In this document: positions 1 through 64,000 of the stretch, one piece after another | Layout: each line of letters starts with the position of its first letter | Position numbering within the stretch: position 1 is the first letter of the stretch | From: Macrostomum lignano | Taxonomy: Eukaryota | Direction of reading: 5' to 3' | Assembly: GCA_002269645.1 (NCBI GenBank) | Contig: NIVC01000211.1 | Span: 62,001 to 126,000 of the forward strand | DNA: 64,000 nucleotides | Program-made: the position numbers and the translations under genes | The notes under the pieces: model-generated | Seen by the model: only the letters and a program-made list of their open reading frames with translations | The model's database searches: none | Told to the model about the DNA's origin: nothing

Positions 1-109
1 GCGGTGATCGCCAGGAGTTTCCCAACAGCAATGCAATTGCGTGTCCGTGTGGTTGTAAATTTCACTTCTCAGAGTGGCATGTGTAGCGCAATTGATTCAG
101 GTTCTCGGG

Positions 110-1062
110 CATAGGCGTAGAAACGGGGGGACCGTTTATTTTTGGGTCATACCCCCCCCACTTTTTAAAGTAGGGGGCCAGTAATGGTATCTGGCCCCTT
201 TACATTTTAAATGCAAAATATATGTAGACTTTTTGCTTATTTTTTACTCTGATCCTTTTTTGGTTTTTGCTGGTTTGCATGTTCGATCATGCATTTTGTT
301 GCAGAGCCACCCATTCAAACAAACAATTTGTACGTGGAAGGATGGCACCTATAATCGGCTTCACGAAATTCTACCACGAGGTGAAGCTGCTGCACGACGA
401 GGGGATCAATTAAGGTCGTCACTGTTGGGATGCACCTGCTCAGCCAAAGGTGCTTTTCGCCGCCGCTAGCTGCAGATTTGCAAAGCAAAGACGTACACCG
501 CCGGCAGTGGAGGTTCTCGCGTTGTGGAAGAATGATTGTACCGTGCTGGATCTCAAACAGCACAGCGCTGCTGCGTGATTGAGTCGCCTCAACTCGCTCT
601 CCGATCTCAACGCTGGCTCGAGTACTATAAAATAACGGAAGCTATTTAGCACGCGGTAGCGGACAGACGGTGGCAGAAAATTACGACGATGCAGCGGCCA
701 ACGCGAGGATATGTACATGTATACTCAGTGACGTCGGATTGCTGTACAATTTACTACCCAGTTCCTGTTGCCTAAACCGATCATTCGCCGAAAAACTTGC
801 TGCCGTTGAAATCTCAATTGTTCGCTGTCACCACCGCGAGAATTCGCAGAGAAGAATCCGGTAAGATCAGTTAGCTTGAAAATAGCTACTGTAGTAGCCC
901 ATGAACTCTTCTTGAGATAGGATCTCTTGGATCTGAATGCTGTTTGAGAGTCGTGCATGTCGGATCAGTCTAAATAACAGGATTTATTCCAGAAATTGGT
1001 GCACGTTTCGCGTTTTGCCAAACGACTAAACTAGCTGTTGCGCGGGTATTTCTACGCAATCA
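110..1062 (-). mobile_element. Possible highly degraded hAT-type DNA transposon relic
   Basis: Left end CATAGGCGTAGAAAC followed by G/C-run subterminal sequence. A partial inverse match (TTTCTACGC) lies at 1049-1057. Broken minus-strand frames give weak hAT C-terminal-like peptides (RLNHAAALC; TSTAGGVRLCFANL). No TSD found. Confidence 0.25.
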
Positions 1063-1081
1063 ATCGAGTTCTAGCAGACTA

Positions 1082-1899
1082 CGAGGTGTATTCAAAAAAA
1101 ATGTACGTGACCTCATATCTCAGCTCCCTGAGCAGGTACGAAATTCTATTTTCACAATTTTTCAACATATTCTCCCTCGAGTTCGATGCAATTTTTGCAG
1201 GGATCTATCCACTTCCTGAAGGCCAGGGCAATGGCTTCTGCTGGAAGACCTCTCACAACCCGTTCCGACTCGTGCCTGACTGAGTTGTCAGCAAGCTGGA
1301 TGACCAATAACTCTTGTTTTGCTTTACGAAAGAGCCAGAAGTATGTGGGAGCCAATTCTGGCAAGTACAGCGGATGAGGAAGTACATGGATCAAGTATAT
1401 TCTCTTTAGAAAACTCCTCACGCTTTCTGCTCCAGCGACAGCAGCCGGTCAGGGAACCCCCAGCGCTCGCTCTTCTTGTTGGACAGTCCGAGATCTGCGT
1501 GCAGGATCGTGTGGACTGTGCCGACAGACAGGTCAAAGTCTTCAGCCAATTCCTCCATGGTTTTGTGGCGATCAGACTCGACGGCCTCTTGCACAGCTGC
1601 GATGGTCTCTGTGGATCGCCTACTTGTTTTCTTCGCATTGAACCTGCGCTGATCTTCTGTGTACTGGCCGCCCTTCACTTGGCGGATGAGGCAGTAGATT
1701 TGCCTCTCGGACGTAAACAGCTGCTCTTCCGGGTGGGCCATGGCTGAGGCGTCTTTGATCTCTAGGATGCTGTACGCCGCCTTTGCCATGTCACAAGCAA
1801 CAATGTGTGAGCTTGGGTCATGGCAGTAACAGAACACCTTGGAACGAGTAGCTGGCTAGAGATATCCAGCCACTGACATTTGTTTTTGAAAACACCTCG
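1082..1899 (-). mobile_element. Internally deleted Tc1/mariner (mariner-type) element, 818 bp
   Basis: 17-bp TIRs CGAGGTGTATTCAAAAA (1082-1098) and TTTTTGAAAACACCTCG (1883-1899), 1 mismatch, with TA on both sides. ORF 1418-1837 encodes the HTH region (…TMEELAEDFDLSVGTVHTILH…ERWGFPDRLLS, cf. WVPRLL). ORF 1152-1421 encodes HPLYLPELAPTYFWLF…CIELEGEYVEK (cf. HPPYSPDLAPSDFWLF). The central catalytic segment is missing. Confidence 0.92.
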
Positions 1900-3326
1900 T
1901 AGTATATGCATGTACTTCTAAATGCCAAAAAAACTAAAAAATATCAAAATGAAGGAAGCTGCTGATGGTCAGATAAAATATTAGTTCGGTCTTGCAATTT
2001 AAAAGTAGGGCCGGGCCTTAAAAGAATAGGAATTGTTTCCACTCTAGTCTGCAAAGCATTCAATCAATCGCATCCTTCAATCAAAGAAGGAAAATAGTTT
2101 ACATTTGACATCAAATAACAAAATAAAAGAGGATATGTCATGCTTGATTAGTCTCCAAAAAAAATCGATGTGTCGGAGCCGCCCTTTCGCTTTTCTATCC
2201 GAGGACTACTATCGTCAATTTGAGCTATGTGGTCGTTGGGGAGTCATTGAAAATCTCATCTCTTTAGGTCTCAATTGACTCCAGTGGGATATAGCTAATT
2301 ATGGGATAAATGAGAATCTTATATGTCAACTCTGATACCATATATTGGATTGTTCTGCATTAAAAATGTGAATAATAATGATCTTCAAATTCCTAAACAA
2401 TGCCAACGTGCTTCTCAGTGTACGCGTCATTGGCAAATTGCTATTTTTAGCCAAACTGCTCAAGTACCAATAATTACTTGATCAATAATTGCTTGAAGGC
2501 TTAAATTGAAGCCATCCGGAGAGTTGCATCATGCCAGGCAGTCAGTGCTGCATTGACCAGACAATGTGAACACTCTGGTAGGCCTTGCCGTCCATTGACG
2601 AGCTCCACAGCTTCAGCTGGAACTTGTTGACAACGACAAGCTTGGAACAGCGCCTGACAGCATTCGATCCGACGGTGTTGTCGATGAACTGAGACTCTCC
2701 ACGCTCAGCGGCTTGCATCAATATCATGTGGCAGGTGCAGTACAACGGCAAGGTTTTTCAGCTGCACCAGATCCTTGGCTTCAGTGGCGTATGAGAAGAT
2801 CCATGCCCTCATGGACCACACGCATGTTGTGCAGAATTGTTACATATGGAGGCGATAGATATGATGATGATATTATGATGTTTTTTGAGCATGTTCAACC
2901 CTCTCGCTTAAAGCTGCATTACAGTGTAATTAAGATGAGTTACTAATGTGCAAGAGCATAGTTAGAGCATGCCTAGCTTTTCACTACATGTAATAATATG
3001 CTTTAACTCTTATACTTCAGGAGCAGCTGCAGCGTGCAGGTTTCTATATTGTTAAATATTTATACGGTCAAAACCCCGTGCTTGTCACTACATTTATATA
3101 TTCTTGGGCTGTAATTATACTCACGTACAGAGTTTCGAAGGCATAAAACTTAAACCCTTTCTGCATTTACTTATTATTCTTCGTATGCTATATTATGCAT
3201 GCAAAAATAATATCATTTAATATGCATTGAAAGCATGAAAGTAATTCATATCAGTACACAATAATTAGCGAGTAACAACCGCGTGTTCAAGTAGACCACA
3301 TCCGACTATAGATTGCCGCGAGCCCA

Positions 3327-3797
3327 CTACTGAACAAATCCTTTGTTGTCGAAAGCTGCAGGAGCAGCGGCAGCTGGACTACGACTCATCCTTCGACTGG
3401 CTGCCAGCTGCATTGCCCTGGCCGTCACGCTGTCGATGTCCGACTCTGTGGCGTCGCTGTCGGTTGAACCGAACTCCGAACCAGACTCAGCGTTCTCATC
3501 GTTGTCCTCGCCTGCACCAACTACAACTCGAACTTCAGCAGCAGAATTTCGATGAGCGGCACCAGCTGGACTGGCCGAATACTCGGCTGGCGTTTTTCTA
3601 CGCCTCATGGCAATTGCGATGCAGTGCCCGATGCAGGTGAGGCTGAGCAATAAGAAGATTGTGATGACAAACATGAGCACAGCAATAAGCAGGTTTCCAT
3701 CGGGTTGGCCAGCTGAAGTTTGCGGGGCCTGGCCGGGCACTGGAGCCGCTGTTGGGTAGGCGGTGTCGCACGCCAGCCAGGACTGAGTGCCGCCCAT
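3327..3797 (-). CDS. Intronless orphan single-pass membrane protein, 156 aa
   Basis: ATG at 3797, GC-rich ORF. One hydrophobic segment (LLIAVLMFVITIFLLLSLTCIGHCIAIA) is followed by RRRK, then an acidic Ser-rich tail ending FDNKGFVQ. No cleavable signal peptide. A TATA box lies upstream. Confidence 0.7.
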   Translation of the reverse strand: MGGTQSWLACDTAYPTAAPVPGQAPQTSAGQPDGNLLIAVLMFVITIFLLLSLTCIGHCIAIAMRRRKTPAEYSASPAGAAHRNSAAEVRVVVGAGEDNDENAESGSEFGSTDSDATESDIDSVTARAMQLAASRRMSRSPAAAAPAAFDNKGFVQ

Positions 3798-3885
3798 GCT
3801 TATTGCGCTCTCTTGCAATTGTAGATTCTCTCTACTGAGAAGTTCCAATCTCAAATTGTTCCTTAAGCATGCTTCTAAAACGGTC

Positions 3886-3892
3886 TTTTATA
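3886..3892 (-). promoter_or_regulatory. TATA box (TATAAAA) of the 3327-3797 gene
   Basis: Minus-strand TATAAAA about 90 nt upstream of the ATG at 3797. Confidence 0.5.
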
Positions 3893-4459
3893 CACACAAG
3901 TTAAAGCACATGACTGCGCGAGGTGTGCTAAATGCCTGACCAAATCCACGCACTCATTTTGAGTGAAATAGCTCTTGCTCTGAGAGAAAATCTTTGGGTC
4001 CATGAAAAAACTTTTGCATTATTGTTAAGCTGCCCGCAGAGGGTTAAGGACGCGCGGTTTTGGTCAAATAAATCGATTTATTAAATCGCTGCCGGCCCAC
4101 TAACATTTGCGTACAGACTTCCACGTGGTTAAGCAAACATTGCTGAAAAAAAACGTTTGTCACCTTCAAAAAAGCATTGTATAGTTTTGCTTGCCGTCCA
4201 AGTAAGCTCTATGCATTCCATTCTCTTCAGAGTTTACTCAAAACAAAAACTTAATGTAGCATTTTCCTAAGCCGACTGTTTTTCTGCCCAAAGTATCTGC
4301 ATGTGTAAGCATCTGAACTCCCAAAGCAAAATTAATTATAAATTCCACAGTTTTCTTAAAAAGAACTCTAAAAACTGCAATCACGAATTCATTTACCTCA
4401 GATCAACATGTAGGTATACCAAATGGCATGTGTTCGGTTTACATCAGTATAGCAATTGG

Positions 4460-5170
4460 GTCGATCAGCAAACTTATTGCCTCAATGGCCAGATAAAACA
4501 TCCAGCTCATGTCTGCGGGCCGGATGAGAGTGGAAAGGAGAGGAAATAGGGGAGAGAAAGAAAGAGGAGATGAGATATGACAAACGAGAGGGGAGGTGAG
4601 AGGCGAGATGAGTGAGACGAAAGGAGATAATCGGAGAGGAGGGGAGAGGAGAGGTGAGGAGAGGAGAGGAGAGGAGAGGAGAGGAGAGGAGAGGAGAGGA
4701 GAGGAGAGGAGAGGAGAGGAGAGGAGGGAGAGGAGAGGAGAGGAGAGGAGAGGAGAGGAGAGGAGAGGAGAGGAGAGGAGAGGAGAGGAGAGGAGAGGAG
4801 AGGAGAGGAGAGGAGAGGAGAGGAGAGGAGAGGAGAGGAGAGGAGAGGAGAGGAGAGGAGAGGAGAGGAGAGGAGAGGAGAGGAGGGAGAGGAGAGGAGA
4901 GGAGAGGAGAGGAGAGGAGAGGTGAGGAGAGGAGAGGAGAGGAGAGGAGAGGAGGGAGAGGAGAGGAGAGGAGAGGAGAGGAGAGGAGAGGAGAGGAGAG
5001 GAGATAAGAGGAGATAAGAGGAGAGAGCCAAGAGAGGAGAGGAGAGGAGAGCAGGAGAGATAACTGAGAAGTGGTGAACCTTGAGCGGGCCGGATTGCCA
5101 CTCTATTAAAGTGTCGGAGGACCCAAGGGCCGGATAGAGAGGCTTGCGTGCCGGAGATTGCGCACCCCTG
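4460..5170. mobile_element. Degenerate hAT-type MITE carrying an (AGAGG)n tract; same family as 58579-59209
   Basis: 5' part GATCAGCAAACTTATTGCCTCAATGGCCAGAT matches GATCAGCAAACTTTTTACCTCAAGGGCCAGAT at ~58583. 3' part GGGCCGGATTGC…GGGCCGGATAGAGAGGCTT…CACCCCTG matches the end of the 58579 copy. Left TIR and TSD are eroded. Confidence 0.65.
4548..5070. repeat. Polypurine (AGAGG)n microsatellite
   Basis: Long near-perfect GAGAG/AGAGG run. It explains the SSPLL/RGEER junk ORFs. Confidence 0.97.
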
Positions 5171-5451
5171 GTCTATATTTTATACCTAGCCGTCCTTCAG
5201 TGTGTGCTTTCATTCAAACGAGCATTAGCGCATTTCGTAATGCACCCGACAAGGCACCTGGTCACAAAGTCGTTCTTGATTGATACACTCAAAGTATCAC
5301 CCGCTCTATATAGAGTTCGACATGATCGACTGTTTTTATAAATGCGAATTACCCTGCTTATCTGGATAAGCTTTCATGGGGCCTCAAACCCCAGCGGAAA
5401 ATTATAGGGAGGAGACAAACATTACATGAACTCGTAATAGCGCTTGATGTT

Positions 5452-5611
5452 CAGGGGCGTAGCCAAGGGGGGACAATGGCGGACATGTCCCCCCGCCCCC
5501 TGGAGGGTGGTAAAATTTTTATTGCCTTTGTCATTTGATTTCCATCGCTAACATCGGAGACGGATTATGTTTCTGTCCCCCAACCCTGACCTGAATCCGG
5601 CTACGCGCCTG
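5452..5611. mobile_element. hAT-type MITE, 160 bp
   Basis: 13-bp TIRs CAGGGGCGTAGCC / GGCTACGCGCCTG (1 mismatch). Perfect 8-bp TSD TTGATGTT at 5444-5451 and 5612-5619. Confidence 0.9.
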
Positions 5612-7533
5612 TTGATGTTTCATCTTTTTACAGTGAGTTAGACATTAATTAATAGGCCGTATACGAGTATCAATGAAAAATCATTTTAAAAAGACAAGCA
5701 AGGATCAAACGACAAAGGAACTGTAATTGCTACCCTTTTAATCATTTTATTTATTCATTAGTTCATTTATTTTCTATTGTGGAGATCTAGAATACGAACT
5801 CCAGTCGTCCAAAAATCCAATGGGTAAATGACACAACCAGATAAAATAAAAAAAGAATAAGTTGCGCATGTTAAATATTCGCGACACAAACACATTACTA
5901 AAAATCAGTTGTAAATGCAACTAATAATCTGTTTTATGTACTTTTTAGGGTAGTTCTTAATGTTCTTTAACTAAAAATTACCACCAGGCAACAAGTTTTA
6001 TTAAAACTTTTGTTTTAATGCGTTAACTTAGTCTGGTTTGCGCATTTTGCGAGCTAGTACTATTTGTTATAATTTTTTTTTCAAAGCAGCCACTATTGGT
6101 ATAAATAACGCAACTTCAGCAAATAGTGACAATTTTTTCAGGCCCCATTTATATGTTGACTCGCAATTGCTAATTCCTCTATCTAGTGATTATTCTCAAA
6201 GTTTATATACTGACATTTAACTGTTGTTTAGCTGATTGAATAAAAATTTAAAATTCACCTCGTGAGTTTTTAGAATCGCGCTATCATCAATTAGACCTAA
6301 AGCACTATCGTTTATCGAAAACGTATTATTTTAATATTGACTGTTCTATTACTTTTCCTTTGTGTTATTTATGATGAAATATCCTTGTGCATGCCCAGTA
6401 AACTTTTAGTGTAAACTTTGTTTAGCAATTTCTTAATCCCTACCAACATAAATAAATAGGTACTTATTTTCGAAAACTTAGGATTAAGGATTTTAAACTT
6501 TGATATCTAGTAGGGCCTACTATGTCTTTACTAGTAGGTCTACATTAATCTTGTAATATAAGTTGAGGCCAAAATACAATTTTGACTAAGCCTAGGCTAA
6601 AGTACCTGGGTAAGGTTGGCTTGCAAAATCAAGACCAAGACAATTTATAGACCAATTTCCTAGGCCTGTTTTCTTAATGTTAGCTAATGCCAGTGCTACT
6701 AGGCCTATTGCTAGTGCTAGGCCTAGTGTACCTAGTTTTTATCAAAATGCTGTTGACCCTTTATTATTTAGGTCTAAGTCAAGGCATTGTAATATGGCTA
6801 TAGAATATTAGGCCAACCTATAAAATATCAAGTTTTTTAAGTTTATTATTAAACTATTTTTTAATTGTTATATAATAATATATCAATATTAAACTATTTT
6901 TTAATTGTTATATAATAATATATTAAAATGAATATAAAAATTATAGTTGAGAATGCAAAACCAACCTAGGTTAAAAACATTATTTATATTTTATAGTTAG
7001 GTTTTAAAGAATAAGATCAAACCAAGACTCTAGAAGGTTATATAGGCCCCTATATGCCAGAATCTAGGGTCCAGATCATATAATAGTGTATGCTGGAACA
7101 TAAATCCTATCTCAGCTAAATGTATGCCAATGGCAATGTATGCCAAAAAAGTATTCTAAATTATATGCCAGCATATCTTATAAAGTTTTTCGGTTTTCAT
7201 AAATAGAGTTTCCTATGAAGGCTTTTGTATAAAACATCTTGAAAATATTTTAAGTATTTTCATTTTAAGCAAATTTAAACTATACCTATATGTATAGAAT
7301 AATGCAAAATTTATATTTTTAGCAATAAGTTATACTATATTTATTGTTAATTTTAAAGAAGCAAAAAGGCTATCATTGACTTTTAAGACAATATCAATTT
7401 TTCTTTATTTTATATAAAAGCATTAATTTACATTACAGTTTTCAAGCATATAATAAATTTATTCACCAAAATTTATACGCAAAATATAGCATGAATTTGT
7501 ATGCCTAAAAATTGTAAGAATTTGTATGCCAAC

Positions 7534-9418
7534 TTTGAAAAGAATCATTTGTATACTGGAATTTTCTAGTGTCTGGGGTACTTGTACCAGTGCTCTAGTA
7601 GCTTTTCAATCCCTTCAGCAAAGAATTCTTTGGTGGTACTTCTAATATATTGGCTGACAGCAGAGGCTAGGGCCTGTATGCTATCATAATGGGGACCTCA
7701 GGGTAACTCCTTCATCTGCCCAAACAGCCAGTAGTCATTCAGTGCTAAGTCTATAGTGATAGATCAAAATTATTTTTCAAATCAAAATCAAAATCAAAAT
7801 CTTCGGTTTTTTAGAATCAAAATCAAAATTGAAATTGAAATCGAAATTTTTTGAGCTTAACAAATTTTTACTTTTTTGCTAATCATGCAAAAAGGTTAAT
7901 ACCTTGCCTCTGCATGTATGAGCTTACATGTTTTATAAAAAGTATCTTTGATATGTTTAAACCAGAATACTTAAGATTTAACTTACTTTAAAAATGCAAA
8001 ATAGAAAATGCTGGTGTATTATGTATTATACACTCGTATATAGAAATATAGTAGAAGTTGTATTATACTTCACCACTGTTTAAGCTGAAGATCTAGATAC
8101 AAGTAGCCTATATCCATTTTATTAAGGCTTTAAGTCTTTAGGCCAATTAAAATCCATGTTGATGAGTTCAGCCAATAGGCTTGTGGAGGTTAAGGTGGGT
8201 GCAGCACAAGGCCTGGAACAGTGTGTACCCAGCATAATCTTTTCTTGTAGAAAAGGCAATACTCACCTCCCCACTGAGTCTTTGAACCGCACTTCCTTTC
8301 ATTTCCTATAGATTTTCTTACTCGTGTAGCATGATCATCAATGTCTAAATTGTTAAAATATAAACAAAATTTTGAAATGATTTTCAATGAATGGTGTCAA
8401 AATTCAAAATCAAAATCAGCAAATCAGCAATTATTTCAATGCAAAATTAGCTTCAAAAAAATTCAGAAAATTGAAATCGAATTTCAATCTATCACTATAA
8501 GTCTGGCAAGTAGTGTGGGTTGTTGTCCTATTGTCCCTGGTCAGCTTGCCTTGGTGCTTAGTCTTGATGGCTTGGTGCAAATTCTCTAGCACTTAGATGT
8601 AATAAGTATTGGTAATGGTAGTGCGACGTGGAAGCCAGTCAATGAGCAGAATGCCTCCTTGTCCCAGAAGATGGTTGCCATCTGCTTTCTAGCCAATGGT
8701 GCAGCCAGGGCCTTCACTGGGGTGGGCTCTCCAGCTGCCTTCCAGACGTTGCTCTGCATCTTCGACTCTGGCTCATGTAATGGATCCACAACTCATCCCC
8801 AGTCACAATTTAATCCAAAAAGTTTGGGTTGTCGCGGTAGGCTTGCAGGAGCTGCTGACATACATAGACCCGCTTGTGCTGCTGATCATCTGTCAGAAGC
8901 TCCGGGACCCAATGAGCAACAACTCGCGACATCCCAAGCTTGGCTGTGAGAATTTTGTGAACTGCTGTATAAAAAATATACCCACAGTCTCTGCCAGTTC
9001 ATGCATGGTGATCCGACAGTCAACATTAAGTGCCTGATGTACACACTTGATATTAGACCATGGTGGCTGGCCTTCCACTATGTGGTAGATCTTCAACTGT
9101 CTCCTAGCCATCCTCAAACTGCTGCACCACTTGCTGACCATCAACTTCAAAGGGGTCATCTTCACCATATCCTGCATGCAACTGGTGAACAATGTTGGCC
9201 TGTTGCTTCCCTTCTTTCTACAAGAACCAAATTATGCTTTGCTTGGCTTCTTCGTAACTTAAAATGACTGCTGTAAAAAATAACAAGCATACTTGTATTT
9301 GATTGCACTACCATTAAAAGTTATGGGACAAGTGCTGTCTATGGCCTAAAGTATGGTGACTTAACTGCTTTTTGTTTGGAAAAATGTTTGTCCACAAACT
9401 TTTCAAACGACCCATGTA
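7534..9418 (-). mobile_element. Degenerate mariner element interrupted by a MITE
   Basis: Right TIR ACTTTTCAAACGACCCATG+TA at 9398-9418, left remnant TTTGAAAAG at 7534. Minus-strand peptides: RITMHELAETVGI (HTH), EPESKMQSNVWK…KQMATIFWD, PDLALNDYWLFGQMKE…KEFFAEGIEKL. Multiple stops and frameshifts. Confidence 0.85.
7754..8497. mobile_element. hAT-type MITE, 744 bp, nested in the mariner
   Basis: TIRs TAGTGATAGAT / ATCTATCACTA. TSD TAAGTCTA (7746-7753) / TAAGTCTG (8498-8505), 7/8. Subterminal (AAATC)n repeats at both ends. Confidence 0.85.
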
Positions 9419-10671
9419 TTATAAAAAGATTTTGTTTAAAAAGAATGTTTTCAAAAAATTTAAAACATTTTTAATAGCAGTTTTCAATCATTCAATCATT
9501 TCAATCAAAGTGGCATAACATTGGTGCCATAGTTTGAATTATGTATCAGTGTACACTAGGACTAAAAATGTTTTCAACTATGTATACCAAAGTTGTATGC
9601 TATTTTTCATTTTTGCTTTTTATTAGTTGTGCAGATTAACAAACTTAAATGTTATATACTTGCAACATGCACTGAAAAAAGACAATTTCTATAAAATAAA
9701 TACTCTAAATATTTATAAAATAAAAATTAGGAAAAACAAGGTTTTTAACGCACAAAGTTTAAAAAGTTTTTTATTATTCTTTGTTCCATGTTGATGGTGT
9801 TGCATATAGGATATTTTTATATAAAGTCACCTTTTTAATTTTAATTTATTGTTCCATCATAAGGGGGTCTATATGCTGTAGGCATAATCAAAACTATGGT
9901 TTATTCCAATTTTCTATATTCAATAGCCATGGGGACCCCAATATTACCAGATTCCCATAATTCCTCTAGCTATAGTTTTAACAAAAAGTCTAGGAAACAA
10001 AATATTAATATTTTGTCATTAGACAATTTAAGGAATTTTCTACCCATTTTATACTTAAGCTTATGCCATAGAAAAATAACTATTTTTAATTATTTTTAAA
10101 TAACATGTTTTTTTAAACAACAGAAATTTTTTCATATAAAAATTATGGTGATATTTAAATAAAATTTTACTAAATTTTTTCAATAAACACATTTGGTTTA
10201 TATGTTGTTTAACCTTGTTTTAAATAATAAATATTATATTATTCATTGTAATTTCATAGAACTAATAGCAATTAAATATATGCAACTATGTTAAAAGCAT
10301 CTTCTTTTCGATTTTATGCCAATTTTTCTACAATTGTTTCTTAAGCTATGCATGTACACTAAGGCTGATTTAGGACTAAGTTTTTGCTAGAAAATTCTAG
10401 CATAGACTAAGGCATTTTGTACCAACCCAAATTCGTGGTTAGATTAAAAATCTTTACTATATATCTGTTCTACTTTCTACTTCTGTTCTATATATATATG
10501 ATAAGATAAAATATTTCATTAAAGTTTTTTATTTTATGGTTTATGGCACATTTTAGAAACATCTAGCATAAGTGAAACAAAATGAAGCATTGGGAACTTT
10601 TTTACCCCATGATCATTGTGCATTACACACTTTCCTAGCAAACTTAGCAGAACTGTCTGGATTCCACAATC

Positions 10672-13600
10672 ATGGCAGGCATGGAAGCTGAAATAGTCAA
10701 AGATGAAACTGGTCAAGAACTAGTCAAACTTGTCATTGTTGACGAGACCAATCAAGGCCAGCCATCTTATGCTTATGTCACGCCTCAAGATGCCCAGAGA
10801 ATTCTATCTGGCGAAGCCACCTTGCAAATTGATGAGGAAGGCAATGCTGTTATTGTGGCTACAGAACAGCAGCAGGCTGGTGATGTGGAGACCACTGCTC
10901 AGAGTGAGCAGCAGCAAGTGAGTTCGAATTATTGTATTGAGAAAACTAAAATTGTGTTTAATTATATATATGCAGTGTACTGAGTTTTGCTAAATGATAA
11001 TGTCCAAGTCTCAGAATTTAAATGCCTGGTCGCTGTACTACTCCAATGCGCTCTCTATCAACCCCTGCCCCCAATGTGCACTCTATCAACCCCTACCCCC
11101 AATGTGCACTTATCTATCAACCCCTACCCCCAATGTGCACTCGATCAACCCCTACCCACAATGTGCACTTATCTATCAACCCCTACCCCCAATGTGCACT
11201 CTGAACCCCTACCCCAATGTGCACTCTGAACCCCTACCCCCAATGTGCACTCGATAAACCCCTTCCCACAATGTGCACTTATCTATCAACCCCTACCCCC
11301 AATGTGCACTCTATCAACCCCTACCCCCAATGTGCACTCGATCAACCCCTACCCACAATGTGCACTTATCTATCAACCCCTACCCACAATGTGCACTTAT
11401 CTATCAACCCATACCCACAATGTGCACTTATCTATCAAACCCTACCCCCAATGTGCACTTATCTATCAACCCCTACCCACAATGTGCACTTATCTATCAA
11501 CCCCTACCCACAATGTGCACTCTATCAACCCCTACCCCCAATGTGCACTCTATCAACCCCTACCGCCAATTCGCACTCTATCAACCCCTACCCCCAAAGT
11601 GATCTCTATCAACCCATTGATCAACCCCTACCCCCAATGTACACTCGATCAACCCTTACCCAGTGTACACTCTTACAATCTAATTTTTTGTTTTAAAAGG
11701 CTGAGTCTGCCGAAACGAAGCCAGCGGGCTCTGCTGTTGCGTCCCAGCAGCAGCAACAGCAACAGCAAGAATCCGCAGGCGGCGAAGGTGATGAAGAACA
11801 ATTGATCATCACGGAGGAACCTGGCAAAAATGGCGGCCCGCCAACCGTAATCCTCAGCGATTCCCATGGCAACGTGATCACTCGCAAGGAGGTTACAAAT
11901 CCTGATGAGCCAGTTATGCTAGACTATGGCATTCACAAGATCCAATACGTAATGCAGTCAGCTCACGCTGCTGCCACAGCCGCGGCCGCATCTGCTGCTG
12001 CAGCCACTCCCGGTTCGTCATCAAGTGGTAAACTCGCGGCTTCCTCTACTGCGGCTGCTCAGCCACAACAGGCCGCCACAGTGCCCAGTGGCTTATCGAA
12101 AACTTCCGCGGCTAATGTCACCGCTCAGTTCAGGAGCACCTATCTGCAGCAGGAGCATCTGGATGCGCTGAAGGACGCTGTGGCGTTCCTGTTGAAGGGT
12201 TTGAAGGTAATGACTGTTTCTGTACCCTCGCATGAGTCAGTGACTGTTTCTGTACCCTCCCATGAGTCAGTGACTGTTTCTGTACCCTCCCATGAGTCAG
12301 TGACTGTTTCTGTACCCTCCCATGAGTCAGTGACTGTTTCTGTACCCTCCCATGAGTCAGTGACTGTGTTTCTGTACCCTCCCATGAGTCAGTGACTGTT
12401 TCCGTACCCTCCCATGAGTCAGTGACTGTTTCTGTACCCTCCCATGAGTCAGTGACTGTTTCTGTACCCTCCCATGAGTCAGTGACTGTGTTTCTGTACC
12501 CTCCCATGAGTCTGTGACTGTTTCTGTACCCTCCCATGATTCAGTGACTGTTTCTGTACCCTCCCATGAGTCAGTGACTGTTTCTGTACCCTCCCATGAG
12601 TCAGTGACTGCTTCTGTACCCTCCCATGAGTCAGTGACTGTTTCTGTACCCTCCCATGAGTCAGTGACTGCGTTGCTATACCCTCCGTGCATCAATACTT
12701 TGTTGATCCCAGATCCCGTGTCTTCCTTGTTCAATACGCTAACCCCAAGCCAATGAACACACTCAGGACCGAGTATTCTACCCCGAGCCCTATCACAAGC
12801 GCTTAGGCAGCTACCAAGCCTACCAAGAGATGGTCAGACTGCAGAGCATCAGCCCAGAGACCGCCACCGAGTCACAACTGGCGCTGCTGCGTCGTCACTC
12901 GATGCTATTCCGACCAAGCGGTCCCAACAGCCGGCCGCTGACTCTCTACGAGCTGTCAGTCAACGAAGCCGCCGCTCAGATCTGCGCCGCTCATCCTGCT
13001 CTACTGTTTCATCGACGGGATTTGGTCAGCTACGCTAGGCAGGCTGTGAAGTACACTGGCATTGATTTTCCAGTGTCTTCACCTGGGCCATCCATTGGAA
13101 CTGTGAGTGGCTTGGTTGCTTAGATTGGCCTGCTCAAAAGTCAGATGATTTCAATCTTCCGAAATCCTCCCAGATCCCCAGTTGCTGGGCCACAGCCTCC
13201 CAGATCCTCAGTTGCTGGGCCAGCCTCCCAGATCCTCAGTTGCTGGGCCAGCCTCCCAGATCCCCAGTTGCTGGGCCAGCCTCCCAGATGTCAGTTGCTG
13301 GGCCAGCCTCCCATATCCTCATTTGCTGAGCCAGCCTCCCAGATTATCAGTTGCTGGGCCAGCCTCCCAGATCCTCAGTTTCTGGGCCAGCCTCCCAGAT
13401 CCCCAGTTGCTGGGCCAGCCTCCCAGATCCTCAGTTTCTGGGCCAGCCTCCCAGATCCCCAGTTGCTGGGCCAGCCTCCCAGAGTGTCAGTTGCTGGGCC
13501 AGCCTTCCAGATCCCCAGTTGCTGGGCCAGCCTCCCAGATCCTCAGTTGCTGGGCCTGCCTCCCAGATCCTCAGTTGCTGGGCCAGCCTCCCAGAGTGTC

Positions 13601-16600
13601 AGTTGCTGGGCCAGCCTTAAGCCAACTTGGATCCCACTAAGGTGATTCCTCCCCACCCGCAGGCCGGCATGCAGGCCATGGGCCACCGAGCTGCCTCAGC
13701 CTCCTCATACCAGAAGTCCGCACCAGCCGCAGCCTCCAGCCTTGCCGGTCGGTCATCTGTCGCCGGCAGCAGCCGACTAAACGAAGAGGAGCAGGCCCTG
13801 ATCCGCCAGACTGTGCAAGCAATGCTCAGCGAAGTGGCCTCCGTGCGCAACAAAGACCGCTACTCTTGTTCCGCTATCGAGCGCTATCTCTACGACGATA
13901 CTCGCCGACTACAAGAGTTGAAGCAAGCCGGCCAGTTGGACAAGAATCTGGCTTTCCTGCGTCAGCTGGCCGTTATACACGGCCGGTTCACCCTGGGCCA
14001 CATCAACCCGCAGGCCGTGCTGACTCCATTCGAAGCCGCTTGCAACGAAGCCGCCGTCTGGTTTGCCTACGAGAATCCAGCCGTGCTAACGCACCGAAAG
14101 CTGCTCATTGAACTGTGCAAACGCGCTGTGAGATCAACTGGCAGGTATTTCCCACCGACTGGCGGCATGCCCAGCGATCCAGCTGGCGGTGCAGCCGCTC
14201 AGAACCTGACCATCACCTCGCGCGAGAATTCCTTTCACATATCGTTTCAACCGAACAAGCCGGAGCCCGAGTTCACCTCCACTGAGTCTGTCGTGCTTGA
14301 AGATGGCGCTGAAGATGACAGGCTCCCAGCTGAGGTCAACGAAGAGGCTTGGGCTGTAATCACCGGGGATCAGGATACCGAGGCTGAAGCTCAGGTGAGG
14401 AAGTTTTTCCGGGTTTGTCTAGAAGAGTAACCATGAGCTTTAGAATCCCAAATTTTCAGAATGGGTGTTTTAGAATCCCAGATCCCTAGAACTGGTGTTT
14501 TAGAATCCCAGATCCTCACAATGGGAGTTTTAAAATCCCAAATCCCCGCAATGGGTTTTAGAATCCCAGCTCTTCACTATGAAGTTTTAAATTCCCAGAA
14601 GATCGTCAGAATGGGTGTTTCAGTATCCTAGATTTCAAGAATACGAGTTTTAGAATCCCAGATCCCAAGAATGGATATTTCAGAATCCCAGATCCCAAGA
14701 ATGGATATTTCAGAATCCCAGATCCCAAGAATGGGTATTTCAGAATCCCAGATCCCAAGAATAAGTATTTCAGAATCCCAGATCCCAAGAATGGGTATTT
14801 CAGAATCCCAGATCCCAAGAATGGGAGTTTTAGAATCCCAGATCCCAAGAATGGGTTTTTCAGAATCCCAGATCCCAAGAATGGGTATTTCAGAATCCAA
14901 GATACCAAGAATGGGAGTCTTAGAATCCAAGATCCCAAGAATGGGAGTTTTAGAATCCAAGATACCAAGAATGGAAGTTTTAGAATCCCAGATTTCAAGA
15001 ATAAGAGTTTTAGAATCCCAGATCTCAAGAATGGGAGTTTTAGAATCCCAAATCCTCACTATGTTAGTTTTAAACACCGAAATCCTTAAACATAAATTTG
15101 AAATTTATACTGATTTTGTTTTCCACACAGGGCCGGACCCTGCGCATGACCTGCACCATAGAGGAGAACTGCCTCACCGATACCCAAATTCTCGTCGCCT
15201 CCGGCGCTCACGACATTCGTCACGTGACCTCGCTAAATCTGAGCGGCCTCGGCTTGACCTCAATTAACCCCGTTCACCTGTCCAAATGCGCTTTTCTACG
15301 TCAGCTAGATCTGAGCGAGAATGCGCTGCAGTTCTTGCCCAGGTGTCTGTATCTGCCCCGACTGACTGTGCTGGACATTTCTGGCAATAATTTTCAGCAT
15401 GCACCTCTGGTGGAGCAGTTTCCTCTTCTAGAGGAGCTCAAGGTGAGTGATCTGCATGTAGATTCTCTAGTCCAGCTCTCATTGAGATTCCAGCGTCTCT
15501 AGTCCAGCTCTCATTGTGAGATTCCAGCGTCTCTAGTCCAGATCTCATTGTGAGATTCCAGCGTCTCTAGTCCAGCTCTCATTGAGATTCCAGCGTCTCT
15601 AGTCCAGCTCTCATTGTGAGATTCCAGCGTCTCTAGTCCAGCTCTCATTGTGAGATTCCAGCGTCTCTAGTCCAGCTCTCATTGTGAGATTCCAGCGCGT
15701 CTCTAGTCCAGCTCTCATTGTGAGATTCCAGCGTCTCTAGTCCAGCTCTCATTGTGAGATTCCAGCGCGTCTCTAGTCCAGATCTCATTGTGAGATTCCA
15801 GCGTCTCTAGTCCAGATCTCATTGTGAGATTCCAGCGTCTCTAGTCCAGCTCTCATTGTGAGATTCCAGCGTCTCTAGTCCAGATCTCATTGTGAGATTC
15901 CAGCGTCTCTAGTCCAGATCTCATTGTGAGATTCCAGCATCTCTAGTCAAGATCTCATATTAAGATTTTGATGTCTCTAATCCAGATCTCATACTGGAAT
16001 TCCAGTGTCTCCAATCCAGATCTCATAGTGGGATTTCAGTGCCCCTTTTCAGCTCCCATTTTGAGATTCCAGTGTCTCCAATACAGATCTCATAGTGAAA
16101 TTCCAGTGTCTCCAACCCAGATCTCAGTGAGATTCCAGATCTCATAGTGAGATTACAGATCTCATAGTGAGATTGCAGATCTCATAGTGAGATTACAGAT
16201 CTCATAGTGAGATACCAGAGTTTCCAATCCAGATCTCATAGTGAGATTCCAGTGTCTCCAACCCAGATCTCATAGTAAGATTCCAGATCTCATAGTAAGA
16301 TTCCAGATCTCATAATGAGATTCCATACCTATAATGTTTCCCAATCGTCTCTATCCAGGTCGACGACAGCGTGCTGTGCAGCGACCTCACTCTGTCCTAC
16401 TTCAACCCGCGCCTTCGCACCCTGAACGGCCGGCCATTCAACCCATCCGGCCGCCTCACCGACTCCATGCTGAACGCTCTGCAAAGATCACGTGACGCCA
16501 TCGTGAAGCAGATCGGCTACAAGTGGAACGTGGACTACGCCGAGCACTACAAGAAAGGCGTACCGGAGCGCGACGCAAATAAAGTGATTGAAAGCTTCGT

Positions 16601-19600
16601 GTTGGCTTTGAAGTCTCGCCCGTTGCCGCTGGAAGAGCCTTGGTCCCAGTTGAAAGATGTACTCATCAGGCGCTATGTTGGCGACATGCTCAACAGTAAA
16701 CTGATTCTTGACAAGTCAATCCCGGCCGAAGTTCGCGATATTGAAGATGGCGAAGGCGAGTCTTCTATTGATCCTCAGGAAGCCAACCGAGCCGTGCTAG
16801 AGCGAGCTGTCCGTCGGGGTATGGCAGTTGTGTACACCGTTGTCAAGTCTCAGGGCGTTGTTGGCAAGCCTACTGCCGACTTCCTGCCAAGCGAAATCTC
16901 ATTGAGAGGCGCTGCTGCCGCCGCCGCAGCAGCCGCCGCAGCGGAGCGCAAGCGTGCTAGGCCGGGTCAGGACGACTGGGAGTCCGTGGGGGTGCGCACT
17001 CGACCGACTAATAAACGGAAACGCTACACCGAACTTGGCGTCTTCTCTGAGGAGGAGTATCGAACTTTGAAGACTATCGAAGAGGAGAAGGAGAATCAGA
17101 GGCGCGAGATGACTGTACAGCAGCGTGAGTTGTGCATGTTGTAGCTTTTATTTTATAGCCTTCGTTTCTTAGAAACTGTCTTTAGGTCTTGGTTGGTTTG
17201 TTTCTAAGAATCTGTCTCCTTTACTGTACAGGTTTATTTCGAAGAAACTCCTCTTTTTCGGTTAGTTTCTAAGAATCTGTCTAATAGTCTGGTTTGTTTC
17301 TAAGAATCTGTCTAGTAGTCTTTGGTTTGTTTCAAAGAATCTGTCTAATAGTCTGGTTTGTTTCTAAGAATCTGTCTAATAGTCTGGTTTGTTTCTAAGA
17401 ATCTGTCTAATAGTCTTTGGTTTGTTTCTAAGAATATGTTCAATAGTCTTTGGTTTGTTTCTAAGAATATGTCTAATAGTCTGGTTTGTTTCTAAGAATC
17501 TGTCTAATAGTCTGGTTTGTTTCAAAGAATCTGTCTAATAGTCTGGTTTGTTTCTAAGAATCTGTCTAATAGTCTTTGGTTTGTTTCTAAGAATATGTCT
17601 AATAGTCTTTGGTTTGTTTCTAAGAATATGTCTAATAGTCTGGTTTGTTTCTAAGAATATGTCTAATAGTCTTTGGTTTGTTTCTAAGAATATGTCTAAT
17701 AGTCTTTGGTTTGTTTCTAAGAATATGTCTAATAGTCTTTGGTTTGTTTCAAAGAATCTGTCTAATAGTCTGGTTTGTTTCTAAGAATCTGTCTAATAGT
17801 CTGGTTTGTTTCTAAGAATCTGTCTAATAGTCTTTAGTTTGTTTCTAAGAATCTGTCTAATAGTCTTTGGTTTGTTTCTAAGAATCTGTCTAATAGTCTT
17901 TAGTTTGTTTCTAAGAATCTGTCTAATAGTCTTTGGTTTGTTTCTAAGAATCTGTCTAATAGTCTTTGGTTTGTTTCTAAGAATCCTTCACTGTACAGGT
18001 TTATTTCTAATAAACTCCTATTTTTCGGTTAGTTTCTTAGAAACTGTCTTTAGGTCGAGGTGGGCTTGTTTCTAAGAATATGTCTCCTTTACTGTACAGG
18101 TTTATTTCTAAGAAACTCTTATTTTTCAGTTATTTCTTAGAAACCGTCTTTAGGCCTTGGCTGGTTTGTTTCCAAGAAGCAGTCCTAGTCTTGATTGTTT
18201 TGTTTCTAAGAACCTGTCTCAGTCTTCGTTTATTTCCAAGAAACAATTGTCTAACATTTTTTATTTTATTTCTAACAAACAACTCATTGCAGGTATGTTT
18301 CTAAGAAACATTCTGCTTTGCTGGTTTTATTTCTTAGAAACGTTTTTGGAGTCTTCATTGATTTTTTCTAATAATCTCTCCTAGTCTTGGTTTATTTCGA
18401 AAAATCACTTTCAGTCTGTTGCTTTGTTTCTAAGAATCTGTTTCCAAGTCTGTTAGTGTAGATTTGCGTTCAACTACAATGCCTCCCAACCCTGCCACAC
18501 AGGCCTTCAATACCAGGAGATCAAGACCAAGTCCAGCTATACCGAACCGGCCTCGGTTCCAGCGCTGCCGCAGTCTCTCACGGCGTCGGCTGCAGGCGCC
18601 ACAGCTGCCAGCGCCTCCGGTCGCGCCCGGGTCAGCTTCCACGAAGAGCCGATGGACGAGTCTGTAGGCGGTAATCTGTCCGACTCGGATATCAACTTGG
18701 CCGGTTCGTCCAGCGGCGCCGTTGCCATCAGCGGCGGTGCCGGAGTGTCCGGTGGCGGCAACGAACTCCGACCCATCGTCACGGCCTACACCCGGTCACT
18801 GCGCGATGTCAGCGATAAATATCGCTACCAACCGGTGCACTTTATCCGCTGCCATTCCAAGGATAATAATCCTATGGATGCCGAGACCAAAGTCTGGCGT
18901 TGCGCATTCGAACCGGCCATCGGTTCCAGCGGAGAAGCCATGCCGGACGGGACAACTACTATTGTGGCCACCTGCGGCGGGGACAGCGTCTGTCTAATTG
19001 ACTGCGACACTGGCAAAGTGGTGAAACGGTTCAAGCATTTGAGCGAGGAGTTCTATTGTCTGGCTTGGACCGTTATCCCCATTGAGGATAAGCCGACTAA
19101 GATTCTGGGTGAGTTGCTATGGGAATTTGTGTTTTTTATAACGCTTTTGGTGGGATTCTAACTCGTGGTGGGGGAGTTCGGGATTTCTAATTAGTGTGGG
19201 AGATTTTAAGGGGATTCTATGTAGTATGGGGATTTTTAGGGATTAGAATTCGTGTGGAGAATTTTGAGGGGATACTAATTAGTGTGGGATTATTATGGGG
19301 TTATAATTAGTATAGGATTCTAATTAGCGTGTGATAAATATGAAATTCTAATTAGTGTGAGATTTAGGGATTCTAATTAGTGTGGGATTATTATGAGATT
19401 CTAATTAGTGTGGGATTATTATGAGATTCTAATTAGCGTGGGATTATTATAGGATTATTATGGAATTCTAATTAGTGTGGGATTATTATGGAATTCTAAT
19501 TAGTGTGGGATTATTTAAGGATTGTAATTAGTGTGAGGACTTTCGGGGATTTCTAATAGGATTTTTATCTGAAGATTTATAGCATACGTATATGAGGATG

Positions 19601-21408
19601 CTTTCAGCAATCTTTAAAACTCCCCTTTGTTTTTATCCCATTCCCAACTATGATTTTCCCAACCAACCCCATTCGCAGCCGCCGCTGGCCGACTCCGCAT
19701 GATCCGGCTGCTGTACCCCGACCAGATGGTCTGCTACAGCGAGATGCAGGGCCACCGGGACGAGATCGCCTGTCTGGCCTTCCACCCCAACCAGCCCACC
19801 GTGCTGTTCTCAGGCGACAGCAAAGCCGCCATCCTGGTCTGGGATATCGGCATCCCCATGCCGCCGGACTTCCAGGCCAGCTACACCCTGCTGGCTAAGC
19901 TGCGCTGTCCCCGTCCGGATGTGAATCCCGTGCTCAATCTGGTGTTCATGCCGACTCTGGACTGCCTCATTGCCGGCTGCGAAGATGGCATCTTCGTCTG
20001 GAAGATGGCCAGCGTGATGTCTGACAACAGCAAGGCGCTGCCTGAGCGGGAACCAGACGCTGAGATCAAAGTGCCAACTAATAAAGAGCCCTGCTTTGAC
20101 GGCCTGTGCCTGCTGAATGACACAGTTCTAGTGAGCAAATGCGTTGAAGAGGGCCGACTGGTGATCTTCGACCTGTACTCTGTGTATGCCAAGATGACCG
20201 GCCATTTCAAGACCATCTTTGTCGACATTCTCGGCTCGGTTCGGTGGAAAACTACTGACGAGATTTATATCAACTGCTCGGCCAGGCCCGGTGTCCAGGC
20301 CGTCACCTGCGGCGACAATGAGGGCAACATCTGGATTTACGATTTTAGCCGGATTAACTGGGCCGGCGTAAGCCGCAAGAACAAGTTCCGCATGGAGGCT
20401 TCCAAGATTCTGCCCTGGCCGCAGTGCTCCGTTGGAGGCGACGGCAGGATGCCTGAGGTGAGCTGGTTTATTCTATTATAATCTAATAAGCCTCCCAGAT
20501 CCTCAGTTGCTGGGCTGCCAGCCTCCCAGATCCTCAGTTGCTGGGCCAGCCTCCCAGATCCTCAGTTTCTGGGCCAGCCTTCCAGATCCTCAGTTGCTGG
20601 GCCAGCCTCCCAGATCCCCAGTTGCTGGGCTGCCAGCCTCCCAGATCCTCAGTTGCTGGGCCAGCCTCCCAGATCCTCAGTTTCTGGGCCAGCCTCTCAG
20701 TCTCAGATCCTCAGTTGCTGGGCCAGCCTCCCAGATCCTCAGTTGCTGGGCTGCCAGCCTCCCAGATCCTCAGTTGCTGGGCTGCCAGCCTCCCAGATCC
20801 TCAGTTGCTGGGCCAGCCTCCCAGATCCTCAGTTTCTGGGCCAGCCTTCCAGATCCTCAGTTGCTGGGCCAGCCTTCCAGATCCCCAGTTGCTGGGCCAG
20901 CCTCCCAGATCCCCAGTTGCTGGGCCAGCCTTCCAGACCCCCAGTTGCTGGGCCAGCCTCCCAGATCCTCAGTTGCTGGGCCAGCCTTCCAGATCCCCAG
21001 TTGCTGGGCCAGCCTCCCAGATCCCCAGTTGCTGGGCCAGCCTCCCAGATCCTAGATCCAGCCACATCGGCAGCTCCCCCCAACCCGCTCGCTACCCAGG
21101 AGAGCTCGGCAGGCAGCCGGGAGCACAGCCCAGTTGTGAACACCACAGACGCCAGCGGCGATGGCCAGTTCATCTGCGCAGTCACGGACAACAATCTGGT
21201 GTGCATCTGGAAGGCGTCAGCAGCGGAACCTGGCGCCGCTGGTCAGGGCGAGCTGGACCAGTCCGGCACCTCCACTGCCGTGGCTGCAGCCAGCAGCAGC
21301 GTCCAGCTGGCCTCCTCTGGCCAGCATGAGGTGGCGGACTTGGACGCTGAGCCGCGGTCTCGGGCGGCTGGCAGCGGCGGAGTCGGCCGGCCCAAGCGAT
21401 CCACTTAG
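10672..21408 (+). CDS. LRWD1: LRWD1/ORCA orthologue with an N-terminal extension carrying two NAB-type NCD2 domains; 9 exons, ~1530 aa
   Basis: Exons 10672-10917, 11700-12206, 12767-13102, 13663-14394, 15131-15442, 16359-17124, 18503-19108, 19679-20457, 21100-21408. All introns are GT-AG with compatible phases (0,0,0,0,0,1,1,0); total 4593 nt. LRWD1 signatures: HFIRCHSKDNNPMDAETKVWRCAFEP, VATCGGDSVCLIDC, EEFYCLAWT, CAVTDNNLVCIWK, plus an N-terminal LRR. Basic NLS-like stretches ERKRARP and RPTNKRKR lie in the linker. Confidence 0.85.
11050..11665. repeat. Intron 1 minisatellite, ~30-34 bp (CAATGTGCACTTATCTATCAACCCCTACCCC)
   Basis: About 19 tandem variants. Confidence 0.95.
12145..13065 (+). 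other. NCD2-like domain 1 (end of exon 2 plus exon 3)
   Basis: LRRHSMLF…LTLYELSVNEAAAQICAAHPALLFHRRDLVSYARQAV aligns by eye with the NAB NCD2 core (IRKYSAIY…LTLHELTVNEAAAQLC…ALLTRRDELFALARQ). Confidence 0.85.
12208..12680. repeat. Intron 2 minisatellite, 30 bp (GTGACTGTTTCTGTACCCTCCCATGAGTCA)
   Basis: Near-identical tandem copies starting right after the donor site. Confidence 0.97.
13168..13617. repeat. Intron 3 minisatellite, 28 bp (CAGTTGCTGGGCCAGCCTCCCAGATCCT)
   Basis: Tandem copies. The same monomer occurs at 20490-21052 and 24365-24540. Confidence 0.97.
13777..14145 (+). other. NCD2-like domain 2 (exon 4)
   Basis: LRQLAVIHGRF…LTPFEAACNEAAVWFAYENPAVLTHRKLLIELCKRAV retains the I-x-GRF, LT-x-x-E, NEAA and L-T-x-R motifs of NCD2. 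Confidence 0.75.
14437..15075. repeat. Intron 4 minisatellite, 30 bp (AGAATCCCAGATCCCAAGAATGGGTATTTC)
   Basis: About 20 tandem copies, degenerate at the edges. Confidence 0.95.
15131..15442 (+). CDS. LRWD1: Exon 5: leucine-rich repeats of LRWD1
   Basis: TSLNLSGLGL…LRQLDLSENAL…LTVLDISGNNF…QFPLLEELK show the LxxLxLSxNxL pattern. Confidence 0.88.
15462..16330. repeat. Intron 5 minisatellite, 34 bp (CTCTAGTCCAGCTCTCATTGTGAGATTCCAGCGT), grading into shorter AGATCTCATAGTGAGATT units
   Basis: Homogeneous 5' part, degenerate 3' part. Confidence 0.95.
17255..17985. repeat. Intron 6 minisatellite, 31-33 bp (GTTTGTTTCTAAGAATCTGTCTAATAGTCTG)
   Basis: About 20 tandem copies, most containing TTCTAAGAA. 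Confidence 0.95.
18503..21408 (+). CDS. LRWD1: Exons 7-9: WD40 propeller of LRWD1
   Basis: GHRDEIACLAFHP…ILVWD, GDNEGNIWIYD, NNLVCIWK. Splice phases match across 19108/19679 and 20457/21100. Confidence 0.9.
19165..19560. repeat. Intron 7 degenerate minisatellite (CTAATTAGTGTGGGATTATTATG…)
   Basis: Recurring CTAATTAG core at roughly 28-30 bp spacing. Confidence 0.8.
20490..21052. repeat. Intron 8 minisatellite, 28 bp; same monomer as intron 3
   Basis: CAGTTGCTGGGCCAGCCTCCCAGATCCT tandem copies, with a GCT(G) insertion variant. Confidence 0.97.
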
Positions 21409-21486
21409 CTGTCCATCAGGCACGGGTTTCATGCACCCAATTGAAACAGAACTCTCTTTTAAACTTGTAAATAATCTTATTTAAAC

Positions 21487-21492
21487 AATAAA
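21487..21492 (+). terminator. Polyadenylation signal AATAAA of the LRWD1 gene
   Basis: AATAAA 79 nt after the stop codon. Confidence 0.55.
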
Positions 21493-22189
21493 AACTACAG
21501 TAATATCTCTGTCGGCCTACTAACAATGTAGCAAGTAAAAATAGTTAGTAGCATGATGAGGGTTGTAATGTTATGTTATATATAATAATTGCGTCATTTA
21601 AATATTTGTTACTTATCCCATCATTGTGCAAAACTATATTCTTTTAATTTTTGTTGTTTTTTGTGTGGCATAAAATGGCAGCTGCTGAAAAAAAACATTT
21701 ACGCCCCCGTAATGTTTACACTCGCACTACTTTGCATTAGTAGTATCACGAATGCGTTTCTACTATATGTTACTAATTAGTAGTCTGATATCTAATCATG
21801 GTAAGTAATATTGTTGTAAAATTCTTGTCTACGAGACGCGTTAAAAATTCAAATTTGTGCAACGTAACTTATAAATTTTTGGTTGATGTCTTGTAATTAT
21901 TATTAATAGCTGTCTGGTTGGTTAATCTTGAAATAAATTATTAATTAAATAAATACAAACATTCATATTCTACTACTGTCGGCTTGGCAACCATTTGTAC
22001 TTTTATTATCTATTTTTGGCCTGAAAAGATGATTTAATTAAATCTTCTCTGCAAACTGTTTTATTAGCAGTTATGATAATTATAATAATTAGTTTTTAAT
22101 TAAAACATTAGCTAATTAGTATTAGTTGATCATGGGGTGAAAATCATTTTAACAATCATTCAACAATACAACAATCATTTTGACATAAT

Positions 22190-23100
22190 GAGATTTGAGA
22201 CTTGACTGATTGATTATCAATGAGATTTTAGAGTTGATCAATTGATTTTCAATGGGATTAGAGAGTTGATCAGTTTATTATCAATGGAATAAGAGAGTTG
22301 ATCAATTGATTTTCCATGAGATTTGAGAGTTGATCAGTTTATTATCAATGGAATAAGAGAGTTGATCAATTGATTTTATATGAGATTTGAGAGTTGATCA
22401 GTTTATTATCAATGGTATAAGAGAGTTGATCAATTGATTATCAATGAGATTTGAGAGTTGATCAGTTTATTATCAATGGAATAAGAGAGTTGATCAATTG
22501 ATTTTCTATGAGATTTGAGAGTTGATCAGTTTATTATCAATGGAATAAGAGAGTTGATCAATTGATTTTCTATGAGATTTGAGAGTTTATCAATTGGTTT
22601 TCCATGAGATTTGAGAGTTGATCAATTGATTTTCCATGAGATTTGAGGGTTGATCAGTTTATTATCAATGGAATAAGAGAGTTGATCAATTGATTTTCTA
22701 TGAGATTTGAGAGTTTATCAATTGGTTTTCCATGAGATTTGAGAGTTGATCAATTGATTTTCCATGAGAATTGAGGGTTGATCAGTTTATTATCAATGGA
22801 ATAAGAGAGTTGATCAATTGATTTTCTATGAGATTTGAGAGTTGATCAATTGATTTTCCATGAGATTTGAGAGTTGATCAATTGATTTTCCATGAGATTT
22901 GAGGGTTGATCAGTTTATTATCAATGGAATAAGAGAGTTGATCAATTGATTTTCTATGAGATTTGAGAGTTTATCAATTGGTTTTCCATGAGATTTGAGA
23001 GTTGATCAATTGATTTTCCATGAGATTTGTGAATTGATCAATTGATTTTCCATGAGATTTGAGAGTTGATCAGTTTATTATCAATGAGATTTGATCAATA
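22190..23100. repeat. Intergenic minisatellite of two alternating 32-bp monomers
   Basis: GAGAGTTGATCAATTGATTTTCCATGAGATTT and GAGAGTTGATCAGTTTATTATCAATGGAATAA, lying between convergent genes. Confidence 0.95.
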
Positions 23101-23157
23101 GATCATCATTAATCAGTTGAAGTGGGTCAATATATCATCAATACGGTGTCGGATCTC

Positions 23158-24939
23158 TCAAAGTCCCTGCTCACAGAGCCGGTCGAGTTTCAGAAAATCC
23201 TCAACTTCCAAGGCTCTGGTACTCAGTCCGTAGCATCGCATCCAGCCTGCCAAGCAGCTCTCAGACGCGGGAGCGAATCCCAGTCTCAGACAGGAGAATC
23301 GGTCAGCTTCATCGCTAGATCCCATCTCTAATCCGAGTCCGATTTCGGTGCGGCTTAGAAAAGTCCCGTTCAAATAGAATCTTGGATTTCTGCTGGCGTT
23401 GTAATAGACAAATCCCAGTGACATTGTCTGCAGGATTAATGGCTTGGTCCCTGTGTTGGGGAATGCATTGGCAACCGACTGGGAGTATGTGCCTCTGATG
23501 CCATGTAGCTGCTGCCTTTGGCGAATGTATTGCCGCTGCTGCTGTTGTTGCATTGCTGGAATCGGTGGTAGAACTGGTACCTGCGTGATGTGGTGAAATG
23601 ACATTGATGAAGGTAAGAGGTTTGGGGTGTTGGGGGTACGAGTTTGGAGGTTGTTGGGGGGGGAAGAATTTTGGATTGTTGGGGGTAGAGTTTTGGGGTG
23701 TTGGGGTACGAATTTTGGGGGGTAAGAGTTTTGGGGTGTTGGGGGTAAGAGTTTTGGGGTGGTGGGGGTAAGAGTTTTGGGGTGGTGGGGGTAAGAGTTT
23801 TGGGTGGTGGGGGTAAGAGTTTTGGGTGGTGAGGGGTCGGAGTTCTGAGGTGGTGGGGGTAAGAGTTTGGAGTGGTGGGGAGTAACAGTTTGGGGTGGCG
23901 CAGGGGGTGCGCTCATTAGTTTTGTGTCGGGACAAGTGCGGATCATGGGAATTCTAATACCCTCCGTTATGTCTTCGTGGGTTCCAATCAGTGTATCCAA
24001 TTTGTAAATTTATGTTTGGCATTTTGTCAACTCATTTATCTGAGTGAGATAAATGACAAAAAACACACGCACGCACCTTTTGTTCAACAGGTGCTGCACC
24101 TTTGCGTATACAGAGAAAGAACCGTTGCGTTTGAGAATATTTTCGAATCCCGGTGTCTCCACGCTCAGATAGGATTCATTGTGGCCTCCGAGCTGCACTC
24201 CATCGGCGTCCAGGGTGGCATTGCGGGCTGACAGGCAGAACTGCCTAGGATCGACTTGGTTGATGAGGCCCGACTGACGGAAATTGTAGAACAGCTTCAT
24301 GCCGAGGCTGGTCAGGGCATCTGGAAGGTCAGGTGGGTGGGTGATTGCATAAGCTTGACATATACTCAGTTGCTGGGCCAGCCTCCCAGATCCCCAGTTT
24401 CTTGGCCAGCCTCCCAGATCCTCAGTTGCTAGGCCAGCCTCCCAGATCCTCTGCAGTTGCTAGGTCAGCCTCCCAGATCCTCAGTTGCTGGGCAGCCAGC
24501 CTGCCAGATCCCCATTTGCTAGGCCAGCCTCCCACCAGATCCTAAAGCTAAAACCGATCACCAAGTCCATTCGGCACTGCTAACCATCAGACGCGGTTGG
24601 CTCGCTAGCCGAGTGGAAAAACGAGCTGCAACCCCCATCCGGAATCCACTGCTGCGCAATCGAGGCGCACGCGTTACCAAGGAAACAGATGCCGCTGCTA
24701 GAATTGAAATGAAAGCCGTTGCAGACAGACTTGCTGGAGCACAGGACGCTGCAGTCGGCCTCGCTCTCAGTTCTGACAATGAATTCCGAGAACTTTTCTG
24801 ACTGCGGACTCAAATTTGAGTTGTAAATTGCTGGACACAGCTTCGTCTTCTTGAACGATAATCCAGAGGCTCGAACACTCAGATCCGGCCAGGCTGCTGT
24901 TATTGCTGCCACCAGAGTGATGAAGCTTCTAAAAGTCAT
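23158..24939 (-). CDS. Secreted PAN/Apple + LamG/concanavalin-like protein (3 exons; frame conflict at intron 2)
   Basis: Exon 1 (24939-24585): signal peptide MTFRSFITLVAAITAA plus PAN motif CSVLCSSKSVCNGFHFNSSSGICFL. Exon 2 (24320-24077): SYLSV…SFSVYAKV. Exon 3 (23580-23158): LGFVYYNAS…FYLNG…LRLG…LAGWMRC…RALEVEDF, typical of LamG-like domains. Intron 1 phases match (1/1). The intron 2 donor is phase 2 but the long frame of exon 3 needs phase 0. Confidence 0.65.
23605..23900. repeat. G-rich 23-bp minisatellite (GGGGTAAGAGTTTTGGGGTGGTG)
   Basis: Tandem copies in intron 2 of the PAN-LamG gene. Same family as 25815-26120. Confidence 0.9.
24365..24540. repeat. Degenerate copy of the 28-bp LRWD1-intron minisatellite in intron 1 of the PAN-LamG gene
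   Basis: CAGTTGCT(G/A)GGCCAGCCTCCCAGATCC units. Confidence 0.9.
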
Positions 24940-24998
24940 ACTTGTTCTTTCAAGTCCTTGAAATTTGAGGACGATTTCCATATTGAACCTGCTGGGCC

Positions 24999-25006
24999 TT
25001 TAAATA
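24999..25006 (-). promoter_or_regulatory. TATA-like box (TATTTAAA) of the PAN-LamG gene
   Basis: Lies 60 nt upstream of the ATG at 24939. Confidence 0.4.
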
Positions 25007-25814
25007 GCCAGATTCATGCCGGAGTATGCATGACCTCAGATGACCTCAGCAGTAGCAGCAGCAGCAGAAACAACAGAATTCACCTCAACCCCCACCCCAA
25101 CCAGCAATTTATTGTGTCAACTAAACCACGAATCCTGCTTTCCCTACTGGCAGCTCAGCATGTTTGCTTTGGCAATTCAAATCTTGAGTTAACGCTGTAT
25201 GTATGGCAATCAGCCTCTTCTAGAAGAAGATTCGCATGCCTGCCTAAAAGCGTTAGGCCTGAGAATGATTTCATCAATAAAAAACTTTTTAAAAATTCTA
25301 TCGGAGTCATAAAAACGCAAAAGTTTGAAATTGTGTTCACACGATTTTTTCGATTATTCTGTCAAAATCAGTCGATTAAAATAAATCAAATAGAATATTT
25401 CTATATAGCACAGTATGTATATTTGTTAAAAAAGATAATCAATATTTATTTGAACAGCAGGATAGCTAAGTGCAATAAGCTTTATAAATATTTCAAAGCA
25501 ATAAATCTAGTTTAATATTTAACGGTAATAACGCCGTAAACTCGAATACATGCTGATATTTAATGCTCTGATATCTGTCTTGTCAGCGATCTGGTTAAAA
25601 ATAATCTGCTTTAGGGTAAAAATTCTAAATATAAGTGGTTCGCAACAGGAGAAGAATAAAAAGGAAGCGAGGTTAGGGTGCATTGCGACTGTGGCACTGT
25701 TACTTGAATAATAATCGGTCTCATAGAAAACAACTATAAATATGGCCACCTCGATCATTTTATTTATTTTAGATTATTAAAGATTGTGTTTTTCGGCTGT
25801 GTTGGGGGTAAATA

Positions 25815-26120
25815 AGAGTCTTGGTGGTGGGGGTAGGAGTTTTGGGGTGATGGGAGAAAGAGTTTTGGAGTGGTGGGGTAAGAGTTTTGGGGTGGTGGGA
25901 GTAAGAGTTTTGGGGTGGTGGGGGTAAGAGTTTTGGGGTGGTGGGAGAAAGAGTTGTGGAGTGGTGGGAGTAAGAGTTTTGGGGTGGTGGGGGTAAGAGT
26001 TTTGGGGTGGTGGGAGTAAGAGTTTTGGGGTGGTGGGAGTAAGAGTTTTGGGGTGGTGGGAGTAAGAGTTTTGGGGTGGTGGGGGTAAGAGTTTTGGGGT
26101 GGTGGGTAAAAGAGTGTTTT
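25815..26120. repeat. G-rich 23-bp minisatellite downstream of the kinesin stop
   Basis: GGG(G/A)GTAAGAGTTTTGGGGTGGT tandem copies. Confidence 0.92.
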
Positions 26121-26306
26121 AGAACCTTAGATAGAAAGTTTTGGGGTAATAACGCGTCGATGTCGTAACGTGAATTGTAACCTTCCGAAAGTTTTTGTTG
26201 AGCTACGCTGGTTTAGGGTCACACAATAAAAATGATCTTCCTTAAGCCATAAACTTGGTGTGAGTCAGTTTTTAAATCGAAAGCCGGCAACTCAACAGAA
26301 ACTTTG

Positions 26307-36205
<9,899 letters not shown>

Positions 36206-37704
36206 TTTGGATTTAATATCAGAAGTTTAGAGGAAGATAATTTATTTTACGCTTTGAAGTACAAAATATAATTGACTCGATAATCACTCGATTATTTCAC
36301 TTTGAATAACAGGTAGCTACTGAAAATAAAAGGCATGATTAAAAATTTAGTTATATTTCACATTTTTTCATATTGTGCGCATTATAAAATAAAATAGATT
36401 ACTTCAAGGCTTGAATTTTACTGTAACCCTAACTTATTATGTAAAATTACGCGTCTTTGTTAATATGACTACGTCACGGATTGGTATTGTTACTAGAAAA
36501 TGTAAATCAGTAAAGTGGTACATGCAAAGCATAGATGTGGATAATCTACAAAATGTTAATTTTTCTATTTTATAAATTAGGTATATACATTACTGTAATA
36601 GTATTTCTTCTATTTACCAGTTGCCAGTATAGTGCATTCATTTGGGCACTATAAATGGCATGATCAACATTTTCGGAGCAGGATAAGCTTGATTCGCTGG
36701 GGTTCGGGTTAAAATAATTAAATAAAAATAAAAATTCTTTTAAATTAGAGCTGAAACCGTTCTGCTATTAAAAATGACACCCGCCCTCTCAGTTATAACA
36801 ACTGAGAAATGTAGAAGTGCTACATTTACACATGCAGATTTATGTTTACGTGGGCATATTACCTTGCATAATCTGTATGACATGCAGTCGTCGAGCAAGA
36901 GAAAATTTAATGTATCGCAAAATTTTGCAGTTCACTTTGCACTAATCTTATTAATACTTTCTATCATGATCATGTATGCATGACTATTATACAGACTCAA
37001 GCAATGTATACATTACTGTATATAAATACACCTAGCCTTACACTGCCCGACAGAAGGGGCCAAAAGAGCTGCACGACTTTTAGTCCAAAGTCTCCATGCA
37101 ATATGCATCGCAAATCATCCTCAACCTCACGCGCATTATGTCCGTGATGAAGAATTCATTTTGCAGCTGCTGCCTGGTTGTGTGGGGCAGCAAAAAGGAA
37201 GACCATGCAAGAATAAACGGAATGGCCATTTTTTCACTTTGTTTTAATCTATTCATATATATTAAGCACACACTGCATGGCTCGTGCGGCAACTCTCTGA
37301 TTATTTTTTGGCAAAGAAAATCGCGTGTTGGCAATTCTGCACCGAATTCATCCTATTGCAGCTGCTGCCGCGCTCCCTGAGGGATTTCTGCAACTTTCGA
37401 TCCCTATAGCTCACAACGCGCGATTCTTGAATACAATTCCCGGTTGGCATTAGGCGCACGTGCAGTAGCCATTATACTTGTGGAATATATTTAATAAACT
37501 CCTGCTACTGCTGTTTAAGAATCTTATAGAGAAATGATTGATTAAAAAAAAACTAGAATTACAACGATTTCAATTAGATTATCCTTTCGATTGAAGTCAC
37601 CGCGGTGATTTGGGATTCAGCTGCTGTCTCCCAGGTAAAATTAATTTTGGCAATCAAACCTGATAAGGTCACTGGAGCAGAAACTCTGAAATACAGTACA
37701 AGAG

Positions 37705-39083
37705 CTCCAGCACCAAGGGGCGCCAGCACCAAGTGGCAGTGGCGTAGCCAGGGGGGCGGGGGGGGGGGCCGCGGCCCCCCTAATCGCCTGAGGGGGGTGG
37801 GGTTGGGCGCGGCGGGTACCAAAAACCATGAGGCAATTGAGTGCCTGCGGCGCCAAAATGAGTGCCTGCGGCGCCAAATTGAGTGCCTGCGGCGCCAAAA
37901 TGAGTGCCTGCAGTGCCAAAATAAGTGCCTGCGGCGCCAAAAGTGGCAATGGCATAAGGCATGGCCAGCCAGGCCAACCTGCCCCCCCCCCCAATTGAAA
38001 TTCCTGGCTACGCCACTGCCAAGTGGCGCCAGCACTAAGTGGCGCCAGCACCAAGGGGCGCCAGCTCCAAGTGGCGCCAGCACCAAGGGGCGCCAGCACC
38101 AAGGGCGCCAGCACCAAGGGGCGCCAGCACCAAGGGGCGCCAGCACCAAGGGGCGCCAGCACCAAGGGGCGCCAGCACCAAGGGGCGCCAGCACCAAGGG
38201 GCGCCAGCACCAAGGGGCGCCAGCACCAAGGGCGCCAGCACCAAGGGCGCCAGCACCAAGGGGCTTTAGCACCAAGGGGCGCCAGCACCAAGGGGCGCCA
38301 GCACCAAGGGGCGCCAGCACCAAGGGGCTTTAGCACCAAGGGGCTTTAGCACCAAGGGGCTTTAGCACCAAGGGGCTTTAGCACCAAGGGGCGCCAGCAC
38401 CAAGGGGCGCCAGCACCAAGGGGCTTTAGCACCAAGGGGCTTTAGCACCAAGGGGCTTTAGCACCAAGGGGCTTTAGCACCAAGGGGCTTTAGCACCAAG
38501 GGGCTTTAGCACCAAGGGGCTTTAGCACCAAGGGGCTTTAGCACCAAGGGGCTTTAGCACCAAGGGGCGCCAGCACCAAGGGGCTTTAGCACCAAGGGGC
38601 GCCAGCACCAAGGGCGCCAGCACCAAGGGGCGCCAGCACCAAGGGGCTTTAGCACCAAGGGGCGCCAGCACCAAGGGGCTTTAGCACCAAGGGGCGCCAG
38701 CACCAAGGGGCGCCAGCACCAAGGGGCGCCAGCACCAAGGGGCGCCAGCACCAAGGGGCGCCAGCACCAAGGGGCGCCAGCACCAAGGGGCGCCAGCACC
38801 AAGGGGCGCCAGCACCAAGGGGCGCCAGCACCAAGGGGCGCCAGCACCAAGGGGCGCCAGCACCAAGGGGCGCCAGCACCAAGGGGCGCCAGCACCAAGG
38901 GGCGCCAGCACCAAGGGGCGCCAGCACCAAGGGGCGCCAGCACCAAGGGGCGCCAGCACCAAGGGGCGCCAGCACCAAGGGGCGCCAGCACCAAGGGGCG
39001 CAAGCACCAAGGGGCATCAGCACCAAGGGGCGCAAGCACCAAGGGGCACCAGCACCAAGGGGCGCCAGCACCAAGGGGCGCCA
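37705..39083. repeat. 16-bp minisatellite array (AAGGGGCGCCAGCACC / AAGGGGCTTTAGCACC), interrupted by a MITE
   Basis: Long homogeneous blocks of the two variants. Confidence 0.97.
37737..38018. mobile_element. hAT-type MITE, 282 bp, inserted in the 16-bp array
   Basis: Perfect 16-bp TIRs CAGTGGCGTAGCCAGG / CCTGGCTACGCCACTG. Perfect 8-bp TSD CCAAGTGG at 37729-37736 and 38019-38026. Five internal 21-bp repeats. Confidence 0.95.
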
Positions 39084-39466
39084 CAGCTTTTGCAGCCTAT
39101 GGCAGTCGTAAGCAACCAACAAAGGTGAAAATTAACCACACAAAATCTGTTATATTTGAATTATAAAGTTGATAATTCCGCAAAATTTTTCACGTTTTAT
39201 TGAACAATTATAGTTTCGGTAATTGATTTAATTTTAATAGTTCAGGGTTCAGACAACAGTTGACCCGCAAGCAGTTAATTGCATATACTGAACAGTCACA
39301 ACAGCACAGGAAATTCAGAGTTTAAATTTACGACAGACAATTATTGACACAAGATGCTGAGAAAATACACAGATATAATCGTAGAACAAAACACGCATAA
39401 AAAATCGCTGATATTTTTGCAAAAAGTTTTACTTTATCTGTTTATCAAAAGCAAACATTAATTTGG

Positions 39467-39650
39467 ACAGAGCAGACGCGACTGACACTCGGGCCTTGGT
39501 TCGATTCCGGGTGTCGGCCACTCGCACTCATACACCCATGAGGGCCAACCCCCAAGGCGAAGAGGGTGTACATCCTCTCGACCAAGGCTTCACGCAGTGG
39601 GTGGCCCACAACAAGACTCTCTGTTACTACAGGCAGGTACAACAAGACTG
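39467..39650 (+). mobile_element. Probable 5'-truncated tRNA-derived SINE
   Basis: B box GGTTCGATTCC inside a T-arm (CTTGG-TTCGATT-CCGGG). D-loop-like TGGACAGAGC at tRNA-like spacing, but no anticodon or 5' acceptor stem. Candidate TSD TTAATTTGG (39458-39466) / TTAAGTTGG (39651-39659), 8/9. Confidence 0.5.
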
Positions 39651-41015
39651 TTAAGTTGGGTTTTGCCTTGGAGAGCCATGAAACTTCTCAGAGCTGCTGC
39701 TCTCTCTCGCCGCCTGCGGGCTGACGTTGGTGTGATGGAAGGTGGCGCACCCGCCGCCAGTCAGGGTCAGGTGCGGGTTGCTGCCTGGGCTGCTCCGTGT
39801 GGCCTTGCGATAGGTGCAGACCCCGGTGCCAGGCGTGCCGCCCCGACGACAGAACTGCCTCAAGATGGAGGTGGTGCAGGTGTAAATGAAGAAGTTGCAG
39901 AGAGAGTCCAGCTCGACCAGAATGTTGACGACAAGCTCAGTCAGGGGCGCCTTGTTCTTCACGAAACCGAATATGTCAGTGGGACTCTCCAGAATCAGGC
40001 AGGTGAGAGACAGAGCTACGATGAGGCGGATGCTGGCTCGTTCGCGTTTCGCCTGTCGCTGACTGTTGAGGCCGGCGGCTCGCTGATTTTTGTCGGACAC
40101 TACAGGCGGCTGCTGGCGTCGGGACTGCCGAGTCTCCGGCGGCTCGACGGACACCTTGTCGATGTCGTCAATCAGACAGGCAGCCTGATCCGGCCCGCTA
40201 TGCGCCCTGGCAGCTGCATGCTCCGCCGCTCTGTCCTCTGTGTGCTCTGTCCAGTTGGCGCTGGTGACCGATTTTTCATGGGCTCGATTTCGATAGCGGC
40301 CACGGATGCGCCTCGAAAGCGGCTGCTGACTGCCTCTCGATGCCGGGGCTGCTGGCGGCGAGCACAGGCGCTTTCTCAGCTGGCTGGCGTTCCTCAGCAC
40401 CACCACAGTGATGATGGTGGCCACCAGGATGGACAAGATCGGCACCATGCCCTGGTAGGCGTAGAACACGATCTCGATCGCATGCACCTGACCGCCGCTC
40501 CAGCCGAACCTCCCAGTCAGCCTGCCGTCCTGGGCCAGCACCATCAGCAAGCTCAGTACTAAGCCGATAATTGCTGCCCCAGTTTCCATAGCAACCAGGT
40601 AGGCCGGCTTGAAAGCTGTACTGCCCGATCTGCTGCTAACCGGGTTGAACACCGCTTCAACTCGAGACCAGGAGATCAGACCCATTGTCCAGTTCCTCAT
40701 GGTCAGAGAGAATCTCAGCACGGTGTAGAGAACCAGCATCTCCACTGGAGTCTCCATGTCCGATTGGGCACTGTAGTGCAGCAGCTGGGTAGCGTAGGTG
40801 ATAATCACGGACAGGTGAAACAGCAGCTCGAACACGGACATTGTCACCACCAGGCGCCGGAGCACCGGGTGCACAGCTTTGTCCTTCACCAGAAAGAACA
40901 GAGCCGAGAAGGCGGACAGAATGGCATTCAAAGTTGACAGCGGAATGTACACAAACGGCTCGGCTGGGTGGCGACCACTGCTGGACGCGGAGGCATCAGC
41001 GATGGACGAGTTCAT
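39651..41015 (-). CDS. Intronless class A (rhodopsin-like) orphan GPCR, 454 aa
   Basis: Seven hydrophobic segments. TM3 end NWTMGLISWSRVEAVFNP (DRY position reads SRV), TM6 LILESP, TM7 LDSLCNFFIY. Long third intracellular loop. ATG at 41015; a splice acceptor lies at 41053-41052. Confidence 0.9.
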   Translation of the reverse strand: MNSSIADASASSSGRHPAEPFVYIPLSTLNAILSAFSALFFLVKDKAVHPVLRRLVVTMSVFELLFHLSVIITYATQLLHYSAQSDMETPVEMLVLYTVLRFSLTMRNWTMGLISWSRVEAVFNPVSSRSGSTAFKPAYLVAMETGAAIIGLVLSLLMVLAQDGRLTGRFGWSGGQVHAIEIVFYAYQGMVPILSILVATIITVVVLRNASQLRKRLCSPPAAPASRGSQQPLSRRIRGRYRNRAHEKSVTSANWTEHTEDRAAEHAAARAHSGPDQAACLIDDIDKVSVEPPETRQSRRQQPPVVSDKNQRAAGLNSQRQAKRERASIRLIVALSLTCLILESPTDIFGFVKNKAPLTELVVNILVELDSLCNFFIYTCTTSILRQFCRRGGTPGTGVCTYRKATRSSPGSNPHLTLTGGGCATFHHTNVSPQAARESSSSEKFHGSPRQNPT

Positions 41016-41444
41016 GCTCCCCGTAGGCGTTGACAAGGACGCAAATCTTTGCTGTCAATAATAGTACAAACTACTCAGCTCTCGTTAATCAAGCCGTTTT
41101 TTTGAAGCAAACCAACCTAAAACCTAAGGCTTATAAATTCAACTTTTGAGAGAGTACTCTGCTCTGCATGAGCACAGTTTTAGATCCTGCTTACCCAGCC
41201 AATGGCAGGTCAGTTCTAAGCCCCAACCTCCCGTAGTGAGCAGACTCTGTCAGGGATGTGATTAGTGCTGAACAGGGATGGCTGACACACGTTAATGCTT
41301 GCCGAGTCACTTTGAAGGGAAAATGCTACTTCTGTAAGCCAGCAGTTGACAGCACGACTGTTGAAGACCTTCGGCGGAACCGTTCTGCAATCTAATATTT
41401 CCTAGCATCGGAGGCGCTTAACTGGAGGGCTCCACTGTCTCTTG

Positions 41445-41642
41445 GTAGGCGCCCCTGTCTCTTGGTTGGCGCCCCGTCTCTTGGTGGGCGCCCCTGTCTC
41501 TTGGTGGGCGCCCCTGTCTCTTAATAGGCGCCCCTGTCTCTTGGTTGGTGCCCCTGTCTCTTGGTTGGTGCCCCTGTCTCTTGGTTGGCGCCCCTGTCTC
41601 TTGGTTGGCGCCCCTGTCTCTTGGTTGGCGCCCCTGTCTCTC
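41445..41642. repeat. 20-bp minisatellite (GGCGCCCCTGTCTCTTGGTT)
   Basis: About 10 copies. Confidence 0.93.
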
Positions 41643-42034
41643 ATCCAAAAGAAGCAAAGTCGTGTTATTCTTATTGTACAGTAGAACGTGGTTACAGTGT
41701 TTAATGAGGAGGCAGCGGAGGTACCCCACTGTATCAGGTAGGATTTAGTTCGCTTTTTAAATCCTTGATCTCGTGTTCACTTCGAAAAAAAGTCTAAGCC
41801 TTTCCTAGAAATAAATTACACTCCAACACAGTCCTCTCGGCCGCCTCTTTCCTGTTCTGACTGCAGCTCACTTGAGTTGAATCTCAATTGTGTAGAATTA
41901 GAAATAATGAAGCATGCAGAAGCGGATTAATTTCGCTGTAGAAAGCTGTTTGTACGGAAACTGAGTATATTGGTAACTATGCATGCGAGTAAATGCATAA
42001 AGTACTTATCTGTCGGGATATTTTTCGCGCTGAC

Positions 42035-42722
42035 ACCCTACTCAAATGAAATGGCACCCTACTCAAATGAAATGGCACTCTACTCAATAGAAATGGCACC
42101 CTAATCAATAGAAATGGCACCCTACTCAAATGAAATGGCACCATACTTAAATAAAATGCCGGCTCTACTCAATTTAAATGGCACCCTACTCAAATAAAAT
42201 GCCGGCTCTACTCAATTTAAATGGCACCCTACTCAAATAAAATGCCGGCTCTACTCAATTTAAATAGCACCCTACTCAAATTAAATGGCACCCTACTCAA
42301 ATGAAATGGCACCCTACTCAAATGAAACGGCACCCTACTCAAATGAAACGGCACCTACTCAAATGAAATGGCACCATACTCAATTTAACTGGCACCCTAC
42401 TCAATTGAAATGGCAACCTACTCAAATGAAATGGCATCTTACTCAAATGAAACGGGACCCTACTCAAATGAAATGGCACCATACTCAATTTAACTAGCAC
42501 CCTACTCAAATGAAATGGCACCCTATTCAAATGAAATGGCACCCTATTCAAATGAAATGGCACCCTACTCAAATGAAATGGCACCATACTCAATTTAACT
42601 AGCACCCTACTCAAATGAAATGGCACCCTACTCAAATGAAATGGCACCCTACTCAAATGAAATGGCACCCTATTCAAATGAAATGGCCCCATACTTAATT
42701 TAACTGGCACTCTACTCAACTG
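42035..42722. repeat. 21-bp minisatellite (GGCACCCTACTCAAATGAAAT)
   Basis: About 30 copies with variants. Confidence 0.95.
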
Positions 42723-43894
42723 AAATAAGTATGCCTCTATATGAAAGCTCTTGGCTTGTCCCAGGTGTCGCAGGCAAGTAATGGGCTAACTGAAACTTTC
42801 GTGGTTGAATGAATGCCTCAATAATTGATGCTGTTTGGTCAGTCAGCACAGAAAGGTGTTTAAATTTCTCAGAAACTGCAGGTGAAGTTGGGGTGGAGGG
42901 CATTATAGTGCAGGTAACTTGAGAGTTTATAATCGAATAAAATGTCCATTACATGTCTGTGTGCTTTGTCTAGTATGTCTTGTCTATAAAACGTTAATGT
43001 CCTGTCTAAAAGAGGTCAATGTGTCCTGTCTAAAAGAGGTCAATATTTCCTGTCTATAAGATCCAAAACTTGTTTAGAAAGCCTGTCTAATCAATACTAA
43101 TCCTACGAATGTAAGACAAGAAGGTCATGTATGTTTTCCGACAGATGGCGTAAGTGTTTGCTATTTATTTACTCATTTTCTTGTGCAACATTGCACTTAA
43201 TCCACAAAGAAGAGCATCAAATATGTTTTGCTTCTGTGTCTATCTACAATATTCTAAATAGAACTTGGTTTTTTTACTGTCTTAAATTTCAGACGAATCC
43301 TGTATGTATAATAGAATATTTACTGTATACAATCTGTAAGCCTAGCAACTGAAATAGTAACAGCGAGTCTGTAAGGCACCCGACAGCAGAAGGTGCATGC
43401 ACCGAAGCGGATCAACTGCTGACTATAGAATCAGGAAAAAAAATTAAAATACAGAATCATCCCGACTGACTGATTGACTGCATGTGCACTTCAATTAGAA
43501 TGAAAATCTGCATCCTAGTTGACAGGAGATACTTTGCCCTCTATACATAGCTCTATCTGCGTGTGCAGTGCACAGCGAATGGAAGACAGCAGGCAAGACT
43601 GCGGAGGCGGAGACGCTGTACCTACAATAAAAGTGCTAACGGATCGATGTAGGGATTCAATCTAAATTTATACAAAGCTAATCACCCTGCCGCCTACAAA
43701 CAGCCATCTAACGATTAATTTGACAACAGCTGGACAAAGTGGCGGATCAACTTGAACTGGGAATTTATATCTACTAGTAATTTGGAACAGTAGTATCCAA
43801 CCGGAACTAAGCGCTTCGCTACAAACCTGATGGATATTTTTACTTGATTTTTTGTTTGTTGCGCCTTATCTCAAACCTTAGGGCGATTCTGTCT

Positions 43895-44112
43895 AGCACA
43901 TGTGACACTGCTGTCTAACACACAGGTGACATTGCTGTCTAACAGGTGACACAACAATCTAAGACACAGGTGACACTGCTGTCTAACACACAGGTGACAC
44001 AACCATCTAACACACAGGTGACACTTCTGTCTAACACACAGGTGGCCCTGCTGTCTAACACACAGGTGGCCCTGCTTTCTAACACACAGGTGACACTGCT
44101 GTCTAACACACT
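43895..44112. repeat. 24-bp minisatellite (CTGTCTAACACACAGGTGACACTG)
   Basis: About 9 copies. Confidence 0.9.
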
Positions 44113-44879
44113 CAGATGACACTCCTAAAAGATTGACAAACCCACATTTAAAAAATCAGAAGCACTTTTAAGCTCCCACAGTGCATTTCATTTCCTACAG
44201 ATCATCAATAAAAGTGTTGGCTATTCTATAATACAGCAAACACGAAAGTAATAATCTCCGATTGTCGCCCATAATCTCCTTAAGAGATTTTAAGAATTGA
44301 AAGCATCAAAGTACGGTGAGCCTAAGGATTTCGTTAAGACTTTAAGAATCCCAAGAGAGGATATGCACGGGGAGAAATACGCGGATTGAGAAAACTGAGC
44401 GGTCTCCTATAAATTATTTGAGCAGATGTCGCGACAGAACAGTGGAGGGGAGGAGAGGGGGAGGCCAATCAAGTCTGAACGATTCCACGAAACCAGAAAG
44501 TAGATAAGAGAGGGAGGGAGATAATTAGCTGGGTCCCAGGAAGTGCGGGACGTGAAGATGATGGAGGGCACAGAGAGATTGAGGATAATTGCGATGCCTG
44601 CTCAATTCAAGCGGCTTAAAATGGCACGAAGGAGTTTAAGAGATCGTTTCAAGATGAGGCGCATTAATGGTTATGGAAAACTAAACCAGGCTAAAAAATC
44701 CTAAACATAATATAAGTGTACCGAGGGACCAAAACTCACTGAAAGTCGCTTAGAATTATAATGAAATGAGTATTAATAGTAAAGTAAGCTACATGTAAAT
44801 TTGAGCGGCAAAATGTGTCAGACTTCGTGTCAGAAGTCTATCAGATTGAATATGAGGAGGTTAATGTGTCAGGAAGTGC

Positions 44880-47068
44880 CAAGCTGACTGTCAAAGTGAC
44901 TGTCAGATGGTGTCAAACTGACTGTCAGATGGTGTCACACTGACTGTCAGATGATGTAAAACTGACTGTCAGATGGTGTCAAACTGTTAGATGTGTCAAA
45001 CTGATTGTCAGGTGGTGTCAAACTGTCAGATGGTGTCAAATGGACTGTCAGATGGTGTGTCAAACTGACTGTCAGATGGTGTCAAACTGATTGTCAAATG
45101 GTGTCAAACTGACTGTCAGATGGTGTCACACTGACTGTCAGATGATGTAAAACTGACTGTCAGATGGTGTCAAACTGTTAGATGTGTCAAACTGATTGTC
45201 AGGTGGTGTCAAACTGTCAGATGGTGTCAAATGGACTGTCAGATGGTGTGTCAAACTGACTGTCAGATGGTGTGTCAAACTGACTGTCAGATGGTGTGTC
45301 AAACTGACTGTCAGATGGTGTCAAACTGACTGTCAGATGGTGTCAAACTGACTGTCAGATGGTGTGTCATACTGACTGTCAGATGGTGTGTCAAACTGAC
45401 TGTCAGGTGGTGTCAAACTGACAGTCAGATAGTGTCAAACTGTTAGATGTGTCAAACTGACTGTCAGATGGTGTCAAACTGACTGTCAGATGGTGTGTCA
45501 AACTGACTGTCAGATGGTGTGTCAAACTGACTGTCAGGTGGTGTCAAACTGACAGTCAGATAGTGTCAAACTGTTAGATGTGTCAAACTGACTGTCAGAT
45601 GGTGTCAAACTGACTGTCAGATGGTGTCAGACTGACTGTCAGATGATGTCAAACTGACTGTCAGATGGTGTGTCAAACTGACTGTCAGGTGGTGTCAAAC
45701 TGACTGTCAGATGGTGTCAAACTGACTGTCAGATGGTGTCACACTGACTGTCAGATGGTGTGTCAAACTGACTGTCAGATGGTGTCAAACTGACTGTCAG
45801 GTGGTGTCAAACTGACTGTCAGATGGTGTCAAACTGACTGTCAGATGGTGTCAAACTGACTGTCAGATGGTGTGTCAAACTGACTGTCAGGTGGTGTCAA
45901 ACTGACTGTCAGATGGTGTGTCAAACTGACTGTCAGATGGTGTGTCAAACTGACTGTCAGGTGGTGTCAAACTGACAGTCAGATAGTGTCAAACTGTTAG
46001 ATGTGTCAAACTGATTGTCAGGTGGTGTCAAACTGTCAGATGGTGTCAAATGGACTGTCAGATGGTGTGTCAAACTGACTGTCAGATGGTGTGTCAAACT
46101 GACTGTCAGATGGTGTGTCAAACTGACTGTCAGATGGTGTCAAACTGACTGTCAGATGGTGTCAAACTGACTGTCAGATGGTGTGTCAAACTGACTGTCA
46201 GATGGTGTGTCAAACTGACTGTCAGGTGGTGTCAAACTGACTGTCAGATGGTGTGTCAAACTGACTGTCAGATGGTGTGTCAAACTGACTGTCAGGTGGT
46301 GTCAAACTGACAGTCAGATAGTGTCAAAACTGTTAGATGTGTCAAACTGACTGTCAGATGGTGTGTCAAACTGACTGTCAGGTGGTGTCAAACTGACTGT
46401 CAGATGGTGTGTCAAACTGACTGTCAGATGGTGTGTCAAACTGACTGTCAGGTGGTGTCAAACTGACAGTCAGATAGTGTCAAACTGTTAGATGTGTCAA
46501 ACTGACTGTCAGATGGTGTCAAACTGACTGTCAGATGATGTCAAACTGACTGTCAGGTGGTGTGTCAAACTGACTGTCAGGTGGTGTGTCAAACTGACTG
46601 TCAGATGATGTCAAACTGACTGTCAGATGATGTCAAACTGACTGTCAGATGGTGTCAAACTGACTGTCAGATGGTGTGTCAAACTGACTGTCAGATGGTG
46701 TGTCAAACTGACTGTCAGGTGGTGTCAAACTGACTGTCAGATGGTGTCAAACTGACTGTCAGATGGTGTCAAACTGACTGTCAGATGGTGTCAAACTGAC
46801 TGTCAGATGGTGTCAAACTGACTGTCAGATGGTGTCAAACTGACTGTCAGATGGTGTGTCAAACTGACTGTCAGATGGTGTGTCAAACTGACTGTCAGAT
46901 GGTGTGTCAAACTGACTGTCAGATGGTGTGTCAAACTAACTGTCAGGTGGGGTCAAACTGACAGTCAGATAGTGTCAAACTGTTAGATGTGTCAAACTGA
47001 CTGTCAGATGGTGTCAAACTGACTGTCAGATGATGTCAAACTGACAGTCAGATAGTGTCAAACTGACT
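44880..47068. repeat. 2.2-kb 22/24-bp minisatellite (TGTCAAACTGACTGTCAGATGG)
   Basis: About 95 copies. Each carries the palindrome CTGAC-T-GTCAG. Confidence 0.97.
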
Positions 47069-47709
47069 CTCAAAAATGTTCTCAATCTGAGCAAAACAAA
47101 ATGATTTTAACATTGATTAAACAAAATGACAAAAACTTGATCTGCCTTATTAGCAATCGATGAAAACACACAGAGCAAGGCTTGCCTAGCGAAAACAGAG
47201 ATGATTTATTTAATCCTACTGAGTGGCAAAGAATTTTATTATATTCATAATCAAAACGGACAGAAGCAGCGAGCCAGAGGGGCAGCAAACTCTACACAGA
47301 ATTAGCTTTAATTATTCTATATAATATGAATGGATGCATAGGCATAATTTCATTGCAACAGTAAAAACAGAATTACAGAAATCTTCGCGTCCCTAAGAAA
47401 TGTTCAAATCTGTGCAAACATTGTAAGGCATATTTAATAAGCACAAATCCAGTCTGTTTAATTAAAACTAGAGTTGAAATTGATGATGCAGAGATACAGC
47501 TGCCAGTGTACAGACTAGTGCAAAGCATTGTAAAGGAGATCCATTGTTAATAAAGGCACAACGCTACATAAAAGTTAAAGGGTAATATAAAATAATTGAA
47601 AAACGACACTAAATTTATATATAAATATTGGTACAGTTTTGTTTTAACTGAAAAAATTGTTTACCATAAATTCATAAATAAAATTGTCACATTGCACTTC
47701 ACTATCAAG

Positions 47710-48350
47710 CCTGTAACACTCCTGTCTAACATGTAACAGTCATTTGTAACATGTAACACTCCTGTCTAACATGTAACACTCCTGTCTAACATGTAACAGT
47801 CATTTGTAACATGTAACACTCCTGTTTAACATGTAACACTCCTGTCTAACATGTAACAGTCATTTGTAACATGTAACACTCCTGTTTAACATGTAACAGT
47901 AATTTGTAACATGTAACAGTCATTTGTAACATGTAACAGTCATTTGTAACATGTAACACTCCTGTCTAACATGTAACAGTCATTTGTAACATGTAACACT
48001 CCTGTATAACATGTAACAGTCATTTGTAACATGTAACACTCCTGTCTAACATGTAACAGTCATTTGTAACATGTAACAGTCATTTGTAACATGTAACACT
48101 CCTGTCTAACATGTAACAGTCATTTGTAACATGTAACACTCCTGTCTAACATGTAACAGTCATTTGTAACATGTAACACTCCTAGTCCTATCTAACCTGT
48201 AACACTCCTGTCTAACCTGTAACACTCCTGTCTAATATGTAACACTCCTGTCTAACATGTAACACTCCTGTCTAACATGTAACACTCCTGTCTAACATGT
48301 AACACTCCTGTCTAATATGTAACACTCCTGTCTAACATGTAACACTCTTG
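47710..48350. repeat. 20-bp two-variant minisatellite (ACATGTAACACTCCTGTCTA / ACATGTAACAGTCATTTGTA)
   Basis: About 32 copies, interspersed A/B pattern. Confidence 0.96.
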
Positions 48351-49055
48351 TAGAACAATGATTTAGAAAATGCAGAAACAAGAAAAGTTGCACTTATAAC
48401 ATATCTTATAACAACAGAGGTTGACAGAAAAGAGACGAGCATACTATATAAGTACATGTACTCCAGAAGTCACCGAAACTGCTAAGATTAGTGCAACACA
48501 TAAATTTACGTCAAAAAACGGTAAATCTTATTAAAATTAGAAACAGACCCCCACGTCAGCCAATTTAGAATCGCTTTCATTAAGTACTTGACTGAGAACA
48601 ATGGCGCTTGGAAAAATGACAAACCCAAAATTACCTTGTCAAAAAATTTAAACTGAAAATTCCAATTTTTGCATTGGTGCCATTAAGGAATAAAAAACTA
48701 GATTGGGTTCTTCATCTTTCACGGGGGCTTAACAATTCTAAAATGCTTCCCCGGCGAGGCGGCTTTAGTATTTGTACTTTTCTCTGCTTAAGTCTTAAAC
48801 ATCTTCTGCATGGAAGCCACACAAGAGTTGAGTTTGAGTTCATTCCGGCAATACTATTGTCTTTTCCAAGTTCACGACGCGCGGCCATTGTTTTACAGCG
48901 TAACATTACTTTCTTGGGGTTTATAGAGGACCAGTTTGACAGCATTGCAGCACTCCTCTCCTCAAGTAAATAGCAGTTTTTTGTTCCCTTTTTACTGGAA
49001 TCATGCGTGTTTATACTACTTATGGAGTGACTTCTTGTTGTTATGAGGGGCGATA

Positions 49056-50380
49056 GAGTCAGCTGCTACCAGAGGTCTTTGTCGCGGTTGGGGAGGATCG
49101 GACAGATTCTCAGATAGTCAGCTGCTACCAGAGGTCTTTGTCGCGGTTGGGGAGGATGAGACAGCTTCTCAGATAGAGTCAGCTGCTACCAGAGGTCTTT
49201 GTCGCGGTTGGGGAGGATCGGACAGATTCTCAGATAGAGTCAGCTGCTACCAGAGGTCTTTGTCGCGGTTGGGGAGGATCTGAGAGATTCTCAGATAGAG
49301 TCAGCTTGTACCAGAGGTCTTTGTCGCGGTTGGGGAGGATCTGAGAGATTCTCAGATAGAGTCAGCTGCTACCAGAGGTCTTTGTCGCGCTTGGGGAGGA
49401 TCTGAGAGATTCTCAGATAGTCAGCTGCTACCAGAGGTCTTTGTCGCGGTTGGGGAGGATCGGACAGATTCTCAGATAGTCAGCTGCTACCAGAGGTCTT
49501 TGTCGCGGTTGGGGAGGATGAGACAGCTTCTCAGATAGAGTCAGCTGCTACCAGAGGTCTTTGTCGCGGTTGGGGAGGATCTGAGAGATTCTCAGATAGA
49601 GTCAGCTGCTACCAGAGGTCTTTGTCGCGGTTGGGGAGGATCTGAGAGATTGTCAGATAGAGTCAGCTGCTACCAGAGGTCTTTGTCGCGCTTGGGGAGG
49701 ATCTGAGAGATTCTCAGATAGTCAGCTGCTACCAGAGGTCTTTGTCGCGCTTGGGGAGGATCTGAGAGATTCTCAGATAGAGTCAGCTGCTACCAGAGGT
49801 CTTTGTCGCGGTTGGGGAGGATCTGAGAGATTGTCAGATAGAGTCAGCTGCTACCAGAGGTCTTTGTCGCGGTTGGGGAGGATCTGAGAGATTGTCAGAC
49901 AGAGTCAGCTTGTACCAGAGGTCTTTGTCGCGGTTGGGGAGGATCTGAGAGATTCTCAGATAGAGTCAGCTTGTACCAGAGGTCTTTGTCGCGGTTGGGG
50001 AGGATCGGACAGATTCTCAGATAGAGTCAGCTGCTACCAGAGGTCTTTGTCGCGCTTGGGGAGGATCGGACAGATTCTCAGATAGAGTCAGCTGCTACCA
50101 GAGGTCTTTGTCGCGGTTGGGGAGGATCTGAGAGATTGTCAGATAGAGTCAGCTTGTACCAGAGGTCTTTGTCCCGGTCGGGGAGGATCGGACAGATTGT
50201 CAGATAGACTCAGCTTGTACCAGAGGTTTTTGTCGCGGTTGGGGATCGGACAGATTCTCAGATAGAGTCAGCTTGTACCAGAGGTATTTGTCGCGCTTGG
50301 GGAGGATTTTACAGATTCTCAGATAGAGTCAGCTGGTATCAGAGGTCTTTGTCGCGACTGGGGATCTGACAGATTCTCAG
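49056..50380. repeat. 59-61 bp minisatellite directly 3' of the pirin stop codon
   Basis: AGATAGAGTCAGCTGCTACCAGAGGTCTTTGTCGCGGTTGGGGAGGATCTGAGAGATTCTC, about 22 copies. Confidence 0.97.
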
Positions 50381-50391
50381 CACAAAAGTGA

Positions 50392-50888
50392 TCAATTGCC
50401 ATCAGAAGCAGAATCAGCGTTGGCTTTCTGCAAAGCCAGAGCCGCATTAATCTGCCGCTGCCGCTCCGCCGCACCGGGAGGTGGGCATTCGCCCATCAGG
50501 CCCTGGCGGTAGTCTTGCACCGCCTCGCGGATCTCCTGCTCTGTGCACATGGCGAACGGGCCGTACTTGACAACGGGTTCTCGCAAAGGCACACCGGCGC
50601 CAATCAACAGGTGGCAGGGCTCGCTGTCTGTGGACACTAAAAGAGATTCGCCTTGGCCGAGAGAGGCTCGCCAGTGCGGGGGCAGTGGCCGGCCGCCCAC
50701 AATGGCGCTTGAGCCGCTGAAGCAATAGGCGAATGCGCAGCCGTACTGGTCTGGGATCTGCGGGGAGCGAGGGGGACAGGTTTAGCGCGGTTTAGTGCAG
50801 TCATGCAGTGTATTATTGCCTTAGCATCTTTTTAGAATAATCTCATAGGTTGTCTGTCCCAGTGTGTCTGTCCGTCTATCTATCTATC

Positions 50889-50935
<47 letters not shown>

Positions 50936-53900
50936 TGCCAGGACCTGCACCGGAGCGGTTACGAAAATTAGATTTCTCGGTAGTTGTACGCACTCTTTTG
51001 CACTACTTGAGTAGTCTGATTTTCGTTCGGCATGGCTGGTTCCAGCAGGTAGTTCCTCTGGATAAAAGCGCTTACCGCGCCCATTGGCTTTCCAGCTGCC
51101 TTAATCGTTTCCGGTGATCTTGTGTGCGTGCTTTTAGCTTGATTGGCTGCGGCAAGCAAGCTCGAAAGAGCTCGCTTCGCTCGCTCTTTCTCGCTATCTA
51201 CTATCTATCTATCTATCTATCTATCCATCTATCTTCTGTCTGTCTGTCTGGCTGACCGTAACTGACCACCCTAACATTTCCAGCCCCCATGAGCTGAGAT
51301 TGCAGTCTTACGCACGAAAACCCAATAATTGACAGCCGGAAAATGCCAGCAGGTAAACAGTCAGAGCAACTATGCACGCGTTTAAATAGTAGCAATGCTT
51401 CGTCATCTTCCGAGTCAAAGCCTTGGCTATGGGCATACAGTATGTAGTTTATAAAAATTGCCAAATAGAGTCAGTCTCTAAATATAGTTAATTATTCTCA
51501 TAATTTCTACTCAATACTTCCAAACCAAAATAGAGTCAGTCTCTAAATATAGTTAATTATTCTCATAATTTCTACTCAATACTTCCGCACGTCCATTTTC
51601 AAGGACGTCAGGTAAATTCAAAGCTTGCACAGCTAAAAGTCTGGTAAAATAACAATTATATTTTCAATTATTTTAAAAAAGCGTTATTTCCCATTTTAAA
51701 TACTCTTAGTAGGCAATAAGCTTATTTTATAATTTTTTTCAATACTAATTTAATTTACTAATTTATAATTACATACAAAGTGTTTTTTGTTTTACTCTGT
51801 AAACCAATTTTCTTTAATAGATTGTCACACCTTAAACCATCACTCTTCAATATCTCTGTCACTCCTTAAACCATCACTCTTCAATATCTCTGTCACTTTT
51901 TAAACAATCACTTTTCAATATCTCTGTCACTCCCTAAACCATCACTCTTCAATATCTCTGTCACTTCTTAAACCCTTAAACCATCACTCTTCAATATCTC
52001 TGTCACTTCTTAAACCCTTAAACCATCACTCTTCAATATCTCTGTCACTCCTTAAACCATCACTCTTCAATATCTCTGTCACTCCTTAAACCATCATTCT
52101 TCAATATCTCTGTCACTCCTTAAACCATCACTCTTCAATATCTTTGTCACTCCTTAAACAATCACTCTTCAATATCTCTGTCACTCCTTAAACCATCACT
52201 CTTCAATATCTCTGTCACTCCTTAAACCATCACTCTTCAATATCTTTGTCACTCCTTAAACAATCACTCTTCAATATCTCTGTCACTCCTTAAACCATCA
52301 CTCTTCAATATCTCTGTCACTCCTTAAACCATCACTCTTCAATATCTTTGTCACTCCTTAAACAATCACTCTTCAATATCTCTGTCACTCCTTAAACCAT
52401 CACTCTTCAATATCTGTCACTCCTTAAACCATCACTCTTCAATATCTCTGTCACTCCTTAAACCATCACTCTTCAATATCTTTGTCACTCCTTAAACAAT
52501 CACTCTTCAATATCTCTGTCACTCCTTAAACCATCACTCTTCAATATCTCTGTCACTCCTTAAACCATCACTCTTCAATATCTTTGTCACTCCTTAAACA
52601 ATCACTCTTCAATATCTCTGTCACTCCTTAAACCATCACTCTTCAATATCTCTGTCACTCCTTAAACCATCACTCTTCAATATCTTTGTCACTCCTTAAA
52701 CAATCACTCTTCAATATCTCTGTCACTCCTTAAACCATCACTCTTCAATATCTGTCACTCCTTAAACCATCACTCTTCAATATCTTTGTCACTCCTTAAA
52801 CCATCACTCTTCAATATCTTTGTCACTCCTTAAACAATCACTCTTCAATATCTCTGTCACTTTTTAAACAATCACTCTTCAATATCTCTGTCACTCCTTA
52901 AACCCTTAAACCATCACTCTTCAATATCTCTGTCACTTTTTAAACAATCACTCTTCAATATCTCTGTCACTTCTTAAACCCTTAAACCATCACTCTTCAA
53001 TATCTCTGTCACTCCTTAAACCATCACTCTTCAATATCTCTGTCACTCCTTAAACCATCATTCTTCAATATCTCTGTCACTCCTTAAACCATCACTCTTC
53101 AATATCTTTGTCACTCCTTAAACAATCACTCTTCAATATCTCTGTCACTCCTTAAACCATCACTCTTCAATATCTGTCACTCCTTAAACCATCACTCTTC
53201 AATATCTTTGTCACTCCTTAAACCATCACTCTTCAATATCTTTGTCACTCCTTAAACAATCACTCTTCAATATCTCTGTCACTTTTTAAACCATCACTCT
53301 TCAATATCTCTGTCACACCTTAAACCATCACAGTTCAATATTCGTCACTCATGAGACAGGTGTAAACCCCAATAACCCATTAAACTTCCAGCCACTACAA
53401 AATCATCAAACGCACCTCCAGTTTAACGCTGGCATCTCGGCGGATCAATTGTACATCCAACAGCAGCACGGTGTAACGCAGCTGACGGCACCTTCAACTC
53501 CGTGACTCGTACCGCTAATGACTCGAATCTCGGCGCCGCCGTCCTCAGTTCGAACTCGGGGCAAATCGTCAGGCGCTACTTCTGTGTAGACAGGATTGCA
53601 GAGCTTGTCAGCTGGCGGCAGGTTTACCCAGATCTGGTAGCCTTCAAGAGTTCCCCCAGATTCCACTAGAGCTGGACCGGGCATCTCAAAGTGCACCAGA
53701 CCGCGGCCGAATCGAATGTGCTGCACGGTGCCCGCCGGCAGGACGCTGTCATGTCCCGCACTGTCGGCGTGATGCACGCTGCCCTGCAGCAGGACGCTGA
53801 TCAGCTCCATGCCTCTGTTAGAAATCAGCGAGATTTATATTCTGACATATCCATTGTGAAAGCTGAGATAGGCCTACAGTACATATGACTTATTTCATAG

Positions 53901-54681
53901 AAAGTCAACGCCACATCTTTGAAAATTGAATATTTCTTGGAAACCGGAAACCATTTCTTAAAATTTTCTAGGAAATTGGACTGTTTTGAAAGCTATTTCT
54001 AAGAAATTAGATGCTTTTGAAAGCTATTTCTAAGAAATTGGATTGTTTTGAAAGCTATTTCTAAGAAATTGGATTGTTTTGAAAGCTATTTCTAAGAAAT
54101 TCGATTGCTTTGAAAACTGTTTCTAAGAAATTGAATGCTTTTGAAAGCTATTTTCAAGAAATTGGATTCTTCTGAAAGCTGCTTAAATGAATTTTGATTC
54201 TACTGAGAGCAATTTTAAGAAAATTGATTCTGAGAGCGATTTCTAAGAAATTTGATTCTCCTGAAAGCTAACTTCAAGAATTTGGATTCTGGAAACTATG
54301 TCTAGAAAGTTGAAACGGCTGTACACCACGAACTGGAAAGCTAGTCACTCCTGTCATAATAATTTTTTCATTTTCAAAATTCCATTAGAAGTTTTTGACT
54401 ATTTCTTTTAAATCCTTTAAATCATTAATAACAATACTAAGTATTGTCTGAGCTATTAATGAAATCATTTTAATTAAACAAGACAAGCATTACCTGTGCG
54501 GATGATCTGCAGCTCCCACAGCTTCCCCAGGCCGAAAAGTGACTGGGCCAATATGATCAAACAGTAGAAACGGGTCCGAAGCTTCAGTATCGTCAATAAC
54601 TTTATACACTGGCAGGCCAGATTCCATTTGATATTGTGCGCATTGTTGCGAGTCTGACTGTGTGCGATCTTTTACTCGCAT
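50392..54681 (-). CDS. PIR: Pirin (bicupin) family protein, 3 exons, ~317 aa once a 1-nt frameshift near 53470 is corrected
   Basis: Exons 54681-54494, 53814-53416, 50757-50392. Motifs DPFLLFDH, DHPHRG, VHFEMP, QIWVNLP, EPVVKYGPFAMCTEQEIREAVQDY. Metal ligands H, H, H and E are present. The frame shifts between …VTP and VLLLDVQL…. Confidence 0.85.
50876..50935. repeat. (CTAT)n microsatellite; a second tract lies near 51197-51235
   Basis: Simple repeat in pirin intron 2. Confidence 0.9.
51830..53340. repeat. 34-bp minisatellite in pirin intron 2 (TCACTCCTTAAACCATCACTCTTCAATATCTCTG)
   Basis: About 44 copies with periodically recurring variants. Confidence 0.97.
53940..54300. repeat. 31-bp minisatellite in pirin intron 1 (TTTCTAAGAAATTGGATTGTTTTGAAAGCTA)
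   Basis: About 11 progressively degenerate copies. Confidence 0.88.
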
Positions 54682-55564
54682 TGTAAGTAATATAAACTGT
54701 TAAGTTATAAGATTTCTAATTTTTTTAATTATGTAGCAAAACCCAACTAGTAGGGCAAAGTGGCACAGACTGATTATCTGACTGAAAGAATAAATAAATA
54801 AGAAAATTATTATTAACAATCTTGTCTTACAAACATGGTCATAAAGTACAATAACTCACCATAATACCATCTTTGAACACTAATATATACAAATCATTAC
54901 AAAAAAGTAAAAAATGTTCATAATATACTACTTAGGAGGCAAATAGTAGCATGATCAGTTTATACATCATGACTAAAAATTATAGCAAGATTTTTTGAGA
55001 TCATTATGGTGGTGGCAGCACTAAACTACTGATAGTAAGCCCTAATGCAAATCAGCATACATTGCATTCCGTGTAAGAGAACCTAAATGACTTGCGCTGC
55101 ATTTTATAACCACTCTACTACAATTGAAACTACCCTCCTCTTGGAATTGAGGACCCCGGCAGATGGAGTAACCCAGCTGGAACAGCAAACCGAAGCTCTC
55201 CAAGAGCAGTGCCGAATTCTAGATGCCAGATGCCCTGAGTAATGAGCAGCAAGAGTTCCACTTGCTGGGATCACAAATAATGATACCTAGGAGCCATGGG
55301 AACTGACTGACCATCAGCTGTGGGATTCCTGGGTCTTTTGGCACAACTGATTTCTTACGCCTTCAAGTCCTCGCTGCTACTAGCGTAGACGAAGACGCCC
55401 AAGTCACAAAACCTGGCACCTGCTATGTGCAGCATCATCAGTTCCATCAACTTCAGCAACTGCACCACAAGACGGCAGCAATCTGCCGCCAAGGACACCG
55501 CCAGCAGTAGGTCAATGTAGACAACAGTAGCAGCAGCAGCAGAGTTCACGTCTGGCACTTACCA

Positions 55565-55935
55565 CCCTGGACTCATGCCAGATGACAGCGATGGAGAAGC
55601 TGGAGCGAGTAAGCCCCACCGTAGCCGACCTGGCAGCCAGCCTGAACGTTGTCTGGACAGATGGGTCCATCGGCAAAGGCTTGCGGAACGGCGGTGGAGC
55701 TCAAGAGGCTTAAGACACCCGCCACCAAGTGCCTGTCGGAGCCTGGTGCAGCAGCTTCAGGGCGGAGCTGGTCACCATCCATGAGGCTCTCCTTTTTCTT
55801 CCTGACAATGCCCCACCACACATTAGCCTGACTTAGCACTTGGCACTGACTATAGACTAGGACAAGATACTGCCAGCCACTTTGATAGCCCTAAGATCAG
55901 CAGTTAACTGGACCACAGGATTCTTGTCGCACTAT
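55565..55935 (+). mobile_element. Degenerate RNase H domain of a non-LTR retrotransposon
   Basis: One plus frame reads VWTDGSIGKGLRNGGGA…VGAWCSSFRAELVTIHEAL (TDGS and SSxxAELxAI motifs), with in-frame stops. Confidence 0.7.
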
Positions 55936-56804
55936 GTTGTATATGAAATGCCCTATCAATATTTAATCAATAACACCCTAGACTGACTGAATATTTAGCT
56001 GCTTACCTCCTAGAGTACATCGCGAAGCATCAGCAAAGACTGGCAAAGACGGAAAGGATTATATAACAATGGCTACAAACATAGATCCAGTGCCAAGAAG
56101 AGAAGAGTCTGCTTAGCCATACATGCGCAACAGTCAGCTGAGTTGGCCGATCTGGCCAACCAATTTGGTGGCCAACCAGGTAAGTCACAAAAATGCCCAC
56201 CCAAATAAATACCAAAGTAGTACTAAGTAGATGACGAGGCATTTTGCCTTAATAAGACAGTTATAATTATTCTTGCCATTTACTCAAAGTTGCATTAATT
56301 TTACTTTAGGGTGGGTTTCTTTTACATGTAAGTTGCATTTTTGGCCAAAAACTATATCACATTTTTGTAAAAGTCGCACGGCCGACCAAATTTTGGAGGT
56401 TGCGCATGCATGTGCTTAGCTAACCCTAAGCTTAAACTGGGAGAGCTGCTTAAATTTCATTGGCCCTAAAATAGCATGTACAAGGTCACCAAGAAAGTAG
56501 GAGAAGTGGCATACTAGATCAAGCCAAGCCAGCAACTGCCTAGCAAGGACACCCTGCCAAGATGTTAGTGCACAATAGCATTATCAAGGTGCCGCAGATG
56601 ATGGCTGATAGACTGCAAGAGCCATTGCGCCTAACTGAAAGACCAATGTTACCCTACAAGTCTAGCGAGGATAGCGACTTGGAACCAGCAGAGCAGCCTA
56701 TTCCAGAACAACAACGTGCAGCTCAGTCTGACCTGCGAGGTAGCCAGCTATTCGAGCCAAGCTTGAGACATCCCAAGATGTCCAGATGAGACCCAGATCT
56801 ACCA

Positions 56805-57090
56805 GATAAAAGGAGAAATGAGAGATGAGAGAGCAAACAAGAGAGAAAAGAGGATAGAGAAGAGAAAAGAGAAGGAAAAACAAAAGAAGAAGGGGAGAGA
56901 GGAGAGAGGAGAGGAGAGAGAAAATAAGAAAAGATAAGAGAGATAAGAGAAGAGAGATAAGGGAAGATACAAGAGAAGAGGGGAGAAAAGAGAGAGAAAA
57001 GAGAAGGAAAGAAAGATGAAAGACAAGAGAGAAGAGAGGAAACAAAATGAGAATATTGAAACTTCAAAGGAGATGTAGGGAGAGTCAGAG
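56805..57090. repeat. Degenerate GA-rich polypurine tract
   Basis: Almost exclusively A/G on the plus strand. Confidence 0.9.
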
Positions 57091-58099
57091 ACAGAGGCAA
57101 GAGTTTGCCAATATATGTTTTAAAGTCAGACAGACATTGCCTAATATTCTGCTGCACCCCAGCCAACAAGATCAATGCTTGCCTCAAATTTTAATTTTAC
57201 ACAAATATGCTCTATTTTATGTTTACCTCTATCCTACTAACTATTAACAAGTTTTTGTTTGCATGTGACTTTAGATTTTGTAATACATGCATTTAAAATA
57301 AATAATTCCAGGGGTTAGAATTCCCAGGGTTCAAAATCTGCGGGTTTCAACAGCTTGTAAAATAATATAAGTACTACCCCAATCTATAGAAAGAAAGGTA
57401 TTGATAGACATTTCTATTGTATATTAGCCCTACTTATCTGGTAGGCCTAGCATAAATAGAAATTTATTGAAGGAGGCAGATTTTGCACAATAAATACCTA
57501 GGGAGGAGATAGAGACTAGAGAGGATGGCTTTGTGTCTATATTTTGGCAAAAATTTGCTTGTTCTTCCCCTTGAATTTTTGGTCTTTGCCTAAGAGAAGA
57601 GGCAATTGTTCCCCCTGGTTGTGCCACTATACTTCCCAGTGGAAAAAAATGGCTCAGGCCACCGGTGGCCATTCGATGGCCAGTTGGCCTTATGGTGGCC
57701 ATTACAAAAACTTATGTATGCCCCTATTTGACATTATAACACCATTATAGGTATCTGCTTTGTCAATTATCACATCGTTTAACATAAAAATGCGAGATAA
57801 TTCAACCTCGGCAAATGCATGGCACTTCTTCGGCTTGGCCATATAGGAGGCAAAGCGCTGGTCATGCCGCGGCCAAACTGTCTGCAAACCAGTCATACTA
57901 CTCATAGTAGACAACTAGGTATGCGGAGATATTTGTATAAAATTTATTTATTTTAGAGAAATGAGAAAATAATAATTTTCTCAATTTGAGATTGTGGCAG
58001 CTGAGGCAAACATCCAAGTGGAGTGCTAATCTGGGCGGAGTGCTGGTAATCTGAGGGTGGGTGGTGCTAATCTGGGGGAGTAATGCTGGGCTGGGGGAT

Positions 58100-58367
58100 G
58101 CTTGCTATCTGGGCTGGGCGGATGCTTGCTATCAGGGAATGCTTGCTATCAGGGGATGCTTGCTATCAGGGGATGCTTGCTATCAGGGAATGCTTGCTAT
58201 CAGGGGATGCTTGCTATCAGGGAATGCTTGCTATCAGGGAATGCTTGCTATCAGGGAATGCTTGCTATCAGGGAATGCTTGCTATCAGGGAATGCTTGCT
58301 ATCAGGGGATGCTTGCTACGAGCTGTACCAGGAAATGCTTGCTATCAGGGGATGCTTGCTATCTGCG
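58100..58367. repeat. 17-bp minisatellite (ATGCTTGCTATCAGGG(G/A)), continuing degenerately after 59598
   Basis: About 15 copies, interrupted by the MITE at 58368. Confidence 0.93.
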
Positions 58368-59590
58368 CAGGGGTGTCAGAACCGGGGGAGGGGGCACAAG
58401 GGGGCTGAAGCCCCCCACTTTTTTGCATGATCCTCCAAATGCCCTTTTTGAATTTCAAGCAAATGTCATCCAGTTTTCGGCTTTGGCTTTAGTGAGTCTT
58501 GGAAGCAAAGGGTACCAGCTGATATAATAGTTCATGTTCAGTTTTTATCTAATGTGCCTAAGCCTAGTGCTTTTAGTGCAAGGATCAGCAAACTTTTTAC
58601 CTCAAGGGCCAGATTGAGAACAGCGCATGACTGCCCTTCTGGGTCCGCTTTGCTGGGCCCCATAAGCAAAATGCGTGCCCAGGAGTCCCTGATGACTGCG
58701 GGCTATAGGGAGAGAGGATAGGGAATAGAGACGAGAAATACGAGCGCAGGAGAAAGGAGAAGTGAAAGAAAAAAAGAGAAGAGAGATAAAATAGGAGAGG
58801 AGAGAGGAGAGGGGCAATGAATGAGGAGAGGAGAGTTGAAATATATGAGAGAGGAGAGAAGGGAGAAGAGAATGGAGAGGAAATAGGAGATGAGAGGAGA
58901 GGAGAGAGGTGAGAGGAAGGAGAGAGGTGAGAGGAGAGGAGAGAGTTGAGAGGAGATAAGAGAGGTGAGAGGAGATGAGAGGACAGGAGAGAGGTGAGGA
59001 GAGAAGAGGAGAGGACAGGAGAATTGAGAAGACAGAGGTGAGAGAAGAGAGAGGTGAGAGAAGAGAGAGGTGAGGGAAGAGAGCTGAGAAGAGACAAAAA
59101 CATTGAGTGGGCCGGATTGCTATTGTGAGGTTTCAAAGGACGGGCCAGATAGAGAGGCTTTGCGGGCCGGGCCACATTTGGCCCTCAGGCCGGAGTTTGT
59201 CAACCCCTGTTTTAGTAGCTCGTAAAAGCACTAAAAAGCCGTCAGATAAAAGAATAAAGAGTCAGCGCCAAGAGGAACTGAGGAAGGCAGTCAAAAGATC
59301 CAGAAAATTACTGGTCTTGCCCTGGCAATTTTCATTCATTTGAGATATTTACTAAATAAATTAATAGTGCAGTGCAGTTGCGTAATGTTTGAATTAATTG
59401 AAAATTCGAACATTTTTCAGACTTTTGGACACTTTCAATTCAACACAGAATTGAATATTGGCCTGGTTGTCACAATGTAACGAACTGACATAACAGCCAG
59501 AGTTTGTGTGCCCTTAGATTAAAAAAACCATGTGCAATGTGCCTTCCCACTAATAGCCCCCCCACTTTGAAATATGTTCCGACACCGCTG
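58368..59590. mobile_element. hAT-type MITE (outer element, ~584 bp without its nested insert)
   Basis: TIRs CAGGGGTGTCAGAAC / GTTCCGACACCGCTG (13/15). Perfect 8-bp TSD TATCTGCG at 58360-58367 and 59591-59598. Confidence 0.9.
58579..59209. mobile_element. hAT-type MITE, 631 bp, nested, carrying a GA-rich tract (~58707-59097)
   Basis: Ends CAAGGATCAGCAAACT / AGTTTGTCAACCCCTG (imperfect TIR). TSD TTTTAGTG (58571-58578) / TTTTAGTA (59210-59217), 7/8. Confidence 0.8.
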
Positions 59591-61024
59591 TATCTGCGGT
59601 ATGCTTGCTGTCTTGGGGATGTTTTCTATTTAGGGGGAATGTCTATTATTTTTGAGAAAGCTTTATTTCATTGTCTTTTTGTTCCTTTTAGAAAAAAGAG
59701 ATTCAAAGCAAACATCTTTGTCCATGACAATTTCACTCAAATAAGGTGATTTATAAAGCTGAAGAAGGAATTGATTCTTAAGAAAATGCGCTTTGGATGG
59801 CTTTGCATGAATAATTTTTTGCTCCTTGCTTATTGGGCAACCCGAAGGGGGCACTAGATTGCTAGTATATGTGAGCGTACATGTAGGTTAAAAATGTTAG
59901 TGACAATTTGATGCAAAAAGCCTTTAGCATCTGCTGGTCAGAAACTCCAAAACAAGTGCTTCAAGTTCCTATCTCTTTATCTGTCTCGTTCTGTTCCTCT
60001 ATCGCTCTCCCCATCCATCTCTCCCTTCTCAAACTTTTCCAAATTTTTTGACATCTGCTCTGCCATATGTATCCATCTGCCCAATAAGTATGAGGGCCGA
60101 GTGGCAAAATTTATCAATGCAGAAGCTTTGAAACTCCAAGTCAGAGGCAGTCTAGTTGTATGCGCTATAAGCATAGAAATGGGGATACTAGGAGTGGGCC
60201 TGTCACCACTAGCCCTGTCCACAAAGTTAGTGAACAAAGGCAGACCGGGGAAGGGGGCATTGCAAATAAATTCTACTAAGGGTATCGGTATCCCCCATAG
60301 TATATTTTTTGCTGTTGGGCAGATGTTATCTCTAGACAAGCTTGCAAAAAGTGGAAGAATAATAATATTTAGCAAAATTTAGCAAAAAGCTTATTAATAT
60401 TTATGCTGGTAGAAGGAGCATACACATAACAGACTAGGGACTGAGTGGGGGATTGTGGCCGGAGGCTTGAGAGAGAAGGGAAGGGAGGAAAGGAAGTAGG
60501 GGGAAAAACCACACTCGAACACAAACTTGTAAAAGAAACTTGCTTGGGCGTGATTGTATCCAATACGAATGATTTATGTGATAACTTGAATATGAATTAA
60601 ATGCCACAGTGTTTGTCAGTCCCAAATATGAATGGTATGACTGCTCTGGTTCTTAGTCCCACCCCGATTGAACCAACTTTGATTGAAGACTCTTGCCTTC
60701 GTAGATCGTTATTGCTCCCTTCTTTCTTTTCACAATAAAAAACAAACAACTGTTTGTGCTTTTAGTTTAAGCTTTTCTTCCTCGTCTCTTATCTCCGCCC
60801 AGGGCATGTCTAGCCAACATACGGGCTTCCCCTATTTCATCGGTCCCTGATTTTGCTTACTGGTACTCTTTCCAGATTGGACGGCCCTGAAAAGACTATA
60901 CACCATCTCTCAATCCTTATATTTTTCTATCTAGCCTTGCTAGATTTGCCTAGAAAACCCATTTGCCACCTTTCTTAGGCTTTCCATACATCTAATAACC
61001 ATTTGAAGCAGACTTAAGTTTACC

Positions 61025-63025
61025 ATGAACAGAAATAATCTAAACCGAAAGGTGAGAACAGAGATCCAGAGATCCATGGCAAGAGATATGGAAGAGTTGG
61101 AGCCAGCCGAAACTGCCGAGCAAGATATTACAGCAGCACAGCTGAGCAATGCCACTGCTACTAGCACACCACTGCCACTGGATTCCGAGGCGATGGAGAT
61201 CGACAACTTCCGGCTAATGGAAGAAGCGGATTTCTGCGAAGCTTTGGCTCAAGATCAAGATGCCAAGGAGCCTGCATGCTGTTTTGATGAGGATCTGGAT
61301 CTACTCAGACACCGATAGTGACTCGGACGAGCCTAAGAGAAAGGGCTTGGACACCCTAAACGACGCCCTGGTTCAATACATGCTCTTGTTTCAGGCCACT
61401 GAATTTCGCCTTTTTCTACTATTCGAGCAGGAATGAAATTTTTGCTTGATAAATTGCACTGCCATGGCCTTCCTATTGCTTCATCATTATACCGGCTTTT
61501 GAAGGGCGCTAATTTGTCCAGAGGGCTCAATATGCATCCATTGAGCCAAGGACAGTTTGCCTATCTGTCTATCAAGAAAAATCTGGCCGACTTAATAAAA
61601 AAGAACCTATTGGATCTGAAGAGCACAAAAACTCTATCTAATGGAGAAACTGTGCATACATTTGAAGTGACAGTTAACGTAGATGGCATGCCTGTCTATA
61701 AGTCTTCCAACTTCCAAATTTGGCCCATTTTTATGAAGATCAGCGGTTTCACTTGGCCCTTCCTAGTGGCTGTGTTTGCCGGCTTGAGCAAACCACCGCT
61801 ACATGAGTACTTCAGTGACTTCTGCAGCGAAATCAAAGGTTTTCTATCCACCTCTGTCGAAGTGCTTCACTTAAACGTGCATTTCCACAGTATTAGGTTT
61901 GTCTGTGATGCTCCGGCCAGAGCCTTCATCTGCAAGGTCATGGGCCACAACTCACTTGTCGGATGCAACTACTGCCGAGCCAGAGGAAAAGTGGTGAACA
62001 GAACAGTTGTTTACCCGACGCGAGCTAGTGATAGCTGCACCACTGAGGGGTATCTGAGCCAACAGGAGTCCAACATGAAGGAAGGACCAACATCTCCACT
62101 TCTGCATCTCCCAGGAGTCTGTTTCGTCAAAAATTTTCCTATTGACTATCAATATCTGGTCTGTCTGGGAATTCTTCGCCGTATCTTCCACTATCTGTTC
62201 TACTCCAATGAAGGCAGAAACTGCAAGCTTTGTGCTGCAGAGATCAAGGAGCTGTCGGACCAAATTCAAGAATGTGTGCCCTACACTCCGTCTAACTTTC
62301 AGCGTCAACCACAACGTCTAGACACAGAATTAAAGCACTTCAAGGCCACTGAATTTCGCCTTTTTCTACTATACCTCAGACCCTACCTGTTTCGAAAATA
62401 TCTTCCCACTAACATTTTCAAGCATTTCATGCTACTGCATTTTGCTATCTATGTATTTTGCACTGACAGGCTGTCTCACTTACATGCTCATGCAAAAAGG
62501 TGCCTCGAAATTTTTGTTGAGCAGGCTAAATTAATTTATGGTGAAATGGCTACAACATATAACATGCATATTTTGCTGCATTTGCATGAATTTGTCGCAC
62601 AGTATGGTAATCTTTCGAATTTTTCTACCTTCCTATTTGAGAACTATTTGTCAAACATTAAAAGAAGGATACGTGTAACACGTTTTGCATCAGCTCATAT
62701 TTTAAATCAGATCTTGGTTGCAAGCGATACGCTAACCAGTGATCCAATTTGGCCTATGTACTACTCAAGCATGAGACCTAATAACTGTTGTACTATTGGA
62801 AGTAATGTGGTCCGGATCCTTTCAATTGCTAATAATTCTGTTACTGGGGTGATTTTGAAGTTTCAACAGCCATTGTATACTTTTCCATACTCATTTGACA
62901 TTTTATCAATTGGCTTCTATAATGATACACGTGTAGTGATTACCGGTGCACCCACAGGCAAATGTTTCCTAATCCCACAGAAGGGATCCTATGTTGTTAT
63001 TCCTCTATGTGGCAATGATATCTAA
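61025..63025 (+). mobile_element. CACTA/EnSpm (CMC)-type transposase, 5' end disrupted by frameshifts
   Basis: ORF 61433-63025 has NVDG…QIWPI, FVCDAPARAF…GHN…GCNYC, FQRQP…HFKATEFRLFLLY, YNMHILLHL and F.FENY, as in animal EnSpm transposases. The upstream acidic N-terminus (61025-61432) is broken by two frame changes. TIRs not identified. Confidence 0.8.
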
Positions 63026-63415
63026 GCCCATATCTGCTCTTCGGTATGTGAACCCTTTTAAATGCTTGTTTTTGCTGTCGACTTGACTTAGCTACAGGGC
63101 GGTCCTTGCCTGTGGATAAGTTTGTCAAGAACTTTTGCCCTGACAGAGTCACTCGCCATCTGAATGGAGCATGAGGGAGGAGAAGCAGAGCGAACCAGAA
63201 GAGAGGAAAATTTCAGACGAAGCCTTAGGGCTTAGGTAGAAGGAGGCCTTACGCTATTGGCTTTTGGATTGTGGGGAATTTTGCACCACCCCACCAGCTA
63301 TTTAGATGCTGTTTTATAGGTCAGTTCATGCATTGCACCAAATTTGTCAGACTCTCACGTCATACTATATCTGCCTACTCACTCAGGTGTTTCCAATCTG
63401 CTTTTATTGCTAGCC

Positions 63416-63605
63416 ATGAAGTACATAGTGATTTTCCACGATGACCTCAAAATCATCGAGGCAAATGCAGAAGATGTTTTTCTAGGACAATACCAGAATT
63501 GGACAGAAGAAGACTGGAAAAAGATCACACTTAGAAGTCCTACACCTATAGTGGTGCAAGTTCTGTATGAAGAAAACCGATACGAGGCGACACTGCTGCA
63601 GGCAA
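63416..63605 (+). CDS. Probable first exon of the second (accessory) gene of the CACTA element
   Basis: ATG at 63416, MKYIVIFHDDLKII…WTEEDW…YEATLLQA. Same strand, about 390 nt after the transposase stop. No firm homology. Confidence 0.35.
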
Positions 63606-64000
63606 GTTGCAACACATTGTTAATTGTATTCTTTACATGATTGTTGACATCAGTTCTACTTAGGGCAATTTGGCTGATTTTCTCATTGGTGTGTAGCTTG
63701 AGCTAACTGTTAATGACAGATGGTAAGACGTAAGTGAAATAAGAAAAGCAAGAGTGAGATAGAGGACTGGGAATGAGAGGGGAAGAATAGAATTAAAGAA
63801 CTAAGTGGAGTAAAGAAGCAGGGTAGCGTGAGCTGGTTCAGTACGATGGAGAACAGGACAAGTCAAAGTGATAGAATTAAGTTTAAAGATTTGAAGAGGG
63901 AAGGACTAAAGTTTATATTATGGATAGAGACGTTCTGCACTTAAATATCAATTATAAGGCTTTTAACACTTGAACACATTTAAGGTTGTGCCTGATGATT

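What the first reader, a model, noticed from the sequence alone, without database searches (positions are those of the whole stretch)
10672..21408. LRWD1/ORCA fused to two tandem NAB corepressor (NCD2) domains
Seen in sequence: nine exons join in one open frame. Exons 2-4 encode two NCD2-like domains, exons 5-9 a full LRR+WD40 LRWD1, and no NCD1 domain is visible. Established: vertebrate LRWD1 (~650 aa) begins at the LRR and binds ORC and repressive histone marks. NAB proteins normally have NCD1 (EGR binding) plus a single NCD2 needed for transcriptional regulation. Inference: a ~1530-aa chimera could tie an NCD2 repression module directly to origin-licensing and heterochromatin machinery, independent of EGR. 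I know of no description of this architecture, but I could not search for one.
Basis: partly seen in the sequence, partly recalled or inferred. Interest (0 to 1): 0.85.

Follow-up and report, generated by a model that had tools for sequence, protein, structure and literature searches.

The report
Flatworm ORCA/LRWD1 with two NCD2 domains
This is one real gene of the flatworm Macrostomum lignano whose 1530-residue protein joins two NAB-type NCD2 repressor domains to a complete LRWD1/ORCA replication and heterochromatin protein, a fusion kept across flatworms but absent from the other animals sampled and apparently never described in a paper.

Summary
Nine GT-AG exons (10672-21408, + strand) join into a 1530-codon frame. 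This is exactly the deposited CDS PAA87918.1 (BOX15_Mlig008621g1) of Macrostomum lignano.

Pfam finds two NCD2 domains, each above the curated cut-off, and no NCD1. It also finds the LRWD1-specific LRR and WD domains. The best solved-structure matches are NAB1 NCD2 (2YUF) and LRWD1 (8SIY).

The main rival was two neighbouring genes in a trans-spliced operon, wrongly joined at 14394/15131. It is very unlikely:
- The same NCD2x2 + LRR + LRWD1-propeller chain occurs in trematodes, cestodes and monogeneans at 34-46% identity.
- In one related genomic contig a single exon runs from NCD2 copy 2 into the LRR cap, across the M. lignano junction.
- Met613 is Leu in every other flatworm.
- Intron 4 has no AATAAA or ATTAAA.
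- The deposited model comes from RNA-seq transcripts that were cut at mapped spliced-leader and poly(A) sites.

LRWD1 of annelids, molluscs, a brachiopod and vertebrates lacks NCD2, and Lingula has separate NAB and LRWD1 proteins.

So this is a flatworm-specific variant of LRWD1. It sits in databases as "hypothetical protein", and I found no paper on it. Its function (an EGR-independent repression or interaction module on ORCA) is inferred, not shown.

The parts
10672..10917 (+). Exon 1 (aa 1-82). It holds the start codon and a conserved N-terminal motif (aa 5-60, window 10684-10851).
   Evidence: for the exon. The motif is conserved in Mesocestoides and in contigs L006/L007 at 57-61% identity. 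Pfam finds no family here.
11700..12206 (+). Exon 2 (aa 83-251). It holds low-complexity Q/A runs, a conserved 'ITE...D..GN' module (aa 114-170, window 11793-11963) and the first helix of NCD2 copy 1 (from aa 226, window 12129).
12767..13102 (+). Exon 3 (aa 252-363), the core of NCD2 copy 1.
   Evidence: Pfam NCD2 49.3 bits. PDB 2YUF (NAB1 NCD2) matches aa 302-360 at E=1.7e-5.
13663..14394 (+). Exon 4 (aa 364-607). It holds a disordered spacer, NCD2 copy 2 (aa 401-535, window 13774-14178) and an acidic linker. It ends at the donor CAG|GTGAGG.
   Evidence: Pfam NCD2 28.8 bits. The AF2 model gives helical domains at segment residues 8-122 and 179-296.
14395..15130 (+). Intron 4, the disputed junction. 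It runs GT...AG in phase 0. A 30-bp minisatellite fills 14439-15055. The read-through stop TAA is at 14428-14430. It contains no AATAAA or ATTAAA.
   Evidence: The last six bases, ACACAG, do not fit the YTNCAG spliced-leader acceptor motif reported in PMC8629364.
15131..15442 (+). Exon 5 (aa 608-711), the LRR N-cap and leucine-rich repeats of LRWD1. The start of canonical LRWD1 aligns about 10 aa into this exon.
   Evidence: Pfam LRR_LRWD1 and the alignment.
16359..17124 (+). Exon 6, the end of the LRR domain and the middle region of LRWD1.
   Evidence: It is homologous to L006:4301-4429.
18503..19108 (+). Exon 7, a low-complexity middle region and the start of the WD_LRWD1 propeller (from aa 1075, window 18826).
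19679..20457 (+). Exon 8, the main part of the WD_LRWD1 propeller.
   Evidence: Pfam PF23215 200.6 bits. PDB 8SIY/8SIU LRWD1 at E=4e-69.
21100..21408 (+). Exon 9, the last propeller blade (to aa 1467, window 21216), a low-complexity tail and the stop TAG at 21406-21408.
21487..21492 (+). AATAAA hexamer about 80 nt after the stop codon, the likely poly(A) signal of the whole gene.

Best explanation
Window 10672-21408 is a single protein-coding gene of Macrostomum lignano, Mlig008621.g1. It is a flatworm ortholog of LRWD1/ORCA with a lineage-specific N-terminal extension of about 610 residues. The extension holds two small conserved modules of unknown fold and two NAB-type NCD2 helical domains, and it lacks the EGR-binding NCD1.

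Shown here: the fusion and the duplication of NCD2 both predate the split between Macrostomorpha and the parasitic Neodermata. The fusion point lies at the ancestral N-terminus of LRWD1.

Inferred mechanism: the C-terminal LRR + WD40 part does what LRWD1 does in mammals. That is, it reads repressive histone methyl marks, binds ORC and assembles heterochromatin factors. The NCD2 pair adds a repression or protein-interaction surface to the same polypeptide. NCD2 partners would then be brought to ORC and heterochromatin without any EGR transcription factor.
For: - Gene model: nine GT-AG exons give a 1530-aa open frame identical to the deposited PAA87918.1.
- Domains: both NCD2 copies score above the Pfam cut-off and no NCD1 is found; the LRWD1-specific LRR and WD models score 45.8 and 200.6 bits.
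- Solved structures: 2YUF (NAB1 NCD2) matches by sequence (E=1.7e-5) and by fold (Foldseek prob 1.00, TMt 0.61, the only real hit). 8SIY LRWD1 matches at E=4e-69.
- Conservation of the fusion: an exhaustive phmmer search with the NCD2 pair finds the same chain in other flatworms. Full chains are Dicrocoelium dendriticum (2092 aa), Mesocestoides corti (1950/1992 aa) and Fasciola gigantica (1605 aa). Partial chains are F. hepatica, Cichlidogyrus, Dibothriocephalus and Protopolystoma.
- Single exon: contig L006 has one exon (about 2821-3465) that encodes NCD2 copy 2, the linker and the LRR cap. It aligns to M. lignano aa 432-637, across the 607/608 junction.
- No conserved internal start: Met613 is Leu in all other flatworms, and canonical LRWD1 N-termini align just after it.
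- Intron 4 has no poly(A) hexamer and looks like the other seven introns.
- The deposited models derive from RNA-seq transcripts that were cut at mapped spliced-leader and poly(A) sites (PMC5730564).
- Copy 1 and copy 2 each form a clade across flatworms.
- Non-flatworm LRWD1 proteins are at most 691 aa and carry no PF04905.
- Function of the parts: NCD1 binds EGR1 and NCD2 represses (PMC8230482). The LRWD1 WD40 binds repressive marks and ORC (PMC9233303 and PMC4442312).
Against: - I could not view any read or cDNA that crosses 14394/15131. The RNA support is indirect, through the annotation pipeline.
- In all five neodermatan loci an intron follows NCD2 copy 2, so exon contiguity rests on one contig from an unidentified organism.
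- All flatworm proteins compared are predicted models.
- No biochemical datum exists for any flatworm LRWD1 or for the mechanism of NCD2.
- NCD2 copy 2 passes the Pfam cut-off only narrowly (28.8 against 25 bits).
Confidence: 0.85

Rival explanations
1. Two separate genes lie in one trans-spliced operon. A NAB-like gene would end at TAA 14428-14430. An ordinary LRWD1 gene would have its mRNA begin by spliced-leader addition at 15131 and start at ATG 15146, or at the ATG that ends the leader, which would be in frame. The 1530-aa CDS would then be an annotation artefact.
For: - M. lignano trans-splices about 30% of its genes and has many operons. The repeat-adjusted intergenic distance peaks near 100 bp, and the leader ends in ATG.
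- Apart from its minisatellite, intron 4 is about 120 bp long.
- A stop follows 11 codons after the donor, and an ATG lies 5 codons into exon 5.
- Every neodermatan locus also has an intron just after NCD2 copy 2.
Against: - The fused chain is conserved in at least four flatworm classes.
- A single exon spans the junction in L006.
- Met613 is not conserved.
- There is no AATAAA or ATTAAA in 14395-15130, while the true 3' end has one.
- The acceptor ACACAG does not fit YTNCAG.
- The transcript-based, TBONE-cut annotation keeps one gene in three paralogous loci, g1, g3 and g5.
Confidence: 0.04
2. Both forms exist. The fused 166-kDa protein is made. In addition, an internal spliced-leader site or promoter in intron 4 yields a shorter, vertebrate-like LRWD1 of about 918 aa that lacks the NCD2 pair.
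For: - The exon-5 acceptor is followed by an in-frame ATG.
- A leader that ends in ATG would also be in frame, because the junction is in phase 0.
- Such dual use of an acceptor is known in trans-splicing organisms (general knowledge).
Against: - The deposited annotation shows no separate short model.
- Met613 is specific to M. lignano.
- I have no direct evidence either way.
Confidence: 0.15
3. The upstream domains are not truly NAB-related. They would be helical domains that resemble NCD2 by chance, so the link to NAB carries no meaning.
For: - Identity to canonical NCD2 is only 23-36%.
- Copy 2 scores barely above the Pfam cut-off.
- The Foldseek E-value is modest, 6.5e-3.
Against: - Both copies independently pass the curated cut-off.
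- The same Pfam hit occurs in every flatworm ortholog, at up to 80 bits.
- In the exhaustive search, every lower-ranked hit I characterised was a canonical NAB or an NCD2 fragment.
- 2YUF is the only PDB match by sequence and the only confident one by fold.
- The signature L-T-x-[YH]-E-x-x-x-N-E-A-A-A is shared.
Confidence: 0.03

Closest known systems
LRWD1/ORCA (vertebrate and other non-flatworm orthologs; PDB 8SIY, 8SIU)
   Same: It has the N-terminal LRR domain, a middle region and the C-terminal LRWD1-type WD40 propeller. Pfam scores are 45.8 bits for PF23211 and 200.6 bits for PF23215. The WD domain is 35-40% identical to frog and Owenia LRWD1.
   Different: It carries about 610 extra N-terminal residues with two NCD2 domains and two further conserved modules, for 1530 aa in total. 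Annelid, mollusc, brachiopod and vertebrate LRWD1 are about 400-691 aa, and none of them carries PF04905.
NAB co-repressors (NAB1/NAB2; Drosophila Nab; mollusc and brachiopod NABs)
   Same: It has an NCD2 helical domain with the shared LT.YE...NEAAA signature, above the Pfam cut-off. It matches the NAB1 NCD2 structure 2YUF by sequence and by fold.
   Different: It has no NCD1/SAM domain, so no predicted EGR binding or NAB multimerisation. It has two NCD2 copies instead of one. Each copy forms its own flatworm clade outside canonical NAB. The copies are fused to LRWD1. No match to a NAB C-terminal (CHD4-interacting) region was seen.
Deposited flatworm orthologs: Mesocestoides corti A0A5K3F787/VDD75209.1, Dicrocoelium dendriticum CAH8620982.1, Fasciola gigantica TPP66409.1
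   Same: They show the same order of parts: N-terminal modules (Mesocestoides and Dicrocoelium), NCD2 x2, LRR, long middle region, WD_LRWD1. Identity is 29-46% in the NCD2 pair and 55-58% in the WD domain.
   Different: They are longer (1605-2092 aa). Mesocestoides and Dicrocoelium have two copies of the 'ITE' module where M. lignano has one. The Fasciola models lack the N-terminal modules and are named 'DEAD box ATP dependent RNA helicase'.

Membership tests
LRWD1/ORCA | LRWD1-type WD40 propeller at the C-terminus | tested here: met
   PF23215 scores 200.6 bits (cut-off 30.7) over profile positions 11-387 of 388. The best PDB match is 8SIY LRWD1, E=4e-69.
LRWD1/ORCA | LRWD1-type leucine-rich repeat domain N-terminal to the propeller | tested here: met
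   PF23211 scores 45.8 bits (cut-off 28). It aligns with the N-termini of Owenia, frog and crow LRWD1.
LRWD1/ORCA | Orthology: the closest relatives outside flatworms are LRWD1 proteins | tested here: met
   A profile of four flatworm WD domains retrieves named LRWD1 from brachiopod, annelids, molluscs, a hemichordate and vertebrates at E of 1e-113 to 1e-74.
LRWD1/ORCA | Binding to ORC and to H3K9me3, H4K20me3 and H3K27me3 | not testable with these tools
   This needs biochemistry. The residues that bind the marks are not yet defined in the literature I could read.
NAB co-repressor | NCD1 (SAM_NCD1, PF04904), the EGR-binding and multimerisation domain | tested here: not met
   No hit at E<=1 in the 618-aa upstream part or in the N-terminal 225 aa. 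Canonical NABs score 146-152 bits on this model.
NAB co-repressor | NCD2 (PF04905) | tested here: met
   Copy 1 scores 49.3 bits and copy 2 scores 28.8 bits (cut-off 25). 2YUF matches by sequence and by fold.
NAB co-repressor | Repression of EGR-dependent transcription | not testable with these tools
   This needs reporter assays. The absence of NCD1 predicts no direct EGR binding (inference from PMC8230482).
Two-gene spliced-leader operon (rival filing) | The upstream gene ends with a stop followed by a poly(A) signal before the downstream acceptor | tested here: not met
   A stop exists only in the unspliced reading (14428-14430). There is no AATAAA or ATTAAA in 14395-15130, whereas the gene's true end has AATAAA at 21487.
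Two-gene spliced-leader operon (rival filing) | A trans-splice acceptor motif and a conserved start codon for the downstream gene | tested here: not met
   The acceptor is ACACAG, against the YTNCAG motif. Met613 is Leu in six other flatworm sequences. In L006 the region is one exon.
Two-gene spliced-leader operon (rival filing) | Spliced-leader reads at 15131 and poly(A) reads after 14430 | not testable with these tools
Indirectly, the TBONE pipeline, which cuts at such sites, left the gene whole.

The most novel reading that the evidence does not exclude
The fusion could be a 'Rosetta stone'. NAB-type NCD2 domains, whose repression mechanism is still unclear, would work through ORCA/LRWD1, ORC or the H3K9 methyltransferase assemblies that ORCA organises. 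Flatworms would have made this partnership permanent by fusing the partners. Canonical NAB and LRWD1 would then interact, directly or through a shared partner, in other animals too.
Probability: 0.1. Interest if true: 0.8.

Novelty: new variant of a known kind. Interest (0 to 1): 0.55.

Why it matters
LRWD1/ORCA links origin licensing to repressive chromatin. NAB proteins are the co-repressors of EGR factors, and how their NCD2 domain represses is poorly understood.

A fusion of two NCD2 domains to ORCA has been kept since before the Macrostomorpha-Neodermata split and survived a later gene duplication. That points to a selected functional coupling. It offers a concrete, testable hypothesis for what NCD2 touches.

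It also matters for flatworm biology. M. lignano has transgenesis and RNAi, and its neoblasts depend on replication and chromatin control. In parasitic flatworms the fused protein differs in architecture from host LRWD1.

For genome annotation, it is a worked example of telling a true fusion from an operon artefact in a trans-splicing organism.

Tried and rejected
- **Full-length word-index search.** It was swamped by low-complexity words and returned only the cluster of the protein itself.
- **Word-index search with the 314-aa NCD2 pair.** It returned nothing, not even the protein itself. This is a limit of the index. The exhaustive search solved it.
- **Exon-contiguity test in five neodermatan loci.** It did not settle fusion against operon, because an intron follows NCD2 copy 2 in all of them. 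Contig L006 settled it.
- **Bacterial promoter/terminator scan of intron 4.** It is irrelevant for a eukaryote and I disregarded it.
- **Organism of run DRR639055.** I could not identify it.
- **Supplementary annotation for Mlig008621.** None was found.
- **Test of methyl-lysine cage residues.** Abandoned, because the LRWD1-mark interface is not defined in the paper I read.
- **Other window features.** The window holds no tRNA gene, no Rfam family and no spliced-leader RNA gene.
- **Canonical NAB in flatworms.** Whether flatworms also keep an NCD1+NCD2 NAB stays open. The canonical NAB hits I could name were from molluscs and a brachiopod, plus one partial nematode fragment.
Full report
**1. 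What is in the sequence**

Stop-free stretches on the + strand between 10.6 and 21.4 kb fall into nine blocks bounded by canonical splice signals.
- The exons are 10672-10917, 11700-12206, 12767-13102, 13663-14394, 15131-15442, 16359-17124, 18503-19108, 19679-20457 and 21100-21408.
- Joined, they give a 4593-nt CDS of 1530 codons, about 166 kDa.
- All eight introns are GT...AG, and seven of the eight donors read GTGAG.
- The 14394/15131 junction is in phase 0 on both sides.
- Left unspliced, exon 4 would read on for 11 codons to TAA 14428-14430.
- Five codons into exon 5 there is an ATG at 15146.

**2. Identity of the locus**

- The window is Macrostomum lignano assembly Mlig_3_7 (GCA_002269645.1), scaffold NIVC01000211.1, with window position + 62000 = record position.
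- The annotated CDS of PAA87918.1 (BOX15_Mlig008621g1) spans exactly window 10672-21408, and its product equals my translation.
- The near-identical paralog g5 (PAA48055.1) differs by D151H.
- Paralog g3 (PAA53358.1, 1126 aa) also crosses the junction.
- Three UniProt models of different lengths (A0A1I8J7L8 and A0A1I8FVM4 at 1506 aa, A0A1I8IBM6 at 2361 aa) are also fused.

**3. Domains**

- Pfam gives NCD2 (PF04905) twice. Copy 1 scores 49.3 bits and copy 2 scores 28.8 bits, against a cut-off of 25.
- It gives no NCD1 even at E<=1.
- It gives LRR_LRWD1 at 45.8 bits and WD_LRWD1 at 200.6 bits.
- Against solved structures, the upstream part matches only NAB1 NCD2 (2YUF, E=1.7e-5). The downstream part matches LRWD1 (8SIY, E=4e-69), and EED and coatomer propellers follow far behind.
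- An AlphaFold model of the NCD2 pair, built on a five-sequence alignment, has mean pLDDT 76. It shows two all-helical domains with the same helix pattern, joined by a disordered spacer.
- The only confident Foldseek match of that model in the PDB is 2YUF (prob 1.00, TMt 0.61).
- The N-terminal 225 residues and the middle region match no Pfam family.

**4. One gene or two?**

M. lignano trans-splices about 30% of its genes and has many operons. Its leader ends in ATG, and repeat-adjusted intergenic distances in operons peak near 100 bp (PMC8629364). The serious rival is therefore a NAB-like gene ending at 14430 followed by an ordinary LRWD1 gene trans-spliced at 15131. Seven lines of evidence argue against it.

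(a) *The fusion is conserved.* I ran an exhaustive phmmer search of 1.84 billion representative proteins with the NCD2 pair. The best non-self hits carry the same chain:
- Dicrocoelium dendriticum CAH8620982.1, 2092 aa.
- Mesocestoides corti A0A5K3F787/VDD75209.1, 1950/1992 aa.
- Fasciola gigantica TPP66409.1, 1605 aa.
- Partial models from F. hepatica, Cichlidogyrus casuarinus, Dibothriocephalus latus and Protopolystoma xenopodis.

(b) *Exon structure in other species.* In all five neodermatan loci an intron follows NCD2 copy 2, so those loci alone cannot exclude an operon. Genomic contig L006 (Logan DRR639055_140512, organism not identified) settles it.
- It has one exon, from acceptor ...TTTTCTAG| to donor |GTGAGT at about 2821-3465.
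- That exon encodes NCD2 copy 2, the linker and the LRR N-cap without a stop.
- It aligns to M. lignano aa 432-637, across the 607/608 junction.
- The same contig carries homologs of exon 1, NCD2 copy 1 and the LRR.

(c) *No conserved internal start.* In a ten-sequence alignment, Met613 of M. lignano is Leu in all six other flatworm sequences. Canonical LRWD1 of Owenia, frog and crow begins a few residues downstream. The fusion point is therefore the ancestral LRWD1 N-terminus, and there is no conserved internal initiator.

(d) *No poly(A) signal.* Intron 4 has no AATAAA or ATTAAA, whereas the real 3' end has AATAAA 80 nt after the stop.

(e) *Acceptor motif.* The acceptor ACACAG does not fit the YTNCAG trans-splice motif.

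(f) *Intron 4 looks like the other introns.* It is 736 nt against a range of 560-1378 nt, and a 28-34-bp minisatellite fills it as in the other seven.

(g) *The deposited models are transcript-based.* They come from StringTie/TACO and de novo transcripts. The TBONE pipeline cut these at experimentally mapped spliced-leader and poly(A) sites, and TransDecoder called the ORFs (PMC5730564). The gene was left whole at three loci.

I could not look at reads, so an additional short isoform that starts at exon 5 is not excluded.

**5. Evolutionary picture**

- The whole chain is orthologous from its first residues. M. lignano aa 1-60 and the 'ITE...D..GN' module (aa 114-170) align with Mesocestoides (E=4e-18), which has the module twice.
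- In a neighbour-joining tree, the NCD2 copy 1 sequences of five flatworms form one clade. The copy 2 sequences form a second clade and canonical NAB NCD2 a third. The internal duplication therefore predates the Macrostomum-Neodermata split.
- A profile of flatworm LRWD1 propellers retrieves LRWD1 from Lingula, Owenia, Ridgeia, Crassostrea, several gastropods, a hemichordate and many vertebrates. All are at most 691 aa and none carries PF04905.
- Lingula also has a separate canonical NAB.
- The fusion therefore looks specific to flatworms, at least to Rhabditophora. That Macrostomorpha is an early branch of that group is general knowledge, not tested here.

**6. How it most likely works**

*Shown.* One polypeptide combines an LRWD1-type LRR and propeller with two NCD2 domains and no NCD1.

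*Established elsewhere.*
- LRWD1/ORCA uses its WD40 domain to bind repressive histone marks.
- It associates with ORC, helps pre-RC formation and assembles H3K9 methyltransferases (PMC9233303 and PMC4442312).
- In NAB2, NCD1 binds EGR1, NCD2 contributes to repression, and a separate C-terminal region binds CHD4/NuRD (PMC8230482).

*Inferred.* Flatworm ORCA carries an EGR-independent NCD2 interaction or repression surface to origins and heterochromatin. I put about 0.4 on this functional reading and about 0.85-0.9 on the architecture.

**7. Novelty and score**

- The architecture is already in public protein databases, mostly as 'hypothetical' or mis-named entries.
- Full-text searches for LRWD1 with NAB, flatworm terms or planarian found no description.
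- It is a new variant of a known kind: a real, conserved, lineage-specific domain fusion with a testable functional implication, but not a new type of system.
- Interest: 0.55.

Noticed in passing
window 11043-11615, 12211-12686, 13166-13617, 14439-15055, 15464-16325, 17260-17985, 19180-19537, 20489-21053: A tandem array of 28-34-bp units (about 15-24 copies in most of them) largely fills every one of the eight introns of the gene. Introns 3 and 8 carry the same 28-bp unit (CCTCCCAGATCCTCAGTTGCTGGGCCAG). Several arrays stay open in frame for more than 100 codons and mimic coding sequence.
   Followed up: partly
window 22187-23094, 27691-28186, 28687-29339, 29691-30232, 31554-32696, 38019-39083, 42034-42726, 44889-47072, 47712-48351, 49052-50380, 51823-53350: The rest of the window is also studded with long minisatellites of 16-61-bp units, up to 2.2 kb long. 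They explain the strong local GC-skew swings in the composition profile. There are also a (GGAGA)n array at 4633-5051 and a (GACA)n array at 30651-30997.
   Followed up: no
window 10684-10851 (aa 5-60) and 11793-11963 (aa 114-170): Two N-terminal modules with no Pfam family are conserved between M. lignano, Mesocestoides, Dicrocoelium and contigs L006/L007. The 'ITE...V.L.D..GN.I..K' module is present twice in the cestode and trematode proteins. Their fold and function are unknown.
   Followed up: partly
proteins P0110/P0116/P0012 versus P0010/P0011 (loci L001-L005): WD-domain identities do not follow the species tree: Fasciola-Cichlidogyrus 89%, Dicrocoelium-Mesocestoides 74%, Fasciola-Dicrocoelium 65%. 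The NCD2 trees split the same way. This suggests that two paralogous lineages of the already-fused gene exist in Neodermata.
   Followed up: partly
L006 (4554 nt) and L007 (4290 nt), Logan run DRR639055: An unidentified organism, presumably a free-living flatworm, carries two diverged copies of the fused gene with short introns. L006 has the single exon that spans NCD2 copy 2 to the LRR cap.
   Followed up: partly
protein P0002 = PAA53358.1 (Mlig008621g3); corresponds to window ~20198-20368 in the +1 frame: The model of paralog g3 ends in '...SARPGSRPSPAATMRATSGFTILAGLTGPA'. This is the alternative-frame reading of exon 8. It points to a frameshift in that copy, from decay or from an assembly error.
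   Followed up: no
proteins THD19080.1, THD18537.1, TPP66409.1 (Fasciola): The Fasciola orthologs are named 'DEAD box ATP dependent RNA helicase' in GenBank. In TPP66409.1, the one scanned, Pfam finds only NCD2, LRR and WD-propeller domains. This looks like a propagated mis-annotation.
   Followed up: partly
window ~3327-3866 (-) and ~26307 onward (-): Two neighbouring annotated genes lie on the opposite strand. One is a 179-aa protein with no Pfam hit. The other is a KIF1-like kinesin (Kinesin, FHA and KIF1B domains).
   Followed up: no
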